Part shown: positions 1 through 64,000 of the stretch, in pieces | How positions within the stretch are numbered: position 1 is the stretch's first letter | Layout: each line of letters starts with the position of its first letter | From: Candidatus Aminicenantes bacterium | GTDB lineage: Bacteria; Acidobacteriota; Aminicenantia; Aminicenantales; Aminicenantaceae | Assembly (NCBI GenBank): GCA_030603565.1 | Contig: JAUVXM010000007.1 | Span: 176-64,175, forward strand | DNA: 64,000 nt | Reading direction: 5' to 3' | The notes under the pieces: generated by a model | The model's input: the letters and a program-made list of their open reading frames with translations, nothing else | Databases searched by the model: none | What the model was told of the DNA's origin: nothing | Position numbers and translations under genes: made by a program

Positions 1-132
1 CCAAAATTTTGGACCCTTGGCGAAGAATGGGAACATTATATTTCAGATCTTCAAAGTCTTCCTCTGAGGCATTGCTATGTAAAGCATAAAATTGAGGGGG
101 GAATAGTACTGCTTCAGACTGTAGATATTGAA

Positions 133-1239
133 ATGACAGAAGAGATTTTAAATATGGATGAGGATAAGTATCAGAAATTTATAAAGGGCATCCCATTCGG
201 AAGAAAGTATCTTGAATCGAGAAGTGCTTTGTCAGCTCTTGCAGATAAAAGAAAAGAGGATCTTAAAAAGCAGATAGAGGAGAAAAAAGCCGACCAGAAA
301 ATAGAACAGACTGAAGTTAAGCCGCAGAAAAGGCCTGTAAAACATGACGAGATAATTAAGCAGTCTCTGAAAAAGATCGTTAAAGATAGGTCTGAATTAT
401 CTCCGGAAGAGATTGAGTTCCTAGAAGGCGTATATAAAAATCCAGGCCTGTTCGTTACTCAGATATATAAAACCTTAAAGCTCAGCGGTTATAAAGGAGA
501 CAGACTTAAAGAGAGCCTTCTTGAAAAAGAACTAATTATCCAAGAAGAGACAAGAAAAGGGAAAAGAGGACGACTTGCGAAAGTATTAGTCCTTACTGAA
601 AAAGGAACTTCTACTCTTAAAAAACTACTGCCAGCAGGAAAAGGTGGAGAGTTTCATAAGCAGATACAATCTATGATTAAAGAACAGGCAGAGGTATTCG
701 GGTGGAAAGCCAAAATTGAAGAGAGGATTCCTCATTCACTTGATAGCGTGGATGTAGGTTTAAAAAAGGATGATGTAAGGGTAGCTATTGAGGTTTCGGC
801 TACAACTTATCCAGAGCAGGAACTTCAAAACATAAGAAAGTGCCTTGATGCTGGATATGGTTATGTAATATCCGTAAACTCGGACGAAAAAAACCTCTTA
901 TCCATAAAAAAAGAGGCTCGAAAAGTATTCACCCTTAGAGATAGAGAAAGGATACGTTTCTCTGCTCTCTCTCAGGTTAAAGAATACTTAAAAGGTATTG
1001 TCTCTACTAGTATTGTTTCTGAAAAAGGCATTGTTTCTGACCAACTTAAGAATCAGAAAGAATTAATAGGAACAAAGGAAGCTTCAGAATTCTTAGGGAT
1101 AAAGAAACAAACTCTTTATGAATGGGTTGTCCAAAGGAAACTTCCATTTATAAAGGTGGGAAGACTTACAAAATTCAGAAAGGTTGATCTTGAAGCCTGG
1201 TTAGATAAAAGAACAAAAGAAGAGAAAGATTTAATTTAG
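133..1239 (+). CDS. Mobile-element-associated DNA-binding protein. Lys/Glu-rich N-terminus, central winged-helix-like segment plus possible PD-(D/E)xK-like motif (DVGLKKDDVRVAIEVS), C-terminal excisionase/MerR-type HTH (KEASEFLGIKKQTLYEWV...KVGRLTKFRKVDLEAWL)
   Basis: The ORF translation has a C-terminal HTH with the Xis/MerR signature. It sits immediately upstream of, and on the same strand as, a tyrosine integrase. Confidence 0.5.
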   Translation: MTEEILNMDEDKYQKFIKGIPFGRKYLESRSALSALADKRKEDLKKQIEEKKADQKIEQTEVKPQKRPVKHDEIIKQSLKKIVKDRSELSPEEIEFLEGVYKNPGLFVTQIYKTLKLSGYKGDRLKESLLEKELIIQEETRKGKRGRLAKVLVLTEKGTSTLKKLLPAGKGGEFHKQIQSMIKEQAEVFGWKAKIEERIPHSLDSVDVGLKKDDVRVAIEVSATTYPEQELQNIRKCLDAGYGYVISVNSDEKNLLSIKKEARKVFTLRDRERIRFSALSQVKEYLKGIVSTSIVSEKGIVSDQLKNQKELIGTKEASEFLGIKKQTLYEWVVQRKLPFIKVGRLTKFRKVDLEAWLDKRTKEEKDLI

Positions 1240-1322
1240 ATAATCATAATTTGGCTATCTCTCAACAGGTCTTAATCTTTACCTTTCATCTGAATATATA
1301 TATAATATTATGAGGTTCAAAA

Positions 1323-2399
1323 ATGGGCGTCTTTAAGAAAGGAGATAACTGGTACATCGACTATTATGTCAAAGGCCATAGAAAAAGAAAAAAAATAGGG
1401 CCTTCCAAAAAGTTAGCTCTACAAGTTCTTAAAGATGTTCAGGTGAAGATAGCTAAAGGTGAATATCTCGGTATATATGATGATAAAAAAATTCATTTTC
1501 AAAAATATGCCCTCCAGTATTCTGAGTATTCAAAAGCTAATAAAGCCTGGTCAACATATTACCGTCGCGATCGGCTCAGCATTAATAGCTTGACTTCTTT
1601 CTTTAAAGGAAAATATCTTTTTGAGTTAACACCTCAGATGATTGAAAAATATAAAGCAGAGAGATTGGAGAAACTCTCACCAGCGACTGTAAATAGAGAG
1701 CTGGAATGTTTAAAGCATATGTTTACCAAAGCAATTGATTGGGGATATGTAAAGACAAATCCTGTAAAAGGAATCAAATTTCTTAAAGAACCGCCCGGCC
1801 GTATGAGATATTTAAAGTCTGAAGAGGTTGTGGCTCTCCTTAATGCCTGTGCTGATCATATCCGACCCATTGTTGTTATAGCATTAAATACAGGGATGAG
1901 AAAGGGCGAGATCCTCAATTTAAAGTGGGCAAATACAGACCTTAAGAATCGAAAGATCACGGTCATCAATGCAAAGAATAATGAATCGAGAGTAATCCCG
2001 ATAAATCAAACACTTCATAAAGAGCTATCAAATCTTTCTAGAAAAATAAATGGAGAATATGTTTTTCCCAATCGAGATGGGCTGCCCTTTGGAGACATTC
2101 AGAAATCATTCTCCAGTGCCTTAAAACAGGCAAAAATAGAAGACTTTCGTTTCCACGATCTGCGACACACTTTTGGTTCTCATATGGTTATGCAAGGAGT
2201 GGATCTTAGAACAGTACAACAAGTAATGGGCCATAAGGATATAAAAATGACCATGCGGTATTCCCATCTCTCACCTGAATATGTCCAGGAAGCAATGGAG
2301 AGGTTGGATAATCTATGGACACTATATGGACACCAAGGCCAAACAAGCCCAAAGAGAATATTATCTAACTCGTTGAAAATAAATAAGGTGCGCCTGTAG
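1323..2399 (+). CDS. Tyrosine-type site-specific recombinase (phage integrase family)
   Basis: C-terminal catalytic motifs HDLRHTFGSHMVMQGVDLRTVQQVMGHKDIKMTMRYSHL (R..H-x-x-R...Y) and an N-terminal SAM-like/core-binding region. The stop codon overlaps the 5' end of tRNA-Arg. Confidence 0.9.
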   Translation: MGVFKKGDNWYIDYYVKGHRKRKKIGPSKKLALQVLKDVQVKIAKGEYLGIYDDKKIHFQKYALQYSEYSKANKAWSTYYRRDRLSINSLTSFFKGKYLFELTPQMIEKYKAERLEKLSPATVNRELECLKHMFTKAIDWGYVKTNPVKGIKFLKEPPGRMRYLKSEEVVALLNACADHIRPIVVIALNTGMRKGEILNLKWANTDLKNRKITVINAKNNESRVIPINQTLHKELSNLSRKINGEYVFPNRDGLPFGDIQKSFSSALKQAKIEDFRFHDLRHTFGSHMVMQGVDLRTVQQVMGHKDIKMTMRYSHLSPEYVQEAMERLDNLWTLYGHQGQTSPKRILSNSLKINKVRL

Positions 2400-2465
2400 C
2401 TCAGTGGATAGAGTGTCGGTCTCCGGAACCGAAGGCCGCAGGTTCGAATCCTGCCAGGCGCGCCA
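2390..2465 (+). tRNA. tRNA-Arg (anticodon CCG)
   Basis: Cloverleaf folded by hand: acceptor GCGCCTG/CAGGCGC, D arm GCTC-AGTGGATA-GAGT, anticodon stem TCGGT/ACCGA with loop CTCCGGA, T arm GCAGG-TTCGAAT-CCTGC, discriminator G and encoded CCA. Confidence 0.85.
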
Positions 2466-2556
2466 GCTTTTCACCTTTCCATTTACTATTTTCCATTTTC
2501 TAAGTAACATAAACATCGACATTTTTATTTATAATTCAGGAGAACCTGAATTATAA

Positions 2557-3858
2557 ATGGAGGATAGATTGCGAAAAGCTAAAAGTTTAGTTCTGACCGG
2601 GATTTTTATCAGCTTATTGTGTCTATCAGCAGCCGCTCAAAGCGATCAGCAAGCAATTAAGGAGGAAATAGAACTTATCAACCTGGAGATTCTCCATCTG
2701 GGGTTAAAATGGACTGCGGGAGAGACGTCTCTCAGTTACCTTAGTAAAAGCGAAAAAGTGAAACGATTGGGTAGATATTACCCCAGAAGAGGCAAGGAAG
2801 AGGACTTATTGTTTATAGAGCCCCTATCTTTACTTCCAAACAAAATTGACTGGCGAGACATTGGCGGAAAGAATTATATAACTGTAATAAAAGATCAGGG
2901 AGACTGCGGCAGCTGCTGGGCTTTCTCAACTGTAGGTGTTATTGAAGCTAGGTATAATATTGAAAATGGGATGTACTTTACCCAATTGGATCTTGATTCA
3001 AATAGGGTCGTATTTCCAAAATTGATGCCTCTGACCCCTCGTATCCTCGCTCTTGATTATCCTGACCTCTCTGAACAGGATTTAATATCTTGTTCAACTG
3101 CTGGAGATTGTAATGGAGGCTGGGAGTCTGATGCCCTGATATATATTAAAAGCCGGGGAGTCGTTTCTGAAAATTGTTTCCCGTATGAGGCAAAAGATGT
3201 GAACTGTGATATTTGTGTGGATTGGAAGAATAAATTGACAAAAATTAAAAGATGGGGTTGGGTTACTAGAGCTTCTGTTGATAAAAAAATAATAAAGACC
3301 GCATTGCAGGATGGTCCCTTGATATTTTATTTGGAGGTCTATTCTGATTTTTATAATTATCGATCAGGGATTTATGAGCCGCTTCCCAGTGCCGTATATG
3401 AGGGGGATCACTCTATAATTTTAATCGGTTATGATGAGAATGATGATTGTTGGATATGCAAGAATTCCTGGGGAACAGATTGGGGCGAGGATGGATATTT
3501 TAAAATAAAATTCGGAGTATGTGAGACAGGCACTTATGTGATGAAGGCTGGAGGAGTGACTATGGCCAATAAAGCCCCTTTTCTTGACCCGATTCCTGAT
3601 CAAAATGTTAAGGAAGGAGAGGAGTTGAGCTTACTTATTACTGCCTCTGACCCTGAAGGAGATAGTTTGACTTTTTCGGCGAAAAACCTTCCCTCAGGTG
3701 CTGTTTTAAGTAGCTCCGGCCTTATTAAATGGACTCCGGAATATACTCAATCTGGTGAGTATATTATAAATATTATAGTAAATGATGGTTCTCTGGATGA
3801 TTCTAGGGATATGAAGATCACAGTAATCAATGTGAAGCAGGGAAAAGGAAAATACTAA
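2557..3858 (+). CDS. Secreted papain-family (C1) cysteine peptidase with C-terminal cadherin-like/Ig-like domain
   Basis: Signal peptide; catalytic Cys motif QGDCGSCWAFS; His/Asn region GDHSIILIGYD...NSWGTDWGEDGYFKI; C-terminal segment PDQNVKEGEELSLLITASDPEGDSLTFSA...VNDGSLDDS typical of cadherin-like repeats. Confidence 0.85.
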   Translation: MEDRLRKAKSLVLTGIFISLLCLSAAAQSDQQAIKEEIELINLEILHLGLKWTAGETSLSYLSKSEKVKRLGRYYPRRGKEEDLLFIEPLSLLPNKIDWRDIGGKNYITVIKDQGDCGSCWAFSTVGVIEARYNIENGMYFTQLDLDSNRVVFPKLMPLTPRILALDYPDLSEQDLISCSTAGDCNGGWESDALIYIKSRGVVSENCFPYEAKDVNCDICVDWKNKLTKIKRWGWVTRASVDKKIIKTALQDGPLIFYLEVYSDFYNYRSGIYEPLPSAVYEGDHSIILIGYDENDDCWICKNSWGTDWGEDGYFKIKFGVCETGTYVMKAGGVTMANKAPFLDPIPDQNVKEGEELSLLITASDPEGDSLTFSAKNLPSGAVLSSSGLIKWTPEYTQSGEYIINIIVNDGSLDDSRDMKITVINVKQGKGKY

Positions 3859-3870
3859 GGAGTAAGGGCT

Positions 3871-4500
3871 ATGAAACTAATTAGAGTGCTGGTTTTAGTT
3901 CTCATATTTTTAATTCTAAATTCAGATTCAGCTTTTGGTGACAGCAGCTTATATCTCTTCGGATTGGGAAATTTTATAAGAGAAGCTGGGGGAGAAAGCG
4001 ATTATGAAGCAGGGACAAATGATTTTCCTATTTCTTCTTCACATCAGACATTCGGCTTTGGGGCCGGCTTCAGCAAAGATTTCGGTCATTTTTTTTTGGG
4101 ACCGGAAGTAAGTTATAACCTGAATGGGACAACGACCCTAACCGACCCCTCTGATAATGACACTGTTAATATTAATACATATAAATTTGCCTCGCTGTTT
4201 TTTAATCTGGGATTTAACCTGGTGAATTCGGATTTGCTTCGCTTGTATATTAATGGAGGAGGCGGTGTAAGCTATAGCTTAAATACAGATTCTAGGACCT
4301 ATACTTCTCAAATGGGGTATGAGACTCAGATCTCTCCTCCGGATAGAAAGTTTCCTCTCTCAGTTTTTGGCGGAACCGGACTTGACTTTAAGATATCTCC
4401 TAACCTAAGTATTATCCTGAGCGGCCGTTATCAGTATATTGACTTTAAGCAGCCTCAGACAATGATAATCGTTTTCGCAGGAGTTGCGATTTTTCTATAA
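3871..4500 (+). CDS. Small outer-membrane beta-barrel protein (OmpA-like/porin-family barrel), secreted
   Basis: Signal peptide, alternating amphipathic beta-strand pattern, Gly/aromatic-rich, C-terminal aromatic end (…IFL). Confidence 0.5.
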   Translation: MKLIRVLVLVLIFLILNSDSAFGDSSLYLFGLGNFIREAGGESDYEAGTNDFPISSSHQTFGFGAGFSKDFGHFFLGPEVSYNLNGTTTLTDPSDNDTVNINTYKFASLFFNLGFNLVNSDLLRLYINGGGGVSYSLNTDSRTYTSQMGYETQISPPDRKFPLSVFGGTGLDFKISPNLSIILSGRYQYIDFKQPQTMIIVFAGVAIFL

Positions 4501-4501
4501 T

Positions 4502-4697
4502 CCTGAACTATTCATAAAAATTGCAAATGATGTACTCAAAAAAAAACAATAACTAATTTTATCATTGGCACTTTTTACCTTTCAGGCGAGCCGATTTTAC
4601 CGCATCTGCTTTGTTGCAGCGGATTCGCGGTGAAATACCACAGCTTCATCCTCTGCGCCTCACATCTACGGCAACCTCGACTCGTGAATAATCCAGG
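4502..4697 (+). repeat. MITE-like composite repeat copy 1: degenerate left TIR (CCTGAACTATTCATAAAAA) followed by an A-core structured module (4571-4697) ending GTGAATAATCCAGG
   Basis: The sequence recurs at 6686-6804, 16361-16493(-), 17750-17873 and 58914-59047(-) with >85% identity by eye. Confidence 0.85.
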
Positions 4698-4785
4698 ATA
4701 GTGATGTTGAAAATAATGAATATTTAAATGTTTTGTTTTTTTCTCGTCCTGCTTTTCCTGGATTTCCTTTTTTTTTTGAAAAGTT

Positions 4786-4820
4786 GTTGTGAAGCTAAAA
4801 AGAAGATAATATAATATCCT
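4786..4820 (+). promoter_or_regulatory. Candidate sigma70-type promoter for tkt (TTGTGA -17 bp- TATAAT)
   Basis: ttgtgaagctaaaaagaagataatataat lies ~30 nt upstream of the tkt start region. Confidence 0.3.
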
Positions 4821-4824
4821 TTCT

Positions 4825-6690
4825 TTGCTGGAATTTATAAAAATTTACAGGGATGGAGTGGATTTAATGGAAAAAAAAGAAATTTTAGGACTTGTAGCAA
4901 AAAAACTGCGTATTCATGCTTTAAAAATGACTTCAAAAGCCGGCTCCGGTCATCCAACAACGTGTATGTCCATGGCGGAATTAGCAGCATGTTTATTTTT
5001 TGATGAGATGCAGTATAATATCAACGACCCTTTTGACTGGGCCAATGATGAACTGGTTCTTTCTAAAGGACATGCTGCCCCCATCCTCTGGGCTGCTTAT
5101 GCAGAAGCCGGGATAATTCCTATTGAAGATCTGATGAACTTGCGAAAAATTAATAGTCCGCTCGAGGGTCATCCCACTCCCCGTATGAAATGGATTAAAG
5201 CGGCCACAGGCTCGCTCGGACAGGGACTTTCCGTAGGAGTTGGAATGGCAGCTGCTCTGAAGCTGGCGAAGTCTCCCAGGAAAGTTTATGTTGTAATGGG
5301 AGACGGAGAGTGCGCTGAAGGTTCGGTTTGGGAAGCAGCCAACACTGCTTCTTATTTAAACCTGGACAATCTTTACGCCATAGTTGATATAAACCGCCTG
5401 GCCCAATCGGAAGCTACTATGCACGGGTTTGACCTTGCTGCCTATGAGAGAAAATTTAAGGCTTTCGGGTGGGAAGTTATCAAAATCGACGGGCATAAGG
5501 TTGCGGGTATACTCCAGGCTTTTACAGATGCACGCAAATCGAGAGGACCGACGGCTTTGCTGGCAAAAACCATTAAAGGCAAGGGAGTTAGTTTCCTTGA
5601 AGATAAAAACGGTTGGCATGGTAAACCGCTTAACCAAGAGGACCTGCAAAAAGCCTTGGATATGCTTGGTCCCATGCCGGATCTGGATGCAAAGCAATTT
5701 GTCCGTAAACCGGATAAAGTTAAAGGTCCCGGATTTTCAAAGGAATTTGATTTTAAAAAGAATATATATTCAAAAGACACTGCCACACGGCGGGCCTATG
5801 GGAACGCTTTAGTCAACCTGGGCAAAGCCGACATAAGGGTTGTTTCTATCGATGGAGATGTAAAGAACTCCACCTATGCGGAGGATTTTTTTAAAGCTTT
5901 TCCAAAGAGGTCTTTTCAGGGTTATATTGCCGAGCAGAACATGGTGGGAATGGGAATCGGGATGGCAGCTAAAGGATTTATTCCTTTTATGGCAACGTTT
6001 TCGGCATTTTTAGGTAGGGCACATGACCAGATAAGGATGGCGGCATATTCGAATTCAAACATTAAACTAGCTGGTTCTCATGCAGGTATCAGCATAGGTG
6101 CTGATGGTCCTTCTCAAATGGGGCTGGAAGACCTTGCTATTTTCACCCCGATTCCGGGATGTGCTGTGCTTTATCCATGTGATGCCTATTCCGCTGAAGC
6201 CTGTGTTGAGTCTATGGCTAGGTATAATGGCATGGCTTATATCCGGACTACTCGACCTGCAACTCCGCTGCTGTATGATAAAAAAGAAAAATTCTCTATT
6301 GGCGGCTCAAAAGTTTTAAAAGAAAGTAAAAAAGATGCAGTGACTGTAATTGCTGCCGGGATAACAGTATTTGAAGCTTTAAAGGCATATGAAGAACTTA
6401 AAGCAGAGGGTATTTTTATCCGTATCATAGATGCTTATTCAATTAATCCGCTGGATAAAGATAATATTATAAACCAGGTTGCTTCTGCCGGGAAAAAGGC
6501 AGTAGTAGTGGAAGACCATTACGCGGTAGGAGGTTTGGGAAGTGCAGTGGCGTCTGTTTTGGGAGGGAAAGCGGAATTTATCCATTTGGCTGTAAAAGAT
6601 CTTCCGCGTTCAGGGAAACCGGAAGAATTAATGGACAAATATGGGATATCTGCTTCTCATATTGTAGAGGCCGTGAAAAAACTAGCCTGA
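4825..6690 (+). CDS. tkt: Transketolase (single-chain, N-terminal TPP domain plus C-terminal Pyr/transketolase domains)
   Basis: GHPTTCMSMAELAACLF and GDGECAEGSVWEAAN TPP-binding motifs; C-terminal pyrimidine-binding and TK_C-like regions. The stop TGA lies inside the repeat TIR. Confidence 0.9.
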   Translation: MLEFIKIYRDGVDLMEKKEILGLVAKKLRIHALKMTSKAGSGHPTTCMSMAELAACLFFDEMQYNINDPFDWANDELVLSKGHAAPILWAAYAEAGIIPIEDLMNLRKINSPLEGHPTPRMKWIKAATGSLGQGLSVGVGMAAALKLAKSPRKVYVVMGDGECAEGSVWEAANTASYLNLDNLYAIVDINRLAQSEATMHGFDLAAYERKFKAFGWEVIKIDGHKVAGILQAFTDARKSRGPTALLAKTIKGKGVSFLEDKNGWHGKPLNQEDLQKALDMLGPMPDLDAKQFVRKPDKVKGPGFSKEFDFKKNIYSKDTATRRAYGNALVNLGKADIRVVSIDGDVKNSTYAEDFFKAFPKRSFQGYIAEQNMVGMGIGMAAKGFIPFMATFSAFLGRAHDQIRMAAYSNSNIKLAGSHAGISIGADGPSQMGLEDLAIFTPIPGCAVLYPCDAYSAEACVESMARYNGMAYIRTTRPATPLLYDKKEKFSIGGSKVLKESKKDAVTVIAAGITVFEALKAYEELKAEGIFIRIIDAYSINPLDKDNIINQVASAGKKAVVVEDHYAVGGLGSAVASVLGGKAEFIHLAVKDLPRSGKPEELMDKYGISASHIVEAVKKLA

Positions 6691-6804
6691 ACTATTCACG
6701 AGCCGATCTTACCGCATCTGTTGCAGCGGATTCGCGGTGAAGGACCACAGCTTCATCCCCTGCGCCTCGCATCTACGGCAACCTCGACTCGTGAATAGTT
6801 CAGG
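6686..6804 (+). repeat. MITE-like repeat copy 2 (left TIR fused directly to A-core; right end GTGAATAGTTCAGG)
   Basis: CCTGAACTATTCACGAGCCGATCTTACCGCATCTG...CTCGTGAATAGTTCAGG; TGA at 6688-6690 is the tkt stop codon. Confidence 0.85.
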
Positions 6805-6863
6805 CTGATAAAATTCCGTAAATAGAGAATTGCAGGAAAGCGGGGAATAAGGATTAGAGAAGA

Positions 6864-6950
6864 AAAGGCGGAAAATAGTAAATGGAAAAAACCGTGAAAT
6901 GTGAATCGTGAAACGTGGAATATGGGAAAAAACAGAAAATGGGAAATCCT
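6864..6950. repeat. Purine-rich 'GAAAATAGTAAATGGAAAA/CCGTGAAATGTGAA' repeat (family E) copy
   Basis: Near-identical strings occur at 11101-11285, 22010-22032, 23981-24009 and 35130-35215. Confidence 0.7.
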
Positions 6951-7674
6951 GTTTATTCTTTTTTTCCTGGTTTCTCTGACTGTTTCTCTTTCTGCTCAGG
7001 CTGAAGAGGGGGTTGTAACTGCCGTATATGATGGAGATACGATCAAAGTAAGATTTGATAAGGGAAACAGTGAAGTTGTCAGGCTTATCGGGATTAATTC
7101 TCCAGAGCTTACGGACTCTCGGGAGAAGGTGCGGTTTATAGCTTTTATGGCAAAGAGATTCTCCTATTCTATATTGTATGGACAAAAAGTAAAACTGTCT
7201 TACGATTGGGAGAAACGGGACAAATTCGGGCGCCTGCTTGCATATGTTTTTTATAACTCTAAGCTTTTTAATGAGTTTATTCTAAGCCGGGGATTTGCTT
7301 ATGTTTTTTTAAAGTACCCTTTCAGAGAAGATTACAGGCAGAGGTTTGTTACAGCTTACCGTAATGCAAGGAAAGCAGAAGCAGGCCTGTGGAAAAAACA
7401 GCCGTATCCTGTTATTGTGCCTGAAAAATGCAAGAATCATATCGGGGATTTGATGAGGGTAAGGTTTTTTTGTGCAGATATTCAGCAAAAGGGGAAATTG
7501 ATATTTCTAGGTGCTTTAGAACAGGGTTTTTCCGCAATCATTAACATAAGAGATAAACATCATTTTTCGGATATCCAGAATCTAAAAGGAAGAGTGATAA
7601 CAGTGACTGGGTTTGTTGAGGAATATAGAGGCAGCTTGCAGGTGGTTCTGTTTATGCCATCCCAAATAACCTGA
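6922..7674 (+). CDS. Secreted thermonuclease (staphylococcal nuclease/SNase-like) with C-terminal OB-fold-like domain
   Basis: SNase motifs VVTAVYDGDTIKVRF...VRLIGINSPE...FGRLLAYVF. Signal peptide MGKNRKWEILFILFFLVSLTVSLSAQA. The ORF-track start at 6901 lies inside repeat family E, so the start is more likely the Met at 6922. Confidence 0.8.
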   Translation: MGKNRKWEILFILFFLVSLTVSLSAQAEEGVVTAVYDGDTIKVRFDKGNSEVVRLIGINSPELTDSREKVRFIAFMAKRFSYSILYGQKVKLSYDWEKRDKFGRLLAYVFYNSKLFNEFILSRGFAYVFLKYPFREDYRQRFVTAYRNARKAEAGLWKKQPYPVIVPEKCKNHIGDLMRVRFFCADIQQKGKLIFLGALEQGFSAIINIRDKHHFSDIQNLKGRVITVTGFVEEYRGSLQVVLFMPSQIT

Positions 7675-7830
7675 AGTATTCATAAAAAAATGGCGATGTT
7701 TTTATTATTAATTTCTTTTCAGCGATATTCAAGATTTTTTCGAGAATGATTATTTTAACGATTTTCTCGTTTTCATTTTTAATTTTAATCGCCATTTTTT
7801 TACCTTACAGGCGAGCTGATCTTACTGCTT
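7669..7830 (+). repeat. MITE-like copy 3, variant/partial: TIR CCTGAAGTATTCATAAAAAAATGGCGAT, AT-rich inner part, ATCGCCATTTTTTACC plus truncated A-core
   Basis: Internal inverted repeat AAAAAATGGCGAT / ATCGCCATTTTTT. TGA at 7672-7674 is the nuclease stop. Confidence 0.7.
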
Positions 7831-7911
7831 TTAAGTTGAAATTGTTTGACATGGGGATTTGATAAACGTTAATATTTGTTAACCTGGCATGGGAATAATA
7901 TTTTGTGAGGT

Positions 7912-10900
7912 GTGTTTATGAAAAATAAAAAATTGATTCCGGTTTTTTGGGTAGCATTAATATTCTTAACAGCGATTTCTTCTCAAGGAAAACAGTCTTC
8001 TGAAAAAAAGGCATTCAAATACAATGAAGATGTGTATAAAGCTATGCAGTGGCGCTGTATAGGCCCTTACCGCGGAGGAAGAGCTACTGCGGTGGCTGGG
8101 ATACCGGGGGAACCCTATACCTATTATTTCGGCTCAACAGGGGGAGGAGTATGGAAGACAGAGGATGGCGGGATTAATTGGACTCCGGTTTCAGACGGTT
8201 TTTTTAAGACTGGTTCGGTAGGTGCGATTGCTGTATCAGAGTGGGATTCTAATGTCGTGTATGTGGGAATGGGAGAGGCGCCCATCCGGGGTAATGTATC
8301 TCACGGGGATGGTATATATAAATCAACAGATGCCGGAAAGACCTGGAAACATATAGGGCTTTCAAATACCAGCCAGATATCCAGGATAAGGATACACCCA
8401 CGTAACCCCGACCTTATATATGTTGCTGCTCTCGGCCATATTTATGGACCGAACAAGGAGCGGGGGATATTCAGATCCAAGGATGGAGGGCAGACTTGGG
8501 AGAAAGTGCTGTTCCGAAGTGATAAGGCTGGTGCTATAGATCTGATCCTTGCTCCAAATAATCCAAGAATTATTTTTGCATCTATTTGGGAAGCGGGGCG
8601 TACTCCCTATAGTTTAAAAAGCGGTGGCCCCGGGAGCGGGCTTTTTAAATCATCTGACAGCGGGGACAGCTGGGTAGAAATTTCCCGGAACCAAGGGCTT
8701 CCCAAAGGTGAGCTTGGAAAGATCGGAATAACGGTATCGCCAGCAAAGATTGGTAGAGTTTGGGCTATTATAGAGGCTAAAAACGGGGGGGTTTTTCGTT
8801 CGGATGACGAAGGTGAGACCTGGACTAAAGTGAATGAAGAGCGCAGACTGCGTCAGCGGGCCTGGTATTACAGCCGGATCTATGCAGATCCAAAGAGCAG
8901 CGAAACTGTATATGTTTTAAATACTGGGCTTTACCGCTCAGTCGATGGTGGAAAGACCTACTCTTCTATCAGGGTTCCTCATGGTGACAATCATGACCTC
9001 TGGATCGCGCCGGATAATCCGGACCGGATGATAAATTCAAATGACGGCGGAGCTAATGTTACTTATAATGGAGGAATATCGTGGACAGAGCAGGATAATC
9101 AGCCCACAGCCCAATTTTATCATGTCACAACAGATGAGCGGTTTCCATATTGGGTATATGGTGCCCAGCAGGATAACAGCACTGTCAGAATTGCCAGCCG
9201 GACTTCAGGAAGCGGGATTGACAAGACATACTGGCATGCAGTAGGCGGGGGGGAAAGTGGATACATTGCACCCAGGACTGATAATCCTGATATTGTTTAT
9301 GCTGGAAGTTACGGAGGCCTTATTACTCGTTGGGATTATAAAACCCGTCAGAGCCGGATTATATCACCCTGGCCCGAAAATCCAATGGGATGGGGTGCCG
9401 GTGACCTGAAATACAGGTTTCAATGGACTTTTCCGATCCTGGTTTCAAGATTTGACCCTGATGTTTTATATTGCGCTGCTCAGGTTCTTTTTAAATCCTA
9501 TAATGAGGGACAGAGCTGGACTGTAATTAGCCATGACCTTACAACCAATGATAAAAGCAAGCAGAAAAAATCCGGAGGGCCAATTACCTTTGATGATACC
9601 AGCGTGGAATACTACTGTACTATTTTTTCTCTGGCTGAGTCTGTTTTTGACCCGAATATCCTCTGGGTAGGAACGGATGACGGGCTTGTTCATATTACCA
9701 AAAATGGAGGAAATTCATGGCAGGATATAACTCCTAAACAGATGCCGAAATGGAGTCTTATAAGTATGATCGATACTTCGACTTTTGGGGCAGGGAGAGC
9801 ATTTATAGCTGTTGATAGGCATGAACTGGATGATTTTTCTCCTTATATTTATAAGACGGATAATTTTGGGATGACCTGGAAAAAGATAACCAATGGACTT
9901 CCTGAAAATACGTTTGTCCGGGTTGTCCGGGAAGATCCCGAACGCAAAGGCCTGTTATATGCAGGTACTGAGACGGGAGTATTCGTATCCTTTGATAGTG
10001 GGGAAAACTGGCAATCCCTTCAACTTAACCTGCCGGTTGTTCCTGTTCATGATATGGTTGTAAAAGAAGATGATCTGGTAATAGCTACGCATGGGCGTTC
10101 TTTTTGGATTTTAGATGACCTTTCCCCTCTGCAACAGCTTACACAGGAGGTATTAGGGTCAGATATTTTTCTATTCAGACCCATATCAGCTTACCGGATG
10201 GGGGGAAGAAGTTATCCAAGGACTAATATCGGCCAAAATCCTCCTTCCGGGTCGGTAATATATTATTACCTTAAAGAAACTTTAGATGAAGAAGTAACCC
10301 TGGAATTTTCAGATATGAAAGGGGATCTTATCAAAAGATTTTCCAGCCAGAAAAAAAGAGACAATGATGATCCTAACTCTCAGAGAAGTTTCCGCAGGAA
10401 GGGAAGCGGAGAAATTGTTTCCACCGATAAGGGGATGAACCGTTTTACCTGGAACATGAGATATCCGGATGCAGTTGAGGTTCCTGGTGCTGTTATGTGG
10501 GGGGGCATGCTCAGCGGGCCGATTGCGGTTCCGGGACAATATCAGGTCAAATTGATAGTTGGAGATAAATCAATGACCAGGACCTGGGAATGGAGGAAAG
10601 ATCCTCGAGTGAGGGCCTCCCAGTTTGATTTTTTAAGGCAATTTGATCTTCTTATAAAAATACGGGATGAGATAACTGAGGTAAATAAGTCTATCAATAG
10701 GCTGAGGAATATAAAAGATCAGATTAGGGAGCTTTTAAAAAAGATAAAAGTAGAGGAAAAAACCAAAGAAATTATCACTGCAGGTGAAACACTGCTTAAG
10801 AAACTGACGGAAATTGAAGATATGCTTATCCAATCAAAGTCAAAGAGCGGCCAGGACCCTCTAAATTATCCCATATTACTGGATAATAAAATCGCAGCAT

Positions 10901-11103
10901 TGGCCCGAGTAGTAGCGAGCGCAGATGCCCGTCCCACAGATCAATCATATCAGGTTTTTAAGGAATTATCTTCTAAAGCTAGTGCCCAGATGGGTTTGTT
11001 GAGATTAATAATTAAACGTGATCTTCCTGAATTTAATAAACTTGTAAGAAAGGAAGATATCCCGGCGATTATACTTAACTTAGATACCGGAAATAGGAAA
11101 TAG
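7912..11103 (+). CDS. Secreted VPS10/sortilin-like BNR (Asp-box) repeat beta-propeller protein with Lys/Glu-rich coiled-coil C-terminal tail
   Basis: Signal peptide; recurrent S-x-D-x-G-x-T-W Asp-box motifs (STDAGKTWKHIG, SKDGGQTWEKV, SVDGGKTYSSI, TKNGGNSWQDI) and W..IGP..GGR.T motif characteristic of the Sortilin-Vps10/GH74-like fold. Confidence 0.8.
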   Translation: MFMKNKKLIPVFWVALIFLTAISSQGKQSSEKKAFKYNEDVYKAMQWRCIGPYRGGRATAVAGIPGEPYTYYFGSTGGGVWKTEDGGINWTPVSDGFFKTGSVGAIAVSEWDSNVVYVGMGEAPIRGNVSHGDGIYKSTDAGKTWKHIGLSNTSQISRIRIHPRNPDLIYVAALGHIYGPNKERGIFRSKDGGQTWEKVLFRSDKAGAIDLILAPNNPRIIFASIWEAGRTPYSLKSGGPGSGLFKSSDSGDSWVEISRNQGLPKGELGKIGITVSPAKIGRVWAIIEAKNGGVFRSDDEGETWTKVNEERRLRQRAWYYSRIYADPKSSETVYVLNTGLYRSVDGGKTYSSIRVPHGDNHDLWIAPDNPDRMINSNDGGANVTYNGGISWTEQDNQPTAQFYHVTTDERFPYWVYGAQQDNSTVRIASRTSGSGIDKTYWHAVGGGESGYIAPRTDNPDIVYAGSYGGLITRWDYKTRQSRIISPWPENPMGWGAGDLKYRFQWTFPILVSRFDPDVLYCAAQVLFKSYNEGQSWTVISHDLTTNDKSKQKKSGGPITFDDTSVEYYCTIFSLAESVFDPNILWVGTDDGLVHITKNGGNSWQDITPKQMPKWSLISMIDTSTFGAGRAFIAVDRHELDDFSPYIYKTDNFGMTWKKITNGLPENTFVRVVREDPERKGLLYAGTETGVFVSFDSGENWQSLQLNLPVVPVHDMVVKEDDLVIATHGRSFWILDDLSPLQQLTQEVLGSDIFLFRPISAYRMGGRSYPRTNIGQNPPSGSVIYYYLKETLDEEVTLEFSDMKGDLIKRFSSQKKRDNDDPNSQRSFRRKGSGEIVSTDKGMNRFTWNMRYPDAVEVPGAVMWGGMLSGPIAVPGQYQVKLIVGDKSMTRTWEWRKDPRVRASQFDFLRQFDLLIKIRDEITEVNKSINRLRNIKDQIRELLKKIKVEEKTKEIITAGETLLKKLTEIEDMLIQSKSKSGQDPLNYPILLDNKIAALARVVASADARPTDQSYQVFKELSSKASAQMGLLRLIIKRDLPEFNKLVRKEDIPAIILNLDTGNRK

Positions 11104-11285
11104 AAAATAGTAAATAGTAAATAGAAAAACCGTGAAAAGTGAAATGGGAAATGTAAGGAAAAGCAGTAAATAGTAAATGGAAAATGGGATGAAAAGGCGG
11201 AAAATGGAAAATAGAAAATGGGGGAGAAGAAGTGAATCGTAAAACGCAAAATCTGAAAAAAACAGGAAAAACAGGCAGGAAGTCA
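11101..11285. repeat. Family E purine-rich repeat array (tandem degenerate AAATAGTAAATGGAAAATGG units)
   Basis: Direct reading; it overlaps the VPS10-like stop and the mis-called start of the next ORF. Confidence 0.7.
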
Positions 11286-11288
11286 GGA

Positions 11289-12707
11289 ATGTACAACAAA
11301 GTCGATAAAAACATTATTACACAATTAGAAAAAATCGTTGGGTTAAAAAATGTTATCGTTGATCCGGAAAAGATGGTGGATTACAGTCATGATGAATTTT
11401 CTCTTGATGAGATAGCCCGTAATCCGGATGCGGTTGTCAAACCAGTTAGTACAGAAGAGATAGCAGAGATATGCAGGCTTGCGAATACCAAAAAGATACC
11501 TGTGACTCCCAGAGCAGGAGCTACCGGGCTTTGCGGAGGATGTGTTCCCGCTTTTGGGGGGATCGTAGTATCGGTTGAAAGGATGAACCGTATAATCGAA
11601 ATTGATATGAAAAATCAGATGGCAGAAGTAGAAGCTGGGGTCAATTTAAGGGATTTTTATGCAGAGGTAGAAGAGGCCGGTCTGTTTTTTCCTCCCCATC
11701 CCGGAGATGAAAGTGCTATGTTCGGAGGACTTGTAGCAACAAATGCCGGGGGAGCAAGAGCTGTAAAATATGGTGTTATAAGAAATTATATTCGGGGGTT
11801 AGAGGTAGTACTTCCATCAGGTAATGTTATTCGTCCTGGTGGAAAATTAATGAAAAGCAGTTCCGGTTATAACCTATTAAACCTGTTTATAGGCTCAGAG
11901 GGAACCCTGGGAATTGTATCCCATATAATTATTCAACTAATGCCGCCTCCTGCAGTTTTGCGTTCTCTTATCATTCCCTATGATAATTTACATGATGCAA
12001 TAGAGACTGTACCCCTTATGATAAAAAGAAAGATATTACCTTTGGCCGTAGAATTTGTCCCCAGAGAAGTGATTGTAATAACCGAGAATATGCTTAATAA
12101 AAAATGGCCCTGTACTCAGGGAAATACTTACTTGCTTGTGATCTTGGATGCAGCAGGAGCAGAGGAGATGGACAGGCTCTCTGAAACCGTAGCTGAAGTC
12201 TGTCTTGAAAAAGGGGCCATCGATGTTTTTGTGGCAGATGATCCCAAGAAACAGGAACTGGTGCTGGACATAAGAAGCAAGATGTATGAGTCGATAAAAG
12301 AGTATAATATTGAAACTCTGGACATTGTTGTCCCGCGTGGAGAGATAGCCAATCATGTAGAAAAAATTGTTGAAGTCCAAAATAAGTTTGGACTTTGGCT
12401 TCCCACTTACGGACATGCAGCCGATGGAAATGTTCATACTCACATTATGAGTGCACGCTTGGAGGGTGGGAAAATAATTCCTTTATCGGAAGATGATTGG
12501 AAAGAAAAACTGAACCAGGTAAGAAACGAGCTCTATCGCGATTGTAAAGACAGAGGAGGTATGATATCTGGTGAACATGGTATCGGAATTGTCAAGAAGG
12601 ATTATCTGCCTTATGTAATAGACAAAGAAGAGATCTCGCTTATGAAAGGGATTAAGCATGTTTTTGATCCTAACAATATTATGAATCCAGGCAAGATTTT
12701 TGACTGA
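11289..12707 (+). CDS. FAD-linked oxidase, GlcD/D-lactate dehydrogenase family (PCMH-type FAD-binding domain plus C-terminal FAD-oxidase domain)
   Basis: PRAGATGLCGG...GxGxxG-like FAD motif, GSEGTLG, C-terminal HGIGIVKKDYL. The ORF-track start 11232 lies inside the repeat, so the Met at 11289 (MYNKVDKN) is the likelier start. Confidence 0.85.
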   Translation: MYNKVDKNIITQLEKIVGLKNVIVDPEKMVDYSHDEFSLDEIARNPDAVVKPVSTEEIAEICRLANTKKIPVTPRAGATGLCGGCVPAFGGIVVSVERMNRIIEIDMKNQMAEVEAGVNLRDFYAEVEEAGLFFPPHPGDESAMFGGLVATNAGGARAVKYGVIRNYIRGLEVVLPSGNVIRPGGKLMKSSSGYNLLNLFIGSEGTLGIVSHIIIQLMPPPAVLRSLIIPYDNLHDAIETVPLMIKRKILPLAVEFVPREVIVITENMLNKKWPCTQGNTYLLVILDAAGAEEMDRLSETVAEVCLEKGAIDVFVADDPKKQELVLDIRSKMYESIKEYNIETLDIVVPRGEIANHVEKIVEVQNKFGLWLPTYGHAADGNVHTHIMSARLEGGKIIPLSEDDWKEKLNQVRNELYRDCKDRGGMISGEHGIGIVKKDYLPYVIDKEEISLMKGIKHVFDPNNIMNPGKIFD

Positions 12708-12734
12708 GGAGTCCACCCTATTTTATTATTGATT

Positions 12735-12910
12735 GAAGCTTTGCAAGCAAGAATCAGGTTAGTCGATACGAAAACACGCGAATTTTCCCCAGCGAGGAAA
12801 ATCCGCTCGGATACAGTCTTCCCTCTCTTCTCCTTGAAGGAGAAGAACCATGCCCGCTCATCCTTGCTCACGGTTTTCTTAATCAATTAACCTGATTCTT
12901 GCTTAATGCT
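12735..12910. repeat. Hairpin-rich MITE-like element (family D) bounded by ~27-bp inverted repeats AAGCTTTGCAAGCAAGAATCAGGTTA / TAACCTGATTCTTGCTTAATGCTCAGAAGCTT
   Basis: Inner part has hairpins TTTTCCCCAGCGAGGAAAATCC and CTCCTTGAAGGAG followed by GAACCATGCCCGC. The same architecture with different TIRs occurs at 33676-33833; a solo TIR occurs at 58440-58469. Confidence 0.75.
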
Positions 12911-13036
12911 CAGAAGCTTAGAAAAAATGGGGGAACTCCAGCTTTTTTTATTATTTGAACTTTTTAGCGTTCTATATTATCCTATTATTTTCTAACCAAA
13001 AAAAGATATTATGTTTATTGAGTATGGGAGGAGAAT

Positions 13037-16000
13037 ATGGATATACGCCGGTTAACAGCAATTTGCCTGGCGGTTGTATTTTTTTTAGCTCTTGGAATTC
13101 AGCCTGTATATTCAGAGTTACTAACAAAACAAAGAGATTCACAAGAGCCTGAAATATCTTCAGATTTGTTTAAACATCTCTTATGGAGGAATATCGGTCC
13201 GGCAAATATGATGGGCAGGGTTAGTGATGTTGAAGGAGTTCCGGGAAAACCCAATCTTGTTTATGTCGGCTCCGCCAGTGGCGGAATCTGGAAAACAATT
13301 AATAACGGAATAACATGGACGCCGATTTTTGATAAACAATCTGTTGCTTCTATTGGGGATATAGCCTTAGAACCGGGTAATCCGGATGTTATCTATGCCG
13401 GAACCGGAGAGTCCAATGTACGTAACAGTGTGTCTTTCGGAAATGGCATTTATAAATCGACTGATGGAGGCAAGACCTGGGTTCACCTGGGGCTTAAGGA
13501 TACCAGGCATATTTCCCGAATTGTCATAAACCCAAAGAATCCCAAAATCGTTTATGTCGGAGCTCTAGGGCATGCTTACGGATCTAATCCGGCCCGTGGT
13601 GTCTATATGAGTTCGGATAGAGGAAAAAATTGGCAGAGGGTTCTCTATATTGATGACCGCCATGGAGTTGCGGATATGGATATAAATCCTCAAAACCCCA
13701 ATATTGTATATGCAGCCATGTGGCGTTTTGAGCGGAAGCCCTGGACATTTACCAGCGGGGATACAGAAGGGGGTTTATATAAATCTGTTGATAGTGGATC
13801 TACCTGGATTAAACTTTCTAATGGTCTGCCTAAACTTGTCGGACGTATGGGCGTCAAGGTTGCTCCCAGCAATCCGGATATTGTCTATGTTATGACGGAA
13901 GCAAAAAATGGGACTCTCTATAAATCTTACGATGAAGGTGAGTCTTTTCAGGTGGTTTCAAAAAATGTTAAAATCGTTTCAAGGGGTTTTTATTACACTG
14001 ACCTGAGAATCGATCCGAAAGATGAAAACCGGGTTTATGCTGTATCTTCTGGTCTTTATCTCTCTATAGATGGAGGAGAGGAATTTAAACGTATTTCTTC
14101 TTCTACTCATTGCGGCTATCATTCTCTCTGGATCGACCCTTTAAATCCAAAACGGATCTGGCAAGGGCAAGATGGAGGTATCTGTGTATCATATGACAGG
14201 GGAAAGGCCTGGGATTATGTGAATAATTTTCCCATATGCCAATTTTATCAAATCTATGCGGATAATAGAGAGCCTTTTTATTATGTAGGGGGCGGCCTTC
14301 AGGATAATGGTACCTGGTATGGTCCCAGCACCAGTCGGGAGCCCTATGGAATCATGAATGAGGATTGGCGTATGATCAGTTTTGGGGATGGGTTCCATAT
14401 TATTGTCCATCCGGATGACCATGAGTTGTTTATCAGTGAATCGCAAGCAGGCGGTATCGTCAGAACAAACATGAGAACACGAGAGCAGCAGGATGTCAGC
14501 CCCCAGCCGCGGAGAGCGGATGGAGCGCCGGTTTCTAGCTTAAAATACAGATTTAACTGGAATACTCCAATTATTCTTTCTCCGCATGACAAGAATACAG
14601 TCTATGTAGGAGCAAATGTCGTATTTAAATCCACTGATTTTGGAGACACTTGGAAAATTATCAGTAAAGATTTGACGACAAACGAGCCGGAAAAACAAAA
14701 AGTGGCCGGCGGACCTCCATGGCCGGAAAATACGACAGCTGAGTACTATTGTACCATAATAAGCCTGGCTGAATCCCCGGCCCAGCCGGGAGTTCTATGG
14801 GCCGGAACTGATGACGGAAAGCTTCATGTTTCTATGGACGGGGGGGAAGTCTGGAAAAGTGTAGTTAACAGTATTCCGGACCTTCCTTCTGACTCGCCCG
14901 TATCCCATGTTGAACCATCCCATACTTCAGCGGGAATGGCTTATATTTCTTTTGACCGCCATATGTTAGATGATTTCAAGCCTTATGTATTTAGAACTGC
15001 GGATTTTGGAAGGACCTGGATCAATATAACAGGTAACCTTCCGGAAAATGCATATGTGTGGGTGCTCAGGGAAGACCCGAAAAATTCCCGGATTATATAT
15101 GCCGGTACTGAATTAGGGATTTTTGTCTCCTTTTCCAGGGGAGATAAATGGGTAAAACTTAATTTGGGTAACCTGCCGGTAGTAGCAGTACATGATATTC
15201 TTGTACATCCGAGAGATAATGACCTTATCCTGGGGACTCACGGAAGAGGCATCTGGATTCTTGATAGTATTTCTTTGTTACAGGAGATCTCTCCTGAATT
15301 ATTAAAGCAGGAAGCTTATATTTTTACAATAAGGCCGGCTTTGCGCTATGTATCAAAACCCACAAGATACGGGATCGGCGACCGGGTTTTCCGCGGAGAA
15401 AACCCCGATTATGGTGCTTTAATAACTTATTATCTCAAACAGAAGCCCGAAAAAAAATCTAAAGTAAAACTGGAGATCATGAATGAATCAAGGGAAGTCA
15501 TCCGTGCTATTGATGACATACCAAGTGAAGCGGGTCTTAACCGTACGTCTTGGGATTTACGTTACGAGGGGCCATGGAGCAGTAAAAAAGATGAGATAGA
15601 GGAAGATTTTTTCTTTGGCGGACCTCAGGGTCCCCAGGTTTTACCAGGTACATATACAATTCGTATTTCTATTGGAGAAAGATCGTTTGAAAAGCCACTG
15701 AGAGTAAGGATGGACCCGGCCGTTGAAACTGCTCCAGAAGATATTGCGATGCAGCTTGAATATACTTATAAACTGAGAGATTGGCAGTCCACCTTGAACC
15801 GGGGGATCAGTGCCCTGGACACTCTTGAAGCCCAGCTAAAAGAACGGAAAAAAACACTTGAAAACTCAGCAGTCGAATTCCCGGAGGAAGTAAGGAATGC
15901 TATAGAAAGTAACTTAAAAAAAATATCCGGCATCCGGGATATCCTTATTCGTCCTGAAGGAAAGCCGTTTTGGAGTGAAGGGCCGCGGCTGTTGGGAAGG

Positions 16001-16264
16001 ATTCGCAGCCTTTTCCGTAATATCGAGGGAGTAAATGCTATTCCGACGAGGGCTCAAGTGATTTATCTTAATGAATTAAAGAAAGAATTCGAAACAGCGG
16101 TCGCATCTATAAACAATTTCTTAAGTGATTCAGTAAAGGAACTGAATGACTTATTTTCTCAGAAAAAGACTCCCTTGTTGCTTGTACCTAGACTTATTAA
16201 AAATGATGGAAGCTTGAAAAAGTTGCAGGAAAGGCAGGAAAACCAGGAACACGAGAAAAAGTAG
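13037..16264 (+). CDS. Second secreted VPS10/sortilin-like BNR repeat beta-propeller protein (paralog of 7912-11103) with coiled-coil C-terminal tail
   Basis: Same motif set (WRNIGP..MGRVSDV, STDGGKTWVHLG, SVDSGSTWIKL, SMDGGEVWKSV); alignable end-to-end with the first copy by eye at roughly 35-45% identity. Confidence 0.8.
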   Translation: MDIRRLTAICLAVVFFLALGIQPVYSELLTKQRDSQEPEISSDLFKHLLWRNIGPANMMGRVSDVEGVPGKPNLVYVGSASGGIWKTINNGITWTPIFDKQSVASIGDIALEPGNPDVIYAGTGESNVRNSVSFGNGIYKSTDGGKTWVHLGLKDTRHISRIVINPKNPKIVYVGALGHAYGSNPARGVYMSSDRGKNWQRVLYIDDRHGVADMDINPQNPNIVYAAMWRFERKPWTFTSGDTEGGLYKSVDSGSTWIKLSNGLPKLVGRMGVKVAPSNPDIVYVMTEAKNGTLYKSYDEGESFQVVSKNVKIVSRGFYYTDLRIDPKDENRVYAVSSGLYLSIDGGEEFKRISSSTHCGYHSLWIDPLNPKRIWQGQDGGICVSYDRGKAWDYVNNFPICQFYQIYADNREPFYYVGGGLQDNGTWYGPSTSREPYGIMNEDWRMISFGDGFHIIVHPDDHELFISESQAGGIVRTNMRTREQQDVSPQPRRADGAPVSSLKYRFNWNTPIILSPHDKNTVYVGANVVFKSTDFGDTWKIISKDLTTNEPEKQKVAGGPPWPENTTAEYYCTIISLAESPAQPGVLWAGTDDGKLHVSMDGGEVWKSVVNSIPDLPSDSPVSHVEPSHTSAGMAYISFDRHMLDDFKPYVFRTADFGRTWINITGNLPENAYVWVLREDPKNSRIIYAGTELGIFVSFSRGDKWVKLNLGNLPVVAVHDILVHPRDNDLILGTHGRGIWILDSISLLQEISPELLKQEAYIFTIRPALRYVSKPTRYGIGDRVFRGENPDYGALITYYLKQKPEKKSKVKLEIMNESREVIRAIDDIPSEAGLNRTSWDLRYEGPWSSKKDEIEEDFFFGGPQGPQVLPGTYTIRISIGERSFEKPLRVRMDPAVETAPEDIAMQLEYTYKLRDWQSTLNRGISALDTLEAQLKERKKTLENSAVEFPEEVRNAIESNLKKISGIRDILIRPEGKPFWSEGPRLLGRIRSLFRNIEGVNAIPTRAQVIYLNELKKEFETAVASINNFLSDSVKELNDLFSQKKTPLLLVPRLIKNDGSLKKLQERQENQEHEKK

Positions 16265-16329
16265 AATTAAAATTCTAAGTTATTTGAATGAAACAATTTA
16301 CAATTTGCATTTTACTTTATATTATATAT

Positions 16330-16611
16330 ATCGACATTTCTTATGAATAGTCCAGAATAACCTGGATTATTCACGAGATAAGCTTGCCGTAGATACGAGG
16401 CACAGGGTATGAAGCTGTGGACTCCACTGCGAATAGCCTGTAACGAAGTAGATGCGGTAAGATCATCTCGCCTGAAAGGTAAGAAATGTCGATTATTAGT
16501 AAAGATTATATCGAAAACGAAATGATTAATTATCTATCGGCAGTAATCAATATAAAATATTGGCATAAAAGAACTATTAAACATATCGACATTTCTTATG
16601 AATAGTCCAGG
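16330..16611. repeat. Composite repeat block: right-TIR (16330-16355), A-core in minus orientation (16361-16493), AT-rich conserved spacer, right-TIR (16585-16611) abutting the RBS of the downstream gene
   Basis: ATCGACATTTCTTATGAATAGTCCAGG occurs twice. The spacer TTATATCGAAAACGAAATGATTAATT is also present at 59060-59090. Confidence 0.85.
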
Positions 16612-16626
16612 TTAAAGGAGAATAAC

Positions 16627-17616
16627 ATGGTTGATGTAAGCACTTCTTATATGGGTATGAAGTTAAAAAACCCTATAATTGTAGCTAGCAGTGATTTATC
16701 CCGGGATGCGGATGGAGTGAAAAAATGTGCTGATGCTGGGGCCGGAGCAGTAGTATTAAAATCTATTTTTGAAGAACAATTTTTTGCAAGCAGCAATATT
16801 TCGGAGAATAGATTTCCTCTTCATCCTGAAGCTCTGGATTATTTGCGAGCCGGGGGGTTGTTGGAATACGGTCCCGATGAAATGTGCCGGGAAATCGATA
16901 AAGCTAAAAAAGATGTCGAAATCCCTATCATTGCGAGTGTAAACTGTAGGACACCTTCTCTTTGGCCAAGGTTTGCCAACCAGGTGGAGGAAGCCGGAGC
17001 TGATGCGCTTGAGCTGAATATTTATGACCTTCCGCTCAAATTGGATATTTCCGGCTCAGAACATGAAAATAATTACACTAAAATTTTAAAGGAAGTAAAA
17101 AAGGAAGTTGTTATTCCAATTTCCATTAAGCTTACCCCAGAGGTGTCATCGCTTCCTAATTTAAGTAAAAAGTTATCTCAGGCTGGGAGTGATGCCTTTG
17201 TTTTTTTCAACTGGTTCCTGGAACCTGATATCGATATTGATAACATCAGGACTATCAGTCGTAAAGGAAAAGGTAATTTTAACCATTCGTTAAGATGGGT
17301 GGCTCTTTTGGCCGGAAGGATTGATGCTGATATTTCTGCATCTGGAGGAGTAGGCAGGGCTGATGATGTAATAAAACAAATACTGGCTGGAGCTTCTGCA
17401 GTACAAGTCTGTACACTTTTTTATAAGAAAGGCCTTTCTGAGATACAAAGACTGTTGCAAGGCCTGGAAGCCTGGATGGAGAAAAAGAAGTTTAATTCTG
17501 TGGCGGATTTTAAAGGAGAGCTGTCTTTTAAAGAACAAGAATTGAGTGTTAAAGGCCTGGGCGAGGCTGAAAGTTATTTCAGAACACAGTATTTGAAGGT
17601 ATTTAAAGTCAAGTGA
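16627..17616 (+). CDS. Dihydroorotate dehydrogenase-like TIM-barrel flavoprotein (DHO_dh/DHPD superfamily); exact substrate unclear
   Basis: N-terminal MKLKNPIIVASSDLSRDADGVKKCADAGAGAVVLKSIFEE resembles class-1 DHOD/PreA-type FMN-binding barrels; glycine-rich C-terminal phosphate-binding region SGGVGRADDV. Confidence 0.65.
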   Translation: MVDVSTSYMGMKLKNPIIVASSDLSRDADGVKKCADAGAGAVVLKSIFEEQFFASSNISENRFPLHPEALDYLRAGGLLEYGPDEMCREIDKAKKDVEIPIIASVNCRTPSLWPRFANQVEEAGADALELNIYDLPLKLDISGSEHENNYTKILKEVKKEVVIPISIKLTPEVSSLPNLSKKLSQAGSDAFVFFNWFLEPDIDIDNIRTISRKGKGNFNHSLRWVALLAGRIDADISASGGVGRADDVIKQILAGASAVQVCTLFYKKGLSEIQRLLQGLEAWMEKKKFNSVADFKGELSFKEQELSVKGLGEAESYFRTQYLKVFKVK

Positions 17617-17621
17617 AATAT

Positions 17622-17949
17622 CCTGAATCATTCATAAAAAATGTCGATATGAATGACATCTCTTTTAAATCAATACTTTACACTGATTCCTAAGACATAA
17701 CAATTGACCATTTTGTTTTTGTTGTAATTTATATTTGTAATCGACATTTTTTACTCTACGAGCGAGCCGATCTCTCCGCATCTGCTTCGTTACAGCGGAT
17801 TCGCGGTGAAATACCACAGCTTCATCCCCTGCGCCTCGCATCTGCAGCAACCTCGACTCGTGAATAATCCAGGTTAATAAAAATCTGAAGCGAGCTCAAG
17901 TCACACCTGAATTTCATCCACACCGCCATTTTTTTATGAATAGTTCAGG
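17622..17949. repeat. Fully repeat-filled convergent intergenic region: left TIR (17622-17648), spacer, A-core (17750-17873, +), family C module (17878-17917), right TIR (17924-17949)
   Basis: The TIR starts 5 nt after the upstream gene's stop, and the last TIR ends exactly at the stop codon of the convergent M14 gene (TAA at 17950-17952 on the minus strand). Confidence 0.85.
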
Positions 17950-20556
17950 TTATTCTGTTTCAGGATATAATAATGCGTTCAGCAGGAATTTGTAAGTTCC
18001 GTGTGACTGGGCGCGGTGCTGGCAACGGAATCCGATTAAGATAATATGACCTTGCTTGTGTTTCAGGTCAACCACAGCTGCTTTTCTGGCAATGGTATCT
18101 TCTCCTAAAAGCCAGCCACTAAGTAACACATCTTTTTCCGGATAGCTGGCAACTACAGTTCTGTCCCATTCTCCGGAAGGAATTCTGGTTCTGATCGCGA
18201 GGCTGCGGGAGAACATGGCAGCTGCTTCTGAAGGCAGGCCGTATCCGATGGGAGACCGTTTATTCACTTTAATTTTTAAGAGTGATGTCGGGCATAGGAA
18301 TTTACTTCTATCAACATTTTCTAAGGCATTACTGGCGGGAGATTTAAATTCTTTAAAGACAAGGTTGCAGGCATCATTTAAAGTAACAAGGATACCGCCT
18401 TCAGCGACAAATTTCTTAAGCGCCTCAACACCTTCCTTACCTATGCCTCCGGAATATTCCGGGGGGCCTTCGCTATAGTAGCGGGCATAACGGGAACCCG
18501 GGCTTGGTTTTCCTAATTTAATAATATCTGCGCTTTCACTGGCAAAAACAATAACGTCATATTTTGAATTGAAATCCACCTTCTTTTTCTTTGTGCCTTT
18601 GAAGTCTTTATTGTGAAGGGTAGTAAAGGGGATTTCCAGGTCGTCCAGAACATAGCGGGTCCAACCTTCGTCCATGTTTGACTTCCATGACTGGTAAAGA
18701 CCTACCCGGTGTTTTTTCAAGGGACTTTTCTTAATCTCAGAGATGTCATCAAGACCATAAGCATTAAGGTGCCATTTTTCCTGAAGAGCAGGCAGAGCTT
18801 TCTGGACTTGGGGGGTGTTTTCAACAATAAAACTACCAAAACAGGCGTGAAAATCATCTCTGCTAATTCCTGAATTGGAGCGATAGATCTCCGGCTTATA
18901 CTTCAGGAGAGAAAATACGGCACTGTAGGCTGCATTTTTTTTGGAATCCAGGACTATATATTTTGAGGAGGTTTCAGGCGCTGCAGTCTCGGGATAGGGG
19001 ATGCTTTCCAGTTTTTCAAGGTCTGCCTTAAAAGAACGGTCGATCTGAGCTGAGGCCACTCCCATCTGAAGAGGTAGGGTCCATCCGGCGTTATCATAGG
19101 GGGGGATAGGAGGGCCGCCAGGGTATTGACGCATATCAGGGTAGACCTGTTTTTCGAGCAGTGCCTGCGCATAAGGCCGGTAAGGTTGAGACATAAGAAC
19201 GACAAAAGAACCGGCAGGGTAGACTTTGCCGTCTGCCGTAAATTCATTTTTTGCTTGATGTATTTCCACTCCTCCGAGTTTCAGTATCTCCAGCATGCGC
19301 AGAGTTGTGGGATAGTCGCGCTGGTTTTTGGTGATAACAAAAGCATATGGCTGCCCTTCTTTTTGAATTTCAATAGCATCTTTACACATTTTATAGAAGT
19401 TAAAAAGCAGGTCTTCCTTGTGCATGTATGCGGTTTTGATAAGGCTCATGGAAAGAGTAAGTTCATAATCGACTATGTCTCTGAGGCGCCACCAGCCACC
19501 GGGCCAGGGATCAGGAAACTGCATTCTTTTTTCCGTATAAGACTTTGGTATCTCGGTAGGGTCGATGTAAATAGGAGAAGCGATTTTTACGGATGCCATT
19601 TCACTGAGTATGCCGATACAATTGTGCAGCCAGGAGGTGTCATCACAGGCGCCGATCCACCAACCAGTAAAGCTGCGGCCGTGTACTACTCCTTTGAAAT
19701 CATTTTTCTGAAGGTCATAAGACATATTCATGCCGCATAGAGCCACTCCGCGCCATATAAGTGGGTGTATTGTGGGTACAGGAGGGTTCATGAAAGGAGG
19801 AATAAATAGTCTTGCCCCGGTAGAGCCCATCTGATGTTCATCGATATGGATCTGAGGGATCCAGTCATGATAAAGCACTTTAGTTATAGCCTGTGTTTCA
19901 AGGAGGTTGAACATGAACCAGTCCCGATTATCATCGTGCCCGGCATAATGGTGATAAAGCCAGGGCATACTGCCGCCTTCATATTTGGTGCCGACATATT
20001 TTCTATACCACTCAGTCACCATCTGTTCGCCGTCCGGGTTAGTACTCGGGGAGAGCAGGACGATAACATCGTTTAAGACTTTATCTGTGTCATAGGGAGT
20101 TTTCCCTGTTACCAGATTGTAAGCAAGCTCCATAGCCATTTGGGAGGATGCGATCTCAGTGGAATGGAGGTTGCAGGTGAGAAGGACAATTGCTTTTCCT
20201 TGTTTTGCAAGCTTGCGAGCGTCATCCGGGGTTAAACCGCTGGCATCTCGCAGCTTCCGGGTTATTCCTTTAAAAGTATCCAGCTGGTCCATATTCTCTT
20301 TGCTTGTGATAACAGCTAAAAGCATGGATTTACCCAGGGTAGTCTTGCCGATATTTAAAAGCTTGATTTTTTCTGATTCTTCATCAAGTTTTTTAAAATA
20401 CGCCGTAATCTGGCTGTAGTCTGCCAGTTTATAGTCAGCTCCTACCTTATGCCCCAGAAAATCTTCCGGGGAAGTCTGGGCTGTTATAATTGCAGGTAGA
20501 ATAAGGAATATGATTGATAAAGATAAGGTCAGTTTTTTTAACATAAATCCCTCCAA
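17950..20556 (-). CDS. Secreted M14-family zinc carboxypeptidase-like protein (long form with C-terminal class-I glutamine-amidotransferase-like domain)
   Basis: Signal peptide; M14 signatures NLHSTEIAS (HxxE), NPDGEQ, HDDNRDWF (DxNRxF/W), and a second zinc His region; about 870 aa. Confidence 0.75.
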   Translation of the reverse strand: MEGFMLKKLTLSLSIIFLILPAIITAQTSPEDFLGHKVGADYKLADYSQITAYFKKLDEESEKIKLLNIGKTTLGKSMLLAVITSKENMDQLDTFKGITRKLRDASGLTPDDARKLAKQGKAIVLLTCNLHSTEIASSQMAMELAYNLVTGKTPYDTDKVLNDVIVLLSPSTNPDGEQMVTEWYRKYVGTKYEGGSMPWLYHHYAGHDDNRDWFMFNLLETQAITKVLYHDWIPQIHIDEHQMGSTGARLFIPPFMNPPVPTIHPLIWRGVALCGMNMSYDLQKNDFKGVVHGRSFTGWWIGACDDTSWLHNCIGILSEMASVKIASPIYIDPTEIPKSYTEKRMQFPDPWPGGWWRLRDIVDYELTLSMSLIKTAYMHKEDLLFNFYKMCKDAIEIQKEGQPYAFVITKNQRDYPTTLRMLEILKLGGVEIHQAKNEFTADGKVYPAGSFVVLMSQPYRPYAQALLEKQVYPDMRQYPGGPPIPPYDNAGWTLPLQMGVASAQIDRSFKADLEKLESIPYPETAAPETSSKYIVLDSKKNAAYSAVFSLLKYKPEIYRSNSGISRDDFHACFGSFIVENTPQVQKALPALQEKWHLNAYGLDDISEIKKSPLKKHRVGLYQSWKSNMDEGWTRYVLDDLEIPFTTLHNKDFKGTKKKKVDFNSKYDVIVFASESADIIKLGKPSPGSRYARYYSEGPPEYSGGIGKEGVEALKKFVAEGGILVTLNDACNLVFKEFKSPASNALENVDRSKFLCPTSLLKIKVNKRSPIGYGLPSEAAAMFSRSLAIRTRIPSGEWDRTVVASYPEKDVLLSGWLLGEDTIARKAAVVDLKHKQGHIILIGFRCQHRAQSHGTYKFLLNALLYPETE

Positions 20557-20605
20557 ATTAAGGATGTAACTTTTTTATCACTTCTATTTTACCCTGTCAA
20601 GCTAA

Positions 20606-20665
20606 AAGCAGGAAAACCAGAAAAACCAGGAAAAGCAGGAACTACAGGAAAGGCAGGCAAAACAG
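20606..20665. repeat. Degenerate tandem CAGGAAA(A)-type purine-rich repeats (family F)
   Basis: GCAGGAAAACCAGAAAAACCAGGAAAAGCAGGAACTACAGGAAAGGCAGGCAAAACAGG. Similar strings occur at 11255-11290, 16225-16262 and 58480-58510. Confidence 0.6.
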
Positions 20666-20764
20666 GTTTTTCTACAGTTACTGGTTTTACTGTAGTTTCT
20701 GTTTTTTAACTGCTTTTTATTATTGACAAAAATAGGATATAAAGTTAGGCTTTTATGAAGCATA

Positions 20765-21601
20765 ATGAAAAGTAGAAAATATAAAAAAATTGTAATATCA
20801 GCAGCATGTCTGCTTTTTCTTTTAAATATGACGTTTGCCAACCAGGTGGAGAATGAGACTGATATACCAAGTATTGTAAAAAAACAGAAGTCCGGAAAAT
20901 TTGAAATTGGGTTCCATTCCTCCCTGTGGACAGTGGATATTATCAAGAGTTATTTTGAGAGTGCCGTTAGTAATAAAATGGGTGAAGAAATCGCGAATGA
21001 AATGTACAAAGAGATTAAGGAAACTCATGCAGACCTAAATCGATCTGACTATGAAGAAGATCTTCTTTTTGACAGTGGTGGTTACAATTACGGCCTGGAA
21101 TTAAGATATTATCCAAAGGGAAGAGACGGTGCTTTCAGCCTGGGACTTTCCTTTGATAAAGCCAGAATGCGGTTTACTATAGAAGGCCCTGTAAGACAGA
21201 ATTTCTCAAACGGGACTTATGCCTCAGTGGATTCCTTCACTGAAATAACCCTGAATCCATTATTTACTAATTTGAGTTTGCGCTGGGATATGGTTCCGCA
21301 CTGGAGAGTTACTCCATTTATCATTCTGGGGATTGGAATTGCTGCCATGAACGGTGAATTCAATTATAATTACTCCGGGCTATATAAGTGGGGGGGATCA
21401 GATGAAAATATTAGTGATTCACAGCTGAAGACAATAAAAGAAGCGGAAGAAGATTGGGATGCGAATATTCCTAATATATTTCCCCTCATGCAGATAAATA
21501 TTGGTGTCAGGGCTAGGATAATTCCTAATCTGTATATTAAAGCGGAGACCGGTTTTTGGAATGGATTTATTCTTAGGGCTGGGATTTCGGGTCGGTTTTA
21601 A
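20765..21601 (+). CDS. Hypothetical secreted protein, probable outer-membrane beta-barrel (C-terminal ...GISGRF)
   Basis: Signal peptide MKSRKYKKIVISAACLLFLLNMTFA, Gly/Tyr/Asn-rich amphipathic strands, terminal Phe. Confidence 0.4.
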   Translation: MKSRKYKKIVISAACLLFLLNMTFANQVENETDIPSIVKKQKSGKFEIGFHSSLWTVDIIKSYFESAVSNKMGEEIANEMYKEIKETHADLNRSDYEEDLLFDSGGYNYGLELRYYPKGRDGAFSLGLSFDKARMRFTIEGPVRQNFSNGTYASVDSFTEITLNPLFTNLSLRWDMVPHWRVTPFIILGIGIAAMNGEFNYNYSGLYKWGGSDENISDSQLKTIKEAEEDWDANIPNIFPLMQINIGVRARIIPNLYIKAETGFWNGFILRAGISGRF

Positions 21602-21705
21602 TCAACCATATGAAGTGTATTATTATTTCATTGATAAAGGCTTGTACAATTGGTAAATTATAAATAGGAAAACAGCAGCAACTATTGAGAAGAAATTGAA
21701 AAAAC

Positions 21706-21979
21706 GGACCGTGCTAGATGGGGAGTTAGCGGCATCCTGTAACTCACAATCCGCTATAGTGAGGTCGAATTCCCTGCCGAGGCTTGGTTTTTTCTGGTCT
21801 GTACCTTTGTAAGTAGTGTTGAAGGTGTGGGTCCTGTGCAAAGGATACTCTGTAAACCCCGTCAGGACCGGGAGGTAGCAGCGGTAGCAGAGATGTTCCT
21901 TGTGCTGCAGATCAACCTCACCTGAGCTAACTGCACTGGAAACGCAGGGGAGACTTAGTCAAAGCCGGGTGCACGGTCC
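21706..21979 (+). ncRNA. ffs: Signal recognition particle RNA, long form with Alu domain (scRNA/ffs)
   Basis: 5' GGACCGUGCUAGAUGGGGAGUUAGCGG...CAAUCCGCUAUAG...CGAAUUCCCU matches the Bacillus-type Alu domain. Helix 8 reads GUCAGGACCGGGAGGUAGCAGCGGUAGCAG (consensus GUCAGGUCCGGAAGGAAGCAGC). 3' ...GAGCUAACUGC...GGGUGCACGGUCC pairs with the 5' end. Confidence 0.88.
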
Positions 21980-22146
21980 TTAAAGATTCATTGCTACATT
22001 GTTTAAAACCTGAAAATAGTAAATGGAAAATGGCTCAGAATCGATCTGAGGAGGTCGCTTATTTATAAATGAATATTTTTGCCACCCTTCAGCTCATTAG
22101 GGACTATTGTTAAAACCCTAATATTATGCTTAGCAAAAAAATAGTG

Positions 22147-23040
22147 TTATTTGGTTTTAATGTTTAACTTTGTAAGGATTTTTTTTATTTGATGTTTTGC
22201 TTTTTCTTCAAGTGGGAGTAGAGGTAATCGGCAGGGACCGCCGTATAAGCCCCTCAGGTCCAGTACATATTTTGCTCCCGGGACTCCATATATTTTTGTG
22301 ACAGCCTGATTTAGCGGAACCAGGTCGAGTTGGAGTTTTTTTGCTGCTTCCCATTTTTTATTTAAAAACAACCTATATAACTCTGAACAGAGTTCAGGGA
22401 CTGCGGCTGCTAGGGTAAGGATACCTCCAGAGGCACCCATAAGAAGGCCCGGAAAGATAATACTGCCGGCGCCTAAAAAAAAGGTCGAACCCGGGGCCAA
22501 TCGAGGACAGACTTCTTCACAGAAGGCTAGATTTCCGGAACTGTCTTTTATGCCGAGGATATTAGGATGTTGCGAGAGCTCTATTATCAGCTCAGGTGCT
22601 GGTATGATACCTGTATTTCGGGGAATACTGTAAATAATAATTGGAACTCTGGATTGTTCTGCAATCGTCAGATAATGCTTTTTTAGTGAATCTGTATTCA
22701 TCAGTGATCTGTAATAATGGGGCAGGCATATCAAGGCGGCATCGATTCCTTCATCCGCTGCCCGGTTGGTAAAGTCAAGAGTATTTTTTGTTGATTCCCG
22801 GGCAGTGCCGGCAATGGTCTTTCTTCCCGGGGAGGCATTTTTTTTTGCAGTTCTGACCAGAGAAATACACTCATCGTCGGTTAGATAAATGCTTTCCCCT
22901 GTAGAGCCTCCAATCACATAACCTGACAGGTCGATCTCATTATATTTATTTATATTGTCGTGGAATTTTTCCGGAGAAATATTTTCTCCTTCAAAAGGAG
23001 TTGTAAGAGCTGTAAAAATGCCTTTAAAATCCTGATGCAT
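22147..23040 (-). CDS. DapA-family class I aldolase/lyase (4-hydroxy-tetrahydrodipicolinate synthase or related lyase)
   Basis: GSTGESIYLTDDE motif and Schiff-base Lys region typical of the DHDPS/NAL family. There are no other dap genes nearby, so the precise substrate is uncertain. Confidence 0.75.
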   Translation of the reverse strand: MHQDFKGIFTALTTPFEGENISPEKFHDNINKYNEIDLSGYVIGGSTGESIYLTDDECISLVRTAKKNASPGRKTIAGTARESTKNTLDFTNRAADEGIDAALICLPHYYRSLMNTDSLKKHYLTIAEQSRVPIIIYSIPRNTGIIPAPELIIELSQHPNILGIKDSSGNLAFCEEVCPRLAPGSTFFLGAGSIIFPGLLMGASGGILTLAAAVPELCSELYRLFLNKKWEAAKKLQLDLVPLNQAVTKIYGVPGAKYVLDLRGLYGGPCRLPLLPLEEKAKHQIKKILTKLNIKTK

Positions 23041-23044
23041 GATG

Positions 23045-23431
23045 TTATCTCCCTTTATTTCGGTTATGTTCTAGTTTATATAAATAATCGTCTTTGAAGC
23101 CGAAAAAGTGGGCAATCTCGTGGATAATGACTTCCCGGATTTTTTCCTTGACCTCTTTTTTGTTGGAGCAGATGCTCTCGATAGGTTTCTGATAGATCGA
23201 GATCACATCTGGAGCGACATTGCCATAATACGGTCCCCGGTGTTTAAGAGGAACGCCATGATAGAGGCCGAGGATGTGGTGCGACGGAGGAGTTCCTGTG
23301 CGAGTATAGACTTCTTTATTGGGGTAGTCTGCAACAATAACGGAAATTTGATTTTTAAGTTTTTTAATGAATTTTTTAGGAATGTCTAATAAAGCCTCCT
23401 CAACAAGTTTTTCAAATTCTTCTCTCTTCAT
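23045..23431 (-). CDS. Small zinc metallopeptidase-family protein (HExxH; COG3824-like)
   Basis: HEIAHFFGF motif; ~128 aa. Confidence 0.55.
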   Translation of the reverse strand: MKREEFEKLVEEALLDIPKKFIKKLKNQISVIVADYPNKEVYTRTGTPPSHHILGLYHGVPLKHRGPYYGNVAPDVISIYQKPIESICSNKKEVKEKIREVIIHEIAHFFGFKDDYLYKLEHNRNKGR

Positions 23432-23955
23432 CTCTCAATCCCGTCCCGGGCTTTTGTTCCTACTGAGTAATAGTGTTTGATTTCTTTCATTTCAGTGACT
23501 AGATCAGCTTTTGCCAGCAGAGATTCAGGGGCATATCTGCCTGTCAGGATGACTTCGATGCTTTTTGGCTTCCTGTCTAAAAAAGCAAGGACATCTTTTT
23601 CCTTTATAAGCTTAAAATATAGAGCTACATTGACCTCATCAAGTATTATGATGTCATATAATCCGGAAAGCATGGTTTTGAGGCAGGTCTGGAGTCCCCG
23701 GTTGGCTTTTTCTATATCTTGTTTGTCAGGGTTTTGTGAGACATGGACAAAAGCATCCCGGCCGAATTGTTCAATAGAGATCAAGGCGCTTAATTTTTTT
23801 ATTGACTCTAACTCTCCGTACTTTTGTCCTTTTAAAAACTGACCGATGTAGGTCTTCAGGCCGTGCCCGGCAGCACGTAAGGCTAATCCCAGAGCAGCAG
23901 TGGTTTTGCCCTTTCCATTTCCTGTATAGATCTGAATGTATCCGGTTTCTTTCAT
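23428..23955 (-). CDS. cobO: Cob(I)yrinic acid a,c-diamide / corrinoid adenosyltransferase (CobO/BtuR type)
   Basis: N-terminal P-loop IQIYTGNGKGKTTAALGLALRAAGHG and overall length/shape of CobA/CobO. Confidence 0.85.
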   Translation of the reverse strand: MKETGYIQIYTGNGKGKTTAALGLALRAAGHGLKTYIGQFLKGQKYGELESIKKLSALISIEQFGRDAFVHVSQNPDKQDIEKANRGLQTCLKTMLSGLYDIIILDEVNVALYFKLIKEKDVLAFLDRKPKSIEVILTGRYAPESLLAKADLVTEMKEIKHYYSVGTKARDGIER

Positions 23956-24064
23956 ATGAAAATAATATTATCATATAATTGAGAAATGTGAAATGTGAAA
24001 TGTGAAAGGAGTTCCTGTCACTATTTCCATTTGCTAAGTAAGGTTCCTATGATATAATCAGCTC

Positions 24065-25339
24065 ATGCTGGATGCAAAATATGTTCTGGAAAATCCCTCT
24101 CTTGTAATAAAAAAAACTGCTTTAAGGGGAATAGATATCGAGCTTAACGAGTTTCTGGGTCTTTCAGAAGAAAGAAAGGAATATCTGCAAAAAGTAGAGA
24201 GCCTTAGATTCAAATTAAACAAGTCTTCAAAACTTATCGGGCAGAAAAAAAAAGCAGGTGAGGATGCCGCGGTTCTTATAGGAGAGATGAAGAGCTTATC
24301 TGATGAGATAAAAAGAAAAGAAGAAAAGCTCAGAGAAGTGAATAAGAAGCTGAATAATATCCTCCTTTCTATCCCAAATCTTCCCCATAAGTCAGTTCCG
24401 GAGGGCTTAAACACAGAAAAGAATAAAGAAATCAGGCGATTTGGAAAGATGCCGGAATTTTCTTTCAAAGCAAAGCCTCACTGGGAAATCGGAGAATCCC
24501 TGGGGATATTGGATTTTAAACGGGCTGCAAAGATAACCGGTACTCGATTTGCTGTTTATCTTGGAGCCGGAGCAAGATTAGAGAGAGCTTTGATCAATTT
24601 TATGCTCGACATGCATACTAATGAGAAAGGATATAAGGAAGTTATTCCCCCCTTTATTGCTAATACTAATAGTCTTATCGGAACCGGAAACCTGCCGAAA
24701 TTTGAAGAAGACCTCTTTAAACTGAAGGATTATGATTGGTATATGATTCCCACAGCAGAAGTGCCTCTAACAAATTATTACCGGGATGAGATACTTGATG
24801 CCAAGATACTGCCTCAGAGATTTGTTGCATATACGCCTTGTTTTAGAAGTGAAGCGGGTTCATATGGAAAAGATATCCGCGGGCTTATCCGGCAGCACCA
24901 GTTTAATAAAGTCGAAATGATGAGTTTTGTTATGCCGGAAGATTCTTACTCGGAGCTTGAGTTCTTGACCAATGCTGCTGAAGAAGTCCTTAAAAGGCTT
25001 GGGCTGCATTACCGGGTTGTATCTCTATGCACCGGTGACCTAGGATTTGCAGGAGCTAAAACTTATGACCTTGAGCTCTGGATGCCTGACCGGAACGATT
25101 ATATTGAGATTTCCTCATGTACGAATTGTGAGGATTTTCAGGCCCGCCGGTCAAATATCCGTTTTAAGCGGGAAAAGAAGTCCAAGCCGGAGTTTGTGCA
25201 CACTCTAAATGGGTCTGGAGTAGCTTTAGGACGCACTGTAAGCGCCATACTAGAATGTTTTCAGCAGGAAGATGGATCAGTCCTTATTCCTGAAAAACTT
25301 CGCCCCTATATGGGAGATAAAAAGTTTATTAAGCCCTGA
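24065..25339 (+). CDS. serS: Seryl-tRNA synthetase
   Basis: N-terminal coiled-coil tRNA-binding arm, class II motifs ([26 protein letters not shown]; [10 protein letters not shown]). The stop TGA lies inside the repeat TIR CCTGAATTATTCACGAG. Confidence 0.95.
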
Positions 25340-25397
25340 ATTATTCACGAGGCGAGCTGAAATTCGGGTGTGGCTTGGGCTCGCTTCAGATTTTTAG
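25335..25397. repeat. Repeat fragment: TIR-like CCTGAATTATTCACGAG followed by inverted family C module (GCGAGCTGAAATTCGGGTGTGGCTTGGGCTCGCTTCAGATTTTT)
   Basis: Reverse complement of the AAAAATCTGAAGCGAGC.CAAGCCACACCTGAATTTCA module seen at 17878-17917 and 35379-35417. Confidence 0.7.
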
Positions 25398-25399
25398 CC

Positions 25400-25489
25400 G
25401 GAGGGATGGCCGAGTGGCTGAAGGCGGCGGTCTTGAAAATCGCTTCACGTGCAAGCGTGACGGGGGTTCGAATCCCTCTCCCTCCGCCA
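25400..25489 (+). tRNA. tRNA-Ser (anticodon TGA)
   Basis: Acceptor GGAGGGA/TCCCTCC, anticodon loop CTTGAAA, long variable arm, T arm GGGGG-TTCGAAT-CCCTC, CCA encoded. Confidence 0.9.
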
Positions 25490-25538
25490 TTTTGAAAAAG
25501 AATCTAAAAATGTTAGAATACTAAAATACGAAATATGC

Positions 25539-25631
<93 letters not shown>

Positions 25632-25721
25632 ATATATCCATAAAGCAGTTTGCAATTGGCAGTATGGCTGTTTTTCTTTAACAATAAAGCAATGAAACAA
25701 GGGAACAATGATTCTTAAACT

Positions 25722-26858
25722 ATGAACATTAGAACTATAACAACCGGATTTAATCTGAAAATTCCCTTTTCTGAAAAGCAGATAGAGAGAATTTCTGAGG
25801 TCAGCCTAAAGATCAAGAAGGCATATGAGAAATCTGGATATAAAGTACAGACCGTACGGATAGCTACTCAGCCCTGGGAAAAATATAATTTATCAAAAGA
25901 ACAGCTAGGGGAACTGGTAGTACGCCTAGAAAAAGTAATTGAAGATCTTGGGATAGATTATTTTAATATTGGGACTACCCGGGAAGCAAAAAATATTTCG
26001 TTGCTGTTAAACCTATTTAAAAAGACAAAAAGAGGATTTTGTTCTGTAATGGTCTGCGATAATAAAATTATAGACCATGAAGCTGCAAGAAGTGCCGCCC
26101 GATTGATGAAACAGCTTTCAACAGTAGAAGCCAATGGTTTTGCTAACCTTAGATTTGCCGCAATTTTTAATACCCAGCCTGGAAGTCCGTTTTTCCCGGC
26201 CGCATATCATAAAGGCCCGACTGCCTTTGGCATCGGAACTGAAAACAGTGACCTGGTATATAAGGCATTTTCTCTGGCAAAAAAGTTTGAGCAAGCTGAA
26301 AAAGCCCTGAAAGGTATATTAACTGCTGAATACAAAAAAATTGAAAAAATTGCATTGCGTATGAGCAGGGATGAAAAAATAAAATACAGCGGTATTGATG
26401 TCTCTATCGCCAGCTCTGTGAAGCGTGAAAAGAGTATAGCGTTTGCTTTTGAAAAGCTGGGGCTGGGAAGATTTGGAGAAGCAGGAACACTTGCTGTTGC
26501 AAAAATAATAACCGAAACTCTCAATAAGCTGCCTGTGAAAAAATGCGGGTATTCTGGGTTGATGCTGCCGGTGCTGGAGGATTTTGGCCTAGCAAAGAGA
26601 AATGATAAAAGATATTTCAACCTGAATAATCTGCTTCTGTATTCAGCAGTATGTGGGACTGGTCTGGATACAATACCATTACCCGGGGATATTTCTGAAA
26701 AGAAGCTTTATGCTCTATTGCTTGATATTGCCTCGCTTGCGATTAAATTGGATAAGCCGCTTTCGGCAAGGTTAATGCCCGTGCCAGGAAAAAAAGCAGG
26801 GGAGAAAACTGAGTTTTCTTTTGGTTATTTTGTGAACACTAAAATTATGGATTTATAA
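25722..26858 (+). CDS. UPF0210/DUF711-family protein (PFL-like fold, function unknown)
   Basis: N-terminal NIRTITTGFNL and C-terminal ...ARLMPVPGK...EFSFGYFVNTKIMDL resemble the conserved ends of UPF0210 proteins. There is no adjacent ACT-domain partner. Confidence 0.55.
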   Translation: MNIRTITTGFNLKIPFSEKQIERISEVSLKIKKAYEKSGYKVQTVRIATQPWEKYNLSKEQLGELVVRLEKVIEDLGIDYFNIGTTREAKNISLLLNLFKKTKRGFCSVMVCDNKIIDHEAARSAARLMKQLSTVEANGFANLRFAAIFNTQPGSPFFPAAYHKGPTAFGIGTENSDLVYKAFSLAKKFEQAEKALKGILTAEYKKIEKIALRMSRDEKIKYSGIDVSIASSVKREKSIAFAFEKLGLGRFGEAGTLAVAKIITETLNKLPVKKCGYSGLMLPVLEDFGLAKRNDKRYFNLNNLLLYSAVCGTGLDTIPLPGDISEKKLYALLLDIASLAIKLDKPLSARLMPVPGKKAGEKTEFSFGYFVNTKIMDL

Positions 26859-26955
26859 AAAACAGTTTGATGGGAAAATCAGGAACTTTTTGAATAAAAT
26901 TACGTATTACAAAGTATTATTATTGAGAAATTGAATAAAGATTCTTGGGCAAAAT

Positions 26956-28089
26956 ATGAGGTGTGAAATGAAAAAAGCAGGTAGAATTGTTTTAAGCTTG
27001 ATCATAGTGATTTCTTTTTGTGATTTATTGGAAGCTCAGAAGATCAAAACCATTGATGGTGTTAAAACTATTATTAATGGAAAAAAACCAAAACCTCCCA
27101 AAGCAACTCTTTCTAAACTCAGGCTTGAAGAAGAAATGACAATCGGGGAAGGGGATGACCCGGATAAGTCATTTTCTGAAGTATCTGTTTTTGAAGTAAA
27201 TGATAATGGTTATATATATGCCCTTGACTTTAAGGATCGTAAAGTCAAGATATTTGATGATTCCGGGGCTTATGTTGGGTCGATCGGAAAGAAAGGACAG
27301 GGGCCCGGTGAACTTAATATGCCTTCGGGAATTCTGATATCACAGAAGAATGAATTGATTATTGAGGACACTCTTAACCGAAGATTAGCATTTTTTACTT
27401 TAGAGGGAGAGTTTATCAAGAACATCTCTTTAGCTGACAGGCTTGGTCTAGTCAATCTTATGCAGGATTCGCAAGGATATTTTTTGGGCAGGGAAATAGG
27501 ATTAGATGGTGACAAAATGTATTTTGAGATAAAAAAATATGATGCAGAATTAAAACCTTTATTTACTTTTGATAAGATTGAATTTGCGGTTCCATTGCCT
27601 GGAACAAAGATAAACATAATGGATTTAATGTCCCTATATCAATTTGACGGGAAGGGGAATGTTTTTTATGGCCGCAATCAGGAATATGAATTAAAGGTTT
27701 TTGATGCTGAAGGCAATCATATCCTCAGTATTCAAAAAGATTATAACCCGGTTAAAATAACCCAGGAAGATAAAGATGAGATGTTGGATAAAATTCCCAA
27801 TGTTACGCCTGGGGTAAATATTAAAGAAATGTTTGAATTTCCAAAATATTATCCACCCTACCAGTTTTTTTCCCTGGATGAACAGGAAAGAATATTTGTC
27901 CGAACATGGGAAAAGGGAGAGGTTAAAGGGGAATATGTTTTTGATATTTTTAACCCGGAGGGAATATTTATTGCTCAATATATTACAAAAGCGGATGTTA
28001 GGTTGTGGAAAGATAATAAAATGTATTCAATAGAAGAAAATGATGATGGTTTTAAAGTTATTAAAAGATATGGAGTATATTGGGAATAA
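26956..28089 (+). CDS. Secreted/lipoprotein 6-bladed beta-propeller-like protein (NHL/TolB-like), function unknown
   Basis: Signal peptide, repeated ~45-aa hydrophobic-strand pattern, length ~377 aa. Confidence 0.4.
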   Translation: MRCEMKKAGRIVLSLIIVISFCDLLEAQKIKTIDGVKTIINGKKPKPPKATLSKLRLEEEMTIGEGDDPDKSFSEVSVFEVNDNGYIYALDFKDRKVKIFDDSGAYVGSIGKKGQGPGELNMPSGILISQKNELIIEDTLNRRLAFFTLEGEFIKNISLADRLGLVNLMQDSQGYFLGREIGLDGDKMYFEIKKYDAELKPLFTFDKIEFAVPLPGTKINIMDLMSLYQFDGKGNVFYGRNQEYELKVFDAEGNHILSIQKDYNPVKITQEDKDEMLDKIPNVTPGVNIKEMFEFPKYYPPYQFFSLDEQERIFVRTWEKGEVKGEYVFDIFNPEGIFIAQYITKADVRLWKDNKMYSIEENDDGFKVIKRYGVYWE

Positions 28090-28093
28090 TAAG

Positions 28094-29155
28094 TTATTTC
28101 TTTTTTTTCTTTTTCTTGGTGCTGGTCTTAGTAATATTTTGTGATTTTACTTTCCTCTTTTTCTTCTGTTTTAAAAGGTCTTTATCTGACATCTCTAAAA
28201 GATCAGCGACTTTATCCGGGCCAGCAGCTTGAAGCCCGATGGATACGGTATAAGGAATTTTTCCCCCTGTTTTGTTTTCTTTTTTTATTTGCTTAAATAT
28301 CCTTTGGCGGACGTTTTCGCCTTCATGTTTTTTAGTGTGAGGCATTATAATCGCGAATTCATCTCCGCCATAACGTGCGGCTATATCGATCTTGCGAATA
28401 TTGTTTTTCATAATACTGGCAATATCTTTCAGGACATCGTCCCCGGCAGGGTGCCCTGAATTATCATTGATCTTTTTTAAATCATCAATATCGAGCATAA
28501 GCAGAGCCAGAGTGTTTCCATAGCGTTTACATCTCTCGATTTCTTTTTGAAGCTGCTCGTCAAAGTTTCTCCGGTTGAATACTCCTGTGGTAGCATCGAC
28601 TTTTGCCATGTTTTTGACAAGGCCTAGATAATATATTTTTTCAATAGTAATAGCAGCATAATCAGCTATGGTTGTTAGAATTTTGAGTTCAGTAGGGGAA
28701 AAAGGTTTTTTATCCAACTTGTTGATAAGTTCAATTACTCCAATAACGTCATTATTTACTTTTAAAGGGACTCCGATGATCGATTTGGTCTTAAAGCCGG
28801 TTATCTTGTCTATATGGAGGGAGAAGCGAGAGTCTTTACTGACATCTTTTACAAGGGCAGGCTTTCCGTTTTTAACTATCCAGCCGGCTAAACCCGTGTC
28901 CTTGGACATTCTTAAGTCTTGTAATTTATCTGAACTTTCTCCAGTTACAATTTTAAAATATAGCTCATCTTTTTCTTTATCAAGGAGAAGCAGCGACCAG
29001 TTAAAGGGAGCAAAGATATCACCAATTTTTTCCATGATCTGCTCCATAGCTTTGTTGATACTTTTTGCTGCTGCGATTCCGATGCCGATATCTGCAAAAA
29101 AGGACAATTTTACAAATTCGTCCAGGTCGTTATTAACTTTTTTTTCAATTTTCAT
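28094..29155 (-). CDS. GAF-domain diguanylate cyclase (GGDEF) with C-terminal poly-lysine tail
   Basis: RYGGDEFAIIMP active site, RxxD-like I-site region, N-terminal GAF-like domain; C-terminus KKKRKVKSQNITKTSTKKKKKKK. Confidence 0.85.
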   Translation of the reverse strand: MKIEKKVNNDLDEFVKLSFFADIGIGIAAAKSINKAMEQIMEKIGDIFAPFNWSLLLLDKEKDELYFKIVTGESSDKLQDLRMSKDTGLAGWIVKNGKPALVKDVSKDSRFSLHIDKITGFKTKSIIGVPLKVNNDVIGVIELINKLDKKPFSPTELKILTTIADYAAITIEKIYYLGLVKNMAKVDATTGVFNRRNFDEQLQKEIERCKRYGNTLALLMLDIDDLKKINDNSGHPAGDDVLKDIASIMKNNIRKIDIAARYGGDEFAIIMPHTKKHEGENVRQRIFKQIKKENKTGGKIPYTVSIGLQAAGPDKVADLLEMSDKDLLKQKKKRKVKSQNITKTSTKKKKKKK

Positions 29156-29180
29156 ACTTGCTTTCCGCTAAAAAAAAATA

Positions 29181-31607
29181 TCACAGAGGGAGTTTCTTGT
29201 CAATTTGTCTTGAAATTTCTTTCATTTTACGCACAGCATCAAGGGCATCTTTTGCATAGGCATCTGCGCCGATCTTCTCAGCAAAGGAGGGAGAGACGGC
29301 TGCTCCGCCTATAATTACTCGAATTCCCGGAGCTTTGGAATTTTTTTGAGCAATGACACGTTCCATTTCGTCCAGAGTTGTAGTCATGAGTGCAGAAAGT
29401 CCGATAAAATCAGCTTTTTCTCTGATTGCTGCAGCAACGATTTTATCAGCAGAAATATTTTTCCCCAGGTCTATTAATGTATATCCAAGGTTTCTTAAAA
29501 CCAGAGATACAATGTTTTTTCCGATATCATGCAGGTCGCCAGCAACAGTCGCGAGGACTATTTTTTCCCCTGGCTTTGTAGATTTCTTAACAGAGAAGGA
29601 TTCTTCTAAACATTTTGAAGCAGTTTCCATAGCTTCTGCTGACAGGATCAACTGAGGGAGAAAATAGATTTTTTTCTCATAATTTTTACCTGCTTTTTGC
29701 AGGGCAGGGGAGAGGATTTCTTCAAGGATCTCAAATCCTGTTTTTCCCTGGTCGATAAGCTTTTTTATAAGAGCTTCCACCGGGCTTTTTTCCCCTTCGA
29801 GGACCGCCCGGAAAAGCTTCTTTTCCAGAGATTCATCTTTTTCTGGTTCTGATTCACCCGGCTCTGATTCCGGCTGTCCTGAAAATTCTTTAATATAGTT
29901 TCGCAGCCCTTGATCTCTTCCGGAGAGAGCAGCAGCAGCCATTAAAGAGGAAATCAGATTTGTGTCCAGGGGGTTTAATATGGCAGAATCGAGACCGCTT
30001 TTTACCGCCAGATTTAAAAAGGCCGCATTAAGAAGTCTTCGGAGAGGAAGTCCGAAGGAAATATTGGAAAGGCCTAAAATAGTAGGGATTTGAAGGCTAA
30101 AGGCTAATTCTATAGCTTTTAATGTTTCGTGGGAGGATGCTTGTGATGAGGCAAGTGATAGAGTAATAGGGTCTGCTATAAGGTCATCCCCATTAAGCCC
30201 CTGATCCAATGCTATTTTATACAGATTCTTTATTATTTTTATCCTATTTTCTGCTTTTTCCGGGATCCCGTTTTCATTCAGGGCCAGAAGTATTACGCCG
30301 GCTCCATATTTTTTTGCCAAGGGAAATAACCTTTCATAACTTTTTTTCTCTCCAGTTACAGAATTTATGACCCCTTTTCCGGAGTAGCTACGAAGCGCCT
30401 GCTCTAATGAATCCGGGTTGCTGTTATCTAAAAAAAAGGGAAGCCCGGTTACAGCCTGAATATTTGATACTCCTTTTGCAAAGAATCCCGGCTCGTCTTC
30501 TCCTCTTTTGCCCAGATTTATATCCAAAGCATCTGCTCCAGCAATTTCCTGTTTCCTGGCGTATTTACGGGCGAGGTCTAGTTTATTCTGTTTGAATTCC
30601 TTTTTTAATTTCTTTTTTGCGAAGGGATTTATATTTTCTCCTATGACCCGGAAAGGTAAAGAATTCCCTATTGTAAGAATGGAATTTCGGCTTGAGGCTC
30701 TGAAGAAGGGTTCTATAGTTTTAAGCTTTACGGGTTTTTCCCCTTTAAGCCTCTGGGCGATCAATCTAATATGTTCCGGAGATGTTCCACAGCATCCGCC
30801 GATGATATTTGCCCCCTGCTGATAAAATTTTATTGCGTATTTTAAGTATTCTTCAGGTCCTAGGGGAAAATGAACCGTATTTCCTTTTTTTTCCGGTTCT
30901 CCGGCATTGGCATAGATGATAAGGGGTTTGCGGCTATGTGTAACTATTTCTCGAATAATGGGTTCGAAATTTTCTGGATGTCCCCCGCAATTTACCCCGA
31001 AGATATCGGCTTCAGTTGCCGAAAAAGTGATTGCTGTAGTCGCAGGGTCTGAACCGGTGACGGTCAGGGTGTCTTCAAAAGGAAATGTCATTGACACAGC
31101 AACAGGAATGGATGTTTCTGATTTTGCGGCGATGAGGGCGGTTTTTGCTTCCAGAATATCTATTTGTGTTTCAATAAGAAGAAGGTCTGCCCCGCTTTGT
31201 TCAAGAATTCCTGCCTGTTCCGCAAAGGCTGCATAAGCCTCTTCAATGCTTAAATCTCCTATGGGTTGGATAAGTTTTCCTAGAGGTCCTATAGAGCCTG
31301 CTACATAAGCATTTTTGCCGGCACATGCTTTTTTAGCAATATTTACCGCAGCGCGGTTGAAATCTTTGACCCTGTCTCCTGCTCCGTGTTCATTTAATTT
31401 GACCCTTGAAGCTCCCAAGGTATTGGTTTCAATGATATCAGCTCCGGCTTCAAGATAGGCTTTATGAATATCAAGGATAACATTGTCTTTTTCCAGGTTG
31501 AGCAATTCCGGATAATCGAATCTTTGCCTGGTTCTTTTCATAATTTCCGTGCCCATACCCCCATCAAGGATAAGGATTTGATCGCAAAGAATATCTTTAA
31601 ATTTCAT
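29181..31607 (-). CDS. metH: Cobalamin-dependent methionine synthase, short form lacking the AdoMet reactivation domain (Hcy-binding + pterin-binding + B12 cap/B12-binding domains)
   Basis: N-terminal homocysteine S-methyltransferase domain (GGCCGTSPEHI), pterin-binding domain, C-terminal DxHxxG B12 motif GDLHDIGKNIV...SALMTTT. Confidence 0.9.
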   Translation of the reverse strand: MKFKDILCDQILILDGGMGTEIMKRTRQRFDYPELLNLEKDNVILDIHKAYLEAGADIIETNTLGASRVKLNEHGAGDRVKDFNRAAVNIAKKACAGKNAYVAGSIGPLGKLIQPIGDLSIEEAYAAFAEQAGILEQSGADLLLIETQIDILEAKTALIAAKSETSIPVAVSMTFPFEDTLTVTGSDPATTAITFSATEADIFGVNCGGHPENFEPIIREIVTHSRKPLIIYANAGEPEKKGNTVHFPLGPEEYLKYAIKFYQQGANIIGGCCGTSPEHIRLIAQRLKGEKPVKLKTIEPFFRASSRNSILTIGNSLPFRVIGENINPFAKKKLKKEFKQNKLDLARKYARKQEIAGADALDINLGKRGEDEPGFFAKGVSNIQAVTGLPFFLDNSNPDSLEQALRSYSGKGVINSVTGEKKSYERLFPLAKKYGAGVILLALNENGIPEKAENRIKIIKNLYKIALDQGLNGDDLIADPITLSLASSQASSHETLKAIELAFSLQIPTILGLSNISFGLPLRRLLNAAFLNLAVKSGLDSAILNPLDTNLISSLMAAAALSGRDQGLRNYIKEFSGQPESEPGESEPEKDESLEKKLFRAVLEGEKSPVEALIKKLIDQGKTGFEILEEILSPALQKAGKNYEKKIYFLPQLILSAEAMETASKCLEESFSVKKSTKPGEKIVLATVAGDLHDIGKNIVSLVLRNLGYTLIDLGKNISADKIVAAAIREKADFIGLSALMTTTLDEMERVIAQKNSKAPGIRVIIGGAAVSPSFAEKIGADAYAKDALDAVRKMKEISRQIDKKLPL

Positions 31608-31611
31608 AGTG

Positions 31612-33549
31612 CTACATCCGTTCCGGCCGAGGTATTCCTATTAAATCAAGTGCGGTTTTTAAAGTGTTGCGGACAAAATGTATGGTCAAGATCCGGATAT
31701 TTTTGATATCCCTGTTTTTCTCGGATAATATGGAGTATTTATGATAATAGGCATTGAATTTTTGACATAGTTCGAAAGTATATTTTGCCAGATGAAGAAA
31801 TTCCAGAGAATTAAGGGAGTGCAGCACTTCTTCATCCAGTTTTGAAACATAAAGAATGATTTCCCAAAAATCGGAATATTCTGACTCAGGAAGTACTTCA
31901 AGGCGGATATCGCTGGATTTGATAAGAGATTGGAGATCGGTTTGATTAAAGCCAAAATTTTCTTCTAATTTTCGGAAAATACTATTAATACGGACAAAGG
32001 TATACTGCAAATACGGTCCGGTCTCACCTTCAAAGCTTAAAGCATCTTCAAAGTCGAAGATGATAATAGAACTGCGGGCAAATTTCAGCATAAAATAGCG
32101 GACTGATCCACAAGCGATCTTTTGGGCTATGCGTCTTTTCTTTTCAACTGAAAGGTTTGGGTTTCTTTTTTCGACTTCAACCAGAGCTTTCTCATCCAGC
32201 TTGTCCAGCAGGTCATCAGCTTTGACTCCCAATCCTTTTCTTCCAGAGATTTCGAGAAAATCTTTATCTCTGTCTGCTTCGGAAACATTTACATCAAGTT
32301 CCTCTAAGCTTTTTGGGGAGAGAGCAACCATTTCATAGGAAAAATGAGTGGATTTTTCCGCTTGTTCCACAAATTTTAGGGATCTAAGACCCTGAATAAC
32401 GATTTTTTGAGGATATGACTGCCGGATATCGATGATATTATAAACACAGCTGCCTTGTCCGAATTCAGGGAAATTTGTAGTTTTTTTAGAAGACGTGATC
32501 CAAATAGTCTTTTTCCCCTGTTTTACAAATGGTTTATAGAAAAAATCTTTTTTTAAAAGGCCGAATTTCCAGAGCTGGTAAGCGATGTCTTTTCCGACAT
32601 ATGTGACGATTCCATTGGAACGTACCAGAATTTTTTCCTGCTGACTTTCGTCTTCTAATTTCATAACCCAGCAGCCTTTATTTGCCCCTTCTTCTATAAA
32701 ATAAGTGGCTTTTTTCTCTTTAAGTAGTTGGAATGCTAATTTCCAGAATTCAAGCCTGATTATACTGCTTTCACAGGCTTGCAGGTCATAGGAGATATCT
32801 AATCTCTGCATAGTTTTAAGATGAGCTTTAAGTATACGCTGGGAGATATGCTGGGCAAGCTTGGCTTCCACACCAGTCCCTTCCTCGATATTTTTCAGGA
32901 TTTTTGATTTCTTCTCCTTGCTTCCCGGATGGTGCTCGATATAATCTGCTACCCTTGTGTATAGGTCCCAGCAGTAAAAATCAAATTTTTCCGGAATACT
33001 TTTTACTTCCTCCAGAGTTTTAGGTTCGATCTCCATAAAACCAAAAACAACATCTGCAACCTGAACTCCGGTATCATCGATATAGTTCTGGATCTCAACA
33101 TTTTCCCCTTTATATTTTAAGCAGCGGGCCAGAGTATCTCCCAGACAGGAATTCCGGAGGTGGCCGATGTGGGCTGCTTTATTGGGATTAATGGAAGTAT
33201 GTTCAACAATTATTTTGTTTTCTTCCGAAGTCAAGGAAGACTTTACGGTTGTTTGGAGCTTCTGTTGGAAAAATTTATCACGGTTTATATAAAGATTAAT
33301 AAATCCGCCGCCGGCGATATCGACTTTATTTATCCCCTCCAGCGCTATAAGCTTAGGCGCGATCTCTGCAGCAATATCCCTGGGAGAGCGGTGCATGATT
33401 TTCGCAAGCTGAAAAGGGAAAGGCAGGGCTAAGTCTCCCAATTTCATTTGGGGTGTATAATTGATTTCCAATTTAATAGATTCAAGCGGATATTCAGAAT
33501 CTAAGAGCTCATGGATTTGTTTTTTTAGGTTGTTTTTAAATTCAATCAT
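31612..33549 (-). CDS. argS: Arginyl-tRNA synthetase
   Basis: HIGH motif NPNKAAHIGHLRNSCLGDTLARCL, Arg_tRNA_synt_N-like N-terminus, DALR anticodon-binding C-terminus ending ...IGIPRPERM. Confidence 0.85.
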   Translation of the reverse strand: MIEFKNNLKKQIHELLDSEYPLESIKLEINYTPQMKLGDLALPFPFQLAKIMHRSPRDIAAEIAPKLIALEGINKVDIAGGGFINLYINRDKFFQQKLQTTVKSSLTSEENKIIVEHTSINPNKAAHIGHLRNSCLGDTLARCLKYKGENVEIQNYIDDTGVQVADVVFGFMEIEPKTLEEVKSIPEKFDFYCWDLYTRVADYIEHHPGSKEKKSKILKNIEEGTGVEAKLAQHISQRILKAHLKTMQRLDISYDLQACESSIIRLEFWKLAFQLLKEKKATYFIEEGANKGCWVMKLEDESQQEKILVRSNGIVTYVGKDIAYQLWKFGLLKKDFFYKPFVKQGKKTIWITSSKKTTNFPEFGQGSCVYNIIDIRQSYPQKIVIQGLRSLKFVEQAEKSTHFSYEMVALSPKSLEELDVNVSEADRDKDFLEISGRKGLGVKADDLLDKLDEKALVEVEKRNPNLSVEKKRRIAQKIACGSVRYFMLKFARSSIIIFDFEDALSFEGETGPYLQYTFVRINSIFRKLEENFGFNQTDLQSLIKSSDIRLEVLPESEYSDFWEIILYVSKLDEEVLHSLNSLEFLHLAKYTFELCQKFNAYYHKYSILSEKNRDIKNIRILTIHFVRNTLKTALDLIGIPRPERM

Positions 33550-33580
33550 TGTGGTTGCTAATTATAACAAAATTATACCT

Positions 33581-33608
33581 CCTGTACTAATCATAAAAAA
33601 TGTCGATA
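33581..33608. repeat. Degenerate left TIR (CCTGTACTAATCATAAAAAATGTCGAT)
   Basis: Matches the TIR consensus with two substitutions. Confidence 0.6.
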
Positions 33609-33675
33609 TTTATGATATTTAGAAAATGGAAAATTAGGTTCTCTCAACTTTTTTTCAAACTTAAAAAAGTTATAA

Positions 33676-33833
33676 GGCATGGACACTGGTAAGTCCCTTC
33701 GAAAGACAGGGATTTCCCCCAGCTGGGAAATCCCTTCCTGTCCTCACAACGCTCTCCTCGAGATTCTCTCGAGGAACCATGCCCGCGTTGTTCCGGATGG
33801 CTTTCTCCGGGATTTACCAGTATCCATGCCAGC
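33676..33833. repeat. Family D hairpin element bounded by inverted repeats GGCATGGACACTGGTAA / TTACCAGTATCCATGCC
   Basis: Inner hairpins CAGGGATTTCCCCCAGCTGGGAAATCCC and CCTCGAGATTCTCTCGAGG followed by GAACCATGCCCGC. Paralog of 12761-12880; fragment at 58770-58815. Confidence 0.75.
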
Positions 33834-33839
33834 GCTTAG

Positions 33840-33959
33840 CCTTAATTATTCATAAGTTTTACATAGCGGCAATTTTTATGAATAGATATAAATTATCTTG
33901 AATCAATGGATATTATGTGATAAAAATTGGTTTAATTATATAAACCTGAATTATTCAAG
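33840..33959. repeat. Cluster of three TIR-like fragments (CCTTAATTATTCATAAG; AATTTTTATGAATAGATAT; CCTGAATTATTCAAG) in the gcvT 5' region
   Basis: Direct reading. Confidence 0.6.
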
Positions 33960-34002
33960 AATATACATATATTTTTATATATTATGAAAGGAAGAGAAGA
34001 AA

Positions 34003-35091
34003 ATGAAGAAAACCCGCTTGAATTCAAATCATAAAAAATTAAACGGAAAAATGGTTGATTTTTTTGGTTGGGAGATGCCGGTTGAATATTCTGGGATAGT
34101 GAAAGAACATTTGGCTGTACGGCAGAAAGCAGGGCTTTTTGATGTAAGCCATATGGGGGAAATCCAAATCACAGGGTCTCAGGCCTTGGATTACATCCAA
34201 TATCTGACTCCGAATAATGCTGCGCATGTAAATGCTGAAAGAGCCCAATATTCTGCCCTGACAACTCCTGAAGGGACTTTTATTGATGACCTGTTAATAT
34301 ATTTAGGGGAGGACAATAAATATCTTTTAGTTGTAAATGCTGCCAATGTAGATAAAGATTTTAAATGGGTCAGCAGCCATACAAAAGGATTTGATGTAGA
34401 TGTGAAAAATCTCAGTGATAAATATTCCCAGATAGCTATTCAAGGGCCTAAAGCAGTGGAAATTCTAAAGCCGTTGACTGATGTGGGCCTGGAAGAAATG
34501 AAAGCATTCAGGGTAGCTTTTGGAACTGTTGCTGGAATAGAAGCTATGGTTTCACGCACCGGTTATACAGGAGAAGATGGTTTTGAGGTTTATACTCAAT
34601 CAAATAACCCCGGGAAAATATGGGATGCTCTGCTTGAGCAGGGCAAAAATGCTGGAATTCAGCCGGTCGGATTGGGAGCACGGGATACACTCAGGCTTGA
34701 AGCCTGTCTGATGCTTTATGGAAATGATATTGATAATACGACTACAGTACTGGAAGCAGGTCTGCGCTGGTTGGTAAAATTTAAAAAGGGAGATTTTTTA
34801 GGAAGAGAGGCTCTTCTTACTCAAAAGAAAGAAGGATTAAAACGAAGGTTAATAGGTTTTGAGCTCCAGGGAAGGGGAATTGCCCGGTCACATTACCCCG
34901 TGTATATTAAAGGAGAAAAAGTATCTGAAGTTACATCCGGTACTTTTTCGCCTTATTTGAAAAAAAGTATAGGTTTGGCTTATCTTCCAATTGAATATAC
35001 GGAGAAAGGAACAGAATTTGAGATCGGAATAAGAGACAGACGGGTTAAAACCCGGGTGGTTCCTATTCCTTTTTATAAGCATGATGATTAA
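34003..35091 (+). CDS. gcvT: Glycine cleavage system T protein (aminomethyltransferase)
   Basis: GWEMPVEYSGIVKEHLAVRQKAGLFDVSHMGEI and the whole-length GcvT pattern. Confidence 0.92.
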   Translation: MKKTRLNSNHKKLNGKMVDFFGWEMPVEYSGIVKEHLAVRQKAGLFDVSHMGEIQITGSQALDYIQYLTPNNAAHVNAERAQYSALTTPEGTFIDDLLIYLGEDNKYLLVVNAANVDKDFKWVSSHTKGFDVDVKNLSDKYSQIAIQGPKAVEILKPLTDVGLEEMKAFRVAFGTVAGIEAMVSRTGYTGEDGFEVYTQSNNPGKIWDALLEQGKNAGIQPVGLGARDTLRLEACLMLYGNDIDNTTTVLEAGLRWLVKFKKGDFLGREALLTQKKEGLKRRLIGFELQGRGIARSHYPVYIKGEKVSEVTSGTFSPYLKKSIGLAYLPIEYTEKGTEFEIGIRDRRVKTRVVPIPFYKHDD

Positions 35092-35100
35092 CTTAGGAGA

Positions 35101-35448
35101 CTTAATTATTCACGAGTCGAGGGTGCTGAATATGAGGAAAAGCGGAAAATAGTAAATGGTAAATGGGAAAAACCGTGAAATGTGAATTGTAAAATGTGAA
35201 ATGTTATGGTAAAAGATTTGTATCTTATGAAATTCTGATGTGGCTGAAGCGACATTGAAGATTTAGCCTTCTGATGAAGTTTTTCGAGGAAATCCGACGC
35301 AGTCGGACGCTGAGTATGTTTGACCCACGGACGGGGGGAGTTACGCAGGCGCCGAGAAAAACGAAGAAGAATGGCGTTAAAAATCTGAAGCGAGCGCAAG
35401 CCATACCTGAATTTCATTCATATCGACATTTTTTATGAATAGTTAAGG
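35101..35448. repeat. Composite intergenic repeat block: truncated A-core end (35101-35122, minus orientation), family E (35130-35215), family C (35379-35417), right TIR (35422-35448) abutting the gcvH RBS
   Basis: CTTAATTATTCACGAGTCGAGG; GGAAAATAGTAAATGGTAAATGGG...GTGAAATGTGAATTGTAAAATGTGAAATG; AAAAATCTGAAGCGAGCGCAAGCCATACCTGAATTTCAT; ATCGACATTTTTTATGAATAGTTAAGG. Confidence 0.8.
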
Positions 35449-35459
35449 AGGAGGTAAAT

Positions 35460-35846
35460 ATGTATCCGGAAGACTATTATTATACGAAGGACCACGAATG
35501 GATTAAGATTGAAGGTAATAAAGCCACGGTAGGAGTCACTGATTTTGCCCAGAAACAAATGGGAGATGTTGTCTATGTTGAACTCCCGGAAATCGGAACA
35601 AAACTTAAGTTTCATAAATCCTTTGGTGTAATCGAATCAGTTAAAGCTGTATCCGATGTTTATGCACCTGTTTCCGGAGAAGTAACGGAAGTGAATGAGG
35701 ATTTGAATGATGCTCCTGAAATTCTAAATGAAGACCCCCATAAAAAGGGCTGGGTAATCAAGTTAAATATAGAAGATAAAGCTGAACTCGAGGAACTTAT
35801 GTCTTTGTCAGACTATGAGAAATTCTTAGAGGGATTGGAAGATTGA
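35460..35846 (+). CDS. gcvH: Glycine cleavage system H protein (lipoyl carrier)
   Basis: Lipoyl-lysine motif ESVKAVSD; 128 aa. Confidence 0.92.
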   Translation: MYPEDYYYTKDHEWIKIEGNKATVGVTDFAQKQMGDVVYVELPEIGTKLKFHKSFGVIESVKAVSDVYAPVSGEVTEVNEDLNDAPEILNEDPHKKGWVIKLNIEDKAELEELMSLSDYEKFLEGLED

Positions 35847-35850
35847 GAGA

Positions 35851-37200
35851 ATGAACTACATTTCATTAAGTGACAAAGATAAAAAGGAGATGTTGGATGA
35901 GATCGGCATTTCCACAGTAGATGAACTTTTTACTTCTGTTCCGAAGAATATTAAACTCAAGAGGCTTCTAGATGTACCTGCTGCCCTATCAGAACCTGAG
36001 CTTGTAGATAAGCTGAGAGAGATTGCTGAAAAAAATAAAAATGCCGGGCTCCTGTCTTTCCTTGGGGCTGGGGCGTACCAACATTATATCCCTGCTGTTG
36101 TTGATTATTTAAGCAGTAGAGGGGAATTTGTCAGTCCATATACACCATATCAACCTGAAGTAAGTCAAGGAACTCTCCAGGTCATTTTTGAATTTCAGAC
36201 CCTGATTTGCCAGTTAACCGGCATGGACATTGCCAATGCTTCTTTATATGATGGAGCATCAGGAGCGGCGGAGGCTGTTCTTATGGCCAATCGTCTAACC
36301 CGAAAGGAAAAGATTTTAGTTGCGTCAACGCTTCATCCTCAGTACCGGCAGGTGATTAAGACTTACACCCGGAACTTGGGGCTATCGATCGAAGAGATCG
36401 ATTTTGTAAACTCCGGGAAAATCGATACAGAGCAACTAGCAAAGAAAATCGACGAAGAAACAGCAGCAGTCGTCTGTCAATCTCCTAATTTTTTTGGGAT
36501 CGTAGAAGATATCCAGACCATATCTAATATTGCCCACAAAAAAAATGCCCTTTCTGTCTGTGTAGTTTCAGAACCGATCTCTTTAGGTATTTTGGAGCCT
36601 CCCGGTAAACTGGGAGCGGATATTGTTACCGGCGAAGCTCAGGCATTTGGGATGCCTCTAAGTTTCGGAGGTCCTTACCTTGGATTCATGGCATGTTCTA
36701 AAAAATATTTACGCCAGTTTCCGGGACGTATTGCCGGTCAGACCAAGGATGTTGATGGGAAACAGGGATATGTATTGACATTATCAACACGCGAGCAGCA
36801 TATAAGAAGAGAAAGAGCTACATCCAATATCTGTACTAATCAAGCTTTGTGTCTGTTGAGAGCGACAATGTTTCTGGAAACTTTGGGGAAATGTGGATTA
36901 AGGGATATGGCAACTCATAACTTATATAAAGCAGATTATGCCCGGCAAAAAATCAGCGAAGTCAAAGGGGTTGAAGCAAGGTTCAGCGGGACTTCATTTA
37001 ATGAGTTTGTCTTAAGTTTTAACAGGCCCTGGGTAGAGATAGAATCTTCCTTAAGAGAAAAACTCATTATCGGTGGCTATGACTTGCAAAAAGATTATCC
37101 CGGGCTTAAAAATTGCGCTCTTTTCTGTGTGACAGAGATGCATAAGAAAGAAGATATCGATAAGTTAGTAGAAATTCTTGATGAGATATTAAGACAATAA
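35851..37200 (+). CDS. gcvPA: Glycine dehydrogenase (decarboxylating) subunit 1
   Basis: Typical GcvPA N-terminus and PLP-fold; followed directly by subunit 2. Confidence 0.9.
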   Translation: MNYISLSDKDKKEMLDEIGISTVDELFTSVPKNIKLKRLLDVPAALSEPELVDKLREIAEKNKNAGLLSFLGAGAYQHYIPAVVDYLSSRGEFVSPYTPYQPEVSQGTLQVIFEFQTLICQLTGMDIANASLYDGASGAAEAVLMANRLTRKEKILVASTLHPQYRQVIKTYTRNLGLSIEEIDFVNSGKIDTEQLAKKIDEETAAVVCQSPNFFGIVEDIQTISNIAHKKNALSVCVVSEPISLGILEPPGKLGADIVTGEAQAFGMPLSFGGPYLGFMACSKKYLRQFPGRIAGQTKDVDGKQGYVLTLSTREQHIRRERATSNICTNQALCLLRATMFLETLGKCGLRDMATHNLYKADYARQKISEVKGVEARFSGTSFNEFVLSFNRPWVEIESSLREKLIIGGYDLQKDYPGLKNCALFCVTEMHKKEDIDKLVEILDEILRQ

Positions 37201-37207
37201 GGGATAT

Positions 37208-38662
37208 ATGATGATAAGAGAACCTTTAATATTTGACATAAGTGGTACGGAAAAAAAGGCCTTTTCTATGCCAGAATTGGATGTCCCTGAAAGAAAAGAT
37301 TTACTTAAGGATATTCCCTCTCGGGAGGAAATAGAAGATTTTCCCCAGATTTCTGAAATAGAAATAGTACGGCATTTTACTCGCCTTTCCAAAACTAATT
37401 ATTGTATAGACGAGGGCTTTTATCCTCTGGGATCATGTACGATGAAGTATAATCCCAAGGTAAATGAAAAAGTGGCTGCTCTGGACGGATTCACATCTTC
37501 ACATCCTTATGCTGCGCTTGATGTAAATCAAGGTAATTTAGAAGTTTTGAAAACTACAGAAAAGCTTTTGCAGGAAATAACGGGAATGGATGCATTTACG
37601 CTGCAGCCCTCAGCCGGAGCTCAAGGGGAGTCGGTCGGGATGATGTTAATTCGGGCCTGTCTGGAGGACAGGGGAGACCCGCGAAAGATAGTTTTGATCC
37701 CCGATTCTGCGCATGGGACCAATCCTTCAAGTGCTCATATCTGCGGATATCAGGTGCAGGAGGTAAAGTCTAATGAATCTGGTACTATAGATGTAGATGA
37801 CCTGGTAAAAATGTTGTCAGAAGAAGTTGCGGCAGTTATGATAACAAACCCAAATACTCTCGGGGTTTTTGAGAATGATATAAAAAGAATAGCAGATATC
37901 GTCCATGCTAAAGGTGGCTTCGTATATATGGATGGAGCAAACATGAATGCTCTTTTAGGTATTTGCCGCCCCGGTGACATGGGAGCAGATGTTATCCACC
38001 TTAATCTGCACAAAACATTTTCTACACCGCATGGAGGGGGAGGGCCTGGTTCTGGTCCGGTCGGTGTTAAGAAAAAGCTTGAGCCTTACCTGCCGGTCCC
38101 GCTTATTGAGCAGAATGAGGGGATTTATTCATTTAATTATGAACGTCCAAAAAGTATCGGGCGAGTAAGGGCTTTTTATGGAAATTTTCTCGTAGTAGTC
38201 AAAGCGCTGGCTTATATTTTATCTTTGGGGGCGGAAGGATTAAAAGAAGTTTCTGAAATAGCAGTTTTAAATGCCAATTATATCCGGAAAAAACTGGAAG
38301 GGATATACCATCTAAAATACAGTACACCTGCCTTGCATGAATGTGTGTTTTCAGATAAGTTTCAAAAAAAATATGGAGTCCAAAACCTTGATATAGCAAA
38401 ACGCCTTATTGACCTAAATATACATCCACCCACTATGTCTTTTCCTTTGATCGTTCATGGAGCCCTAATGATCGAGCCCACGGAAACAGAAAGCAAGCGT
38501 GACCTGGATATGTTTATAAATGCAATGCAGCAAATTGCTGAAGAGGCCCGGGAGGATCCTAAAATATTAAAATCAGCTCCTCACAAATCCTATGTGCGAC
38601 GTCTGGATGAAACTTATGCTGCTAGAAATCCTATTTTGCGGTGGCAGCCGACCCAGGAATAG
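37208..38662 (+). CDS. gcvPB: Glycine dehydrogenase (decarboxylating) subunit 2
   Basis: PLP-lysine region NLHKTFSTPHGGGGPG characteristic of GcvPB. Confidence 0.9.
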   Translation: MMIREPLIFDISGTEKKAFSMPELDVPERKDLLKDIPSREEIEDFPQISEIEIVRHFTRLSKTNYCIDEGFYPLGSCTMKYNPKVNEKVAALDGFTSSHPYAALDVNQGNLEVLKTTEKLLQEITGMDAFTLQPSAGAQGESVGMMLIRACLEDRGDPRKIVLIPDSAHGTNPSSAHICGYQVQEVKSNESGTIDVDDLVKMLSEEVAAVMITNPNTLGVFENDIKRIADIVHAKGGFVYMDGANMNALLGICRPGDMGADVIHLNLHKTFSTPHGGGGPGSGPVGVKKKLEPYLPVPLIEQNEGIYSFNYERPKSIGRVRAFYGNFLVVVKALAYILSLGAEGLKEVSEIAVLNANYIRKKLEGIYHLKYSTPALHECVFSDKFQKKYGVQNLDIAKRLIDLNIHPPTMSFPLIVHGALMIEPTETESKRDLDMFINAMQQIAEEAREDPKILKSAPHKSYVRRLDETYAARNPILRWQPTQE

Positions 38663-38674
38663 GAAACAGAACAA

Positions 38675-39523
38675 ATGAGCATTCAGAATCTGATAATGAA
38701 TCTTCAAAAATACTGGACTGACCAGGGATGTTATCTGGCCCAATCCTATGATATGGAAGTAGGTGCAGGCACTATGACTCCGGATACTTTTTTCCGAGTA
38801 TTGGATAAAAAGCCATGGAGGGTAGCTTATGTACAACCCTCGCGGAGACCTACAGACGGTCGATATGGAGAAAACCCGCACAGAGTCCAGAAGCATTTTC
38901 AGTATCAAGTAATAATTAAGCCTTCTCCGTCTGATATTCAACAATTATTTATTCAGAGTCTGGCAACTCTTGGCATTGATTTGAAATATCATGACCTGCG
39001 GTTTGATGAGGATAACTGGGAATCTCCTACCATAGGAGCGTGGGGAGTAGGGTGGCAGGTCCTGCTTGATGGGTTGGAAATTACCCAATTTACATATTTC
39101 CAACAAGCCGGCGGAATCGAAACTTTTCCGGTTCCGGTTGAAATTACTTATGGACTGGAGAGATTGGAAATGTTTTTGGAGGGAAAAGATGATATTTATG
39201 ATCTGCAATGGTCTGATGATGTGAGCTACAGGGACTTGAGAATTGAAGAAGAAAGGGAATTTTCAGAATTCAACTTTAATCATGCCGACATCAAATCACT
39301 TCAAAAAAAGTTTTCTTTAACTTCCGAGGAAGCTGGAAAACTAATAGAAAAGAATTTGCTTTTTCCCGCATATGATATGTGTCTGAAGAGCTCTCATCTG
39401 TTTAATCTGCTTGATTCAAGAGGGGCGGTCGGTGTAACCGAGAGAGTTAAAAAAATTGCTCAGATAAGAAATTTAGTGACTAAAATTGCCCAGAAATACA
39501 CCTCCCGGGAGGGTTCTTACTGA
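38675..39523 (+). CDS. glyQ: Glycyl-tRNA synthetase alpha subunit
   Basis: MSIQNLIMNLQKYWTDQGCYLAQSYDMEVGAGTMTP... is highly conserved GlyQ sequence. Confidence 0.95.
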   Translation: MSIQNLIMNLQKYWTDQGCYLAQSYDMEVGAGTMTPDTFFRVLDKKPWRVAYVQPSRRPTDGRYGENPHRVQKHFQYQVIIKPSPSDIQQLFIQSLATLGIDLKYHDLRFDEDNWESPTIGAWGVGWQVLLDGLEITQFTYFQQAGGIETFPVPVEITYGLERLEMFLEGKDDIYDLQWSDDVSYRDLRIEEEREFSEFNFNHADIKSLQKKFSLTSEEAGKLIEKNLLFPAYDMCLKSSHLFNLLDSRGAVGVTERVKKIAQIRNLVTKIAQKYTSREGSY

Positions 39524-41610
39524 TGGAATTTGTCCTGGAAATTAATACTGAAGAGATGCCTTTACCGCATGTCAAAGCTGCTTTGCAACAATTAAAGAGA
39601 AATTTCGAAGATGAACTTGTCTCACAGGACTTGGTTGACAAGAAAAAAAGACCTGGAAAAATCGAGACATTTGGAACCTGTCGTAGGCTGATCGTATATG
39701 GTGATTTGATAGCCTGCCAGAGAAATAAAGAAGAAATAATTGTTGGTCCGCCAAAGTCTGTGGCATTTGCTCCAGATGGAAGCCCAAGTCCGGCTGTCAT
39801 GGGATTTGCCAGGTCCCAGGGAGTTAAGGTCGATAGCCTGGAGGTCGTCTCTAATAAAAAAGGGGATTATATTGCTGTAAAGAAAATTCAAAAAGGAAGG
39901 CCTGCTCAGGATGTGCTGCCTCAAGTAGTGCCGGACATTATCAATAGATTGAGTTTTCCAAAAATGATGCGTTGGGGTACGAATGATTTTAAATTTTCCC
40001 GCCCCATTAGGTATGTATTTTGTATTTTGGATGGGAAACCACTTTCTTTTAAGGTCAATGGAATTTCGACAATAAATTTTACAACAGGTCACAAGCTGTA
40101 CTTTCCCGCCTCTATAAAAGTAAAATCATTCCAAGAATACCGAAGACAGTTAAAGAAAAATAAAGTCCTTATCGAAGAGAAAACGAGGAAAGCCCGTATA
40201 ATGAATCATATAGAAAAAAAGCTGGAGCCCCTGGAGGCGCAATGTTACCCTGATGAAAAACTCCTGGATAAACTAGCTACCGATGTTGAATACCCTTATG
40301 TTTTTTTGGGGGCATTCCCTAAAAAATATTTGAAATTACCTATTGAGATATTAAGTACTGCCATGAGAGAGGGGCAAAATCTCCTTTCTGTTGTTAAGGG
40401 AAAGAAACAACTCCCTGTTTTTTTGGGAGTTACTGATGCCTGCAATGATGCAAAAGGATTTGTTAGCAAGGGAAACGAGAGGGTTTTAAAGGCGAGACTG
40501 GAAGATGCACGTTTTTTTTGGGAGCAGGATTCAAAAATACCGCTGAAAGAAAGAGCTGAGAATTTAAGCCAGATTGTTTTTCAGGAAAGGCTGGGAAGTT
40601 ATAAAGAAAAGAGTGAACGGATAAAAAAAATTGCCCTTTACTTAGTAAGCAAGCTGGACGCAGGCAAAAAAAAACAAGAGGTCAGAGAAGCAGCTGAGCT
40701 GTGTAAAGCTGACCTGCTTACAGAAATGGTAAGAGAGTTTCCTTCCCTGCAAGGGAAAGTGGGCGGAATTTATGCACGGAAAGAAAAATATCCCCTTGCT
40801 GTCTGGAAAGCTATATATGAACATTACCAACCAGCCAGCCTGGATGATCCTAGTCCGGCTTCTCTTACCGGGGCTATCTTGGCAGTTTGTGATAAGCTGG
40901 ATTCAATAGTAGGAGTTTTAGGCCTTGAAATTGAGATATCCGGTTCGAAGGACCCTTTTGGACTGCGCCGAAATGCCCAGGGTATATGCTCTATTGTGCT
41001 TGATAAAAAATTGGATTTTCCCTTTCCCCTGCTTCTGGATAAGGTCATTAAAGTATATGAGGATAACCTGAAAAAAAACAGAAGTGAGTTAAAAGAGATC
41101 TGTCTTGAATTTTTTAAGAACAGACTGGAGTATATTTTTAGCCACCTTGGATTTCGTTATGACCTGATAAAGGCAGTGCTGAGTTCAGGTGTTGACAATA
41201 TTTATAATATTTTTCTCAAGCTCAAAGCTTTGGACAGCCTTAAAGATAATTTAAAATTTAGGACATTGATCCTTACTGCCAAAAGAGTTAACAATATATT
41301 GAGGGGACAACCTAAGTATAAGGTAAATCAGGATCTGCTTATTGAGAAAGAAGAACGAGAGCTTTACACAACCTATTCTATTATCAGGGATAATGTTAGG
41401 CCTTTATTTTTAAGTGGAGATTTTTCAAAAGCTCAAAGAATTGTGCTTACAATAGGGTCATCAATAGATAATTTTTTTGATAATGTGCTGGTGATGGCTG
41501 AAGATAAAAGGATTAAGCGTAACCGCCTGGCATTACTTCAACAGGTCAGTAAGCTTTTCAGCCAAATCGCAAATTACTCTGAAGTTGTTATTGAAGGAGA
41601 GAAAGACTGA
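39523..41610 (+). CDS. glyS: Glycyl-tRNA synthetase beta subunit
   Basis: ~695 aa, GlyS-family N-terminus (MPLPHVKAALQQL), overlaps the glyQ stop (ATGA). Confidence 0.9.
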   Translation: MEFVLEINTEEMPLPHVKAALQQLKRNFEDELVSQDLVDKKKRPGKIETFGTCRRLIVYGDLIACQRNKEEIIVGPPKSVAFAPDGSPSPAVMGFARSQGVKVDSLEVVSNKKGDYIAVKKIQKGRPAQDVLPQVVPDIINRLSFPKMMRWGTNDFKFSRPIRYVFCILDGKPLSFKVNGISTINFTTGHKLYFPASIKVKSFQEYRRQLKKNKVLIEEKTRKARIMNHIEKKLEPLEAQCYPDEKLLDKLATDVEYPYVFLGAFPKKYLKLPIEILSTAMREGQNLLSVVKGKKQLPVFLGVTDACNDAKGFVSKGNERVLKARLEDARFFWEQDSKIPLKERAENLSQIVFQERLGSYKEKSERIKKIALYLVSKLDAGKKKQEVREAAELCKADLLTEMVREFPSLQGKVGGIYARKEKYPLAVWKAIYEHYQPASLDDPSPASLTGAILAVCDKLDSIVGVLGLEIEISGSKDPFGLRRNAQGICSIVLDKKLDFPFPLLLDKVIKVYEDNLKKNRSELKEICLEFFKNRLEYIFSHLGFRYDLIKAVLSSGVDNIYNIFLKLKALDSLKDNLKFRTLILTAKRVNNILRGQPKYKVNQDLLIEKEERELYTTYSIIRDNVRPLFLSGDFSKAQRIVLTIGSSIDNFFDNVLVMAEDKRIKRNRLALLQQVSKLFSQIANYSEVVIEGEKD

Positions 41611-41616
41611 TTATTG

Positions 41617-42066
41617 TCAACCGTCTATTTCAAAGTCGCCAGTGGCTGAGCTTTTTAAAGTCGATTTATCATCCGGGCTGAATTTTTGTTCCAGGGCGAT
41701 AATTTTCACTAGAGAGCCAGGGTAATTTTGTCCTTTTTTCTCACCATAGGGATTAAACTGAACCCCTATTTGGTATTTATAACTTTTTCCCGGGTTTGCT
41801 GCTGACCATCTAACTCTTCCTTCAAGAGCCATAGGAACTCTTTCACCAGGAACTGATATTTTCATATGGATTTTTGTGTTTATTTTAAAACTTTTCTGGG
41901 AGACAAAGCGCATACCTCCTCTGCTGATGTCCAAAATCGGGCAGAACTCTTCTCCATATTTTCCATGAAGAGCGGAGAGAAATTTATCTAATTTATAGCT
42001 GGTAGTTGCTCCCGGAATTTCGAACCGGAAACAAGTTCTTCTTTCTATACTATTATTTGACATCAA
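41617..42066 (-). CDS. PilZ-domain protein (c-di-GMP receptor)
   Basis: RRTCFR (RxxxR) and DISRGGMRF (D/NxSxxG) motifs. Confidence 0.7.
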   Translation of the reverse strand: MMSNNSIERRTCFRFEIPGATTSYKLDKFLSALHGKYGEEFCPILDISRGGMRFVSQKSFKINTKIHMKISVPGERVPMALEGRVRWSAANPGKSYKYQIGVQFNPYGEKKGQNYPGSLVKIIALEQKFSPDDKSTLKSSATGDFEIDG

Positions 42067-42207
42067 CCAACTCCTTCTTTCCCTATAAGTAGCTGATACA
42101 ATTTTATATTAGCATATATAAACAAACTATTATTGTCAAATGAGTTATTATAAATTATTAGTCAATGGGGAATAGGGAAGAGAAGAAAGTAAAATGTGAC
42201 CCGTTTT

Positions 42208-43875
42208 TTATCTTAGGGTCCCTTCGTATTTTGCGGTTAACTGGCGTTTACGGACGTCTTCAGGGGTATAGGAGGGTAGGAGTACAGGTGAGATGCGGTC
42301 AGTTCTGATTCCAGCGGATTTAAGCTCTTTTTCATATCTGTTTATATGGTCGAGGGACAATTTGCTCAGCTTTACTGACTTAATATATGTAGAAGCGTAT
42401 TTTCCGGCTCTGCGTCCGAAAACATTATAATCTAATACGGAATTGCCCATCAAACGATTGCGTCCGTGAACTCCTCCCGACGCTTCCCCGGCAACATAGA
42501 GGCCGGGAATATTGGATTCGCATTTTTCATTGATCTCGATTCCTCCATTCTGATAATGAAGAGAGGGGAATACAAGCATTGGTTCTTTTGTTATATCGAT
42601 ATCATAACGGATAAACTGACGAAGCATAGCCGGGAATTGTTTTTTGATATATCCTTCTCCTTGAAGCATCTCGATTAAGGGGGAGTCTAACCAGACTCCG
42701 ACCCTGCCTTGGGGTGTTTTAATACCGTTTTTTCTTTCTAAACATTCTCTAATAAAGGCAGAACTTTCTACATCTCTGGGTTCACGTGGGAAAACAAATA
42801 GCTCTCCGTCTTTGTTAATCGGTTGCCCCCCGGCTCCTCTGATTTTTTCTGTGATCAGGAATCCTGCGATCTGTTCCGGGAAAACTGAACCGGTTGGATG
42901 ATATTGCACAGAATCCATATAAAGAAGCTTTCCACCGGTCCGGTAAGCTATAACCAACCCGTCTCCGGTTGCGCCGTAATGGTTGGTTGTGTCAAAACCT
43001 CTTATATGTAGCCGTCCGTATCCGCCAGTAGTGATAATAGTGGCTTTTGCTCTTACAGTAAAATATTCTTCAGTTTCAAGATTATAGAGCACTCCTCCCG
43101 CACACTTTCCTTGCTCATCCAGGATTAATTCAACTGTGGGCATGAATTCAAGTACATTTATTTTGTTAGGATGGTTTCTCACTTCATCCATGAGAGTCCG
43201 CATAATGATAGCACCGGTATAATCGCGGGACGAAAGCATTCTTTTTCGTGAAGTACCTCCTCCATGTAAAACTTGCAGAGAGGTGTCATCCAATTTATCC
43301 CACACGACTCCAAGTTCTTCCAACCAATTAGCAACTTCGGGGCCCTCTTCAGTAAGAGGTCTAACAAGCTCAGGTTTATTGTCAAAGTGACCGCCTCCGA
43401 TTACATCCAGATAGTGACGGGTAGGTGGGTCCTGCTTTGTAATGGCAGCCTGCATGCCTCCCTGGGACATCATGGAATTTGCATCTCCCAGGCGTAGTTT
43501 GGTCGAGATAAGGCATTTAGCTCCATTTTTAATTGCGGTAATTGCAGCAGCTGATCCACCGCCACCGCCTCCGATAATGAGGATGTCTGTTTCATAATCT
43601 GGCTTTGAAAGGTCGAAAGATTCCGGTTTGATTCGGGAATGGGATTCCAGAATGTCAGCGACTTCAGTTGTGAGCATCTCTCCTTTGTTAGGGCCGATAT
43701 TTATCTTTCGCCTAGATTCCTTTTTATAATCAGGATGAAACTTATTAAGCACTTCATCCCTTTCTTTAGCGCTCATAGGCGGAAAAACAGGTTTTTCTGA
43801 TTTTGCAAGCTCAAATCGCTTATTGCGGGTTTGAATAACTTTGTTGAGTGATTTGCTCATATAGTCTGGATACAT
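42208..43875 (-). CDS. Fumarate reductase/succinate dehydrogenase-family flavoprotein subunit (FrdA/SdhA-like, soluble; ~90-aa N-terminal extension)
   Basis: FAD dinucleotide fold DILIIGGGGGGSAAAITA, HYGATGDGLVIAYRTGG and VQYHPTG active-site regions typical of FrdA/SdhA/L-aspartate-oxidase flavoproteins. Confidence 0.8.
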   Translation of the reverse strand: MYPDYMSKSLNKVIQTRNKRFELAKSEKPVFPPMSAKERDEVLNKFHPDYKKESRRKINIGPNKGEMLTTEVADILESHSRIKPESFDLSKPDYETDILIIGGGGGGSAAAITAIKNGAKCLISTKLRLGDANSMMSQGGMQAAITKQDPPTRHYLDVIGGGHFDNKPELVRPLTEEGPEVANWLEELGVVWDKLDDTSLQVLHGGGTSRKRMLSSRDYTGAIIMRTLMDEVRNHPNKINVLEFMPTVELILDEQGKCAGGVLYNLETEEYFTVRAKATIITTGGYGRLHIRGFDTTNHYGATGDGLVIAYRTGGKLLYMDSVQYHPTGSVFPEQIAGFLITEKIRGAGGQPINKDGELFVFPREPRDVESSAFIRECLERKNGIKTPQGRVGVWLDSPLIEMLQGEGYIKKQFPAMLRQFIRYDIDITKEPMLVFPSLHYQNGGIEINEKCESNIPGLYVAGEASGGVHGRNRLMGNSVLDYNVFGRRAGKYASTYIKSVKLSKLSLDHINRYEKELKSAGIRTDRISPVLLPSYTPEDVRKRQLTAKYEGTLR

Positions 43876-43887
43876 CTGAGACTCCTT

Positions 43888-44571
43888 TTATTTTTCCATA
43901 TCTCTTGCATAATATTGTTTTTCGAGGTCTTCTTTATTTGCAGTCATTAAATCGTTGTATTCTTTATCGTATATATTTTTTTTGATTTCTTTGATCCTTA
44001 TATTGAGTTCTTTACTTTTAGGGGCTAGGTATTTACCGTAAAGTCTTTTAGCAAGAATACCGACATTGAATTGAACGATTTCCGCTGGACAGCGGATGGC
44101 ACAGAGCCCGCAGCAAAGACAATCAAAGGAGAGGTCCATTACTGCTTCGATGTCACCCCGCTTGGCAGCTTGAATGTAATCCATAACTTCCAAGTCTTGA
44201 GGACAAGCCTTAGTGCAGGAATTGCAGGCAACACATCTAAAGACTTCTGGATAGAGTTTCTGGATCGTGGCAACATTGGGTTCGATCTTATTGATATCAT
44301 AGATGGATTTATGAGCCGGGATTGCAGGAAGTTGAGAAAGCCACATATCTTTTTCGACCATAGTAGTGCAAGCAAGGCCTGTATAGATCTTATAATCCCC
44401 AGGAAGCCTGTATACTGTAGCACAGGCACCACAAAATCCTTCTCGGCAGCCAGCGCCTCTTTTTATTTGATAGCCGGCATATTCCATTGCTCCCATAATG
44501 GTTGCCTCAGCTGGGACTTTATAGCCTTTTCCCATAATAAAGACGTTCACAAAATTTTCTTTATTTGCCAT
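43888..44571 (-). CDS. Succinate dehydrogenase/fumarate reductase iron-sulfur subunit-like (2Fe-2S plus two 4Fe-4S/3Fe-4S motifs)
   Basis: CREGFCGACA...C (Cx4Cx2C...C plant-type 2Fe-2S), CVACNSCTKACP and CLCCGLCAIRCP cluster motifs. Confidence 0.8.
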   Translation of the reverse strand: MANKENFVNVFIMGKGYKVPAEATIMGAMEYAGYQIKRGAGCREGFCGACATVYRLPGDYKIYTGLACTTMVEKDMWLSQLPAIPAHKSIYDINKIEPNVATIQKLYPEVFRCVACNSCTKACPQDLEVMDYIQAAKRGDIEAVMDLSFDCLCCGLCAIRCPAEIVQFNVGILAKRLYGKYLAPKSKELNIRIKEIKKNIYDKEYNDLMTANKEDLEKQYYARDMEK

Positions 44572-44586
44572 CTTGATGTCTCCTTA

Positions 44587-45411
44587 TTAATATTCTTGCG
44601 GTAATGTTTTGAGTTCAGCCCAGGAATAAACTGGACCATCCTTGCAGATATAATGCTTGCCGATATTACATCTTCCACACTTGCCGATTCCGCATTTCAT
44701 CTTATTTTCAACTGTAGTATAGATCTGTTTATCCTTAAATCCCAGTTCTTCAAGAGCTTTAATTACAAATTTTATCATAATAGGGGGGCCGCAGGTGATC
44801 GAGATAGAATTGTCAGGGGAAGGTTTTTTGTCTGTTACATTTTGCGGGACAAATCCGACATACTCTTTCCAGTCTTTTTCCTCAACATCAACTGAAAGGT
44901 GTACATTCATTTTTTTATTAAGTTTTTCCAGTTCCTCTTTAAATACTAAGTCCTTTGAGGTTCTTGCTCCATAGATAAGAGTGAGTTTACCATAATCCTC
45001 TTTTTTTTTGAGAGCAGTATGCAGCACAGACCAGATCGGAGCTAAACCAATGCCGCCGCCAATAAAGATGAGGTTTTTCCCTTTCCAATTTTCAATTGGG
45101 AAATTGTTGCCATAAGGGCCTCTTATGCCGATGATTTCCCCGACTTCTGTTTCGTGTAAAGCGGAGGTCACTCTCCCCATTTTTAAGATACTGAACTGGA
45201 GGAAATCTTTTTCAAGCGGGGATGAGGATATGGAGATCATAGATTCGCCTTTTCCTAAAACGGAAAGCATGGCACATTGTCCGCATTGGTGGGAAAAACC
45301 GTTTTTTTCGACGAATTGAGTTCTAAATGTTTTAATAGGCCTTAAGCCTGAGACTTCTTCTTTTATCTTGATTATTTTTGCCAGTTTTGGAATGTATATG
45401 TTTTCATTCAT
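44587..45411 (-). CDS. NAD(P)H-binding FAD oxidoreductase with C-terminal 2Fe-2S (FlxA / sulfhydrogenase gamma / AsrB / PyrK-like)
   Basis: GGGIGLAP NAD-binding, FAD-binding beta-barrel, C-terminal CGIGKCGRCNIGKHYIC. Confidence 0.8.
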   Translation of the reverse strand: MNENIYIPKLAKIIKIKEEVSGLRPIKTFRTQFVEKNGFSHQCGQCAMLSVLGKGESMISISSSPLEKDFLQFSILKMGRVTSALHETEVGEIIGIRGPYGNNFPIENWKGKNLIFIGGGIGLAPIWSVLHTALKKKEDYGKLTLIYGARTSKDLVFKEELEKLNKKMNVHLSVDVEEKDWKEYVGFVPQNVTDKKPSPDNSISITCGPPIMIKFVIKALEELGFKDKQIYTTVENKMKCGIGKCGRCNIGKHYICKDGPVYSWAELKTLPQEY

Positions 45412-46492
45412 AATCTCTCACCTTATTCAGAATTTCTATTATATCTATTCCCATGGGGCATAAAGAAATACACCTTCCGCAGCCTGTACATAGGTAATCC
45501 TGATAATTTTCGACGTGATACTGAAACTTATGAAGAATTCTCTGGCGTAATCTTGAGGCTTTGTCCGGCCTGGGATTGTGTCCTGAGGAATGCATGGTAA
45601 AATCCGGGAACTGACATGTATCCCAGGTCCTGACTCTTTTTCCTTTGAGGGGTAGGGTAGAAGTGAGTTCATCGGTTATGTCAAAACAATAACAGGTGGG
45701 GCAGAGGTAAGTGCATATACCGCAGCGGATACAGCTCATGGCTTCTTCATCCCAGAAAGGAGATTCAAACATGTCTTTAAGTTTGTCTGGGATGTTTTTA
45801 ATATCTTTTATTTCTCTTTTAATCTTTTTTTCAGATTCCCTCTGGATTTTTTCCAATTCTTTTTTATCTTTTGGTGAGGCAGGCTTGAAAAGATTTTCGG
45901 CTGCTTTGATAAGCTTCTCTCCCTTCTTAGTCAAGGAATCGATATGATATTTGTCACCCATGTCAGTCATAAGAATATCCAGGCCCTCTTTAGAATGAGG
46001 TGAACCACCGACTGATAGACAGAAACAATTAGGCGAAGGAGGAGGGTTGCAGGTCAGGCCGACCAGTATTGTCTGGTTTCTTCTACTCCAGTAATAGGGG
46101 TCCTTAGGTTCCTCTCCAAAAACCTTGTCTGTAAGAGTTATTGCTTTAGCGTCACAGGGCCTGACACCGAAAATAACAGCCGGTTGCTCTTCAGGGAGAA
46201 CTTCTTTAATTTGAGGTTTTCCTTCTTTCGAAGTATTAAATTGAAGGAAGATCTCTCTCTGAGGATAAGTTATTTTTTTTGGAGCCAGAACTGTGTTTAA
46301 GTATTCCAAGTTAATCTTATCCGGGTTTTGGATAACTTCATAACTCCACAGATTTTCCTGCTTTTCCGGAGCATAAACTGTATAAGATTGCAGGTTTTTT
46401 ACCCATGCGGGGAATGATTTTTTTGTCAGTATCTTTTCCATGGTCTCACCTGATAAAATCTTCTGGGTCTTCATCTTTGAAACTAGAAACAA
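45404..46492 (-). CDS. Iron-sulfur subunit of the FlxB / sulfhydrogenase beta / AsrA type (two 4Fe-4S)
   Basis: VRPCD motif, CIRCGICTYLCPTCYCF and CTGCGRCISLCPMG ferredoxin motifs. Confidence 0.75.
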   Translation of the reverse strand: MFLVSKMKTQKILSGETMEKILTKKSFPAWVKNLQSYTVYAPEKQENLWSYEVIQNPDKINLEYLNTVLAPKKITYPQREIFLQFNTSKEGKPQIKEVLPEEQPAVIFGVRPCDAKAITLTDKVFGEEPKDPYYWSRRNQTILVGLTCNPPPSPNCFCLSVGGSPHSKEGLDILMTDMGDKYHIDSLTKKGEKLIKAAENLFKPASPKDKKELEKIQRESEKKIKREIKDIKNIPDKLKDMFESPFWDEEAMSCIRCGICTYLCPTCYCFDITDELTSTLPLKGKRVRTWDTCQFPDFTMHSSGHNPRPDKASRLRQRILHKFQYHVENYQDYLCTGCGRCISLCPMGIDIIEILNKVRDYE

Positions 46493-47477
46493 GGGAAGGC
46501 TGCTCAGGATCTAAGCCGGCTTTATAGTCAAAAAGCTCTTTAGCAACTTTTTCCAGTTTTTTATTTAATAACCTTAAGGGGATGTCAACAGGACAAACTC
46601 GTTCACATTCGCTGCAATCTATACAACGGCCAGCTAAATGCATGGCTCTGACCAGATGATAGCCGAAGTTTTCTGAGGATTCCGGTGATTTTTCTATCCA
46701 TTTGATTTTTTGAGACTTTTCTTCTGCAGTAGTGTCGGCCGTGATCGCAAGGTTTATGCTGTCCACCACACACTCATCACAATAACACATTGGACAAACT
46801 GATCGGCAGGCATAACAACGAATACATTTACTTAATTGTTGTTGCCAGAAATCCCACTTTTTTTCCTGAGATAATGATTCAATTTGTTCCAGGGATTTAA
46901 ATGGTTCTTTGGGTGAGCGGTTGTTTCTATCTCCCCAAAATACATCGGAGATCACTGGGAAACTGGAAGTGCATTCCAGACATCTTTCAGCCAGGATTTC
47001 TTTGAGAGGAATTTTTATAGTTTTTTCTTTGGTTGAAATCACTATATTTTTTCTTTGGTCGAATTCGATTTTTTCCGGCTCTTCTCCTTTTAGTTTTTTG
47101 AAGATCTTCTTCTCGTCCAGGACTCCGAGATCTTCGCAGGAAAGCCCTATAATATAAACATCTTCCCGGGTTATAAATTTTTCCTGGAGTAATACATTTA
47201 TGGCCCGGCTGTCACAGCCTTTCACGAAAATACCAACTGGCCGTATATCCGGTTCTTTTTCTCTGGCTTTTTTTCTTTTTTCATCTAAGAGGAACTTAAC
47301 AAGATTTTGAAAACAAGTGGGATCCCAGATAAGTTTATCAATGTCTTCCGGCTTTTTCACAAAGGTGGGTGCGGCCATTAAGGCATTTGAGCTTTTAGCA
47401 TAACCTATGATATATTTTACTTTTCCTTCTTCCAGGATATTCTTAGCTTCTTTTTTTATTTCTTCCAGGTTCACCAT
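46446..47477 (-). CDS. 4Fe-4S dicluster protein, FlxC-like (FrhB/FdhB-family N-terminal domain)
   Basis: CIRCYACRSVCPMCYCDEC and CIDCSECERVCPVDIP; N-terminal region resembles the F420-hydrogenase-beta-like flavin/FeS scaffold. Confidence 0.55.
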   Translation of the reverse strand: MVNLEEIKKEAKNILEEGKVKYIIGYAKSSNALMAAPTFVKKPEDIDKLIWDPTCFQNLVKFLLDEKRKKAREKEPDIRPVGIFVKGCDSRAINVLLQEKFITREDVYIIGLSCEDLGVLDEKKIFKKLKGEEPEKIEFDQRKNIVISTKEKTIKIPLKEILAERCLECTSSFPVISDVFWGDRNNRSPKEPFKSLEQIESLSQEKKWDFWQQQLSKCIRCYACRSVCPMCYCDECVVDSINLAITADTTAEEKSQKIKWIEKSPESSENFGYHLVRAMHLAGRCIDCSECERVCPVDIPLRLLNKKLEKVAKELFDYKAGLDPEQPSLVSSFKDEDPEDFIR

Positions 47478-47899
47478 TATTTTTCTCTCCTCAGCTTTTT
47501 TTGGGGGCCGAGTGGTTTAAGCTCCTGAACAAAGTCTTGGATGATCTTTGTGTATTTTTTTCCTTCTGCGGCTGAGACCCAGGACATTTTAAATCTTTGT
47601 GGTTCCAGGCCGATATATTCAATAAGTTCTTTGACTAAGGCTATTCTTCGCCGGGCATAGAAGTTTCCTTTAATATAGTGGCAGTCTCCGGGATGACAGC
47701 CGGATACAAGTACTCCGTCAGCTCCTTTCTGGAATGCATTGAAGATATATAAGGGGGATACACTACCTGAGCACATAACCGTGATCGGAACTACATTGGG
47801 GGGATACTTCATACGGGAAACTCCTGCAAGGTCGCTTCCGGCTGATGAGCACCATTTGCACAGAAAAGCAATGATTTTGGGTTCGAATTCTTCAGCCAT
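47477..47899 (-). CDS. mvhD: MvhD/FlxD-like protein (methyl-viologen-reducing hydrogenase delta subunit family, 2Fe-2S)
   Basis: KIIAFLCKWCSSAGSD...VMCSGSVSP...SGCHPGDCHY matches the MvhD cysteine pattern. Confidence 0.85.
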   Translation of the reverse strand: MAEEFEPKIIAFLCKWCSSAGSDLAGVSRMKYPPNVVPITVMCSGSVSPLYIFNAFQKGADGVLVSGCHPGDCHYIKGNFYARRRIALVKELIEYIGLEPQRFKMSWVSAAEGKKYTKIIQDFVQELKPLGPQKKLRREK

Positions 47900-47901
47900 A
47901 T

Positions 47902-49857
47902 TCAGCCTCCCACACTTGCATCTATCATTTCGTAAATTTGTCCTGGGGTGATATTTTTAACTTCTATGGCGGCCCTTAAACAGGTAGCTGAACAGGTACC
48001 GCATCCTTCACAAAGGACTTCATTGACTTCGGCTTTATTGTCTTTAAGGCTTAAAGCATCATAAGGGCAAACATCAACGCACATTCCACACCCTGTACAG
48101 AGATTTAAACTTACTTCAGCTACTATGGGGGAGTGGAATAGATGGTCCTGAGATAATATTATTATTGCTTTGGCGGCAGCCCCGCTGGCTTGAGCTACTG
48201 CTTCTGGTATATCCTTGGGGGCCTGGGCTGCTCCGGCAAAAAATAATCCTGAAGTGACACTTTCTACTGGTCTAAGTTTCGGGTGAGCTTCAGATAGAAA
48301 GCCGTCTTTATCTAAAGAGACCTTCAGTTTTTTAGCAAATTCCTCTGCTCCTTTAGTCGGCCGCATAGCTGTAGCCAGGACAACCATGTCAGCATTGATC
48401 TCGATATCTTTTCCAGCTAATGTGTCAGCTCCCCAGACTGTGATCTTTCCGTTTTCTTCAAATATCTTTGAAACTTTTCCTCTTAGGTATACTACTCCAT
48501 CCTCTTCTTTTGCTCTCTGAACGAATTCCTCATAGTCTTTTCCTCCGGAACGGATATCAATGTAAAAGATATAGGCCTGTCCATCAGGGACATGGTGTTT
48601 GTACAACATAGCGTGTTTTGCAGTATACATGCAGCATATTTTGGAACAGTAAGCGCAATGAAGCTCAGGATCCCTCGACCCTACACATTGAATAAAGACT
48701 ACTTCTTTGGGTACTTTGTGGTCAGATGGCCTGAGCACTTCACCCATGGTAGGACCTGAAGCCGATAATAATCTTTCGAATTGCAGCCCGTCCAGGACAT
48801 CCGCATATTTTCCATATCCATATTCTTTCATATTCTCTTTATCGTAGAGGTCATAACCTGTGGCCAGCACTATGGAACCAATTTCTTCTTCAATAATCTC
48901 TGGTTTCATATCATAATCAATAGCTCCAGGCTCACATACATCTATACATTTGCCGCATGCTATAGGAAGTAAGCCCGGGCAGTTAACTATATCCAAGGTA
49001 TAGGTGGCGGGGATAGCCTGAGGAAAAGGAATGTAAATAGCTTTTCTTCCTGTCAATCCTATATCAAACTCATTAGGAACAACTATAGGACAGACGTCCA
49101 CGCATTTGTCACAAAGGGTACATTTATCGGGATCAACATAAGTAGGCTTTTTAAGGATCTTGGCCTTAAAATTTCCTACATAACCAGTGATTTCCTGGAC
49201 TTCGCTGTAAGTCAATAATTTGATCTTTGGGTGTTTTGAAACATCTACCATTTTTGGTGTCAGGATACATTGGGAGCAGTCTAAAGTAGGGAATGTCTCA
49301 GAAAGCTGGATCATATGGCCGCCGATCGAAGGAGATTTTTCAACCAATATAACCTCATAACCACTATTGGCCATATCCAGAGCGGCTTGAATACCTGCGA
49401 TCCCGCCTCCGATGACCAGGCCTCGGCGGGTTACAGGAATACTGATAGGTTCTAAGGATTTATTTTTTACCACGTGTTCTACTGTGCTGCGGGTGATCTT
49501 TATAGCTTTTTCTGTTGCCTTTAACTTATCTTTGTGAACCCAGCTGCATTGCTCTCTAATATTAGCGATCTCACACTGAAATTCGTTTATACCCCCAGCT
49601 TTAGCACAATTACGGAAAGTGGTCTCATGCAGGTTAGGGGAACAACAGGCTACGACAACACTGTCAAGGTTGTGTTCTTTAATGGAATTTTCAATAAGTT
49701 TTTGTCCGGGATCCGAACACATATAGACATAGTCTTCTGAGTGGGTAACGTCTGAGTGTTTCATGAGTTCTTCCGCAACATTTTTTACATCTACTGTGCC
49801 TGCGATATTTATGCCGCAGTGGCAGACAAAAACACCAGTCCGTTTTTTCATTTTCAC
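47902..49857 (-). CDS. hdrA: Heterodisulfide reductase subunit A-like flavoprotein (HdrA; FAD plus multiple 4Fe-4S)
   Basis: FAD fold GLVIGGGIAGIQAALDMANSGYEVILVEK, N-terminal Cys cluster VCHCGINIAG, several CxxCxxCxxxCP ferredoxin motifs, ~650 aa. Confidence 0.9.
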   Translation of the reverse strand: MKMKKRTGVFVCHCGINIAGTVDVKNVAEELMKHSDVTHSEDYVYMCSDPGQKLIENSIKEHNLDSVVVACCSPNLHETTFRNCAKAGGINEFQCEIANIREQCSWVHKDKLKATEKAIKITRSTVEHVVKNKSLEPISIPVTRRGLVIGGGIAGIQAALDMANSGYEVILVEKSPSIGGHMIQLSETFPTLDCSQCILTPKMVDVSKHPKIKLLTYSEVQEITGYVGNFKAKILKKPTYVDPDKCTLCDKCVDVCPIVVPNEFDIGLTGRKAIYIPFPQAIPATYTLDIVNCPGLLPIACGKCIDVCEPGAIDYDMKPEIIEEEIGSIVLATGYDLYDKENMKEYGYGKYADVLDGLQFERLLSASGPTMGEVLRPSDHKVPKEVVFIQCVGSRDPELHCAYCSKICCMYTAKHAMLYKHHVPDGQAYIFYIDIRSGGKDYEEFVQRAKEEDGVVYLRGKVSKIFEENGKITVWGADTLAGKDIEINADMVVLATAMRPTKGAEEFAKKLKVSLDKDGFLSEAHPKLRPVESVTSGLFFAGAAQAPKDIPEAVAQASGAAAKAIIILSQDHLFHSPIVAEVSLNLCTGCGMCVDVCPYDALSLKDNKAEVNEVLCEGCGTCSATCLRAAIEVKNITPGQIYEMIDASVGG

Positions 49858-50414
49858 TTTCCTTTTTTTAGAGTTTCGAGGCCGTATTCGTATCCTTTAT
49901 CAAAGGCTTTTAAGTTTAATTCCAGGAAACGGTCGGGTACTAGACCGGGCACTCCTTTTTTCATAACTTCCGAGGTAGTGATTTTTGTTATAGCAGTAAA
50001 GAAGCCCATCATCACCAGGTTGGCGATGATCCGGTTCCCGAGTTCTTCGGCAAAACGAGTAGAAGGAACCGAATAAGATTTGATCTTTCCGCGGGGAGGT
50101 TTGGGTTTTACTAAATCCTGGTCGATGATGAGGAGGCCGTCATCTTTTAAGTCTGATTCATATTTATCGTATGCCTCCTGAGACATGGATACCAGGATTT
50201 CTGGAATGGTGATGTAGGGATAGAGGACTCGGTCGTCGGAAACAATAAGCTGAGAGCTGCAGGCGCTGCCTCTTGCTTCCGGGCCGAAGCTCTGGGTCAT
50301 AGTGGCAAATTTGTTTCCATAGAGCGAAAGAGCTTTGCCAGCAATAAGGGCACAGCGGATGATCCCTTGGCCTCCAAAACCGGAAAATCTAATCTCAGTC
50401 ATTGTTATCTCCAT
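49854..50414 (-). CDS. 2-oxoacid:ferredoxin oxidoreductase gamma subunit
   Basis: FSGFGGQGIIRCALIAGKA... typical POR/KOR/VOR gamma sequence. Confidence 0.85.
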   Translation of the reverse strand: MEITMTEIRFSGFGGQGIIRCALIAGKALSLYGNKFATMTQSFGPEARGSACSSQLIVSDDRVLYPYITIPEILVSMSQEAYDKYESDLKDDGLLIIDQDLVKPKPPRGKIKSYSVPSTRFAEELGNRIIANLVMMGFFTAITKITTSEVMKKGVPGLVPDRFLELNLKAFDKGYEYGLETLKKGK

Positions 50415-51267
50415 AAAGTTGGTATTTATCTCCTAGTACTGAAGAGAGATGTTTATTCATGGCATCCAGGAAAGTCGGTTTTTCCTTATCGACAAACTTT
50501 CCTACAATAAGTTTTCCCTGGTAGCTTATATCAAGTGTTCTTGTGTCTGCCCCATGCTGTATTTCTGACATGTCGTAATAATATTTAAGAAGGTTCAGGC
50601 CATCCCCAAGCCGGTTCCTCCGGGCATATAATGTAACACAAGGAGTTATGACTTCAATAAAAGAAAATCCACGTTTGTTTAAAGCTTCTTGGATAGATTT
50701 TGTGACACGCCTCAGATGAAGAGCTGTCCAGCGGGCAACATAGGTGGCACCGGCTGCTTCCGTAATATAGGGAAGGTTAAAGGCATTTTCAAAATTTCCA
50801 TAAGGAGCAGTGGATGCATTGGCATCTTTCGGTGTGGTTGCGGCAACTTGGCCTCCAGTCATAGCATAATTGAAGTTATTGACACAGATCACAACCAGAT
50901 CCATGTTCCTTCTTGCTGCATGGATCAGGTGGTTGCCGCCAATTCCGGAAATATCTCCATCACCGCTAAATACTACTACTTTTGTATCCGGTTTTGCCAG
51001 TTTCAGACCGGTTGCAAAGGGGATGGCACGTCCGTGAGTGGTGTGGAAGGAATCCAGTTTTGTGTAGCCGGCAACTCTTCCTGTACAACCTATACCGGAT
51101 ACAATCGCGATCTTATCAAGGTCGTATTTTTCTTTTCGTAAAGCTTCTGCAAATGATGTTACTACTGTTCCTATTCCGCAACCGGGGCACCAAATGTGCG
51201 GCATCCTGTCCATTCTTAAGATTTCTTCTATTGGGTTTTTTTCAGTATTTTGATCTTCTTTATTCAT
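50395..51267 (-). CDS. 2-oxoacid:ferredoxin oxidoreductase beta subunit (TPP-binding)
   Basis: WCPGCGIG...GDGD TPP-binding motif region (FSGDGDISGIGGNHL). Confidence 0.9.
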   Translation of the reverse strand: MNKEDQNTEKNPIEEILRMDRMPHIWCPGCGIGTVVTSFAEALRKEKYDLDKIAIVSGIGCTGRVAGYTKLDSFHTTHGRAIPFATGLKLAKPDTKVVVFSGDGDISGIGGNHLIHAARRNMDLVVICVNNFNYAMTGGQVAATTPKDANASTAPYGNFENAFNLPYITEAAGATYVARWTALHLRRVTKSIQEALNKRGFSFIEVITPCVTLYARRNRLGDGLNLLKYYYDMSEIQHGADTRTLDISYQGKLIVGKFVDKEKPTFLDAMNKHLSSVLGDKYQLYGDNND

Positions 51268-52429
51268 TTGGCTGCCTCCTTAATGGCGTTCAGGATATCT
51301 TCGGGGTTGTGGACCCAGCCGCCGTAATGGGGGACGGAAACAACCTTACATTTATCACCCACCACCCGCTCGGCTTCTAATACGACCTGTCCGGCATTTA
51401 TCTCAGGGAATACGATTGCTTTTACTTTACCAGCTAATTCTTTAATCCGTTTTTCAGGAAAGGGCCAGACTGTTTTAAGTTGCATTGTGCCGACTTTTAT
51501 TCCGGTTTTTTTTGCCTCTTGAACTGCTTTTATAGATACTCTCGAAGTTATTCCGTAAGACATGACTAAAATTTCGGCATTGTCAATATCAGTTTCTTTT
51601 AAATGGATGATTTTATCGGCATTGTCTTTGATTTTGTCGATAAGATGGCTTACACAAGTAGCCTGGCATTCAGCATTGAGAAGAGGGTATCCTCTTTCAT
51701 CCCGTGTCAGGCCGGTGGTATGAAAACGGTACCCGTCCCCTACCTTGACCATAAATGGGATGCCGTCCGTGTCATTTTTATAAGGCAAGTATTTGTTTTT
51801 AGGGCCTTTATACCATTTTCTTTCCACTAATTCGATTTCTTCTGCCGGAGGGATGACTACTTTTTCATGCATATGACCTATACATTCATCCGTCATAACA
51901 AAAACCGGGACCCGGTAAGTCTCAGACAGGTTAAATGCCTCAATGGTCAGGTCAAAACATTCCTGAGGCGAATCAGGGGAAAGAGCGATTATCTCATAAT
52001 CGCCGTGAGAGCCCCATCTGGCCTGCATCATATCCTGTTGTCCGGTCAGGGTAGGAAGTCCGGTCGAAGGACCTCCTCTCTGGACATTTGCAATAACAAG
52101 GGGAGTCTCCATCATGCAGGCTAGACCGATATTTTCCATCATGAGGGAAAAGCCTGGTCCGGAAGTAACTGTCATGGCTTTTTTGCCCCCCCACACAGCA
52201 CCAATTAGAGAAGCAATTGACCCCAGCTCATCCTCCATTTGAATAAAAACACCGCCTACATAAGGAATCCGTTCGGAAAACCTTTCCGCAGTTTCTGTTG
52301 AGGGAGTAATAGGATAGCCTCCGAAATAACGGCATCCAGCGGCAAGCCCTCCCTCAGCAAGGGCATAATCCCCATCCATAAAATGGGAACCTGTTAAAAC
52401 TCCTTTAGGATCTGCTTTCGACTTTTTCA
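51264..52429 (-). CDS. 2-oxoacid:ferredoxin oxidoreductase alpha subunit; probable GTG start at 52429 (the ORF-track ATG at 52490 would overlap the delta subunit by 86 nt)
   Basis: LTGSHFMDGDYALAEGGLAAGCRYFGGYPITPSTE matches the conserved KorA/PorA N-terminus. GTG-AAA-AAG (VKKSK...) overlaps the last 8 codons of the delta gene. Confidence 0.85.
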
Positions 52430-52680
52430 CCTTGGTCCTCCTCATTCTTAATGGTAACAAATATGGCAAATTCTGGACAAATTGTCTCACAGAGCTGACA
52501 GTAGCAGCATTCGTCCTCGTTTTTTACTATGGGTGGATGATATCCTTTAACATTAAATTCTTCGGATAGCTCCAGGACATCCCGCGGACAATACTCTACA
52601 CAAAATCCACATCCTTTGCACTGGTCCTTCGAGATGTGGATCTTGCCTTTTGTTGGTTTCAAATTTCCAAAATAAGTCAT
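52405..52680 (-). CDS. 2-oxoacid:ferredoxin oxidoreductase delta subunit (2x4Fe-4S ferredoxin)
   Basis: CKGCGFCVEYCP and CCYCQLCETICP. Confidence 0.85.
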   Translation of the reverse strand: MTYFGNLKPTKGKIHISKDQCKGCGFCVEYCPRDVLELSEEFNVKGYHPPIVKNEDECCYCQLCETICPEFAIFVTIKNEEDQGEKVESRS

Positions 52681-52687
52681 TTGTACC

Positions 52688-53566
52688 TCAAATTAATCCT
52701 TTTTCTTTAAGGATTGCTGTTGGGTCTATATAATGAAGATCTAACCTTAAACTATCCTGGGGACAGCCTAAGGAAATTGCCAATAATTGAGAAAAATAAA
52801 GAATTGGTATATTTTTGAATTCAGGAAACTTCTGTTGAGTTTTTTTCTGGCGCTGGTCAAGATTAAAAGCGCAAAGAGGGCAGCTTACTATAACGACTTC
52901 AGCTCCTTGTTTTATAGCTGATGAGAGGATCTGGTTGGTACGGTCGGCGATGATTTCTGGTTTATCGACTGTTTGATAAGCGCCGCAGCATTCGACTTTA
53001 TGAGGGAAATCTATGGCTTCGGCTCCAAGTGTAGTCATGAGTTCATCCATGATCATCGGATTTTCCACATCGTCGAATCCGATCTCCCGGGGACGAACAA
53101 GGTAACATCCATAATAGCTTGCCACTTTTAAGCCTTTGAGAGATTTAACAGTTTTTTTAGCGATGTTCTCAAATTTAATCTCATTTTTTAGTATTTCGAG
53201 AAGATGAACGACATCAACATCTCCTTCGTAATCGATATCTTCCCGGTACATCAAGTCATTGATGATGTCCAGGTCTTCAGGATTTGATCTAACTCGTTCA
53301 TTGCTTCTTTTTAGGGTGTTGTAACACATCGCACAGAGGGTCATAAGTTTATCCGAGCCGGCTTCTTTAGCTCTTATAAGGTTCCTGACTGGGGCGACAT
53401 GATGGATCAAGTCATCGCTGGTAAGGGAAAAAACGGTTCCGCAACAATTCCATCTGCGGATCTCTTCAACTTCCACATCAAGGCTTTTTAAGGAACATAA
53501 AGCTGAATCTTCAAAATTTTTGGCGTGATTTTTTAGAGTACACCCGGGAAAATAGCTTAGTTTCAT
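52688..53566 (-). CDS. hdrB: Heterodisulfide reductase subunit B-like (two CCG domains)
   Basis: MKLSYFPGCTLKN...NCCGT and a second CxnCCGx-type cysteine-rich domain (KVECCGAYQ). Confidence 0.88.
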   Translation of the reverse strand: MKLSYFPGCTLKNHAKNFEDSALCSLKSLDVEVEEIRRWNCCGTVFSLTSDDLIHHVAPVRNLIRAKEAGSDKLMTLCAMCYNTLKRSNERVRSNPEDLDIINDLMYREDIDYEGDVDVVHLLEILKNEIKFENIAKKTVKSLKGLKVASYYGCYLVRPREIGFDDVENPMIMDELMTTLGAEAIDFPHKVECCGAYQTVDKPEIIADRTNQILSSAIKQGAEVVIVSCPLCAFNLDQRQKKTQQKFPEFKNIPILYFSQLLAISLGCPQDSLRLDLHYIDPTAILKEKGLI

Positions 53567-53614
53567 AATTATGATTCCTTCTTAAATTTGGATTATGGCT
53601 GATTAACAACATAT

Positions 53615-54022
53615 TTATGATGTGAATTTTCTAAAATTGCTGATTAATGCTATTGGAGGCACATCTCCTCTCTCAGAATCAGAAAGTTCTTCTACGTTTA
53701 CATGGTCTTCTCGTTTACGCAGTAATATCTGCCTGACTGCTTCTATAGCTTCTGCAATGTTTATGCCCTTGGGGCAGCGGACATTGCAGGTCATGCACGA
53801 TGCGCAGATCCAGATGGAGTTTGATTTCAATAATTCTTCCTTTAAGCCAAGTTGAGCAAAGCGGATGATCTGGTTGGGCAGTATATCCATTTGAGATACA
53901 GCAGGACAGCCTGCGGAACATTTTCCACACTGATAGCAGGCGAGAAGGTTTTGGCCGCTTAATTCTTCGACTTTGGCTACGAAAGGACTTCTGATCTTAT
54001 GGCGGGAGATATTAGTTCGCAT
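53615..54022 (-). CDS. hdrC: Heterodisulfide reductase subunit C-like (2x4Fe-4S)
   Basis: CYQCGKCSAGCP and CASCMTCNVRCP. Confidence 0.85.
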   Translation of the reverse strand: MRTNISRHKIRSPFVAKVEELSGQNLLACYQCGKCSAGCPAVSQMDILPNQIIRFAQLGLKEELLKSNSIWICASCMTCNVRCPKGINIAEAIEAVRQILLRKREDHVNVEELSDSERGDVPPIALISNFRKFTS

Positions 54023-54177
54023 ATAAAATATCCTTTTTTTCTAAAGATAATTTTAGCAACATTAAAATATTCATATATTCCATAATAAAAAGACAATAGT
54101 ACAGCATAATTGAATATTACTGTCAAGGATAGGTTCAATTTTTTTTGTGAATATATGCGCAAAAAGAATCAAACCTA

Positions 54178-56331
54178 TTACCTACTGCCTATTGGCTTTA
54201 ATGTTCCCCAGGCTAGAAACAGAAGAGTGAAGGAATTGATAAGAAAAAGGTATTTTGTCAGCATTTGGAGGCCGACTAGAGGGATAAGTACTGAAGAGAC
54301 AGCCAATGCTCCCAGAAAAGAGCCGAGCAGGTCTAATCCATAGCCGAGTCCGTAGTTAGAGCTTTTTTGCAGAAAAAGCCGGTTGGATATAACAAATAAA
54401 TGGCCGCATGCAGCTCCGAATAACAAGAGGAAGACAAAAAATAGAAACAGAGGGATCTGCTGTTGTAAGGCAATGAGGAGTAAAAAAATGAATATCATAA
54501 ATACGAATTGAATAAACAGTAGATCAGAGAGGCGAGGATTATTTCTTCTTGTCCCGCTGAAGGCTCCCAGGCAAAGCCCCAACATAAAAAAGGAAAAAAG
54601 CAATGCCAGTCCCAGGTAAATATAACCGTGAAAGGTTTGAAAAGCCAATATTAAAATGATTTCAATAGTTATGCTTGATAACCCCATAACAAAAAGAGGA
54701 ATCAAATAGAATGATATACGAGAACGTTTCACCCCGGCTGTGGTTAAAAAAAGAAGGAACAGGATAAGGGGGAGGTCGAGAAGCCAGAATTTGCCTGACT
54801 GGGATAGAAAAGCGAGCAATGAGGTTTCCAGCCCCTTGAACTGAGTAGACCACAGCACAGAGTTGAAAAAATAACTTACAGGCTTTAGGTCATGGTTTAT
54901 TTCTCCTTCACCTTCCAATATCTTTTGTTTTAAAGAGTCTTTTCTAAGGGGCGAGAGGCGAGAAAATAAGAGTTGAGGATTGATGTATACATTATTAAGC
55001 TCGAGTTTTTCTATCTCCTGGGAAATTTCTTTATATTCTAAGGTTATTGGCTGTGATGAGGCTAAAAAGATATTTGCAGCTCCAGGAACTATTTCAACAA
55101 AGTGAAAAGTATTTTTTAAGGTCCGGTAAAGAGAGGATAGATAATTCTGAAGTTCCGGGCTGATGTAATTTTCAGCAGATGATGTGCGGAAAGAAAAAAT
55201 TCCTTTTGTTGACAATTTTGCTTTTACCGTTAAAAAAAATTCTTCTGTGTAAAAGCGGTTTATCTGAGCTGTTACCGGGTCCGGCAGATTAAGGATGATG
55301 GCATCATAGTTTTTTTGAGTGTTGTTAAGAAATAACCTACCGTCTTTAAAATAAGTATTTATACGCGGGTTCTGGAATATGCGGCTTTCCTCTGCTGGAA
55401 GGAATTTCTTTGAAAACCGGATGATCCCCGGGTCAAGTTCAACGTAATCTATGCTTGAGTTGGGATACTTTAATATTTCTTTAAGGCTTCCTCCGGCTCC
55501 TCCCCCGATAAGGAGTACATTTTTTGCTTCAGGATTTTGTAATAGGGCGAAATGAACCGATTCTTCAGAAGAAGCTTTATCTGGGTTAGAATAGATCAGA
55601 AAACAATTGTTGTAGAGTGATATTTGCTCCCTATCTTTTAAGACCTGAAGTTTTCCGTAAGGGGTATCCTTACTTGCTATCAGGTTAAAAGGAGACCAGA
55701 ATTTTTTCTGGGTCGGGAAATCCAAGGCCCAGAACAGAGAAAACAGGATTAGCGAGAAAACAAGCAGTAGGGGATTACGTTTTTGCCTGAATATTAAAAA
55801 GATAATTAGAGCACTTAGGCCGGCTACGAGAATTGATACTTGCCAGTTGGAAAATAAAGGGATCAGGATAAAATAGACCGTTGATCCGGCTATGGCTGAA
55901 CCGAGTGATTCTATCATATACACTCGGGAAAGATTGCCTTTGAGGTAGTAAGTATTAAAGACAAATAAAATCCCAAGGGGGAAGCATATAAAAAAGGAAA
56001 ATCCCATAGAAAACAGGAGTATAGATGTTAAACCGGTGATTTCCCCCGGAAGGGTTTTGAGGGCGAAGCGTGAAAGCCTTAATCCTATCAGGCAGATAGG
56101 GAATATTATAATTACCAGGAAGTACAGCCGGACAAATTTTGTTAGGCTGAATTTTATTCTGGCGGCGGCAAGGCTTCCCAGGCCCGTCCATAGAAGCCAA
56201 AAGGAGAGGAGGATTCCAATAGTAATTTCATTTCCATAAAAATGGACTGAAAACTCCCGGATTAAAACTATCTGGAAAGATAAGGCTAAGAATCCTAAGA
56301 CAAAAGCAGGAAGATATTTTTTTAAATCCAT
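54178..56331 (-). CDS. Fused multi-TM (MFS-like) / spermidine-synthase-family aminopropyltransferase-like membrane protein
   Basis: ~12 predicted TM helices flanking a Rossmann methyltransferase-like core VLLIGGGAGGSLKEILKYPNSSIDYVELDP typical of spermidine synthases. Confidence 0.7.
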   Translation of the reverse strand: MDLKKYLPAFVLGFLALSFQIVLIREFSVHFYGNEITIGILLSFWLLWTGLGSLAAARIKFSLTKFVRLYFLVIIIFPICLIGLRLSRFALKTLPGEITGLTSILLFSMGFSFFICFPLGILFVFNTYYLKGNLSRVYMIESLGSAIAGSTVYFILIPLFSNWQVSILVAGLSALIIFLIFRQKRNPLLLVFSLILFSLFWALDFPTQKKFWSPFNLIASKDTPYGKLQVLKDREQISLYNNCFLIYSNPDKASSEESVHFALLQNPEAKNVLLIGGGAGGSLKEILKYPNSSIDYVELDPGIIRFSKKFLPAEESRIFQNPRINTYFKDGRLFLNNTQKNYDAIILNLPDPVTAQINRFYTEEFFLTVKAKLSTKGIFSFRTSSAENYISPELQNYLSSLYRTLKNTFHFVEIVPGAANIFLASSQPITLEYKEISQEIEKLELNNVYINPQLLFSRLSPLRKDSLKQKILEGEGEINHDLKPVSYFFNSVLWSTQFKGLETSLLAFLSQSGKFWLLDLPLILFLLFLTTAGVKRSRISFYLIPLFVMGLSSITIEIILILAFQTFHGYIYLGLALLFSFFMLGLCLGAFSGTRRNNPRLSDLLFIQFVFMIFIFLLLIALQQQIPLFLFFVFLLLFGAACGHLFVISNRLFLQKSSNYGLGYGLDLLGSFLGALAVSSVLIPLVGLQMLTKYLFLINSFTLLFLAWGTLKPIGSR

Positions 56332-57443
56332 ACGCCCGGAATCCGGCTATTGCAATAAGTACACCGTCCATTTTTTAGGTTGAACTGCCTGATGATATAT
56401 CCTTGTCTCTGGATGATAATGTTTTTACATTTTGGACAATAGGTATTTTCAGCTTTGTGCCCGGGAACATTACCGATATAGACATAGTTAAGGCCTGTTT
56501 TTCCGGCTATATCGGCAGCTTTTTCCAGGGTGGAGACAGGAGTAGAAGGGAGGTTTTTTAACAAGTAATGTGGATGGAACCTGGAAAAATGCAGGGGCAC
56601 ATCAGGCCCTATCTCATTTGCTATCCACCGGCACATATCTCTGAGCTCCTTAGAGTTATCATTTAAGGTCGGGATGACAAGATAGACGATTTCAAGCCAG
56701 ATACTGGAAGAAGCTATAATTTTTATAGCATCAAGAACTGGTTTAAGTTCTCCCCTTACATATTTGGTATAAAAATCCTGAGTAAATGCTTTCAGATCGA
56801 TCTTTATTGCATCTACCACCTGGATCAGTTCTTCCAGAGGCTCCGGATTTATATGTCCTCCAGTGATGACGACATTTTTAAGTTCTTTTTTCCTTGCGTT
56901 TAAAGAAGTGTCATACATGTATTCGTAAAAAACAACAGGTTCGGAGTAGGTATAGGCGATAATAGGACAGTTATATTTTTGGGCGGATTTAACGACTTTG
57001 TCTGGAGGAAAATCCATGTGGTCTATTTGTTCAGGTCTGACTTGGGAAATTTCCCAGTTCTGGCAGAATTTGCAATTCACATTGCATCCTGCAGTAGCTA
57101 TGGATAAAGTTGGAGTTCCTGGAAGAAAATGAAACAAAGGTTTTTTTTCAATAGGGTCAACATGAATAGCACATGCTTTTCCATAGACTAGGGTGTAGTA
57201 GGTGCCGTCAATATTTTCCCGTACCCCGCAGTAGCCTCTTTCTTTGTCTCCAAGTTTGCAAAAGCGGGGGCATAAAACACACTCGATCTCTCTGTCAGGG
57301 TGTTTTTTATAAAACTTTGCTTCTACTCTGGATAGGTCATAGGAAGTTTGAAAGGCATCAAGATCCATAAGTAATGGTCCTAACCCGGAACCTGCGGCGG
57401 TTCCAGCCACAGCTGAGAGTTTAATAAATTTACGTCTTTTCAT
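56322..57443 (-). CDS. Radical SAM enzyme of the PflA/COG1180 (AmmeMemoRadiSam-type) family carrying an N-terminal twin-arginine (TAT) signal
   Basis: MKRRKFIKLSAVAGTAAGSGLG (S/T-RRxFLK-like); N-terminal CxxCxxxC...GxC; radical SAM CNVNCKFCQNW; DPIEKKPLFHFLPG. Confidence 0.7.
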   Translation of the reverse strand: MKRRKFIKLSAVAGTAAGSGLGPLLMDLDAFQTSYDLSRVEAKFYKKHPDREIECVLCPRFCKLGDKERGYCGVRENIDGTYYTLVYGKACAIHVDPIEKKPLFHFLPGTPTLSIATAGCNVNCKFCQNWEISQVRPEQIDHMDFPPDKVVKSAQKYNCPIIAYTYSEPVVFYEYMYDTSLNARKKELKNVVITGGHINPEPLEELIQVVDAIKIDLKAFTQDFYTKYVRGELKPVLDAIKIIASSSIWLEIVYLVIPTLNDNSKELRDMCRWIANEIGPDVPLHFSRFHPHYLLKNLPSTPVSTLEKAADIAGKTGLNYVYIGNVPGHKAENTYCPKCKNIIIQRQGYIIRQFNLKNGRCTYCNSRIPGVWI

Positions 57444-57472
57444 TTGAATTTTAATGCCATTGATAATATGGG

Positions 57473-58405
57473 CTAAATTTCCTCCCTGATTATATTGATG
57501 TTAGCTGGGGAAGCATTTCCCAGTTCCATTTTTTCAGCGGTTTTTAAATATACCGGTTCTCGACCTTCTTCCTTTAAAGTCGGTAGTCCTTTTGCAGAGC
57601 GTAATTCTTCGATGATCTGCCAGGAGGTAAAGTCTGCTGCTACAGGATCAAGGCTAAAAATGAGGGCCCCGTATTCTGTTGCCCATTGTGAGTGATAAGC
57701 CGGTCCGCGGTGGTATTGGATGAGCAGGGCATCCAAGATAGAGATCCTGTGTTTTTTCCAGATAGAATCGGCAGAAAACAGTTCGGCGATATAGGGATTA
57801 CAATTGGAATCATGGTATTTATTAGGATTATGTATTGCGCCAAAATAATTTTTCAGACCGGCTGTTACTCCTGCCAGGCCGTGGTCTTTTACAATCGCCA
57901 AGCTTATAGAGGCAGTGACTATTCTTGACTGGATGCTGGAGAAGCGGCTGCCGATATTAAGATGTGATGTCAGGTCCTGCTCATAACCTAATCCCCTGGA
58001 ATCTGTTCCAAAGATCTTAACGCCTTTTTTATTCATATTTAGACGATAGCCTGCGATTTTTAATTCCCGGTTAGTCCTATCCCAGATGATGATATTTTTC
58101 GAAGGAATACCGGATTCGATCAATAGAGATGTTAATACCTGCGGGACCTCAGGCCGGGTGGATAGGCTTTTGCCTCCAAGAGTATTGATCTTTATTCCGA
58201 TCCGGTCATCCGGTTTTAGCAGATTTCGTAAAAATATTTTATAATCGCCCTGTTTATCTAAAAGAGAAAAGCCGCGTTTAAACATGCGGATAAGGCTATT
58301 AAGATCTGGAATGCGGTTAGGGGAAAGAAAACCTTTTTTTCTTATAATAATCACTCTTGAATTGGCCATCAGATTAAAAGTACTATTCAATTGGGTAGTT
58401 GTCAA
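57473..58405 (-). CDS. DUF362-family protein
   Basis: SRVIIIRKKGF...RIGIKINTLGG...TRPEVPQVLTSLLIESGI pattern resembles DUF362 (VxIxRxxxY...IKPNL...THPxVVxAVVELL). Confidence 0.5.
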   Translation of the reverse strand: MTTTQLNSTFNLMANSRVIIIRKKGFLSPNRIPDLNSLIRMFKRGFSLLDKQGDYKIFLRNLLKPDDRIGIKINTLGGKSLSTRPEVPQVLTSLLIESGIPSKNIIIWDRTNRELKIAGYRLNMNKKGVKIFGTDSRGLGYEQDLTSHLNIGSRFSSIQSRIVTASISLAIVKDHGLAGVTAGLKNYFGAIHNPNKYHDSNCNPYIAELFSADSIWKKHRISILDALLIQYHRGPAYHSQWATEYGALIFSLDPVAADFTSWQIIEELRSAKGLPTLKEEGREPVYLKTAEKMELGNASPANINIIREEI

Positions 58406-58439
58406 TATATTGAATCACAGGATTCCCCTCTTTTTCCCT

Positions 58440-58469
58440 AGCTTTTGAGCATTAAGCAAGAATCAGGTC
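58440..58469. repeat. Solo TIR of family D element (AGCTTTTGAGCATTAAGCAAGAATCAGGT)
   Basis: Matches the right TIR at 12880-12910. Confidence 0.65.
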
Positions 58470-58545
58470 AGTTGGGAAATAAAGAGAAGGAAAAACAGGA
58501 AAGGCAGTGGAACCCAAATATTAGAAAAGATGAATTTTACGCTGA

Positions 58546-58604
58546 GGACGCGGATTAAAGCGGTAAAACATTAGACGCGGATTTTCGCGGATGGACGCGG
58601 ATAA
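58546..58604. repeat. Four spaced copies of GACGCGGAT / TCGCGGAT
   Basis: Direct reading. Confidence 0.5.
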
Positions 58605-58769
58605 GAATAAGAAGTTGTTTTCTTTTGCCGATGAATCGTCAAAACAAAACAACTGTTTTTCAATTCGCTCCGCGAATACTGGAGGAATAGGAAATAATAT
58701 CTATAGGAAAGACGGGAAAATAAAAAATGGAGAATGGCAAATTGAGAAAGGATCGATACTGGTAAATCC

Positions 58770-59166
58770 CGGAGAAAGCCCTGTCTTTCGAAGGGACTTA
58801 CCAGTATCCACCCAACCCAGCTTCCCATTTGCACGAAGCAGAGCCACACCTGAATTTCATCACTTGTAATATAAGTAGTGAATGTCTATAGTGATAATGA
58901 AACTTAATATTAACCTGGATTATTCACGAGTCGAGGTTGCCGCAGATGCGAGGCGCAGGGGATGAAGCTGTGGTATTTCACCGCGAATGCGCTGCAACAA
59001 AGTAGATGTGGTAAGATCGTCTCGCTTGTAGAGTAAAAAATGTCGATTACAAATAAAAATTATATCGAAAACGAAATGGTCAATTGTTGTATCTTAGGAA
59101 TCAATGTAAAATATTGATTTAAAAAGAGGTATCGTACATATAGAAATTTTTTATGAATAGTTCAGG
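58770..59166. repeat. Composite repeat block upstream of ORF 59181: family D fragment, family C fragment (58835-58860), A-core in minus orientation (58914-59047), conserved AT-rich spacer, right TIR (59140-59166) abutting the RBS
   Basis: Near-identical in organisation to 16361-16611. Confidence 0.85.
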
Positions 59167-59180
59167 TTAGGAGAAATCGG

Positions 59181-60089
59181 ATGAATCTAAGGCAAAGAAA
59201 AAAAATCAGCATAATATGTTCAGGATTGATTTTTGGGATATTTATGATTAATTCTATCGCTTTAAATGAAGGAAAGGAATTAAAACTGGATCAGCTTTTG
59301 CCTGATCTGGATGAATGGATTAAGATAGAAGAGAGTCAGACTTATTATCCGGAATCACTTTTTGAATATATAAATGGAGCAGCAGAAATTTACCTCTCTT
59401 ATGATTTTGAGGAATTGATTGTCTCCCAGTATGAGGAGCAAGAGACTAAGAGTAATGTTGCCATAGAAATCTATGATATGGGGGCAAATAATAATGCTTT
59501 TGGTATTTATAGTGCAGAACGTTATCCAAAAAGTAGTTTTTTAAACATCGGACTGCAAGGTTATATTGAGGAAGGGGCTTTGAATTTTCTTGCCGGAAAG
59601 TATTATATAAAGCTTCTCTGTTTTGATTGTAAGGAAAGCTCGGATGAGATACTGATAAAGTTTGCAGAAAAGATTGTAGTAAATATTGATGATAAGGGCC
59701 GATTTCCCCTGCCTTTAACAGCCTTCCCTTCTGAGGGCAGAATAAAAAACACAGAGAAATATATTAAACATAATTTCATGGGATATGCTTTTCTTCATGA
59801 TGGATATTCAGTTGTGTATGAAAATAATAATATGGAATTTGAGTGTTTTCTGATTGAGGGAGATAATCCGGATGATGCCCGGATAATGTTGAAAAAATTT
59901 CTGCAAGAAAAAAAAGAGATGGGGATTAAAGAAATCCTCTCGGGATACATGATCAGGGACCGTTACTATAAAAATATTTTTATAGCGCAGATTAATAATT
60001 ACATCTGTGGAGTTATTAAAATTGAAGATGGAATGGAAGAGGGCGGAAAGGATTATCTCGGAATGATAATTGATAATCTAAAGCAGTGA
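59181..60089 (+). CDS. Hypothetical protein with N-terminal signal/anchor helix; no recognisable motif
   Basis: An ORF with an RBS (AGGAG) directly after the TIR; an N-terminal hydrophobic segment. Confidence 0.4.
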   Translation: MNLRQRKKISIICSGLIFGIFMINSIALNEGKELKLDQLLPDLDEWIKIEESQTYYPESLFEYINGAAEIYLSYDFEELIVSQYEEQETKSNVAIEIYDMGANNNAFGIYSAERYPKSSFLNIGLQGYIEEGALNFLAGKYYIKLLCFDCKESSDEILIKFAEKIVVNIDDKGRFPLPLTAFPSEGRIKNTEKYIKHNFMGYAFLHDGYSVVYENNNMEFECFLIEGDNPDDARIMLKKFLQEKKEMGIKEILSGYMIRDRYYKNIFIAQINNYICGVIKIEDGMEEGGKDYLGMIIDNLKQ

Positions 60090-60129
60090 GGGAATTTAGA
60101 GCAAGTAGGTAACAGGCAGGAAAAATCAG

Positions 60130-60474
60130 TTAATCCATATTAGAGATAAAGGTCTTTAATCTAGCGAATTCCTTTTTTAATTCATCTAGTGTCTGTTGAG
60201 CTTTTTTTATATCTTTATCTTCTCCGGCTAATTCCATTTGAAGGGAAGCGTCTTTAAGAAAACTAAGGCTAAGGTTAGCCGCGGAGCCTTTCAAATAGTG
60301 GCCGGTTTCCTGAATAGCTGTAAAATTTTCCTCTTTAATAGCCTTCTTAAGTTCATCATATTTTGGAATAAAGTCTTCCATGTACATATCGATAAGCTCA
60401 TAGAGAAAATCCTTGTCTCCTCCGGTCCGTTCTAAGGCTGAGTCAAAATCTATGGTTTTTTTTCCCCCTGTCAT
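60130..60474 (-). CDS. Hpt (histidine phosphotransfer) domain protein
   Basis: HYLKGSAANLSL motif. Confidence 0.7.
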   Translation of the reverse strand: MTGGKKTIDFDSALERTGGDKDFLYELIDMYMEDFIPKYDELKKAIKEENFTAIQETGHYLKGSAANLSLSFLKDASLQMELAGEDKDIKKAQQTLDELKKEFARLKTFISNMD

Positions 60475-60494
60475 TTTTTCTCCTTTTTATTTGT

Positions 60495-61397
60495 TTAGCC
60501 TACGACTGTACAGTTACGTCCATTATTTTTTGCTTTATAAAGCGCCTCATCACTGATTTTTATTATCATTTTTGTTGAGCTGGCTTCAATGTTTTCAGTA
60601 GAAGTGCATCCCAGGCTCACAGTAAGTTGGAGAGGCCCGGCTGAGGTCTGAATGGATTTTTGAGAGATATTTATTCGGATGCGTTCTGCGATTTTTTTAA
60701 GGGATTTTATAGAATTGTGAGGGAGGATAATGATAAATTCTTCTCCGCCGTAGCGGCCGATTTTATCGTAGGCCCTCATTTTCGTTGTTATGCGGGAAAC
60801 AATTTCAACCAGCACTTCATCACCTACAGGGTGTCCATAGGTGTCGTTGACTTTTTTGAAATGGTCGAGGTCAAGCATAATAGTGCTTAAAGGTTGGTTT
60901 GTTCTCTGAGCGCGGTAGAATTCTTCATTTAAGATCCTCATGATCTCTCTTCGATTAAAGACTTTTGTGAGGCCATCATAAATAGCCTGCTTGTGGAGCT
61001 TTTCCAGAAGATCGATTATCCTTTTTCCTGTCTTTAAGCGGGCTTTTAATTCAATAGGATTAAATGGTTTAGTGAGATACTCATCAGCCCCAGCGGTAAG
61101 CCCTTTATTGATATCTTTTTGTTTGTTCTTGGCAGTTAGAAGAATTATATAAGTATATTTTCCGCTTTTATCATTGCGAATTTTACGACAAAGCTCAACT
61201 CCGGTAATTTCCGGCATCATCCAGTCCAAAAGAGCAATCCCTATCTCATTTTTTTCAAAGACTTGCCAGGCCTTTTTCCCATCAGGGACGACTAGAACAT
61301 CATACCCCCATCCTGTGATATGTTTTTTCAGTATTTTGCTTGAGATACGGTCGTCTTCAGCGATCAGAATTTTTACTTTGTTTTGTTTGCTTTTCAT
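60495..61397 (-). CDS. Response regulator with receiver domain plus GGDEF diguanylate cyclase domain
   Basis: KILIAEDD...LLDWMMPEITG...ADEYLTKPF receiver; RYGGEEFIIILP GGDEF. Confidence 0.85.
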   Translation of the reverse strand: MKSKQNKVKILIAEDDRISSKILKKHITGWGYDVLVVPDGKKAWQVFEKNEIGIALLDWMMPEITGVELCRKIRNDKSGKYTYIILLTAKNKQKDINKGLTAGADEYLTKPFNPIELKARLKTGKRIIDLLEKLHKQAIYDGLTKVFNRREIMRILNEEFYRAQRTNQPLSTIMLDLDHFKKVNDTYGHPVGDEVLVEIVSRITTKMRAYDKIGRYGGEEFIIILPHNSIKSLKKIAERIRINISQKSIQTSAGPLQLTVSLGCTSTENIEASSTKMIIKISDEALYKAKNNGRNCTVVG

Positions 61398-61408
61398 AGC
61401 TTGTTTAC

Positions 61409-63073
61409 CTACTTGTTTTTTTCCATAACTCCGGCAATTGCTTTTTTATGAGCGTTTTTAAGTTCGGAAACATCGATAAGGTTAAAGATAATTCCTGCAT
61501 ATTTGCTGTTGTCATAAACCGGCTGTAAACGGAGTATGACTTCCATATCACCCAAAGGCCTTTGCAGTTCAACTTCGGGTGTATTGGGATTATTTTTGAA
61601 TTTCCAGATTAGTTTTTTTACTTTATCTAAAATTTTTCCTTTATGAAAATCCCATATACTTTTCCCGATGATTTCCTGTCGCTTTTTTCCGACCAGATTA
61701 AGAAAATAGGCATTGACTTCAATGATTTTATCCTGAGCGTTGGCAAAGACGATGCCTTCATTCATACCCGAGATCATGGCGGAAAGTTTGGCTGTTTCTT
61801 GCTGAAGGTTTTCCTGATTGCGCTGGCGTTCGATTGCCATGGCGACTTGAGTGGAGATGAACTGGAGTAAATTCAGTTCTTTTTTGCCGAATTTAACCTC
61901 TTTATCATAGCTTTCTATAGTCAGAACTCCAATTACTTGTTTATTGATTATTAAGGGAACGCCAAGCCAGTCAACCCAGGGCTTTCCTAATAATTTTGCT
62001 TCCCCTTTATCTAAAATTTCTTTAAATTTTTGGGGAAAGGCATGTAAAGGTTTCCCTGTGCGTATGACCATCTCGGTCAGTCCTTCTCCATTTTTTCGGT
62101 CAGGTATGGATTTTTCATATTTACCGAAAATATAGGGAAAACTAACTGTATTTGAATCTCGGTCATAGATAGCAATGAAAAAATTATCAGCAGGCATTAT
62201 CTGCGAGATTATTTTATGAATAGCTGAAAAGAGCTCTTTAAAAGATTTAGTAGTATTAGTGGCTTCGGATATAGCATATTGAGCAGCTTGAGCCTCTTCG
62301 GATTCCTTTTTTTCTGTAATATCTTTCCCTGAGCTGAGAATTCCTATGATATTTCCTTTATCATTGTGAAGGAATGTATTATGCCAAGCCATGAGCCTTT
62401 CCTCTCCCTTTTTATTTACTATAGGATTGTCATAACTATTTACCTGTTTTAAGTCTCCTTTAAGCAGCTTTTTATAGACCTTTTTAACATCATTTTGAAT
62501 GCTTATAGGAAGGAAATTGTCGAACCAATTTTTCCCGATTATTTCCTTCTGTTTATAACCTAATATCTTACATCCCAGCCGGTTTATAAGGGTTACTTCA
62601 CCTTTAGTATTTAAGGAGACGATTATTACTCCGGCTATATCCAGGTACTTCTGGGCCCGGTCTCTTTCTGTTTGCAGGTCTTTTTCAATGTTTATCTCTT
62701 TAGTGATATCCCGGTAAATTCCATACATTGCCTCAAAGTTTCCGTCAATGATAATTGGGGAAGCAAGGACAGATACATTAATTGGTTTTCCCTTTTTTGT
62801 AAAACGGATTGTTTTGAATGAGATGTTTTTTCCATGAGCCACTTTTTTGGTAAAGGAAGCAGCTTTTTTCCGTTCTTTGGGTGAAGTTATCAATTCATCT
62901 AAGGGTTTTCCCAGGACTTCATTTTTTTTATAGTCGAATATTTCCAGAAAATGTTGGTTTGCCTGCAGGATTTTGCCTTTTTTATCGGCAATGACAATAC
63001 CTTCAAGGACATTTTCAAAGAGAGTATCAAGAAAAGTTTTATACCGTTTTGTCTTGTCTTTAATGTTTTTCAT
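61409..63073 (-). CDS. Multi-sensor protein (PAS-PAS-GAF-PAS) with no recognisable output domain
   Basis: Three PAS-like blocks (…VLEGIVIADKKGKILQANQ…, …GEVTLINRLGCKILGY…, …NEGIVFANAQDKIIEVNAY…) and a GAF-like block. There is no HisKA/HATPase or GGDEF/EAL motif. Confidence 0.65.
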   Translation of the reverse strand: MKNIKDKTKRYKTFLDTLFENVLEGIVIADKKGKILQANQHFLEIFDYKKNEVLGKPLDELITSPKERKKAASFTKKVAHGKNISFKTIRFTKKGKPINVSVLASPIIIDGNFEAMYGIYRDITKEINIEKDLQTERDRAQKYLDIAGVIIVSLNTKGEVTLINRLGCKILGYKQKEIIGKNWFDNFLPISIQNDVKKVYKKLLKGDLKQVNSYDNPIVNKKGEERLMAWHNTFLHNDKGNIIGILSSGKDITEKKESEEAQAAQYAISEATNTTKSFKELFSAIHKIISQIMPADNFFIAIYDRDSNTVSFPYIFGKYEKSIPDRKNGEGLTEMVIRTGKPLHAFPQKFKEILDKGEAKLLGKPWVDWLGVPLIINKQVIGVLTIESYDKEVKFGKKELNLLQFISTQVAMAIERQRNQENLQQETAKLSAMISGMNEGIVFANAQDKIIEVNAYFLNLVGKKRQEIIGKSIWDFHKGKILDKVKKLIWKFKNNPNTPEVELQRPLGDMEVILRLQPVYDNSKYAGIIFNLIDVSELKNAHKKAIAGVMEKNK

Positions 63074-63144
63074 GATTGCTTTTCCTTAAATCAGAACAAG
63101 CCTAACATATTCATAACAACAGGTATAAATGTTCAAATCATATT

Positions 63145-64000
63145 TCAATTGTTCTTATATTGCTCTTCCGGCTCTTTGATCACTGAACAGTTGCGTCCTT
63201 TGTTTTTTGCTTCGTACAGTGCTTTGTCACTGGTTTTGATGAGAATATCCGGGGAGGAATTTGGAGAATACTCAGAGGAGGTTGCGCCAACACTTATGGT
63301 CACTTCCAATTGGCCGGATTCTATGGCGATTTTTTTTGCATTGATAACCCGGCGAAAGCGTTCAGCGATATGAGCTACATGTTCATGACAGCAAGGGTGA
63401 ACTACAGCTAAAAATTCGTCTCCACCGTAGCGGCCGATCTTGTCATATATTCGCAAGGAATTTTTTAACCGCTTGGCTACTTCCATCAGGACAAGGTCAC
63501 CGGTAATATGGCCGAAGTTGTCATTAACCTGCTTAAAGTTGTCAATATCGGCCCATATTACTCCGATTGAATTATTTTCCCGTAAACAACGTTCTGTTTC
63601 TTCATTTAAAATTTCGCGTATTTTATCTCTATTCCAGAGTTGAGTAAGATTATCTGTGTCTGCAATTTGGATCCTGTTGTTTTCCAGCTTAATGATGCGT
63701 TCACCATTTTTAAGCCGGACCTTAAGTTCGGAAAAACTGAAGGGTTTTGTAATGTAGTCATCTGCTCCGGCAGAGAGCCCCTTGATTATGTCGTCTTGAT
63801 TATCTCTTCCTGTTAGTAAAATTATATAAAGATAGCTGTCTTTTTTATCCAGCGGAGTATTTCTGATTTTTTTACAGAGATCAACTCCATTGACATAAGG
63901 CATTTCCCAGTCCAAAACTGCGATTCGAATGGGATCTTTATCTGTTTTTTTGGGATCTTTAACTTCCGGATTGAGAGCCTGCCAAGCATCTTTGCCGTTT
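63145..64000 (-). CDS. Response regulator receiver + GGDEF diguanylate cyclase (5' end beyond the window)
   Basis: IAVLDWEMPYVNG...ADDYITKPF receiver; RYGGDEFLAVV GGDEF. The reading frame stays open to the window edge, and the ORF-track 'M' at 63915 is a TTG. Confidence 0.8.
   Translation of the reverse strand, partial: NGKDAWQALNPEVKDPKKTDKDPIRIAVLDWEMPYVNGVDLCKKIRNTPLDKKDSYLYIILLTGRDNQDDIIKGLSAGADDYITKPFSFSELKVRLKNGERIIKLENNRIQIADTDNLTQLWNRDKIREILNEETERCLRENNSIGVIWADIDNFKQVNDNFGHITGDLVLMEVAKRLKNSLRIYDKIGRYGGDEFLAVVHPCCHEHVAHIAERFRRVINAKKIAIESGQLEVTISVGATSSEYSPNSSPDILIKTSDKALYEAKNKGRNCSVIKEPEEQYKNN

Follow-up and report, generated by a model that had tools for sequence, protein, structure and literature searches.

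A probable family of miniature inverted-repeat transposable elements carrying a conserved strand-specific hairpin in Candidatus Aminicenantes

Results

Repeat content of the window

The DNA analyzed here (the window) is a 64,000-nt stretch of an assembled genome of Candidatus Aminicenantes (OP8), an uncultured lineage known from assembled genomes alone and abundant in anoxic sediments and aquifers. The window has a GC content of ~40% and includes genes for a large SRP RNA and three tRNAs. Pfam searches of 48 of its genes returned housekeeping and redox functions, and a tyrosine integrase gene adjoins tRNA-Arg. The best-matching relatives of its proteins bear the labels Candidatus Aminicenantes or Acidobacteriota. 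An exact-protein look-up with the dihydroorotate-dehydrogenase-like protein of the window returned no record.

A short repeat recurs between these genes. Its 13-nt outer core (CCTGRAYTATTCA; ≤1 mismatch) was found at 18 window sites versus 0.60 expected, 17 of them intergenic; the exception, at 15293, is probably a chance match. The full 27-mer matched at 6 places (≤3 mismatches; 0 expected), and its inner 18 nt matched at 7 (0.19 expected). The repeat family is present in the window above chance. A first-pass annotation had placed a 27-bp terminal inverted repeat (TIR) at ≥15 positions. Here, all 16 coordinates that it listed were compared singly with the 27-mer. Seven carried the complete sequence with ≤4 mismatches (4502, 16330, 16585, 17622, 33581, 35422, and 59140), two (7670 and 17923) carried it at full length with an additional A, six carried the outer 13 nt followed by a different module (6686, 25335, 33840, 33945, 35100, and 58914), and one, at 33871, was a degenerate terminus. 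The earlier count was thus overstated for the full 27-mer, which occurs at ~7 to 9 of the 16 coordinates, and holds for the 13-nt element terminus, which occurs at ~16. The high density noted at that time was borne out: the window has 18 termini in 64 kb, compared to 56 in the serS loci, which serve as 892 kb of unselected Aminicenantes DNA. When the hairpins described below (Y) are considered alongside the cores, both are ~4 to 5 times denser in the window (18 + 5 per 64 kb versus 56 + 14 per 892 kb).

Element architecture

To define the anatomy of the element, 44 to 54 complete copies from the window and from fetched loci were compared, and spacers were read as well. The basic element is ~146 nt long and consists of a 27-bp TIR (CCTGAAYTATTCA+TAAAAAATGTCGAT) at both ends with an AT-rich spacer (Z) between them. 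This class is multicopy in the fetched loci, with 0 copies in the window. The dominant subfamily is ~252 nt long; in it, one TIR of the basic element is interrupted, between TTCA and TAAAAAATGTCGAT, by a GC-rich imperfect palindrome of ~107 nt (Y). At the Y-bearing end (end A), 13 nt of the TIR stay at the tip, and the inner 14 nt now lie 107 nt inward. A ~119-nt class (L-Y-L') consists of two cores that directly flank Y, and a sister subfamily carries a 39-nt module (W). The family is modular, with L (core), X (inner TIR half), Y, Z, and W units in varied combinations, and what had been described as variable internal modules are defined units instead: the Y hairpin, the spacer Z, and the W module. 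Likewise, 27-bp TIRs are correct for the ~146-nt form; copies in the window have an inverted repeat that is uninterrupted for 13 nt, the inner 14 nt of one TIR having been displaced by the ~107-nt hairpin.

The 13-nt core is present at both ends in every complete copy. Column identity was highest in the TIR halves (L, 0.94; X, 0.94 to 0.97; X', 0.97; L', 0.95), intermediate in Y (0.85), and lowest in Z (0.69). The two TIR halves are the most constrained parts of the element, including the half displaced by Y, and this pattern fits what would be expected of ends bound by a transposase. At one orthologous site, a full copy in locus L020 corresponds to the 27-nt TIR alone in L083, so solo TIRs are deletion remnants. 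The ~146-nt form is the ancestral one, and the L-Y-L' forms, truncated copies, and solo TIRs are deletion products.

Copies and remnants in the window

The window holds 13 family segments. Every full copy among them belongs to the ~252-nt subfamily. The copy at 16361 to 16611 (251 nt, plus strand) reads end A, Y (16374 to 16479), inner TIR half, spacer, and end B; it scores 105.4 bits with a covariance model of Y and lies 15 nt 5' of the start codon of the dihydroorotate-dehydrogenase-like gene. Only 4 nt from this element is a solo 27-nt TIR (end B) at 16330 to 16356 (plus strand), the remnant of a deleted copy. The copy at 17622 to 17873 (252 nt, minus strand; Y at 17754 to 17860; 115.2 bits) sits between two convergent genes. 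The copy at 58914 to 59166 (253 nt, plus strand; Y at 58927 to 59033; 111.2 bits) lies 14 nt 5' of the start codon of a DUF6599 gene and shares 91% identity with the copy at 17663 to 17879.

Three further segments retain parts of this arrangement. The segment at 4502 to 4697 (minus strand), from which the first-pass annotation started, is a genuine 196-nt copy bounded by inverted cores. It is a shortened ~252-nt form, with end B on the left (full TIR, 4 mismatches), a shortened spacer, and end A on the right; its Y (4578 to 4684) scores 117.8 bits on the minus strand, and the copy lies directly 3' of the stop codon of an outer-membrane beta-barrel gene. At 6686 to 6804 (minus strand) is a 119-nt L-Y-L' copy from which the spacer is deleted (86.5 bits), and the stop codon of the transketolase gene (tkt) is the TGA at 6688 to 6690 in its CCTGA. 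A truncated copy at 7670 to 7828 (minus strand) has lost its right end and keeps end B (a TIR variant with an additional A), the spacer, the inner half of the TIR, and the first ~25 nt of Y; the neighboring SNase-like gene ends at the TGA at 7672 to 7674 inside this copy.

The sister subfamily accounts for three segments. At 17878 to 17949 (plus strand), a W module (17878 to 17916) is followed by a variant end-B TIR; the segment abuts the stop codon of a minus-strand M14 peptidase gene and is conserved in L106. At 25335 to 25396 (plus strand), an end-A stub (the 13-nt core plus CGAGGCGAGC) is joined to a reverse-complement W, and the TGA at 25337 to 25339 in its CCTGA is the serS stop codon. 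The segment at 35100 to 35448 (plus strand) is a 349-nt composite with family termini, in the order degenerate end A plus CGAGTCGAGG, A-rich 7-mer repeats, GC-rich stretch, W, and end-B TIR (1 mismatch); its right part recurs at another L106 locus. It lies between gcvT and gcvH and therefore should be inside the operon transcript. The remaining segments are a solo 27-nt TIR with 2 mismatches upstream of argS (33581 to 33607, minus strand), whose L106 counterpart runs on into a W-type element; a 49-nt mini remnant that retains two inverted cores, both degenerate (33840 to 33888); and a solo 13-nt core (33945 to 33957).

Copies range from 119 to 349 nt and have no coding capacity, the overlapping ORFs being spurious. 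The element ends carry stop codons, in all three frames within ~20 nt at end B. The ends read TAA-CCTGA..TCATAA, so a copy that inserts at the 3' end of a gene provides that gene with a new stop codon, and an element TGA terminates each of the tkt, SNase-like, and serS genes. For the SNase-like gene, sequence comparison with the relative L195, which lacks the insert, shows that a new stop codon was supplied; for tkt and serS, the same is likely from the position of their stop codons.

Occupied and empty sites in relatives

Relatives at 90 to 95% nucleotide identity were obtained by protein look-up, from a metagenome scan with serS, and from TIR matches (L050). Five window sites were empty in one or more of them. 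The site of the copy at 58914 to 59166, empty in L050, is the one fully clean case: L050 reads ...AATT-TTAG-GAGAAATC and carries the target (TTAG) once, while the window reads ...AATA-TTAA-[253 nt]-TTAG-GAGAAATC. The site of 4502 to 4697 is empty in L194, where the flanks align without gaps except for 1 nt. At 7670, L195 is empty and the left junction is exact at CAAATAA|, with differences in the last codons of the SNase-like gene. The region 16330 to 16611 is empty in L001, L002, and L106, which have a spacer of only 12 to 24 nt, and the copy at 17622 to 17873 is absent from L106 and present in L001. Empty sites other than those at 58914 and 4502 are blurred by neighboring indels.

The reverse was also observed. 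In place of the 57 nt upstream of serS in the window, L106 carries elements, and in place of the stub that follows serS, it carries a full 253-nt copy in the opposite orientation. The copy at 6686 is common to the window, L194, and L195 at an orthologous site. These comparisons show that copies come and go between closely related strains, that is, that the family has been mobile. The first-pass annotation had proposed non-autonomous elements mobilized in trans; presence/absence polymorphism at orthologous loci, which had been set beforehand as the test of this proposal, was found and supports it.

Search for the partner transposase

As the first-pass annotation had stated, the window lacks a transposase: 0 of the 48 genes scanned with Pfam have a transposase domain. 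A 278-aa ORF at 20765 to 21601 was considered and rejected, having no Pfam match and a signal-peptide-like N terminus (judged by sequence alone). The signature of an autonomous partner would be inverted pairs of the terminus sequence (CCTGRAYTATTCATAAAAAATGTCGAT) 1 to 2 kb apart around an ORF. No autonomous element was found between inverted cores 0.6 to 4 kb apart in any of the loci; the pairs at these distances enclose ordinary genes between independent copies (e.g., aminotransferase, MgtE, serS, and tkt). Searches of the 1.65 Mb of loci by tblastn with approximate queries (Mos1, a Tc1-like consensus, and IS5 InsH) also returned no partner; the Mos1 and Tc1-like queries are distant from bacterial IS630 transposases. 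The motif AATGTCG in the TIR, which may resemble the Mos1 inverted repeat, was given no weight. The sole transposase found is that of an IS1182-like insertion sequence in L074 (DUF772, DDE_Tnp_1, and DDE_Tnp_1_6), with its own TIRs (AGGCTGTGTCATAA). This insertion sequence was rejected as the partner: its TIRs are unrelated, and it is inserted within the Y module of a copy of the element. Metagenome-assembled genomes often lose IS copies, and for this reason the partner's absence is weak evidence.

Target duplication and mode of movement

Across 269 termini, the flank outside CCTG reads YTAR, with TA at 52% compared to a background of 5.3%. Identical 4-mers flank 11 of 54 copies versus 2.5 ± 1.5 in permutations (z = 5.7), and position −4 equals position +1 in 33 of the 54 copies versus 20.4 expected. 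Restricting the comparison to the 21 copies flanked by TA at both ends gave the same excess (−4 = +1 in 13 versus 7.8 expected; P = 0.013), while −1 = +4 was not above chance (11 versus 8.6 expected; P = 0.16). A first reading, duplication of TA with one extra TIR base, was dropped after these register tests. Statistically, a 4-bp register is best supported, and a 3-bp or TA-alone duplication is also compatible. IS5 makes 4-bp YTAR target-site duplications (PMC5009759). Given that the direct repeats here agree best with this length and sequence, the partner is most likely, by analogy, an IS5-type DDE transposase.

We conclude, with a probability of about 85%, that the repeats are copies and remnants of a family of non-autonomous DNA transposons (MITEs) moved in trans. 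In the proposed mechanism, the TIRs would be bound by a DDE transposase, most likely IS5-type, whose gene lies elsewhere, and the element would be cut out and pasted into YTAR sites of AT-rich spacers with duplication of 4 bp. A different enzyme, of the IS630/Tc1-mariner type, would duplicate the central TA alone, placing the true ends at R-CCTG...CAGG-Y and making YTAR a preferred context. IS630 likewise duplicates TA within a CTAG target context, and the same holds for RUP with IS630-Spn1. TA is indeed the strongest flank signal, the clean empty site at 58914 fits duplication of TA, TTA, or TTAG equally well, and the chance-level match of −1 with +4 also agrees with this model; moreover, most bacterial MITEs are TA ended, and RUP has been linked to IS630-Spn1 (PMC2229807). 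However, duplication of TA alone does not predict the −4 = +1 excess, either in all copies or in the TA-TA pairs, the −1/+1 complementarity that it does predict was not significant among the 54 complete copies, and DDE_3-like sequence was not found in the 1.65 Mb. We therefore regard an enzyme of this type as unlikely, if conceivable.

Two further accounts were weighed against transposition by a DDE enzyme. The sequences lie close against gene ends and ribosome-binding sites, the copy at 6686 is conserved in three genomes, and recombination between copies is suggested by the mosaic modules and by the change of orientation after serS. All of this could be explained by non-mobile regulatory or structural motifs (such as terminators, promoters, or protein-binding sites) that are conserved and vary between strains by ordinary deletion and recombination. 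Yet the inserts begin and end where the inverted termini do (to the nucleotide at 58914, to within 1 nt at 4502, and at the left junction of 7670), direct repeats flank them, copies occur in both orientations at unrelated loci in at least 21 genomes, and scans for promoters and terminators stayed at the shuffled level. Empty sites with duplicated targets largely refute this account, and we consider it highly improbable. The strand-specific conservation of the Y hairpin (see below) could instead point to single-stranded DNA movement by an HUH (tyrosine) transposase that recognizes hairpins, as in the movement of REP/REPIN elements by RAYT and of palindromic elements derived from IS200/IS605. 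This is the least probable of the accounts considered, since members of the 146-nt class are multicopy without Y, HUH-moved elements lack the 27-bp TIRs and flanking direct repeats seen here, Y occurs in mixed orientations within 13 kb of one replichore (minus at 4578, 6688, and 17754; plus at 16374), and no Y1/HUH gene is present in the window.

The Y hairpin

To characterize the palindrome, 36 copies of Y from many genomes were aligned (mean pairwise identity, 77%). The predicted fold comprises a 35-pair rod and a mini-hairpin of 3 pairs. Alignment cells were paired in 95.4% of cases, compared to 86.8% in shuffles and 32 to 41% with slid partners; both-sided changes were found in 24 of the 38 pairs, and 0 of 500 shuffles reached any of five measures. 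Helix segments have been swapped in compensation, CAAAG/CTTTG and CCCCGG/CCGGGG pairing perfectly and the commonest variant, CATCTG/CAGATG, only partly. The internal-loop bases are invariant (GAGGC opposite AAC-R-AAG).

The fold is specific to one strand, beginning CCTGGATTATTCACGAG, on which there are 142 G.U versus 22 A.C pairs. All 36 copies fold better on this strand (mean of −48.8 versus −32.7 kcal/mol), and DNA energy parameters favor the same strand in 34 of the 36. Covariance model scores were 86 to 118 bits on the structured strand and 12 to 22 bits on the antisense. Folded as RNA, the full element at 58914 to 59166 reaches −74.7 kcal/mol (z = −5.1) as two hairpin arms closed by the paired ends, compared to −41.9 kcal/mol (z = −1.7) for the other strand. 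The spacer arm (X-Z-X') has no conserved structure except the X/X' pairing and no strand bias (−25.6 versus −25.9 kcal/mol). Taken together, these data show that Y, as a predicted structure, has been kept as a strand-specific hairpin by compensatory change. In a covariance-model scan of the window and loci, Y was found solely inside the element. Rfam searches of the whole window at gathering thresholds gave no match to the element, and at E values of up to 10 over 58400 to 59200, the matches lay outside the element and were chance-like.

Candidate roles for end B as an outward promoter and for Y as an intrinsic terminator were rejected, scans for both being at the shuffled level; neither strand has a U run after Y. 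The upstream gene is codirectional with the structured strand in 24 cases versus 11 (n = 35), often within 50 nt; this orientation bias is weak, and some orthologous copies were counted twice. Two window copies are antisense to both neighbors.

From its conserved pairing, Y most likely has a cis-acting RNA role in read-through transcripts, where it might act as a 3'-end stabilizer or as a processing or protein-binding site. The RNA might, for example, block 3' exonucleases or be bound or cleaved by a specific protein. The fuller version of this reading, that Y is a functional structured RNA rod of ~107 nt that has been spread by a transposon to hundreds of transcripts and acts in cis on host mRNAs, is offered tentatively; if it were true, many unrelated Aminicenantes genes would be wired into one posttranscriptional control circuit. 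The main rival is that pairing is conserved for transposition itself: folding out of Y in DNA would reunite the split TIR halves (13 + 14 nt) for the transposase, and only source copies that keep the pairing would go on to multiply. Y lies precisely at the junction of the TIR halves, the inner half remains 94 to 97% conserved despite its displacement to 107 nt from the tip, DNA parameters favor the same strand in 34 of 36 copies, and compensatory variants define cross-genome subfamilies, as expected under source-copy selection. Nevertheless, 119-nt L-Y-L' forms that lack the inner half at both ends recur (~8 core pairs of ~125 nt in the loci), the many internal loops in the rod make cruciform extrusion from a duplex unfavorable, and the asymmetry between G.U and A.C pairs points to one strand. 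We consider the fold-out explanation doubtful and favor the cis-acting RNA role.

Distribution of the family

The scan for TIRs covered one genome per species and gave at least 101 matching stretches. Bona fide 27-nt TIRs (≤3 mismatches) were present in at least 21 species-level genomes, including Ca. Aminicenans sakinawicola. By record label, taken as recorded, 11 of these are Aminicenantes or Aminicenantaceae and 1 is Acidobacteriota; the other nine are labeled uncultured Eubacteriales (5), uncultured bacterium (2), Deltaproteobacteria (1), and Thermodesulfobacteriota (1). We read the family as probably confined almost entirely to Aminicenantes. Nine matches in viral contigs all lacked the outer core and were set aside as chance. 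A search of the literature on Aminicenantes with MITEs or transposases found no description of the family, which is apparently undescribed.

Discussion

Bacterial MITEs have TIRs, TA in the target, AT-rich spacers, target duplication, and transcripts that form hairpins (PMC2229807, PMC10969869). The family described here matches them in these properties, with hairpins predicted for its transcripts, and also in size, dispersed copies, and presence/absence polymorphism. Its nearest analogues are IS5-derived MITEs, which are also small, non-coding, AT rich, and dispersed, with TIRs and YTAR direct repeats at their ends. It differs from them in that one TIR is split by a structured insert and that no IS5 partner was found in 1.65 Mb; the TIR sequence, too, we take to be unlike that of IS5. 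Plant Tourist/PIF-Harbinger MITEs, with TWA duplications, are a eukaryotic analogue.

In behavior, the nearest systems are RUP, Correia, and ERIC. RNase III or RNase E effects are known for Correia and ERIC. RUP of Streptococcus pneumoniae is 107 bp long and thought to be moved by IS630-Spn1 (PMC2229807). RUP, Correia/NEMIS, and ERIC share with the present family TIRs, a TA target, gene-adjacent intergenic sites, and transcripts that fold, here by prediction, into long hairpins (PMC2229807, PMC10969869). As with RUP, copies have been hit by other insertion sequences (here in L074), and sites are empty or filled between strains. In contrast to RUP, Correia, and ERIC, compared here by description, the register in the present family fits 4 bp better than TA, and the host lineage is another.

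Modular repeats with conserved RNA structures are also known as CIR (Caulobacter and Brucella) and BOX (pneumococcus) (PMC2229807, PMC3049150). The present family resembles them in its modular build and in the folding of the full element into two hairpin arms; unlike them, its Y arm covaries strand specifically and its X-Z-X' arm shows no covariation. For BOX, we know of no TIR or target duplication. REP/BIME sequences, moved by RAYT, are likewise intergenic, highly repeated hairpins, often just 3' of genes, and E. coli REPs can stabilize upstream mRNA. However, REPs are 20 to 40 nt long, have neither TIRs nor target duplications, and are associated with a RAYT gene, whereas Y is 107 nt long and occurs only inside a TIR-bounded element. 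With TIRs and target duplication present, Y never outside the element, and no RAYT in the window, the family does not belong to REP/REPIN. The strongly covarying, strand-specific hairpin in the TIR is its sole feature beyond the routine for a MITE.

The family provides a natural alignment of a covarying hairpin that could be a widespread cis-acting RNA signal, and, being still polymorphic, it marks strain-level variation. Transposition rewrites gene 3' ends, and copies sit inside operons (gcvT-gcvH). In annotation, the family should be masked so that spurious ORFs, such as those at 6709 to 7185 and 35106 to 35417, are not called. A MITE family of this density also explains assembly breaks at spacers; the L001 sequence ends inside a copy.

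Additional putative mobile elements in the window and related loci

A second MITE-like family, unrelated to the family with 27-bp terminal inverted repeats (TIRs), was observed in the window at 33676-33830, with a short copy at 58752-58810. Its members span ~155 nt, have a high GC content and a strongly palindromic sequence, and terminate in ATGGAYACTGGTAARTCCC. Copies were also present in two related loci, L050 (6770-6925) and L194 (about 4363-4510). At the spot 3' of the SNase-like gene, L194 carries a second-family copy, whereas the window carries a first-family copy (7670-7828). Because different families occupy the same spot in the two loci, this spacer was hit more than once.

Where the window carries the first-family copy 4502-4697, the related locus L195 has TATAA-TCCAGG-TTCT (744-760), and a further truncated copy comes next. 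The TCC...AGG could be an excision footprint, in which the tips of a lost element have been brought together. One first-family copy is itself interrupted: in L074 (contig CAYNBL010000229.1), an IS1182-like insertion sequence (205-1853; TIRs AGGCTGTGTCATAA) lies within Y, the ~107-nt GC-rich hairpin inside one TIR of the MITE, and its 474-aa transposase contains the domains DUF772, DDE_Tnp_1, and DDE_Tnp_1_6.

At the start of the window, genes for an excisionase-like HTH_17 protein (133-1239) and a tyrosine integrase (1323-2399) run right up to tRNA-Arg(CCG) (2390-2465). The region 133-2465 is probably one border of an element integrated at the tRNA gene.

SRP RNA and gene-content differences

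The window encodes a large (Bacillus-type) SRP RNA (21709-21976; 172 bits). In the related loci L113 and L183, a MITE copy immediately adjoins a putative SRP RNA gene, as judged by its first bases only. Gene content in window regions 20603-21706 and 29218-31594 was compared to that of L106, a relative ~94% identical. Two window genes were missing from L106, encoding a 278-aa protein with a signal-peptide-like N terminus (20765-21601) and a methionine-synthase-like protein (29181-31607), and in L106 an additional gene, coding for 407 aa, separates the SRP RNA from the DHDPS gene.

Terminator-like structure and tandem repeats

Downstream of serS, the stub of MITE end A and the adjoining 39-nt module W can pair (25348-25396; GAGGCGAGC...GCTCGCTTC), and AGATTTTTA comes right after. 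Located just 5' of tRNA-Ser, this arrangement looks like a candidate terminator on the basis of its sequence, though none of the scans run flagged it.

A/G-rich units that recur every 7 nt (GTGAAAT, AAATAGT, GGAAAAT) are also present in window spacers, at 2468-2526 (minus strand), 6855-6921, 11091-11243, 23960-24008, 35129-35204, and 58700-58739. Start codons often lie immediately downstream, and the array 5' of the SNase-like gene is kept in L194 and L195. A 9-nt tandem repeat, AAAACCAGG, is present in seven copies at 20604-20666. A run resembling it (16221-16264) forms the C-terminal tail of a BNR/sortilin-like protein, whose counterparts in L001 and L106 are without the repeat tail seen in the window.

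Follow-up and report, generated by a model that had tools for sequence, protein, structure and literature searches.

Stop codons within the termini of small IS1380-related repeats in Candidatus Aminicenantes

Introduction

How does the stop codon of a housekeeping gene come to lie inside a dispersed repeat? In the 64,000-nucleotide stretch of a Candidatus Aminicenantes genome analysed here (the window), the terminus motif CCTGAAnTATTCA houses the TGA stops of the transketolase gene (tkt), an SNase-like gene and the seryl-tRNA synthetase gene (serS). The sequence-only reading of the window had offered two explanations, either insertion with extreme precision at gene 3′ ends, at a target such as stop plus CC, or insertion that replaced the native C-termini.

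Structure and abundance of the repeats

The Aminicenantes repeats are small non-coding MITEs related to IS1380 insertion sequences, and the copies in the window are listed in Table 1. They measure 119-256 bp, with composite copies of up to approximately 350 bp, contain no transposase gene and carry CCTGRAYTATTCA at both ends within terminal inverted repeats of 13-17 bp. Allowing up to two mismatches, the terminus motif was found 32 times in the window against 9.7 expected, a count reached by 0 of 100 shuffles, and the 64 kb hold about 20 termini and about 10 elements. The spacing of paired termini peaks at 250-259 bp (29 pairs). In the canonical MITE of about 253 bp, a type-2 end CCTGAAYTATTCATAAAAAATGTCGAT is followed by an AT-rich B hairpin, the 9-nt linker CCTKWMAGG and a GC-rich A hairpin, with a type-1 end CCTGGATTATTCACGAG closing the element; deletion and mosaic derivatives such as the 119-bp copy at tkt also occur. 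The MITEs are abundant across Candidatus Aminicenantes MAGs, with dispersed copies at more than 111 loci in the genome collection, a lower bound counted from the type-1-end pattern only. Copies diverge by about 15% from each other, and many are truncated, nested or down to solo termini. The only ORF within an element (35106-35417, minus strand) is a mechanical call inside the repeat.

Table 1. Repeat elements and associated genes in the window.
Feature	Position	Strand	Description
Two degenerate facing termini	2527..2558		ATTTATAATTCAGG AGAA CCTGAATTATAAAT; directly at start codon of ORF 2557-3858
MITE, 196 bp	4502..4697		Type-2 end, shortened B module, A module, type-1 end
Transketolase gene (tkt)	4825..6690	+	Ends GCC TGA; last codon and stop (6688-6690) are element sequence; terminus CCTGAACTATTCA (6686-6698)
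Short-form MITE, 119 bp	6686..6804		Both ends CCTGAACTATTCACGAG; bases 3-5 are the tkt stop
SNase-like gene	6901..7674	+	Pfam SNase; ends ACC TGA, stop 7672-7674 inside terminus CCTGAAGTATTCA (7670-7682)
Truncated composite element	7670..7831		Type-2 end, B module, CCTTACAGG, 20 nt of A module; right terminus missing
Solo type-2 end	16320..16356		
Canonical MITE, 251 bp	16361..16611		Type-1 end, A module, CCTGAAAGG, B module, type-2 end; flanks ATAA / TTAA
Canonical MITE, 252 bp, and partial element	17622..17949		MITE 17622-17873; partial element 17874-17949
Seryl-tRNA synthetase gene (serS)	24065..25339	+	Pfam Seryl_tRNA_N, tRNA-synt_2b; ends FIKP; CCC TGA, stop 25337-25339 inside terminus CCTGAATTATTCA (25335-25347)
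Truncated element	25335..25396		Type-1 end and hairpin module GCGAGC...GCTCGC; bases 3-5 are the serS stop
Composite element, 349 bp	35100..35448		Left terminus degenerate ACTTAATTATTCACGAG; right terminus is a type-2 end
Canonical MITE, 253 bp	58914..59166		Flanks TTAA / TTAG

The canonical MITE and partial element at 17622..17949 fill the whole gap between two convergent genes, 16627-17616 (+) and 17950-20556 (−), the truncated element at 25335 occupies the spacer between serS and tRNA-Ser, and the 349-bp composite sits between gcvT (stop 35089-35091) and gcvH (ATG 35460). Positions 35171-35417 of this composite are 91% identical to the related locus L059, and the canonical MITE at 58914 is 84-87% identical to copies in L039, L052, L071 and L030. 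The GCGAGC...GCTCGC hairpin module of the serS element recurs at 17878-17934 and 35378-35434. In the composite at the SNase-like gene the arms of the B module lie at 7683-7697 and 7788-7802, and its truncated right junction is common to L113.

Target duplication and relation to IS1380

The MITEs are flanked by a 4-bp target duplication of consensus YTAR (TTAA, CTAA, TTAG or CTAG), TTAA being the commonest. Perfect 4-bp direct repeats were found around 17 of 58 complete elements against 3.6 expected, and duplications of 2, 3 and 5 bp were not enriched among the same 58 elements. The flank logo gives T in 72% at position −3, A in 73% at −2 and A or G in 81% at −1. At tkt the duplication is seen as CTAG (6682-6685) and CTGA (6805-6808). 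The site of the 196-bp MITE, which begins 1 nt after the TAA stop (4498-4500) of an OMP beta-barrel gene (3871-4500), is unoccupied in L112, and comparison with this element-free allele, CTATAATAATGTTGAG, gives a 5-bp duplication (ATAAT/ATAGT). Junctions without duplication also exist, as at serS in the window (AAGC) and in L116 (ACTC/TTAA); a large share of the copies must be called old or remodelled.

Autonomous insertion sequences of the IS1380 family share the terminus of the MITEs (CCTGGATTATTCAC) and duplicate CTAG or CTAA. The elements in L003 and L020 (1665-1683 bp) are bounded by CCTGAATTATTCAC and CTCGTGAATAATTCAGG, match the MITE termini over 17 nt and encode transposases of 441-442 aa with hits to PF13701 (E = 4e-155) and NF033539 IS1380 (E = 1e-112). 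Those in L036 and L201-L205 (1618-1620 bp) have the left terminus CCTGGATTATTCAC and CTAG or CTAA flanks, the 4-bp flank repeats being identical in L036, L201, L203 and L204 and mismatched (CTAA/CTAG) in L202; the right flank of L205 is lost at the contig end, and L200 and L206 contribute one end each. Altogether 13-17 nt of the MITE termini agree exactly with the ends of L003, L020, L036 and L200-L206. IS1380-family target duplications are 4-5 bp (ISfinder); those of the MITEs are 4 bp with one 5-bp case (4502-4697), and those of the autonomous copies are CTAG or CTAA. The repeats are thereby tied to the IS1380 family through both terminus and YTAR duplication.

Querying a database with the L036 transposase yielded 120 closely similar IS copies (84-90% identity), and from these came independent insertions with CTAG/CTAA duplications. 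The matching IS1380-family elements come from Prevotella, Lachnospiraceae and Acidobacteriota MAGs and from soil metagenomes. The 64-kb window yielded no IS1380-family transposase, and tblastn with the L003 transposase against approximately 1.08 Mb of fetched loci hit only L003, L020, L036 and an L068 fragment, no hit coming from an Aminicenantes-labelled MAG. Compared with the autonomous copies, the window elements are short (119-350 bp) and lack the transposase gene; the inner A, B and C hairpin modules were not found in the autonomous copies examined, and the blastn matches listed for the window include none to L003, L020 or L036.

A different origin, as REP/REPIN palindromes moved by a RAYT (Y1) or as IS630/Correia-like MITEs that duplicate TA, was at first suggested by the flank logo, which pointed to TA followed by R, and L197 has a weak Y1_Tnp gene close to its SNase gene. 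A TA duplication was overruled by the duplication-length test, in which 2-bp repeats occurred 3 times against 2.8 expected and 4-bp repeats 17 times against 3.6. The REP/REPIN assignment was rejected on the presence of a target duplication and on termini that match DDE-type insertion sequences, identical over 13-17 nt to IS1380-family elements making 4-bp CTAG/CTAA duplications. Such an origin is exceedingly improbable. The MITEs very probably derive from elements with an IS1380-family DDE transposase, which most likely moved them, and the YTAR target together with selection would explain the stops.

Position of stop codons relative to the termini

All five coordinate statements of the sequence-only reading on stops inside or beside termini were correct. 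Besides the three stops inside termini (Table 1), the TAA (17950-17952) of the minus-strand M14 ORF (17950-20556) abuts the minus-strand terminus 17937-17949, and the stop of ORF 16627-17616 lies 5 nt ahead of the terminus at 17622. When the window and the fetched related loci were pooled, 93 termini faced an incoming ORF of at least 100 codons. Stops abutted the terminus (offset −3) in 17 of these and were formed by the TGA of CCTGA (offset +2) in 8, with minor classes at −4 (n = 3) and +13 (n = 1) and no more than 3 at any other offset between −12 and +30. Approximately 1 was expected at two given offsets, and the proposed enrichment of terminus starts at stops is borne out by this tally (P = 5e-26). 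Since three of the eight +2 cases lie in the window and two further ones are orthologous sites (tkt in L112 and serS in L116), TGA donation is rarer elsewhere than the window suggests. Of 93 type-2 ends, 69 carry TGA at +2 and 92 carry TAA at +13, and TAR stands at −3 in 49% of type-1 as well as of type-2 ends. TAR from the target, TGA at +2 and TAA at +13 together close all three frames in one third of the type-2 ends.

The proposed target of stop plus CC was not supported in that form. The CC is the element's own, since its terminal inverted repeat opens with these two bases, as do the ends of the autonomous IS1380-family relatives, and the target is the duplicated 4-bp YTAR, in which TAA or TAG is merely part of the motif. 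Coding sequence takes up 90.5% of the window. Outside elements it contains 67 YTAR sites between genes, and 9 of its stop codons form YTAR; stop codons make up about 12% of the YTAR sites outside ORF bodies. Under a simple YTAR null, built on crude ORF-based gene calls of this one window, 11 ends abutting a stop were expected and 17 observed (p=0.045). A reconstruction null, in which the element was removed and a random YTAR in the local gap was scored for being a stop, gave 3.9 expected and 5 of 40 observed and is made noisy by crude ORF calls and by other elements nearby. Given the simple null and the 12% share of stops, any targeting in addition to YTAR and selection against disruption of genes has weak support at best. 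There may be a mild additional preference for gene ends.

It appears improbable that the transposition machinery itself reads gene ends, through stop context, terminating ribosomes or a longer stop-containing target. Beyond the excess of the −3 class, such recognition might be argued from the serS stop, which was struck repeatedly by different element types (L159, L116 and window/L115, with remnants in L122, L152 and L118). However, for about two thirds of gene-facing ends the distance to the stop is 5-150 nt, and others adjoin start codons or ribosome-binding sites: the end at 16611 is 15 nt upstream of the ATG at 16627 with just the RBS AAGGAG intervening, that at 59166 is 14 nt upstream of the ATG at 59181, and that at 35448 precedes gcvH. 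The excess itself is small, the null takes no account of the very short gaps between native genes, and the few autonomous IS copies examined make the same CTAG/CTAA duplications with no stops in their listed flanks. A stop-containing target motif and a compact genome suffice for an apparent stop-codon targeting, which calls for caution with similar observations elsewhere.

Effect on the C-termini of Tkt, the SNase-like protein and SerS

Replacement of native C-termini, the second explanation, was upheld for tkt on a tiny scale, affecting the last 1-5 residues as judged from the element-free allele and 120 orthologues. Tkt contains Pfam Transketolase_N, Transket_pyr and Transketolase_C, the last profile being complete at residue 613 of 621, and it ends in KKLA in the window versus KKL[IV]KKK in most of the 120 orthologues. 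The element at the tkt stop is present in the window, L112 and L114 and absent in L113, whose element-free allele AAAAAACTGATATAA ends in KKLI and leaves an 11-nt gap to the SNase gene; in the outgroups L195, L197 and L198 the tkt-SNase gap without element is 28-46 nt. A short Tkt tail was rejected as a marker of the element, as P0059 and P0020 have equally short tails that end at native TAA stops where no element is present.

For the SNase-like protein the change amounts to one residue relative to the element-free allele. Its tail ends in QIT in the window and in QIRE in L114, which has no element there, and it is extended by 20-30 aa of read-through in L113 and L112; the TAA of the flank ATAA (7666-7669) is out of frame. 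The L114 allele may be secondary, since the more distant L112 and L113 carry remnants at this site. Insertion, decay and read-through of the repeats make SNase tail lengths vary widely in close relatives. The length of SerS is normal, with 8 aa past PYM versus 7-9 in the listed relatives, a few relatives being longer. The serS insertion is common to L115, whereas in L116 this codon is occupied by another (type-2) element.

Discussion

The stops of housekeeping genes (transketolase and seryl-tRNA synthetase) in an uncultured phylum consist here of element sequence, and a route to this state can be proposed. Insertion duplicates a 4-bp YTAR that includes TAA or TAG and, as the genome is compact, about 90% coding with numerous gaps of 2-30 nt between genes, survivors would be found mainly at stops or in the last few codons. 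Where the YTAR is formed by a stop and its preceding base, the left copy of the duplication retains the stop, abutting CCTG. Where it lies in the last few codons, the terminus supplies a TGA, and such insertions would survive because translation ends almost at once. One frame stops at the TGA of CCTGA, and type-2 ends offer a second frame the TAA of TTCATAA, 13 nt inside the element. Once an insertion is fixed, the terminus would begin with coding bases, and selection on the stop should retain them. We infer that the transposase acted in trans in Aminicenantes, with selection as the filter.

Whether the host makes use of the elements bears on their retention at gene ends. They could serve as mRNA-stabilising 3′ hairpins, separate operon segments or modulate translation termination, and the predicted RNA hairpins are very stable: the 119-bp tkt copy, whose 31-nt arms (6684-6714 and 6776-6806) are 87% complementary, folds into a long hairpin of −58.6 kcal/mol (z = −7.6), and the canonical MITE at 58914 has a predicted fold of −79.8 kcal/mol (z = −6.2). 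The modules are 80-98% identical across MAGs whose proteins are only 70-95% identical, elements lie within the likely operons tkt-SNase and gcvT-gcvH, and the tkt copy is kept in three diverged relatives. Yet the intrinsic-terminator scan of 4400-8000 found none at the elements, its four sites corresponding to the shuffle level (3.3 expected), and the Rfam scan of the window at the gathering score returned SRP RNA and three tRNAs only, with no family at the elements. Orthologous sites are freely without element (L113, L195-L198), and the truncated, nested and solo-terminus copies fit decaying selfish DNA. Such host use is unlikely and, as it would explain retention and not the YTAR duplications, it would supplement the explanation by MITE insertion, not supplant it. 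More doubtful still is the idea that the termini were shaped as portable stops, with the copies acting as reversible C-terminus editors and as operon-internal RNA hairpins used by the host. If true, portable-stop elements could settle in the last codons of essential genes in a compact genome, and the editing would be reversible if the IS1380-type enzyme excises precisely, as is known for its relative piggyBac.

A full-text literature search found no paper pairing Aminicenantes with 'miniature inverted'. The MITE family itself is new but of a familiar kind, MITEs over gene 3′ ends being known already, for example in Coxiella, and stops made by a repeat are a real event of an already familiar kind. 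Gene calling and orthologue alignments in Aminicenantes should allow for repeat-supplied stops.

Correia elements duplicate TA and have termini unrelated to those of the Aminicenantes MITEs, which duplicate the 4-bp YTAR. In Neisseria these Correia (NEMIS) elements are abundant mosaic MITEs of about 100-160 bp beside or inside genes and are transcribed as hairpins, some forms having stop codons in all frames (PMC2229807). QMITE1 and QMITE2 of Coxiella burnetii reach 1-50 bp into functional genes at the 3′ end, form very stable hairpins and alter C-terminal residues with little change in protein length, all affected functional genes being hit at the 3′ end (PMC5896051). The Aminicenantes MITEs are alike in gene 3′-end overlap, C-terminal residue change and stable hairpins. 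Host phylum, sequence and parent IS are different, and no stop-regenerating YTAR target is reported for the QMITEs (PMC5896051), whereas for the Aminicenantes MITEs the analysis identified both a 4-bp duplication and IS1380 as the parent family. The IS1380-family insertion sequences (NF033539, PF13701) of L036 and L201-L205 share with the MITEs the terminus beginning CCTGGATTATTCAC and the CTAG/CTAA duplication. Published work uses IS1380 transposases as an outgroup to piggyBac and regards them as its distant prokaryotic relatives (PMC10140906, PMC10813416). The piggyBac elements duplicate the 4-bp TTAA, the commonest duplication among the Aminicenantes MITEs, but are eukaryotic with much larger transposases.

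The E. coli REPs are likewise extragenic palindromes a few nucleotides from stops, with possible effects on termination and mRNA decay, but they are short, make no target duplications, are linked to RAYT and sit after the stop without supplying it. Liang, Rudd and Deutscher reportedly described in 2015 E. coli REPs within 15 nt of stop codons and proposed that they modulate translation termination.

Stop codons at the element termini

The terminus motif occurs 32 times in the window at up to two mismatches, a strong over-representation relative to the 9.7 occurrences expected. The sequence-only reading held that this terminus supplies or directly follows the stop codons of five genes (tkt, the SNase-like gene, serS, the M14 gene and ORF 16627), and all of its coordinates proved correct on re-check, as listed in the table below. 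The OMP beta-barrel gene is a sixth case, absent from that reading.

Positions of genes, elements, other repeats and RNAs in the window
Feature	Position	Detail
tRNA-Arg (CCG)	2390-2465	followed by back-to-back degenerate termini, 2527-2558
OMP beta-barrel gene	3871-4500	TAA 1 nt ahead of terminus at 4502
Truncated or mosaic copy	4502-4697	
tkt	4825-6690	ends GCC TGA; TGA 6688-6690 is bases 3-5 of terminus CCTGAACTATTCA (6686-6698)
tkt copy, 119 bp	6686-6804	A module alone between two termini
SNase-like ORF	6901-7674	ends ACC TGA within CCTGAAGTATTCA (7670-7682)
Truncated or mosaic copy	7670-7831	
Complete ~253-bp-type element	16361-16611	
Terminus before start codon	16611	ATG 16627; interval 16611-16629
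ORF 16627	16627-17616	stop 5 nt ahead of terminus at 17622
Complete ~253-bp-type element	17622-17873	
M14 ORF	17950-20556, minus strand	TAA abuts terminus 17937-17949
Large bacterial SRP RNA	21709-21976	172 bits
serS	24065-25339	ends CCC TGA within CCTGAATTATTCA (25335-25347)
Truncated or mosaic copy	25335-25396	
tRNA-Ser genes after serS	25400-25489, 25539-25631	anticodons UGA, GCU
Truncated or mosaic copy	35100-35448	
Terminus before start codon	35448	ATG 35460; interval 35448-35462
Complete ~253-bp-type element	58914-59166	
Terminus before start codon	59166	ATG 59181; interval 59166-59183
GGGAAATCCC palindrome repeats	33675-33831, 58750-58813	
AAATAGTAAATGGAAAA, GTGAAATGTGAA motif clusters	6855-6921, 11094-11223, 21996-22035, 23960-24008, 35129-35202	intergenic, mostly upstream of genes

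Element structure and distribution

Two types of terminus were found, type 1 being CCTGRAYTATTCACGAGTCGAGG and type 2 being CCTGRAYTATTCATAAAAAATGTCGAT. Complete elements are most often about 253 bp long (29 terminus pairs are spaced 250-259 bp) and run from a type-2 end through hairpin B (AT-rich), the 9-nt linker CCTKWMAGG and hairpin A (GC-rich) to a type-1 end. For the RNA of the elements, hairpins of very high stability are predicted (z = -7.6 and -6.2); a search of Rfam gave no family match for the elements, and no terminator-like T run was found at them. Possibly such hairpins are transcribed and used by the host, which would add to an account of the elements as MITEs and not replace it.

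When the type-1 terminus was used as query against one genome per species it was found at 111 loci at least, and among the matches listed most were MAGs of Candidatus Aminicenantes. The modules in these MAGs are 80-98% identical to those of the window, which none of the fetched loci overlaps. All Tkt orthologues with a named source are assigned to Candidatus Aminicenantes, which places the window in this lineage.

Target duplication and IS1380 parentage

At 201 termini, T (72%), A (73%) and A or G (81%) occupy the three positions outside CCTG. A TA duplication was the first reading of this flank logo and was ruled out by a test of repeat length: among 58 complete elements, perfect direct repeats of 4 bp were observed 17 times with 3.6 expected, and no enrichment was seen for duplications of 2, 3 or 5 bp. 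The duplicated sites are TTAA, CTAA, TTAG, CTAG and occasionally TTAT or TAAA, giving the consensus YTAR.

Full-length insertion sequences with their own transposase gene carry matching ends. Those in a Prevotella MAG (L003) and a Lachnospiraceae MAG (L020) are 1665-1683 bp long, have the ends CCTGAATTATTCAC and CTCGTGAATAATTCAGG, and each encode a transposase of 441-442 aa matching PF13701 (E = 4e-155) and the NCBIfam IS1380 model (E = 1e-112). In L020 the last ~69 bp of the element, including the right terminus, are duplicated in tandem (1620-1752). A 1620-bp element in an Acidobacteriota MAG (L036) has the left end CCTGGATTATTCACGAGG, the right end, read inward, CCTGCTTAATTCATCAGAG, and a CTAG/CTAG duplication. 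Seven metagenome loci with close relatives of its transposase (L200-L206) hold further insertions of this 1618-1620 bp type flanked by CTAG or CTAA; the flanking repeats are identical in L201, L203 and L204 and CTAA/CTAG in L202, the right flank of L205 lies beyond the contig end, and L200 and L206 each show a single end. Since the window repeats have both terminus and target duplication in common with IS1380-family elements, they are MITEs of this family. Neither the window nor the fetched Aminicenantes DNA yielded an IS1380-family transposase. Published work regards IS1380 transposases as the distant prokaryotic relatives of piggyBac, whose target duplication is TTAA (PMC10140906, PMC10813416).

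Gene ends with and without the element

The tkt site is polymorphic. In L113, whose Tkt is 79% identical, the allele has no element: it reads GTGAAAAAACTGATATAATTAAG and encodes KKLI followed by the stop, and the SNase gene starts 11 nt further on. The window site reads AAAAAA CTAG (element) CTGA TAAAATT, and the element is flanked by CTAG and CTAA in L114 (95% identical) and by CTAA and CTGA in L112 (93% identical). It follows from these four sites that insertion duplicated CTRA within the Leu-Ile codons of tkt, and the frame in the window now ends CTA GCC TGA. In the more distant L195, L197 and L198, tkt and SNase are still paired, 28-46 nt apart, with TAA stops and no element; the SNase gene of L197 adjoins a gene (3832-4224) that matches Y1_Tnp (IS200/IS605-type) weakly. 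Of 120 Tkt orthologues, 11 end at the position of the window protein and 87 extend 2 or 3 residues more, the longer tails being typically KKL[IV]KKK. The insertion exchanged 1 to about 5 C-terminal residues, and the Transketolase_C domain is intact.

The SNase tail is QIT-stop in the window and QIRE-stop in L114, where the site lacks the element; L114 may have lost it secondarily, so that its tail is not necessarily ancestral. L113 and L112 hold a decayed remnant, CCTATTTTATGAATAATCCAGG, without TGA, and their SNase ORFs read through element DNA (about 5420-5537 and about 4230-4379, respectively), gaining 20-30 residues. The OMP gene site is empty in L112 (CTATAATAATGTTGAG), and comparison with the window reveals a 5-bp duplication, ATAAT/ATAGT.

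Comparison of 80 related serS loci from metagenomes shows repeated insertion at the serS stop. A type-1 end lies directly against TAA in L159, a type-2 element with TGA in its terminus is present in L116, the window and L115 have one insertion in common, L122 and L152 carry solo termini of 15 nt with YTAA on the flanks, and L118 reads CCTGGATTTTTCAGG. The window SerS extends 8 residues past PYM, a normal length given the 7-9 residues of listed relatives, a few of which are longer. The suggestion that insertion truncated and replaced native C-termini is supported for tkt, on a very small scale. Many element-free serS genes have the native ends ACC TGA or TCC TAA. Five serS genes without a detected terminus (0 matches at up to two mismatches; L156, L146, L177, L169, L193) end in CCTGAA plus AT-rich sequence, e.g. 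ACCTGAATAATCGCC; either a native Thr/Ser-stop context or termini that decayed long ago may account for this. In most of the fetched Aminicenantes loci (L115-L194) tRNA-Ser likewise comes after serS, and some relatives have a serS stop that touches or runs into the tRNA (spacer -1 to 1 nt). In other Aminicenantes lineages (L135, L144, L148, L149, L187, L189) several copies of a REP-like palindrome, GTAGGGGTTTGATTCATCAAACCC, lie downstream of serS.

Target preference and gene junctions

In the pooled window and fetched loci, ORFs of 100 codons or more run towards the terminus in 93 cases. Counted from the C of CCTG, the stop lies at -3 for 17 ends, +2 for 8, -4 for 3 and +13 for 1, and every other offset from -12 to +30 is represented by at most 2. 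This pile-up departs strongly from a uniform spread (P = 5e-26), which is the wrong null: insertion requires YTAR, and copies within genes do not survive. Coding sequence takes up 90.5% of the window; gaps of 2-30 nt are common, and those of at least 200 nt are mostly occupied by elements. Outside ORF bodies and elements the window has 67 YTAR sites, and at 9 stop codons the stop and the base before it make up a YTAR, so that by chance about 12% of tolerated insertions should fall at a stop codon. Active targeting of stop codons, to which the mild excess of 17 abutting ends among 93 over the 11 expected under this null (p=0.045) might be credited, is weakly supported at best, and the extremely precise insertion at gene 3' ends, one of two alternatives in the sequence-only reading, is not supported in that form.

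About half of all ends have TAR at -3. Ends of the +2 and +13 classes lie in last codons, where insertion is tolerated since the terminus ends the frame immediately: type-2 ends have TGA at +2 in 69/93 and TAA at +13 in 92/93. Type-1 ends are mostly CCTGGA, with TGA in only 28/125. Three termini also lie 11-15 nt ahead of start codons, separated from them by the Shine-Dalgarno sequence alone, so the elements fill gene junctions and are not stop-seeking as such. The elements at these start codons occupy the whole gap between the neighbouring genes.

The best-supported explanation is that an IS1380-type MITE inserts at YTAR and that selection in a compact genome would remove most copies other than those at stop codons, within the last codons or in short gaps between genes. 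Element structure, target duplication, polymorphism of the sites, the match to autonomous IS elements and the small C-terminal changes were all observed, and from them we infer both the action of the enzyme within Aminicenantes and selection as the filter. The Coxiella elements QMITE1 and QMITE2 likewise reach a few bases into gene 3' ends, altering C-termini with little change in length (PMC5896051), and a comparable proximity to genes is seen for Correia, RUP and related elements (PMC2229807). MITEs at gene 3' ends are a known kind of event, of which the Aminicenantes family is a new member, and the finding is well explained. A full-text literature search returned no paper joining Aminicenantes with 'miniature inverted'. 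The finding is of practical value for annotation of the phylum, and it illustrates that apparent stop-codon targeting can arise from a target motif with a stop codon inside it.

Other repeats

The GGGAAATCCC palindromes belong to a second, unrelated repeat family, of which one window copy is 98% identical to L055 1921-2077 and a copy in L112 (about 4380-4520) follows the SNase gene. The AAATAGTAAATGGAAAA and GTGAAATGTGAA motifs could be regulatory or another small repeat, and one of their clusters sits within the gcvT-gcvH element.

Follow-up and report, generated by a model that had tools for sequence, protein, structure and literature searches.

The window analysed here, a stretch of 64,000 nucleotides from a contig of Candidatus Aminicenantes, contains three genes whose ribosome-binding site (RBS) is met by the end of a repeated sequence. 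These encode a DHODH-like protein (Pfam PF01180; site 1), GcvH (site 2) and a DUF6599 protein (site 3), and the 27-nt repeat end (…TATGAATAGTYCAGG) stops at 16611, 35448 and 59166, respectively, leaving a gap of 0–4 nt to the Shine-Dalgarno (SD) sequence. At site 1, ATCGACATTTCTTATGAATAGTCCAGG at 16585–16611 is followed by TTAAAGGAG, AATAAC and the ATG at 16627. At site 2, ATCGACATTTTTTATGAATAGTTAAGG at 35422–35448 (tail …TATGAATAGTTAAGG) is followed by AGGAGG, TAAAT and the gcvH ATG at 35460, and at site 3 ATATAGAAATTTTTTATGAATAGTTCAGG at 59140–59166 (tail …TATGAATAGTTCAGG) by TTAGGAG, AAATCGG and the ATG at 59181. A sequence-only reading of this DNA had described the repeat terminus as running directly into the RBS of the three genes, and the sequences match that description. 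Of the SD-to-ATG spacers that it gave, the 6 nt at site 1 is correct, while the spacer is 5 nt rather than 6 at site 2 and 7 nt rather than 8 at site 3. When up to three mismatches are allowed, the terminal motif TTATGAATAGTYCAGG has 20 matches in the window against 1.6 expected from 100 shuffles of the window, with a maximum of 6 in any shuffle; its earlier assignment as an element terminus stands, and the motif belongs to the terminal inverted repeat (TIR) of a repeated element.

Anatomy and copies of a MITE family

We read the 27-nt motif as the right TIR of a family of non-autonomous DNA transposons (MITEs) spread in Candidatus Aminicenantes, with a probability of roughly 0.8. The elements are short (below ~500 bp) and without a conserved open reading frame (ORF), they have TIRs and a target-site duplication, and they occur as dispersed copies that are present or absent among close relatives, all of them features by which MITEs are recognised. 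Adjacency to RBSs is a real and general feature of the family.

Paired elements measure 41–392 bp and fall into discrete size classes, with a mode at 251–257 bp (the main form, ~253 bp). In the main form, the left TIR CCTGGATTATTCA is separated from the right TIR TGAATAGTTCAGG by a GC-rich core hairpin of ~100 nt followed by an AT-rich arm. Between the core, closed by CGAG…CTCG, and the right TIR lie, in order, GTAAAAAATGTCGAT, ~90 nt rich in AT and ATCGACATTTTTTA; the AT-rich arm is closed by AAAAAATGTCGAT and ATCGACATTTTTT. Pairing of CCTGGATTATTCA with TGAATAGTTCAGG over 13 positions in 51 copies gives 566 Watson–Crick cells out of 663, with a further 60 G·T. Shorter forms of 41–160 bp have the same TIRs as the ~253-bp form. 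In core-less forms the TIR comprises the full 27 nt (CCTGAACTATTCATAAAAAATGTCGAT); copies of 41–85 bp that consist of a bare hairpin also occur. Hereafter, the end with the 27-nt motif is called the AT-rich end and the opposite one the core end.

Site 1 carries a full-length element of 251 bp on the plus strand (16361–16611), with its left TIR CCTGGATTATTCA at 16361–16373 and its right TIR at 16585–16611; a self-comparison aligned it with the copy at site 3 over 268 nt at 80% identity. Its right flank (16612–16626, plus strand) holds TTAA in the position of the target duplication, the host SD AGGAG at 16616–16620 and the spacer before the ATG. A partial second copy (16290–16356, plus strand), made up of a right arm and TIR with terminal CCAGA, precedes the full element in head-to-tail arrangement at a distance of 4 nt. 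At site 2 the gcvT–gcvH spacer is filled by a composite element (35100–35448, plus strand) that runs from a variant left TIR, ACTTAATTATTCA (35100–35112), to the right TIR …TGAATAGTTAAGG (35422–35448), and whose interior is broken up by other repeat modules. A direct repeat flanks it: the left AGGAG (35095–35099, plus strand) is stranded right after the gcvT stop codon, and the right AGGAG(G) is the working gcvH SD, which together with the TAAAT spacer occupies 35449–35459 (plus strand). At site 3 a full-length element of 253 bp (58914–59166, plus strand; right TIR at 59140–59166) sits in the leader of the DUF6599 gene. Comparison with an orthologous locus that lacks it, L062, places the left copy of the target duplication, TTAA, at 58910–58913 (plus strand); the right copy, TTAG, overlaps the host SD (TTAGGAG), which with its spacer spans 59167–59180 (plus strand).

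Elsewhere in the window, a full-length element on the minus strand (17622–17873), 89% identical to the site 3 copy and also present in loci L235 and L236, has its AT-rich (right-TIR) end 5 nt past the stop codon of the gene at 16627–17616. It is followed by a second repeat module on the plus strand (17878–17949) with the same terminal TIR, whose terminus abuts the stop codon of the minus-strand gene 17950–20556. The proposal that the intergenic region 17617–17949 is nothing but repeat modules is therefore upheld, as these two fill the spacer between two convergent stop codons. A short form of 119 bp (6686–6804, no strand assigned) consists of TIR, core hairpin and TIR, and the TGA of its left TIR (6688–6690) is the stop codon of a transketolase-like ORF. 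Self-comparison also returned partial copies at 4502–4697 and 7667–7838, both on the minus strand. Three ORFs of at least 60 aa lie over window copies, none of them conserved between copies: a 61-aa ORF with a TTG start (17665–17850, minus strand) within the 17622–17873 copy, a 103-aa ORF (35106–35417, minus strand) within the composite gcvT–gcvH repeat region and a 158-aa ORF overlapping the 6686–6804 copy.

Beyond the window, the TIR pattern was found in more than 103 stretches of species-representative genomes, mostly metagenome-assembled genomes (MAGs) of Candidatus Aminicenantes along with MAGs labelled Eubacteriales, Acidobacteriota or Victivallales, and the core pattern in more than 120 stretches of metagenome contigs. 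The GcvH protein of the window has matches only on metagenome contigs. Our literature search found no paper linking Aminicenantes with MITEs or inverted repeats, and the family is apparently undescribed while being very abundant in this uncultured lineage.

Empty sites, target duplication and the origin of the Shine-Dalgarno sequences

Orthologous loci without the element are available for all three sites, and they read TTTAGGGAG-N6-ATG (96% aa identity), TTAGGAGG-N5-ATG (91%) and TTTAGGAG-N7-GTG (86%), respectively. Site 1 is empty in L235 and L236 (protein 96% identical), where the stop-to-start spacer is 24 nt as against 362 nt in the window; the junction there is TAAATAATTTTGTTTAGGGAGAAAAATATG, and opposite the right flank of the window element the locus reads TTTAGGGAGAAAAATATG. 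More distant orthologues of the 16627 gene (81, 66 and 61% identity) have the SD and lack the element, the 61% one (L019) reading AAGGAG-N6-ATG. Site 3 is empty in L062, with flanking proteins 86–87% identical: the locus reads …GATAAAGATATCTAATTTTAGGAGAAATCGGGTG (…TAATTTTAGGAGAAATCGGGTG), where the window has …GATAATGAAACTTAATATTAA, the 253-bp element and then TTAGGAGAAATCGGATG. The gcvH site is empty in L110, which has a 14-nt spacer, AACTTAGGAGGTAAATATG, with a single AGGAG. In every empty site TTAG is followed by (G)GAG, and the distance to the start codon is the same as in the filled sites. Because orthologous loci without the element have the same SD at the same distance, the SD at all three sites is host sequence rather than cargo of the element.

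The gcvT–gcvH junction is seen in several states. L109, whose GcvH protein is identical to that of L110, reads AACTTATTAG, one intact element and AGGAGGTAAATATG (spacer 272 nt), and the same insertion with extra nested repeats gives spacers of 368 nt in the window and 511 nt in L107. The family is active or has recently been so, since a single operon shows junctions of 14, 272, 368 and 511 nt among close strains. At the nucleotide level the empty L110 is 98–99% identical to the filled L109 and L107, and the filled window is 92% identical to L110. As the gcvH insertion is common to lineages 8% apart, the empty L110 allele may represent a precise loss instead of the ancestral state. Whatever the history of L110, a native gcvH SD is seen in the 76% orthologues of L111 and L112, which have no element, a 28-nt spacer and CAGGAGG-N5-ATG.

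The elements insert at YTAR tetranucleotides (TTAA, TTAG, CTAA, CTAG) and duplicate them, which is cut-and-paste behaviour. The bases past the terminus are mostly TTAA, TTAG, CTAA, TTAT or CTAG. All four Victivallales copies have perfect 4-bp flanking repeats that vary with the flank (CTAA/CTAA, TTAG/TTAG, TTAG/TTAG and CTAA/CTAA). In the genome sample, perfect 4-bp repeats are seen around 17 of 45 copies, where shuffled pairing of the flanks gives 5.0; in the metagenome sample they are seen around 14 of 51, a figure counted without a shuffled control. The gcvH copy counts against this account, its flanking repeat being of 5 bp (AGGAG) and not a YTAR tetranucleotide. Duplication of a 4-bp YTAR-type target (CTAA, TTAG, CTAG) is a signature of IS5-group DDE transposases, and by analogy mobilisation was probably by a cut-and-paste DDE transposase of IS5 type. 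An autonomous insertion sequence (IS) with these TIRs (CCTGRAYTATTCA… ends) was not found in the ~1.5 Mb of fetched loci. Two candidates for it were discarded: in L008 and L083, TIRs lying 1.4–1.5 kb from each other have ordinary host genes (ilvE-like and mgtE) between them and belong to two flanking MITEs, and Victivallales copies with identical 40-nt interiors proved to be 161-bp MITEs. Duplication of TA in the manner of IS630/Tc1-like elements, suggested by the arrangement TAA|CCTG…CAGG|TTA, is ruled out by the co-variation of four bases. Integron attC-like sites, which the G|TTA junction and the strand-specific fold had brought to mind, were rejected on the flanking housekeeping operons, the duplicated flanks and the occurrence of both orientations.

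Together these observations indicate how termini come to touch RBSs. Insertion took place in the TTAG of an SD of TTAGGAG type, and the target duplication rebuilt the SD beside the gene; at gcvH, where AGGAG flanks the element on both sides, it was the SD itself that was doubled. Native spacers are just 14–24 nt long at two of the three sites, and any YTAR there tends to be either a stop codon (TAA/TAG) or the TTAG of the SD. Surviving insertions are therefore flush with the stop codon on one side or the RBS on the other, the duplicated target restoring either. RBS adjacency thus arises because insertion targets TTAG or TTAA in or beside TTAGGAG-type SDs, and meetings of repeat ends with RBSs and stop codons can be explained without new biology.

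Stop codons are touched as well. Seven window termini lie within 8 nt of one (4502, 6686, 7670, 17622, 17949, 25335 and 35100), and in three of these seven the TGA of the TIR sequence CCTGAA is itself the stop codon of the ORF. Among 169 termini from the window and 103 genome loci, 31% have the start of a long ORF no more than 40 nt downstream, and 17% are in contact or overlap with a stop codon. For comparison, YTAR sites taken from intergenic stretches of these loci without an element give 11% and 3.7%, a null that rests on rough gene calls made in this analysis. Gene boundaries are thus used some 3–4 times more than other intergenic YTAR sites, which target choice alone fails to explain; either target preference or survivorship could be behind the excess. 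Annotation of Aminicenantes MAGs needs to allow for spacers filled with MITEs, contigs that break at the repeats and ORFs whose ends come from a TIR.

Strand-specific folding and orientation

Folded as RNA, the 16361–16611 copy reaches −93.5 kcal/mol (z = −9.1) and the 58914–59166 copy −79.8 kcal/mol (z = −5.6), the latter with its SD unpaired. In the predicted fold, a three-way junction, the paired TIRs form the closing stem, the core extends as a long hairpin and AAAAAAUGUCGAU/AUCGACAUUUUUU close the AT-rich arm; in the minimum free energy (MFE) folds the SD is single-stranded immediately 3′ of the closing TIR stem. Across 34 distinct copies, compensatory changes occur at 19 of the 31 pairs of the core hairpin, and 96% of core cells are paired, as compared with 88.6% in shuffles and 30–41% when partners are slid. 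The core is also asymmetric between strands: the forward strand has 125 G·U cells with 96% paired and the reverse strand 11 with 85% paired, and in the TIR stem G·U cells outnumber A·C cells 60 to 5. All these covariation figures count cells and not independent events, and several of the G·U positions are common by descent. The inner half of the TIR covaries too (TGTCGAT/ATCGACA, TGGCGAT/ATCGCCA, TGCCGAT/ATCGGCA), a pattern that would be expected from both ends co-evolving with a transposase.

The elements are, in addition, oriented with respect to genes. The metagenome sample, which was ascertained by the core, comprises 51 non-redundant elements with both ends. A start codon lies no more than 40 nt from the AT-rich end in 19 of them, as compared with 2 for the core end (p = 2e-4), and a stop codon is abutted by the AT-rich end in 12 and by the core end in 4. 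For starts, the counts are 12 to 2 in the genome sample and 6 to 0 among copies with a perfect target-site duplication. In nearly all start-proximal copies, then, the better-folding (forward) strand is the one that is sense for the neighbouring downstream gene. Target choice alone fails to explain this bias of the AT-rich end toward gene starts. Coupling of the element to the orientation of its target (TTAG versus CTAA) is insufficient as a source (6 versus 5 and 19 versus 11), and a polarity of insertion linked to replication or transcription is set aside, as the core-side gene is unbiased (16 in the same orientation, 15 opposite).

The orientation bias and the strand-specific covariation leave room for a role at the RNA level. 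We tentatively consider a mobile cis-acting RNA module, that is, a transposon whose structured transcript is selected for its effect on the mRNA that carries it, as a possible though not a favoured reading. The element would be transcribed within the host mRNA and fold as a three-way junction, with the SD single-stranded 3′ of the TIR stem. Because the core hairpin is conserved and strand-specific and the orientation is biased, it may be that next to a start codon only copies folding in the sense orientation are tolerated, or useful. Possible effects are stabilisation, a processing site, a protein-binding site in a purine-rich internal loop and stop–start coupling at the foot of the TIR stem. 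In favour of an RNA module are the compensatory changes in the core, the G·U asymmetry of core and TIR stem, the coincidence of forward and sense strands in most start-proximal copies and the SD left unpaired by the closing stem. Against it, the cell counts are non-independent, with some G·U positions inherited, and the core covariation could instead stem from a constraint on an unknown parent IS (e.g. on its leader), or intrastrand palindrome repair could contribute. No Rfam family matches the elements: searches with Rfam 15 gave no match at the gathering score for the window elements or for single copies, and permissive thresholds (E-values up to 10) gave only chance-level matches. A hammerhead-like CTGATGA…GAAA in the gcvT–gcvH spacer was likewise without Rfam support. 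The genes downstream of the copies are functionally unrelated (RluB-like, LptE, RNase III, Fe-ADH, UvrD, M48 peptidase, response regulator, enolase and others), for which reason a pathway-specific regulator is unlikely and a pathway-specific riboswitch was rejected.

That the sense transcript forms a conserved three-way-junction RNA, tolerated or selected in leaders and operon junctions, and acts in cis from its position flush with the SD is an unlikely proposition as it stands. Such action might consist in protecting the mRNA, in recruiting a protein at the purine-rich loop of the core or in translational coupling that survives a 250-nt insertion; if true, this would be a mobile, generic post-transcriptional module spreading in an uncultured lineage. 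Strand-specific covariation together with an orientation bias of ~10:1 makes a testable case for RNA-level selection shaping bacterial MITEs.

Cassette content and known systems

The orientation bias could also be accounted for by a portable promoter/RBS cassette, in which an outward promoter in the arm beside the 27-nt TIR drives the abutting gene or the terminus itself enables it as an SD. Along with the preference of the AT-rich end for start codons in all three counts, the cassette would draw on ~14 termini outside the window that are followed at 3–11 nt by an ATG and whose flank contains no SD. These distances group around 5–9 nt, which would suit the terminal AGG(T) as a weak SD, and there is precedent in the Correia and other MITEs that carry sigma-70-like promoters (PMC10969869). 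The sequence-only reading had proposed such a role, suggesting that the elements act as portable expression or termination cassettes, and motif content lends the idea no support on either count.

First, the SD exists without the element at all three sites. Second, in the 125-nt arm beside the terminus of 51 elements, sigma-70-like matches number 8 outward and 8 inward against 12.9 in shuffles, and a consensus scan of the element regions in the window found no excess of sigma-70-like promoters, Aminicenantes promoters being uncharacterised. The arm sequence, moreover, differs among subfamilies except in the TIR, and gcvH lies inside a gcvT-H-P operon and would need no promoter of its own. Third, a scan of the elements found no terminator-like site, defined as in a SPRITE-like terminator cassette by a GC-rich stem with a T-run directly after it; the T-run ATCGACATTTTTT is the 3′ arm of a stem with a ~90-nt loop. 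At site 3, a promoter-like TTGTAA-17-TATAGT (58864–58892, plus strand; a consensus match) lies just upstream of the insertion point and is conserved in the empty L062, so that the 58914–59166 element appears to sit in a pre-existing leader. We therefore regard a promoter/RBS cassette as a poor candidate.

The ~14 SD-less copies deserve separate mention. Alignment of Pfam domains from residues 6–7 onward makes their start codons credible. Here CAGG(T) at the terminus may function as a weak SD, or else the hairpin may hold the stop codon close to the start. The mgtE–recO junction speaks against an RBS supplied by the element: its native state in L234 is a stop codon, 5 nt and ATG, with no SD, so the downstream gene would never have relied on an SD in the spacer. 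In L083 a 59-bp hairpin element lies exactly between that stop and ATG, and in L233 a decayed remnant is found there.

Weakest of all, and in our judgement very improbable, is that these are REP/BIME-like or IS200/IS605-derived palindromes moved single-stranded by a Y1 (RAYT/TnpA) enzyme, which would account for the strand-specific conservation of the hairpin and sits well with the mosaic intergenic clusters of several repeat modules and the head-to-tail arrays, but which has against it the clear TIRs of 13–27 nt, the 4-bp flanking repeats that vary with the insertion site where Y1 elements make no duplication, the presence of copies in both orientations of CTAA/TTAG and the even split of core-side genes (16 to 15) in place of the strand- or replication-linked insertion bias expected of Y1 elements.

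Returning to the MITE family, its closest known systems are the MITEs of Correia, ERIC and RUP type, in combination with the target duplication of IS5 type. REP and BIME sequences, which are RAYT-mobilised, resemble these elements in their mosaic intergenic modules and conserved hairpins, but REPs are palindromes of 20–40 nt that have a conserved 5′ tetranucleotide and lack TIRs and target duplications, both of which are present here. IS5-family IS and their MITE derivatives share the 4-bp duplication of a YTAR target, and the size and TIR layout of our elements are typical of deletion derivatives; the differences are that no cognate transposase or full-length IS was found here and that the gcvH copy has a 5-bp repeat. 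Correia elements duplicate TA, whereas these elements duplicate 4 bp at YTAR and the four flank bases co-vary. They also show no sequence similarity to our elements and belong to another host phylum, and they have demonstrated sigma-70 promoters and an IHF site, where our consensus scan gave no promoter-like excess. In other respects the Correia elements (CREE/NEMIS) of Neisseria are alike, being MITEs with TIRs that very often lie immediately upstream of genes and are co-transcribed with them; they measure 100–160 bp, their TIRs pair into a stem within the mRNA, and expression of the neighbouring gene can be affected by them (PMC10969869). ERIC/IRU, RUP, BOX and SPRITE of enterobacteria and pneumococcus are similarly small and intergenic, occurring in clusters and nested within each other, and their transcription together with flanking genes yields stable RNA structures able to influence the fate of the mRNA (PMC10969869, PMC3049150). 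Their sequences and hosts are different; in the Aminicenantes elements the internal hairpin changes in a compensatory manner from subfamily to subfamily, and the orientation is markedly biased towards downstream genes.

Element ends at gene termini and gene junctions

Three ORFs in the window take their stop codon from an element, namely the TGA contained in the TIR sequence CCTGAA: a transketolase-like ORF (4825-6690, TGA at 6688-6690), an SNase-like ORF (6901-7674, TGA at 7672-7674) and the ORF at 24065-25339 (TGA at 25337-25339). In all three, the native C-terminal codons and stop have been replaced through element insertion; before insertion, the reading frame of 4825-6690 would have been approximately 6 codons longer.

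At the mgtE-recO junction, compared across three loci from other contigs (L083, L233 and L234), the native distance from the mgtE stop codon to the recO ATG is 5 nt. L083 carries a 59-bp hairpin element on the minus strand (about 4944-5007), placed exactly between this stop codon and the ATG, which leaves 4 nt between the element terminus and the start of recO.

Arrays, nested modules and assembly breaks

Elements also occur in head-to-tail arrays, with a gap of 3-5 nt between the AT-rich terminus of one copy and the core-end terminus of the copy that follows (window 16344-16373; L117, L133, L143, L160, L179, L220 and L227). Another element's AT-rich terminus lies 3-5 nt ahead of approximately 8 of the 52 core ends. 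The module ATGAAATTCTGATGTGGCTGAAGCGACATTGAAGATTTAGCCTTCTGAT (window 35215-35280; also L107, L121, L136, L166, L167 and L195) is found repeatedly directly upstream of the core end with an identical junction each time, a recurrence that suggests a favoured site for nested insertion. Some copies have a separate module of ~57 nt, TAAAAATCTGAAGCGAGCNCAAGYCAYACCTGAATTTCAT (17878-17934, 35378-35434 and, on the minus strand, 25358-25396), ahead of their 27-nt TIR; this module is frequent in loci from Aminicenantes, such as L005, L027 and L088. Intergenic regions of the window also contain recurring short purine-rich repeats, GGAAAATAGTAAATGGAAAA and GTGAAATGTGAAATG (6855-6921, 11094-11223, 21996-22035, 23960-24008, 35129-35202 and 58700-58739), one block being nested within the composite element of the gcvT-gcvH spacer.

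Numerous MAG contigs terminate inside the MITE repeats (L051, whose end lies 4 nt past the TIR, L028, L100 and other short loci), so the family is a probable cause of fragmentation in Aminicenantes assemblies.

Other repeats and RNA genes in the window

A second, GC-rich repeat type of ~170 nt, with ends GGCATGGA…TCCATGCC and internal inverted repeats GGGATTTCCCCCAGCTGGGAAATCCC and CTCGAGATTCTCTCGAG, differs from the MITE and could represent a further mobile element or a structured one. It is located in the divergent region upstream of gcvT (33660-33835), with a partial copy near 58780 (58752-58810) and a further copy in a related MAG (L062 6830-6960).

Two sets of 9-nt periodic repeats, AAAACCAGG/AAAAGCAGG, were observed. 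One (16221-16264) is located 3'-terminally in the Sortilin/BNR-type ORF 13037-16264, the C-terminus of which differs in its 96% orthologue at L235. The other (20604-20665) is found a short way upstream of the start called at 20556 for a minus-strand carboxypeptidase-like gene, within a 114-aa minus-strand ORF (20602..20946).

RNA genes comprise a bacterial large (Alu-domain) SRP RNA (21709-21976) and three tRNA genes (2390-2462, 25400-25486 and 25539-25628), the first of the latter pair being abutted by an element remnant at 25335-25396.

Follow-up and report, generated by a model that had tools for sequence, protein, structure and literature searches.

What is the conserved, base-paired repeat, here called the A-core, that recurs between genes in a 64-kb stretch of Candidatus Aminicenantes DNA (the window) and of which one copy lies just after the DHODH gene? 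A first-pass annotation of the window had proposed a structured RNA or a terminator cassette. Our analysis suggests that the A-core is probably a hairpin conserved in the interior of a non-autonomous transposable element (MITE). The family is new but its kind is well known, and the A-core is neither a terminator nor a stand-alone RNA gene.

The A-Core Is the Internal Module of a Larger Unit

The repeat is real, with five full copies and two fragments at the coordinates that the first-pass annotation gave. A core 30-mer matches four window sites (≤3 mismatches) against 0 expected, and a repeat search and an nhmmer profile place the full copies at 4562-4702 (-), 6696-6812 (-), 16355-16495 (+), 17738-17882 (-), and 58906-59049 (+), where strands refer to the folding strand H, the complement of the first-pass consensus. 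Within the window, the repeat search joins 4558-4700, 6665-6807, 16358-16531, 17663-17879, and 58908-59124; the profile also recovers a fragment at 7787-7829, and the stub at 35101-35134 corresponds to repeat family D8.

The full unit is laid out as Y'X'–spacer–X–mini-hairpin–core–Y, with the A-core as internal module. Its ends are 13–27-nt inverted repeats (CCTGAAYTATTCA…), in which the outer 13 nt (CCTGRAYTATTCA/TGAATARTYCAGG) are terminal inverted repeats and X/X' (ATCGACATTTTTTA and variants) are sub-terminal repeats; the A-core always lies between a ATCGACATTTTTTA-type X and the Y sequence TGAATAATCCAGG. The uninterrupted 27-mer XY has 16 matches in the window and its complement Y'X' has 14, with about 1 expected. 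A Y' partner sits at a fixed distance in 68 copies, giving a 13-nt Y'/Y pair (≤3 mismatches) that X'/X lengthens to 27 nt in many of them, and X varies among subfamilies while X' matches X inside each unit. Units range from 119 to 261 nt overall (119-253 nt in the window), with two discrete length classes of 193-196 nt and 251-261 nt. Alignment of 47 units gives column identities of 85-99% in the core, 60-99% in the terminal Y/Y', and 40-80% in the spacer, the A-core hairpin being the best-conserved section. Indels of 1 and 5 nt between copies leave no conserved reading frame; a small-peptide reading (ATG AAG CTG TGG…) was rejected on these indels and on the upstream ATG, which is ATA in many copies.

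The copy after DHODH belongs to a complete 252-nt unit at 17622..17873 (H on the window minus strand), delimited by its length, its ends, and comparison with a related contig, L091. The left inverted repeat Y'X' (CCTGAATCATTCA TAAAAAATGTCGAT; 17622..17648), found by motif searches and in repeat pairs I6/I12/I18, begins 5 nt past the DHODH stop codon and is followed by a weakly conserved spacer of ~91 nt (17649..17739; 40-80% per column in the 47-unit alignment). Motif search places the X half of the right inverted repeat, ATCGACATTTTTTA, at 17740..17753. Next comes the mini-hairpin (17754..17762, minus strand), a 3-bp stem reading CTC TAC GAG, which is helix 5 of the covariation analysis and elsewhere reads CCT.TTC.AGG or CCC.TCC.GGG. 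The main A-core hairpin of ~98 nt (17763..17860, minus strand) comprises four helical segments with small internal loops, as defined by folds, covariation, and alignment, and the terminal half of the right inverted repeat, Y (TGAATAATCCAGG; 17861..17873), closes the unit, as located by motif search and unit ends.

The remaining window units differ in completeness. A 196-nt short-spacer unit (4502..4697, minus strand; profile and unit ends) lies between an OMP beta-barrel gene and transketolase. A 251-nt unit (16361..16611, plus strand; unit ends) abuts with its XY end the Shine-Dalgarno (SD) site of the DHODH gene, and a 253-nt unit (58914..59166, plus strand; repeat pair I1) likewise abuts the SD of a DUF6599 gene (TTCAGG/TTAGGAG, the slash here and below marking the junction); the latter is 91% identical to the 17.7-kb unit over 217 nt. 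At 6686..6804 (minus strand; repeat pair I24) a minimal 119-nt form, Y'-core-Y, lacks X, spacer, and mini-hairpin; as an ancestral form it was rejected, and it is probably derived because no second example occurs in 121 loci. A cut-down unit at 7670..7830 (minus strand; profile and motif search) retains Y'X' (7670-7697), spacer, X, mini-hairpin, and the first ~17 nt of the core. The stub at 35101..35134 (plus strand; D8) consists of a Y'-like end and the first ~20 nt of H, then a purine-rich AAATAGTAAATGG module, a junction seen again in at least six loci.

Pairing Is Strand Specific and Supported by Covariation

The A-core is conserved and internally base-paired, as the first-pass annotation had held, and the pairing is backed by covariation in an 82-copy alignment; however, the strand that folds well is the complement of its consensus, and the main structure is a single long hairpin instead of the multi-stem structure it had predicted. 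The consensus fold is −47.3 kcal/mol on H vs −23.3 kcal/mol on the first-pass strand, with single-sequence z values of −3.0 vs −1.15; folded as ssDNA, the corresponding energies are −24.6 (H) and −17 kcal/mol. A covariation analysis, suggested as a check in the first-pass annotation, was performed on 82 distinct copies with 500 shuffles and a 38-pair structure consisting of one long imperfect hairpin with four helical segments plus the 3-bp mini-hairpin. In this structure 95.4% of cells are paired (33-41% in slid controls) and 17 pairs change on both sides (178 cells), and none of the 500 shuffles reaches any measure. At the mini-hairpin, one pair is UA in 40 and CG in 30 copies, and the next is CG in 65 and UA in 11. 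The CGAGCCGA/TCGACTCG complementarity noted earlier is the genuine basal helix of the hairpin, whereas in the proposed local stem, CCGCATCTGC…GCAGCGG, 74% of cells are paired, a value equalled in 498 of 500 shuffles. Likewise, most substitutions between the five window copies, first described as partly compensatory, are wobble changes on one side, and true compensation emerges in the 82-copy alignment.

Over about ten positions of that alignment, 350 cells are G·T wobbles vs 23 A·C; the fold is therefore strand specific, with wobble intermediates passed through in evolution on H only. Since the copies were collected by a pattern inside the apical part of the hairpin, apical invariance is imposed; nevertheless, the hairpin is kept in 36 profile matches without the collection pattern, which include the compensatory variants CAATGGAT/ATCCATTG and TAAAGGAT/ATCCTTTG as well as one replaced apex and one apical deletion. 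These last two are variant cores in L026, from a related MAG: at L026:5100-5237 the apical sequence differs and pairing is retained, and at L026:2373-2455 the apical ~60 nt are deleted between direct repeats GCAGATGC present in both arms. Taken singly, neither A-core arm folds better than shuffled sequence (z +1.1 and −0.35), and a tandem G·A internal loop lies near the apex. The whole unit also folds: window positions 58908-59172 give −79.8 kcal/mol (z −6.2), and at 16326-16498, where an extra XY arm (16330-16356) pairs with Y'…X' of the 16361..16611 unit in a predicted multi-way junction, the values are −78.7 kcal/mol and z −10.3.

The terminator proposal does not survive. Neither strand has a T/U run after the hairpin: on H an A run (CCTGAAAGGTAAAAAA) comes after the stem, and on the other strand a T run precedes the stem. 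A terminator scan is empty at the copies, with no terminator-like site at any copy in 16200-18000. An Rfam comparison gave no family for the A-core, as the only window matches at the gathering threshold of Rfam 15 are an SRP RNA and three tRNAs, and matches at E up to 10 on 16250-18000 show no convincing overlap with the core. Derivation of the A-core from SRP RNA or tRNA was rejected, similarity not extending beyond 10-mers. The SRP RNA (21709-21976) is of the large bacterial, Bacillus type (256-position model, 172 bits).

Units Vary Between Relatives, and Some Carry Flanking Duplications

Close relatives differ in the presence of these units. The metagenome contig L091, ~94% identical to window 13.8-20.4 kb, has 13 nt in place of window 16242-16611 and 11 nt in place of 17619-17885, and thus lacks both A-units that flank the DHODH gene. 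A third state occurs in L092, with a Y-loop-Y' mini-hairpin upstream of DHODH; on the downstream side there is a Y'X'–spacer–XY that lacks the core, and after it Y' and half of H in the opposite orientation. Conversely, L085 (CBFDDY01; ~90-91% identity to window 27.3-37.8 kb) has a full unit of ~210 nt at a site occupied in the window by 64 nt of unrelated sequence. These filled and empty sites are not clean insertions, with ten empty-site bases replaced at 17619-17885 and a 64-nt segment swapped at 35275-35344, and later deletion or recombination must therefore be invoked. Size differences near a DHODH homologue in L096 and L097 proved to be an ordinary gene, not an element.

Exact 4-bp direct repeats flank 8 of 50 units (16%, and none of the five window copies) vs 2.4 in shuffles (P = 0.0006); the duplication is no longer visible in most copies, and thus the support for target duplication is statistical rather than per copy. 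The repeated words are TTAA (three times), CTAA (three times), TTAG, and ATAG. Five non-palindromic left flanks (CTAA, TTAG, ATAG) are repeated directly on the right and none as the reverse complement, which marks the flanking words as duplications rather than a continuation of the inverted repeat. The IS5 family uses a YTAR target with a 4-bp duplication (PMC5009759); TTAA, CTAA, and TTAG fit 5'-YTAR-3', while ATAG departs from it. The likeness to IS5 lies in these duplications. Unlike in the IS5 family, no transposase gene was found for the A-core units: ~0.6 Mb of fetched loci contain no transposase gene with matching ends and no multi-copy ORF. In ~30% of units another Y'X' arm follows 3-5 nt further on, its "loop" not being YTAR.

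Unit Ends Adjoin Genes in Either Orientation

The earlier observation that plus copies sit downstream and minus copies upstream of genes is true for the five window copies, whose placement follows from unit ends that abut stop codons or SD sites; it does not amount to an orientation rule. Between co-directional genes H is sense in 28 and antisense in 13 cases, with 21 copies in divergent and 14 in convergent regions. Measured on the X' side, the distance from the core to the next ORF boundary is clustered around 180-215 nt in 84 copies, for starts and stops alike, so that it is the far unit end that abuts the gene. Unit ends probably lie against stops and SD sites because YTAR contains TAA/TAG and precedes GGAG, as in CAGG/TTAAAGGAG at 16611 and CAGG/TTAGGAG at 59166 (the L091 empty site reads GTTTAGGGAG), and because empty intergenic spacers can be as short as 11-25 nt, where any insertion adjoins both genes. 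In three window genes, transketolase, an SNase-domain protein, and a 424-aa ORF before tRNA-Ser, the TGA stop (6688-6690, 7672-7674, and 25337-25339) lies within the terminal CCTGAA of the repeat, and the element therefore supplies their last codon(s). The genes on either side (transketolase, SNase, BNR/sortilin-like, DHODH, M14 peptidase, and GcvT) have ordinary housekeeping functions. Sigma-70 promoter matches in the spacer are weak and at background (5 vs 5.0 expected).

Distribution across Genomes

An exact scan of one genome per species with the 21-base core pattern CCACAGCTTCATNCNCTGNGCCTC returned at least 90 loci from some 17 MAGs, many of them in the same genome. Among the matches listed, all loci are in Candidatus Aminicenantes, Acidobacteriota, "uncultured bacterium", or (TPA) "uncultured Eubacteriales" MAGs. 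The nhmmer A-core profile gave 134 matches, 101 of them near full length, in ~0.66 Mb of fetched loci. The same profile search found no copy in loci from more distant DHODH relatives (34-63% identity; L093-L121), and viral contigs contained none. As far as sequence matches go, the A-core family is restricted to one lineage. An exact-protein look-up of the window DHODH returned no record, and a literature search on Aminicenantes repeats found nothing relevant.

A Probable MITE Family and Its Alternatives

The defining features of MITEs, taken here from PMC3184786, are seen in the A-core units: terminal inverted repeats, target duplication, small size without a transposase gene, and multiple copies with insertion polymorphism. 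The exception is a related autonomous IS sharing their ends, none of which turned up in the fetched loci. The units resemble the ERIC, Correia (CREE), Nezha, and Chunjie MITEs in being 100-260 nt long, non-coding, intergenic, and present in many copies, in having terminal inverted repeats and short target duplications, in folding as a whole into a long stem-loop, and in adjoining gene starts and stops with a presence that varies among close strains. Correia elements have a TA flanking motif. ERIC-type elements have it too, rather than the YTAR-type 4-bp duplication of the A-core units (PMC3184786). Unlike in ERIC/Correia-type elements, the A-core hairpin is not just the two ends pairing but a separate ~100-nt module that parts one inverted repeat into its X and Y halves, so that a multi-way junction results; conservation is also higher in the interior than in the spacer. 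The units belong to an uncultivated Aminicenantes-type lineage and share no sequence similarity with any of these four families.

We propose that a transposase acting in trans would insert units at 4-bp YTAR targets, which would then be duplicated in the pattern of the IS5 family. Unit ends would land on stop codons and ribosome-binding sites, at times donating the stop codon, and recombination, deletion, and nesting among copies and other hairpin repeat families would yield mosaic intergenic regions. The non-routine point is that an interior hairpin is conserved above ends and spacer, and on one strand only; DDE cut-and-paste neither needs nor explains such a hairpin. One-strand conservation most likely stems from RNA-level selection on element lineages, which would persist only where read-through transcripts form a stem that is inert or can be processed; a less likely source is a single-strand step during propagation. 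The family is therefore a reasonable test case for RNA-level selection on MITE interiors.

A host benefit from the hairpin, although unlikely in our judgment, is the alternative that fares best: the core would be a functional cis-acting RNA, a co-transcribed stem that stabilizes, processes, or insulates mRNAs, with the MITE as its vehicle. Covariation through G-U intermediates on one strand, the 2:1 predominance of sense over antisense orientation where neighboring genes are co-directional (28 vs 13), conservation of the core above that of the spacer, and the tandem G·A loop near the apex are consistent with this reading. Correia elements, too, are co-transcribed, and some alter mRNA stability. 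The same is true of MITEs such as ERIC (PMC3184786). On the other hand, one-third of co-directional copies are antisense with H folding equally well, copies are gained and lost beside housekeeping genes between ~94%-identical relatives without replacement, there is no U-tract, terminator call, or Rfam family, and in the L026 copies the apex is fully replaced or deleted while the unit persists. In a related form of this idea, the H hairpin, with its tandem G·A loop and mini-hairpin, would be a functional RNA domain under purifying selection that the MITE spread genome-wide, which we also hold to be improbable; such a domain could serve as a processing, stability, or insulator element or as a small-RNA precursor, and, if this were true, the lineage would have co-opted a transposon as a means of placing one standard RNA module at the borders of its genes. 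A discrete structured-RNA gene or cis-regulator is not supported, given the occurrence of copies in all intergenic contexts, their presence or absence in relatives, the inverted repeats, the 4-bp duplications, and the lack of an Rfam match; such traits are those of a mobile repeat that happens to have a hairpin inside.

Quite unlikely, in our view, is a REPIN- or IS200/IS605-like ssDNA element, in which a tyrosine HUH transposase (RAYT/TnpA) would recognize folded H, which would be excised and reinserted at a fixed position inside the XY palindrome. This proposal draws on the asymmetry of pairing between strands (G·T 350 vs A·C 23; −24.6 vs −17 kcal/mol as ssDNA), which is equal in sense and antisense copies (hairpin stabilities of −47.6 and −49.8 kcal/mol) and therefore belongs to the element, not to local transcription. 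It would also suit the one constant junction of the core (TTTTA/C…G/TGAATA), where there is no duplication, and the standing of the core as the best-conserved section of the unit. REPINs are REP doublets that form hairpins (PMC3116915), and the A-core is REPIN-like as a non-coding ~100-nt hairpin predicted in ssDNA or mRNA, present in very many copies, extragenic, and apparently vertically persistent within one lineage. However, single arms do not fold, and the hairpin is therefore not a doublet of REP palindromes; nor does the consensus have, at the foot of the stem, the unpaired GTAG or CGTC tag of the 20-40-bp REP palindrome (PMC3733652), and REP/REPIN membership was rejected on both counts. 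Terminal inverted repeats with 4-bp duplications are not made by Y1 transposases, and H is unbiased with respect to local GC skew (30 vs 28). IS200/IS605-derived palindromic elements have no terminal inverted repeats or target duplication and carry sub-terminal hairpins at both ends; derivation of the A-core from them was rejected, as the units have both features and one large and one 3-bp hairpin rather than two similar ones. No RAYT or RAYT-like ORF, whether multi-copy or adjacent, came to light in ~0.6 Mb of loci, although RAYTs are single-copy and their absence there means little.

An integron attC-type recombination site, folded as ssDNA after gene cassettes, is scarcely plausible: attC/VCR repeats resemble the A-core in size (~100-130 nt), imperfect dyad symmetry, strand-specific folding, and position after stop codons, but A-core units occur in both orientations and not in an array, the flanking genes are large, syntenic housekeeping genes rather than cassettes, and the inspected ends (CAGG/TTAATA, TTAAAG, TTAGGA) lack the GTTRRRY core site.

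The A-core MITE would explain why the intergenic regions of this lineage are mosaics of hairpin repeats, why the stop codons of several genes come from a repeat, and why blocks of 250-370 nt beside housekeeping genes distinguish close relatives. Annotators should not call A-core copies sRNAs or terminators; the units may serve as a strain-typing marker and help explain assembly breaks in Aminicenantes MAGs.

Other Repeats in the Same Intergenic Regions

As in BIMEs, intergenic regions here are assembled from short repeat modules (A, B, C, and D) in varied combinations and orientations; unlike in BIMEs, the modules are unrelated in sequence, and at least one family has transposon hallmarks. Module B is a second hairpin repeat family (TGAAATTC..GTGGCT / AGCCAC..GAATTTCA, with CTGAAGCGAGC) found at 17878-17916, 25358-25396 (reverse complement), and 35378-35416, with a long form at about 35255-35416 that encloses different centers in the window and L085; one copy lies immediately upstream of tRNA-Ser. 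In L091 a short module B hairpin directly follows the DHODH stop codon; in the window the A unit stands in place of the left arm of this hairpin. Module C, a third long-hairpin repeat (GGCATGGACACTGGTAAGTCCC … GGGATTTACCAGTATCCATGCC), occurs at 33625-33850 and 58771-58810; its 226-nt block at 33.6 kb is missing from the ~90-91%-identical L085, and related ends border A units in both L075 and L088.

Purine-rich periodic tracts (GGAAAAGCGGAAAATAGTAAATGGAAAA…CCGTGAAATGTGAAT) lie at 6855-6921, 11094-11223, 21996-22035, 35129-35202, and 2468-2502 (reverse complement), recurrently after a cut-down Y' + H stub (in the window and at least six loci) and often upstream of gene starts. A 9-nt periodic repeat (AGGAAAACC / AGGAACACG…) lies at 16221-16264 and 20604-20665, and also behind A stubs in L053 and L070. 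Its 16.2-kb copy supplies the final codons of a 1075-aa BNR/sortilin-like protein (…QERQENQEHEKK, then stop); the L091 and L092 orthologues end in …NEYQEK, and the repeat has therefore changed the C-terminus of this protein. A ~2.4-kb segment (29219-31594) with an 808-aa ORF (29181..31607, minus strand) has no counterpart in L085, which is otherwise collinear around it with flanks that join within about 10 nt. Finally, a perfect small hairpin with Y/Y'-like arms (2525-2556; TTATAATTCAGG AGAA CCTGAATTATAA) follows an X-like ATCGACATTTTTA and directly precedes the start codon of the gene at 2557.
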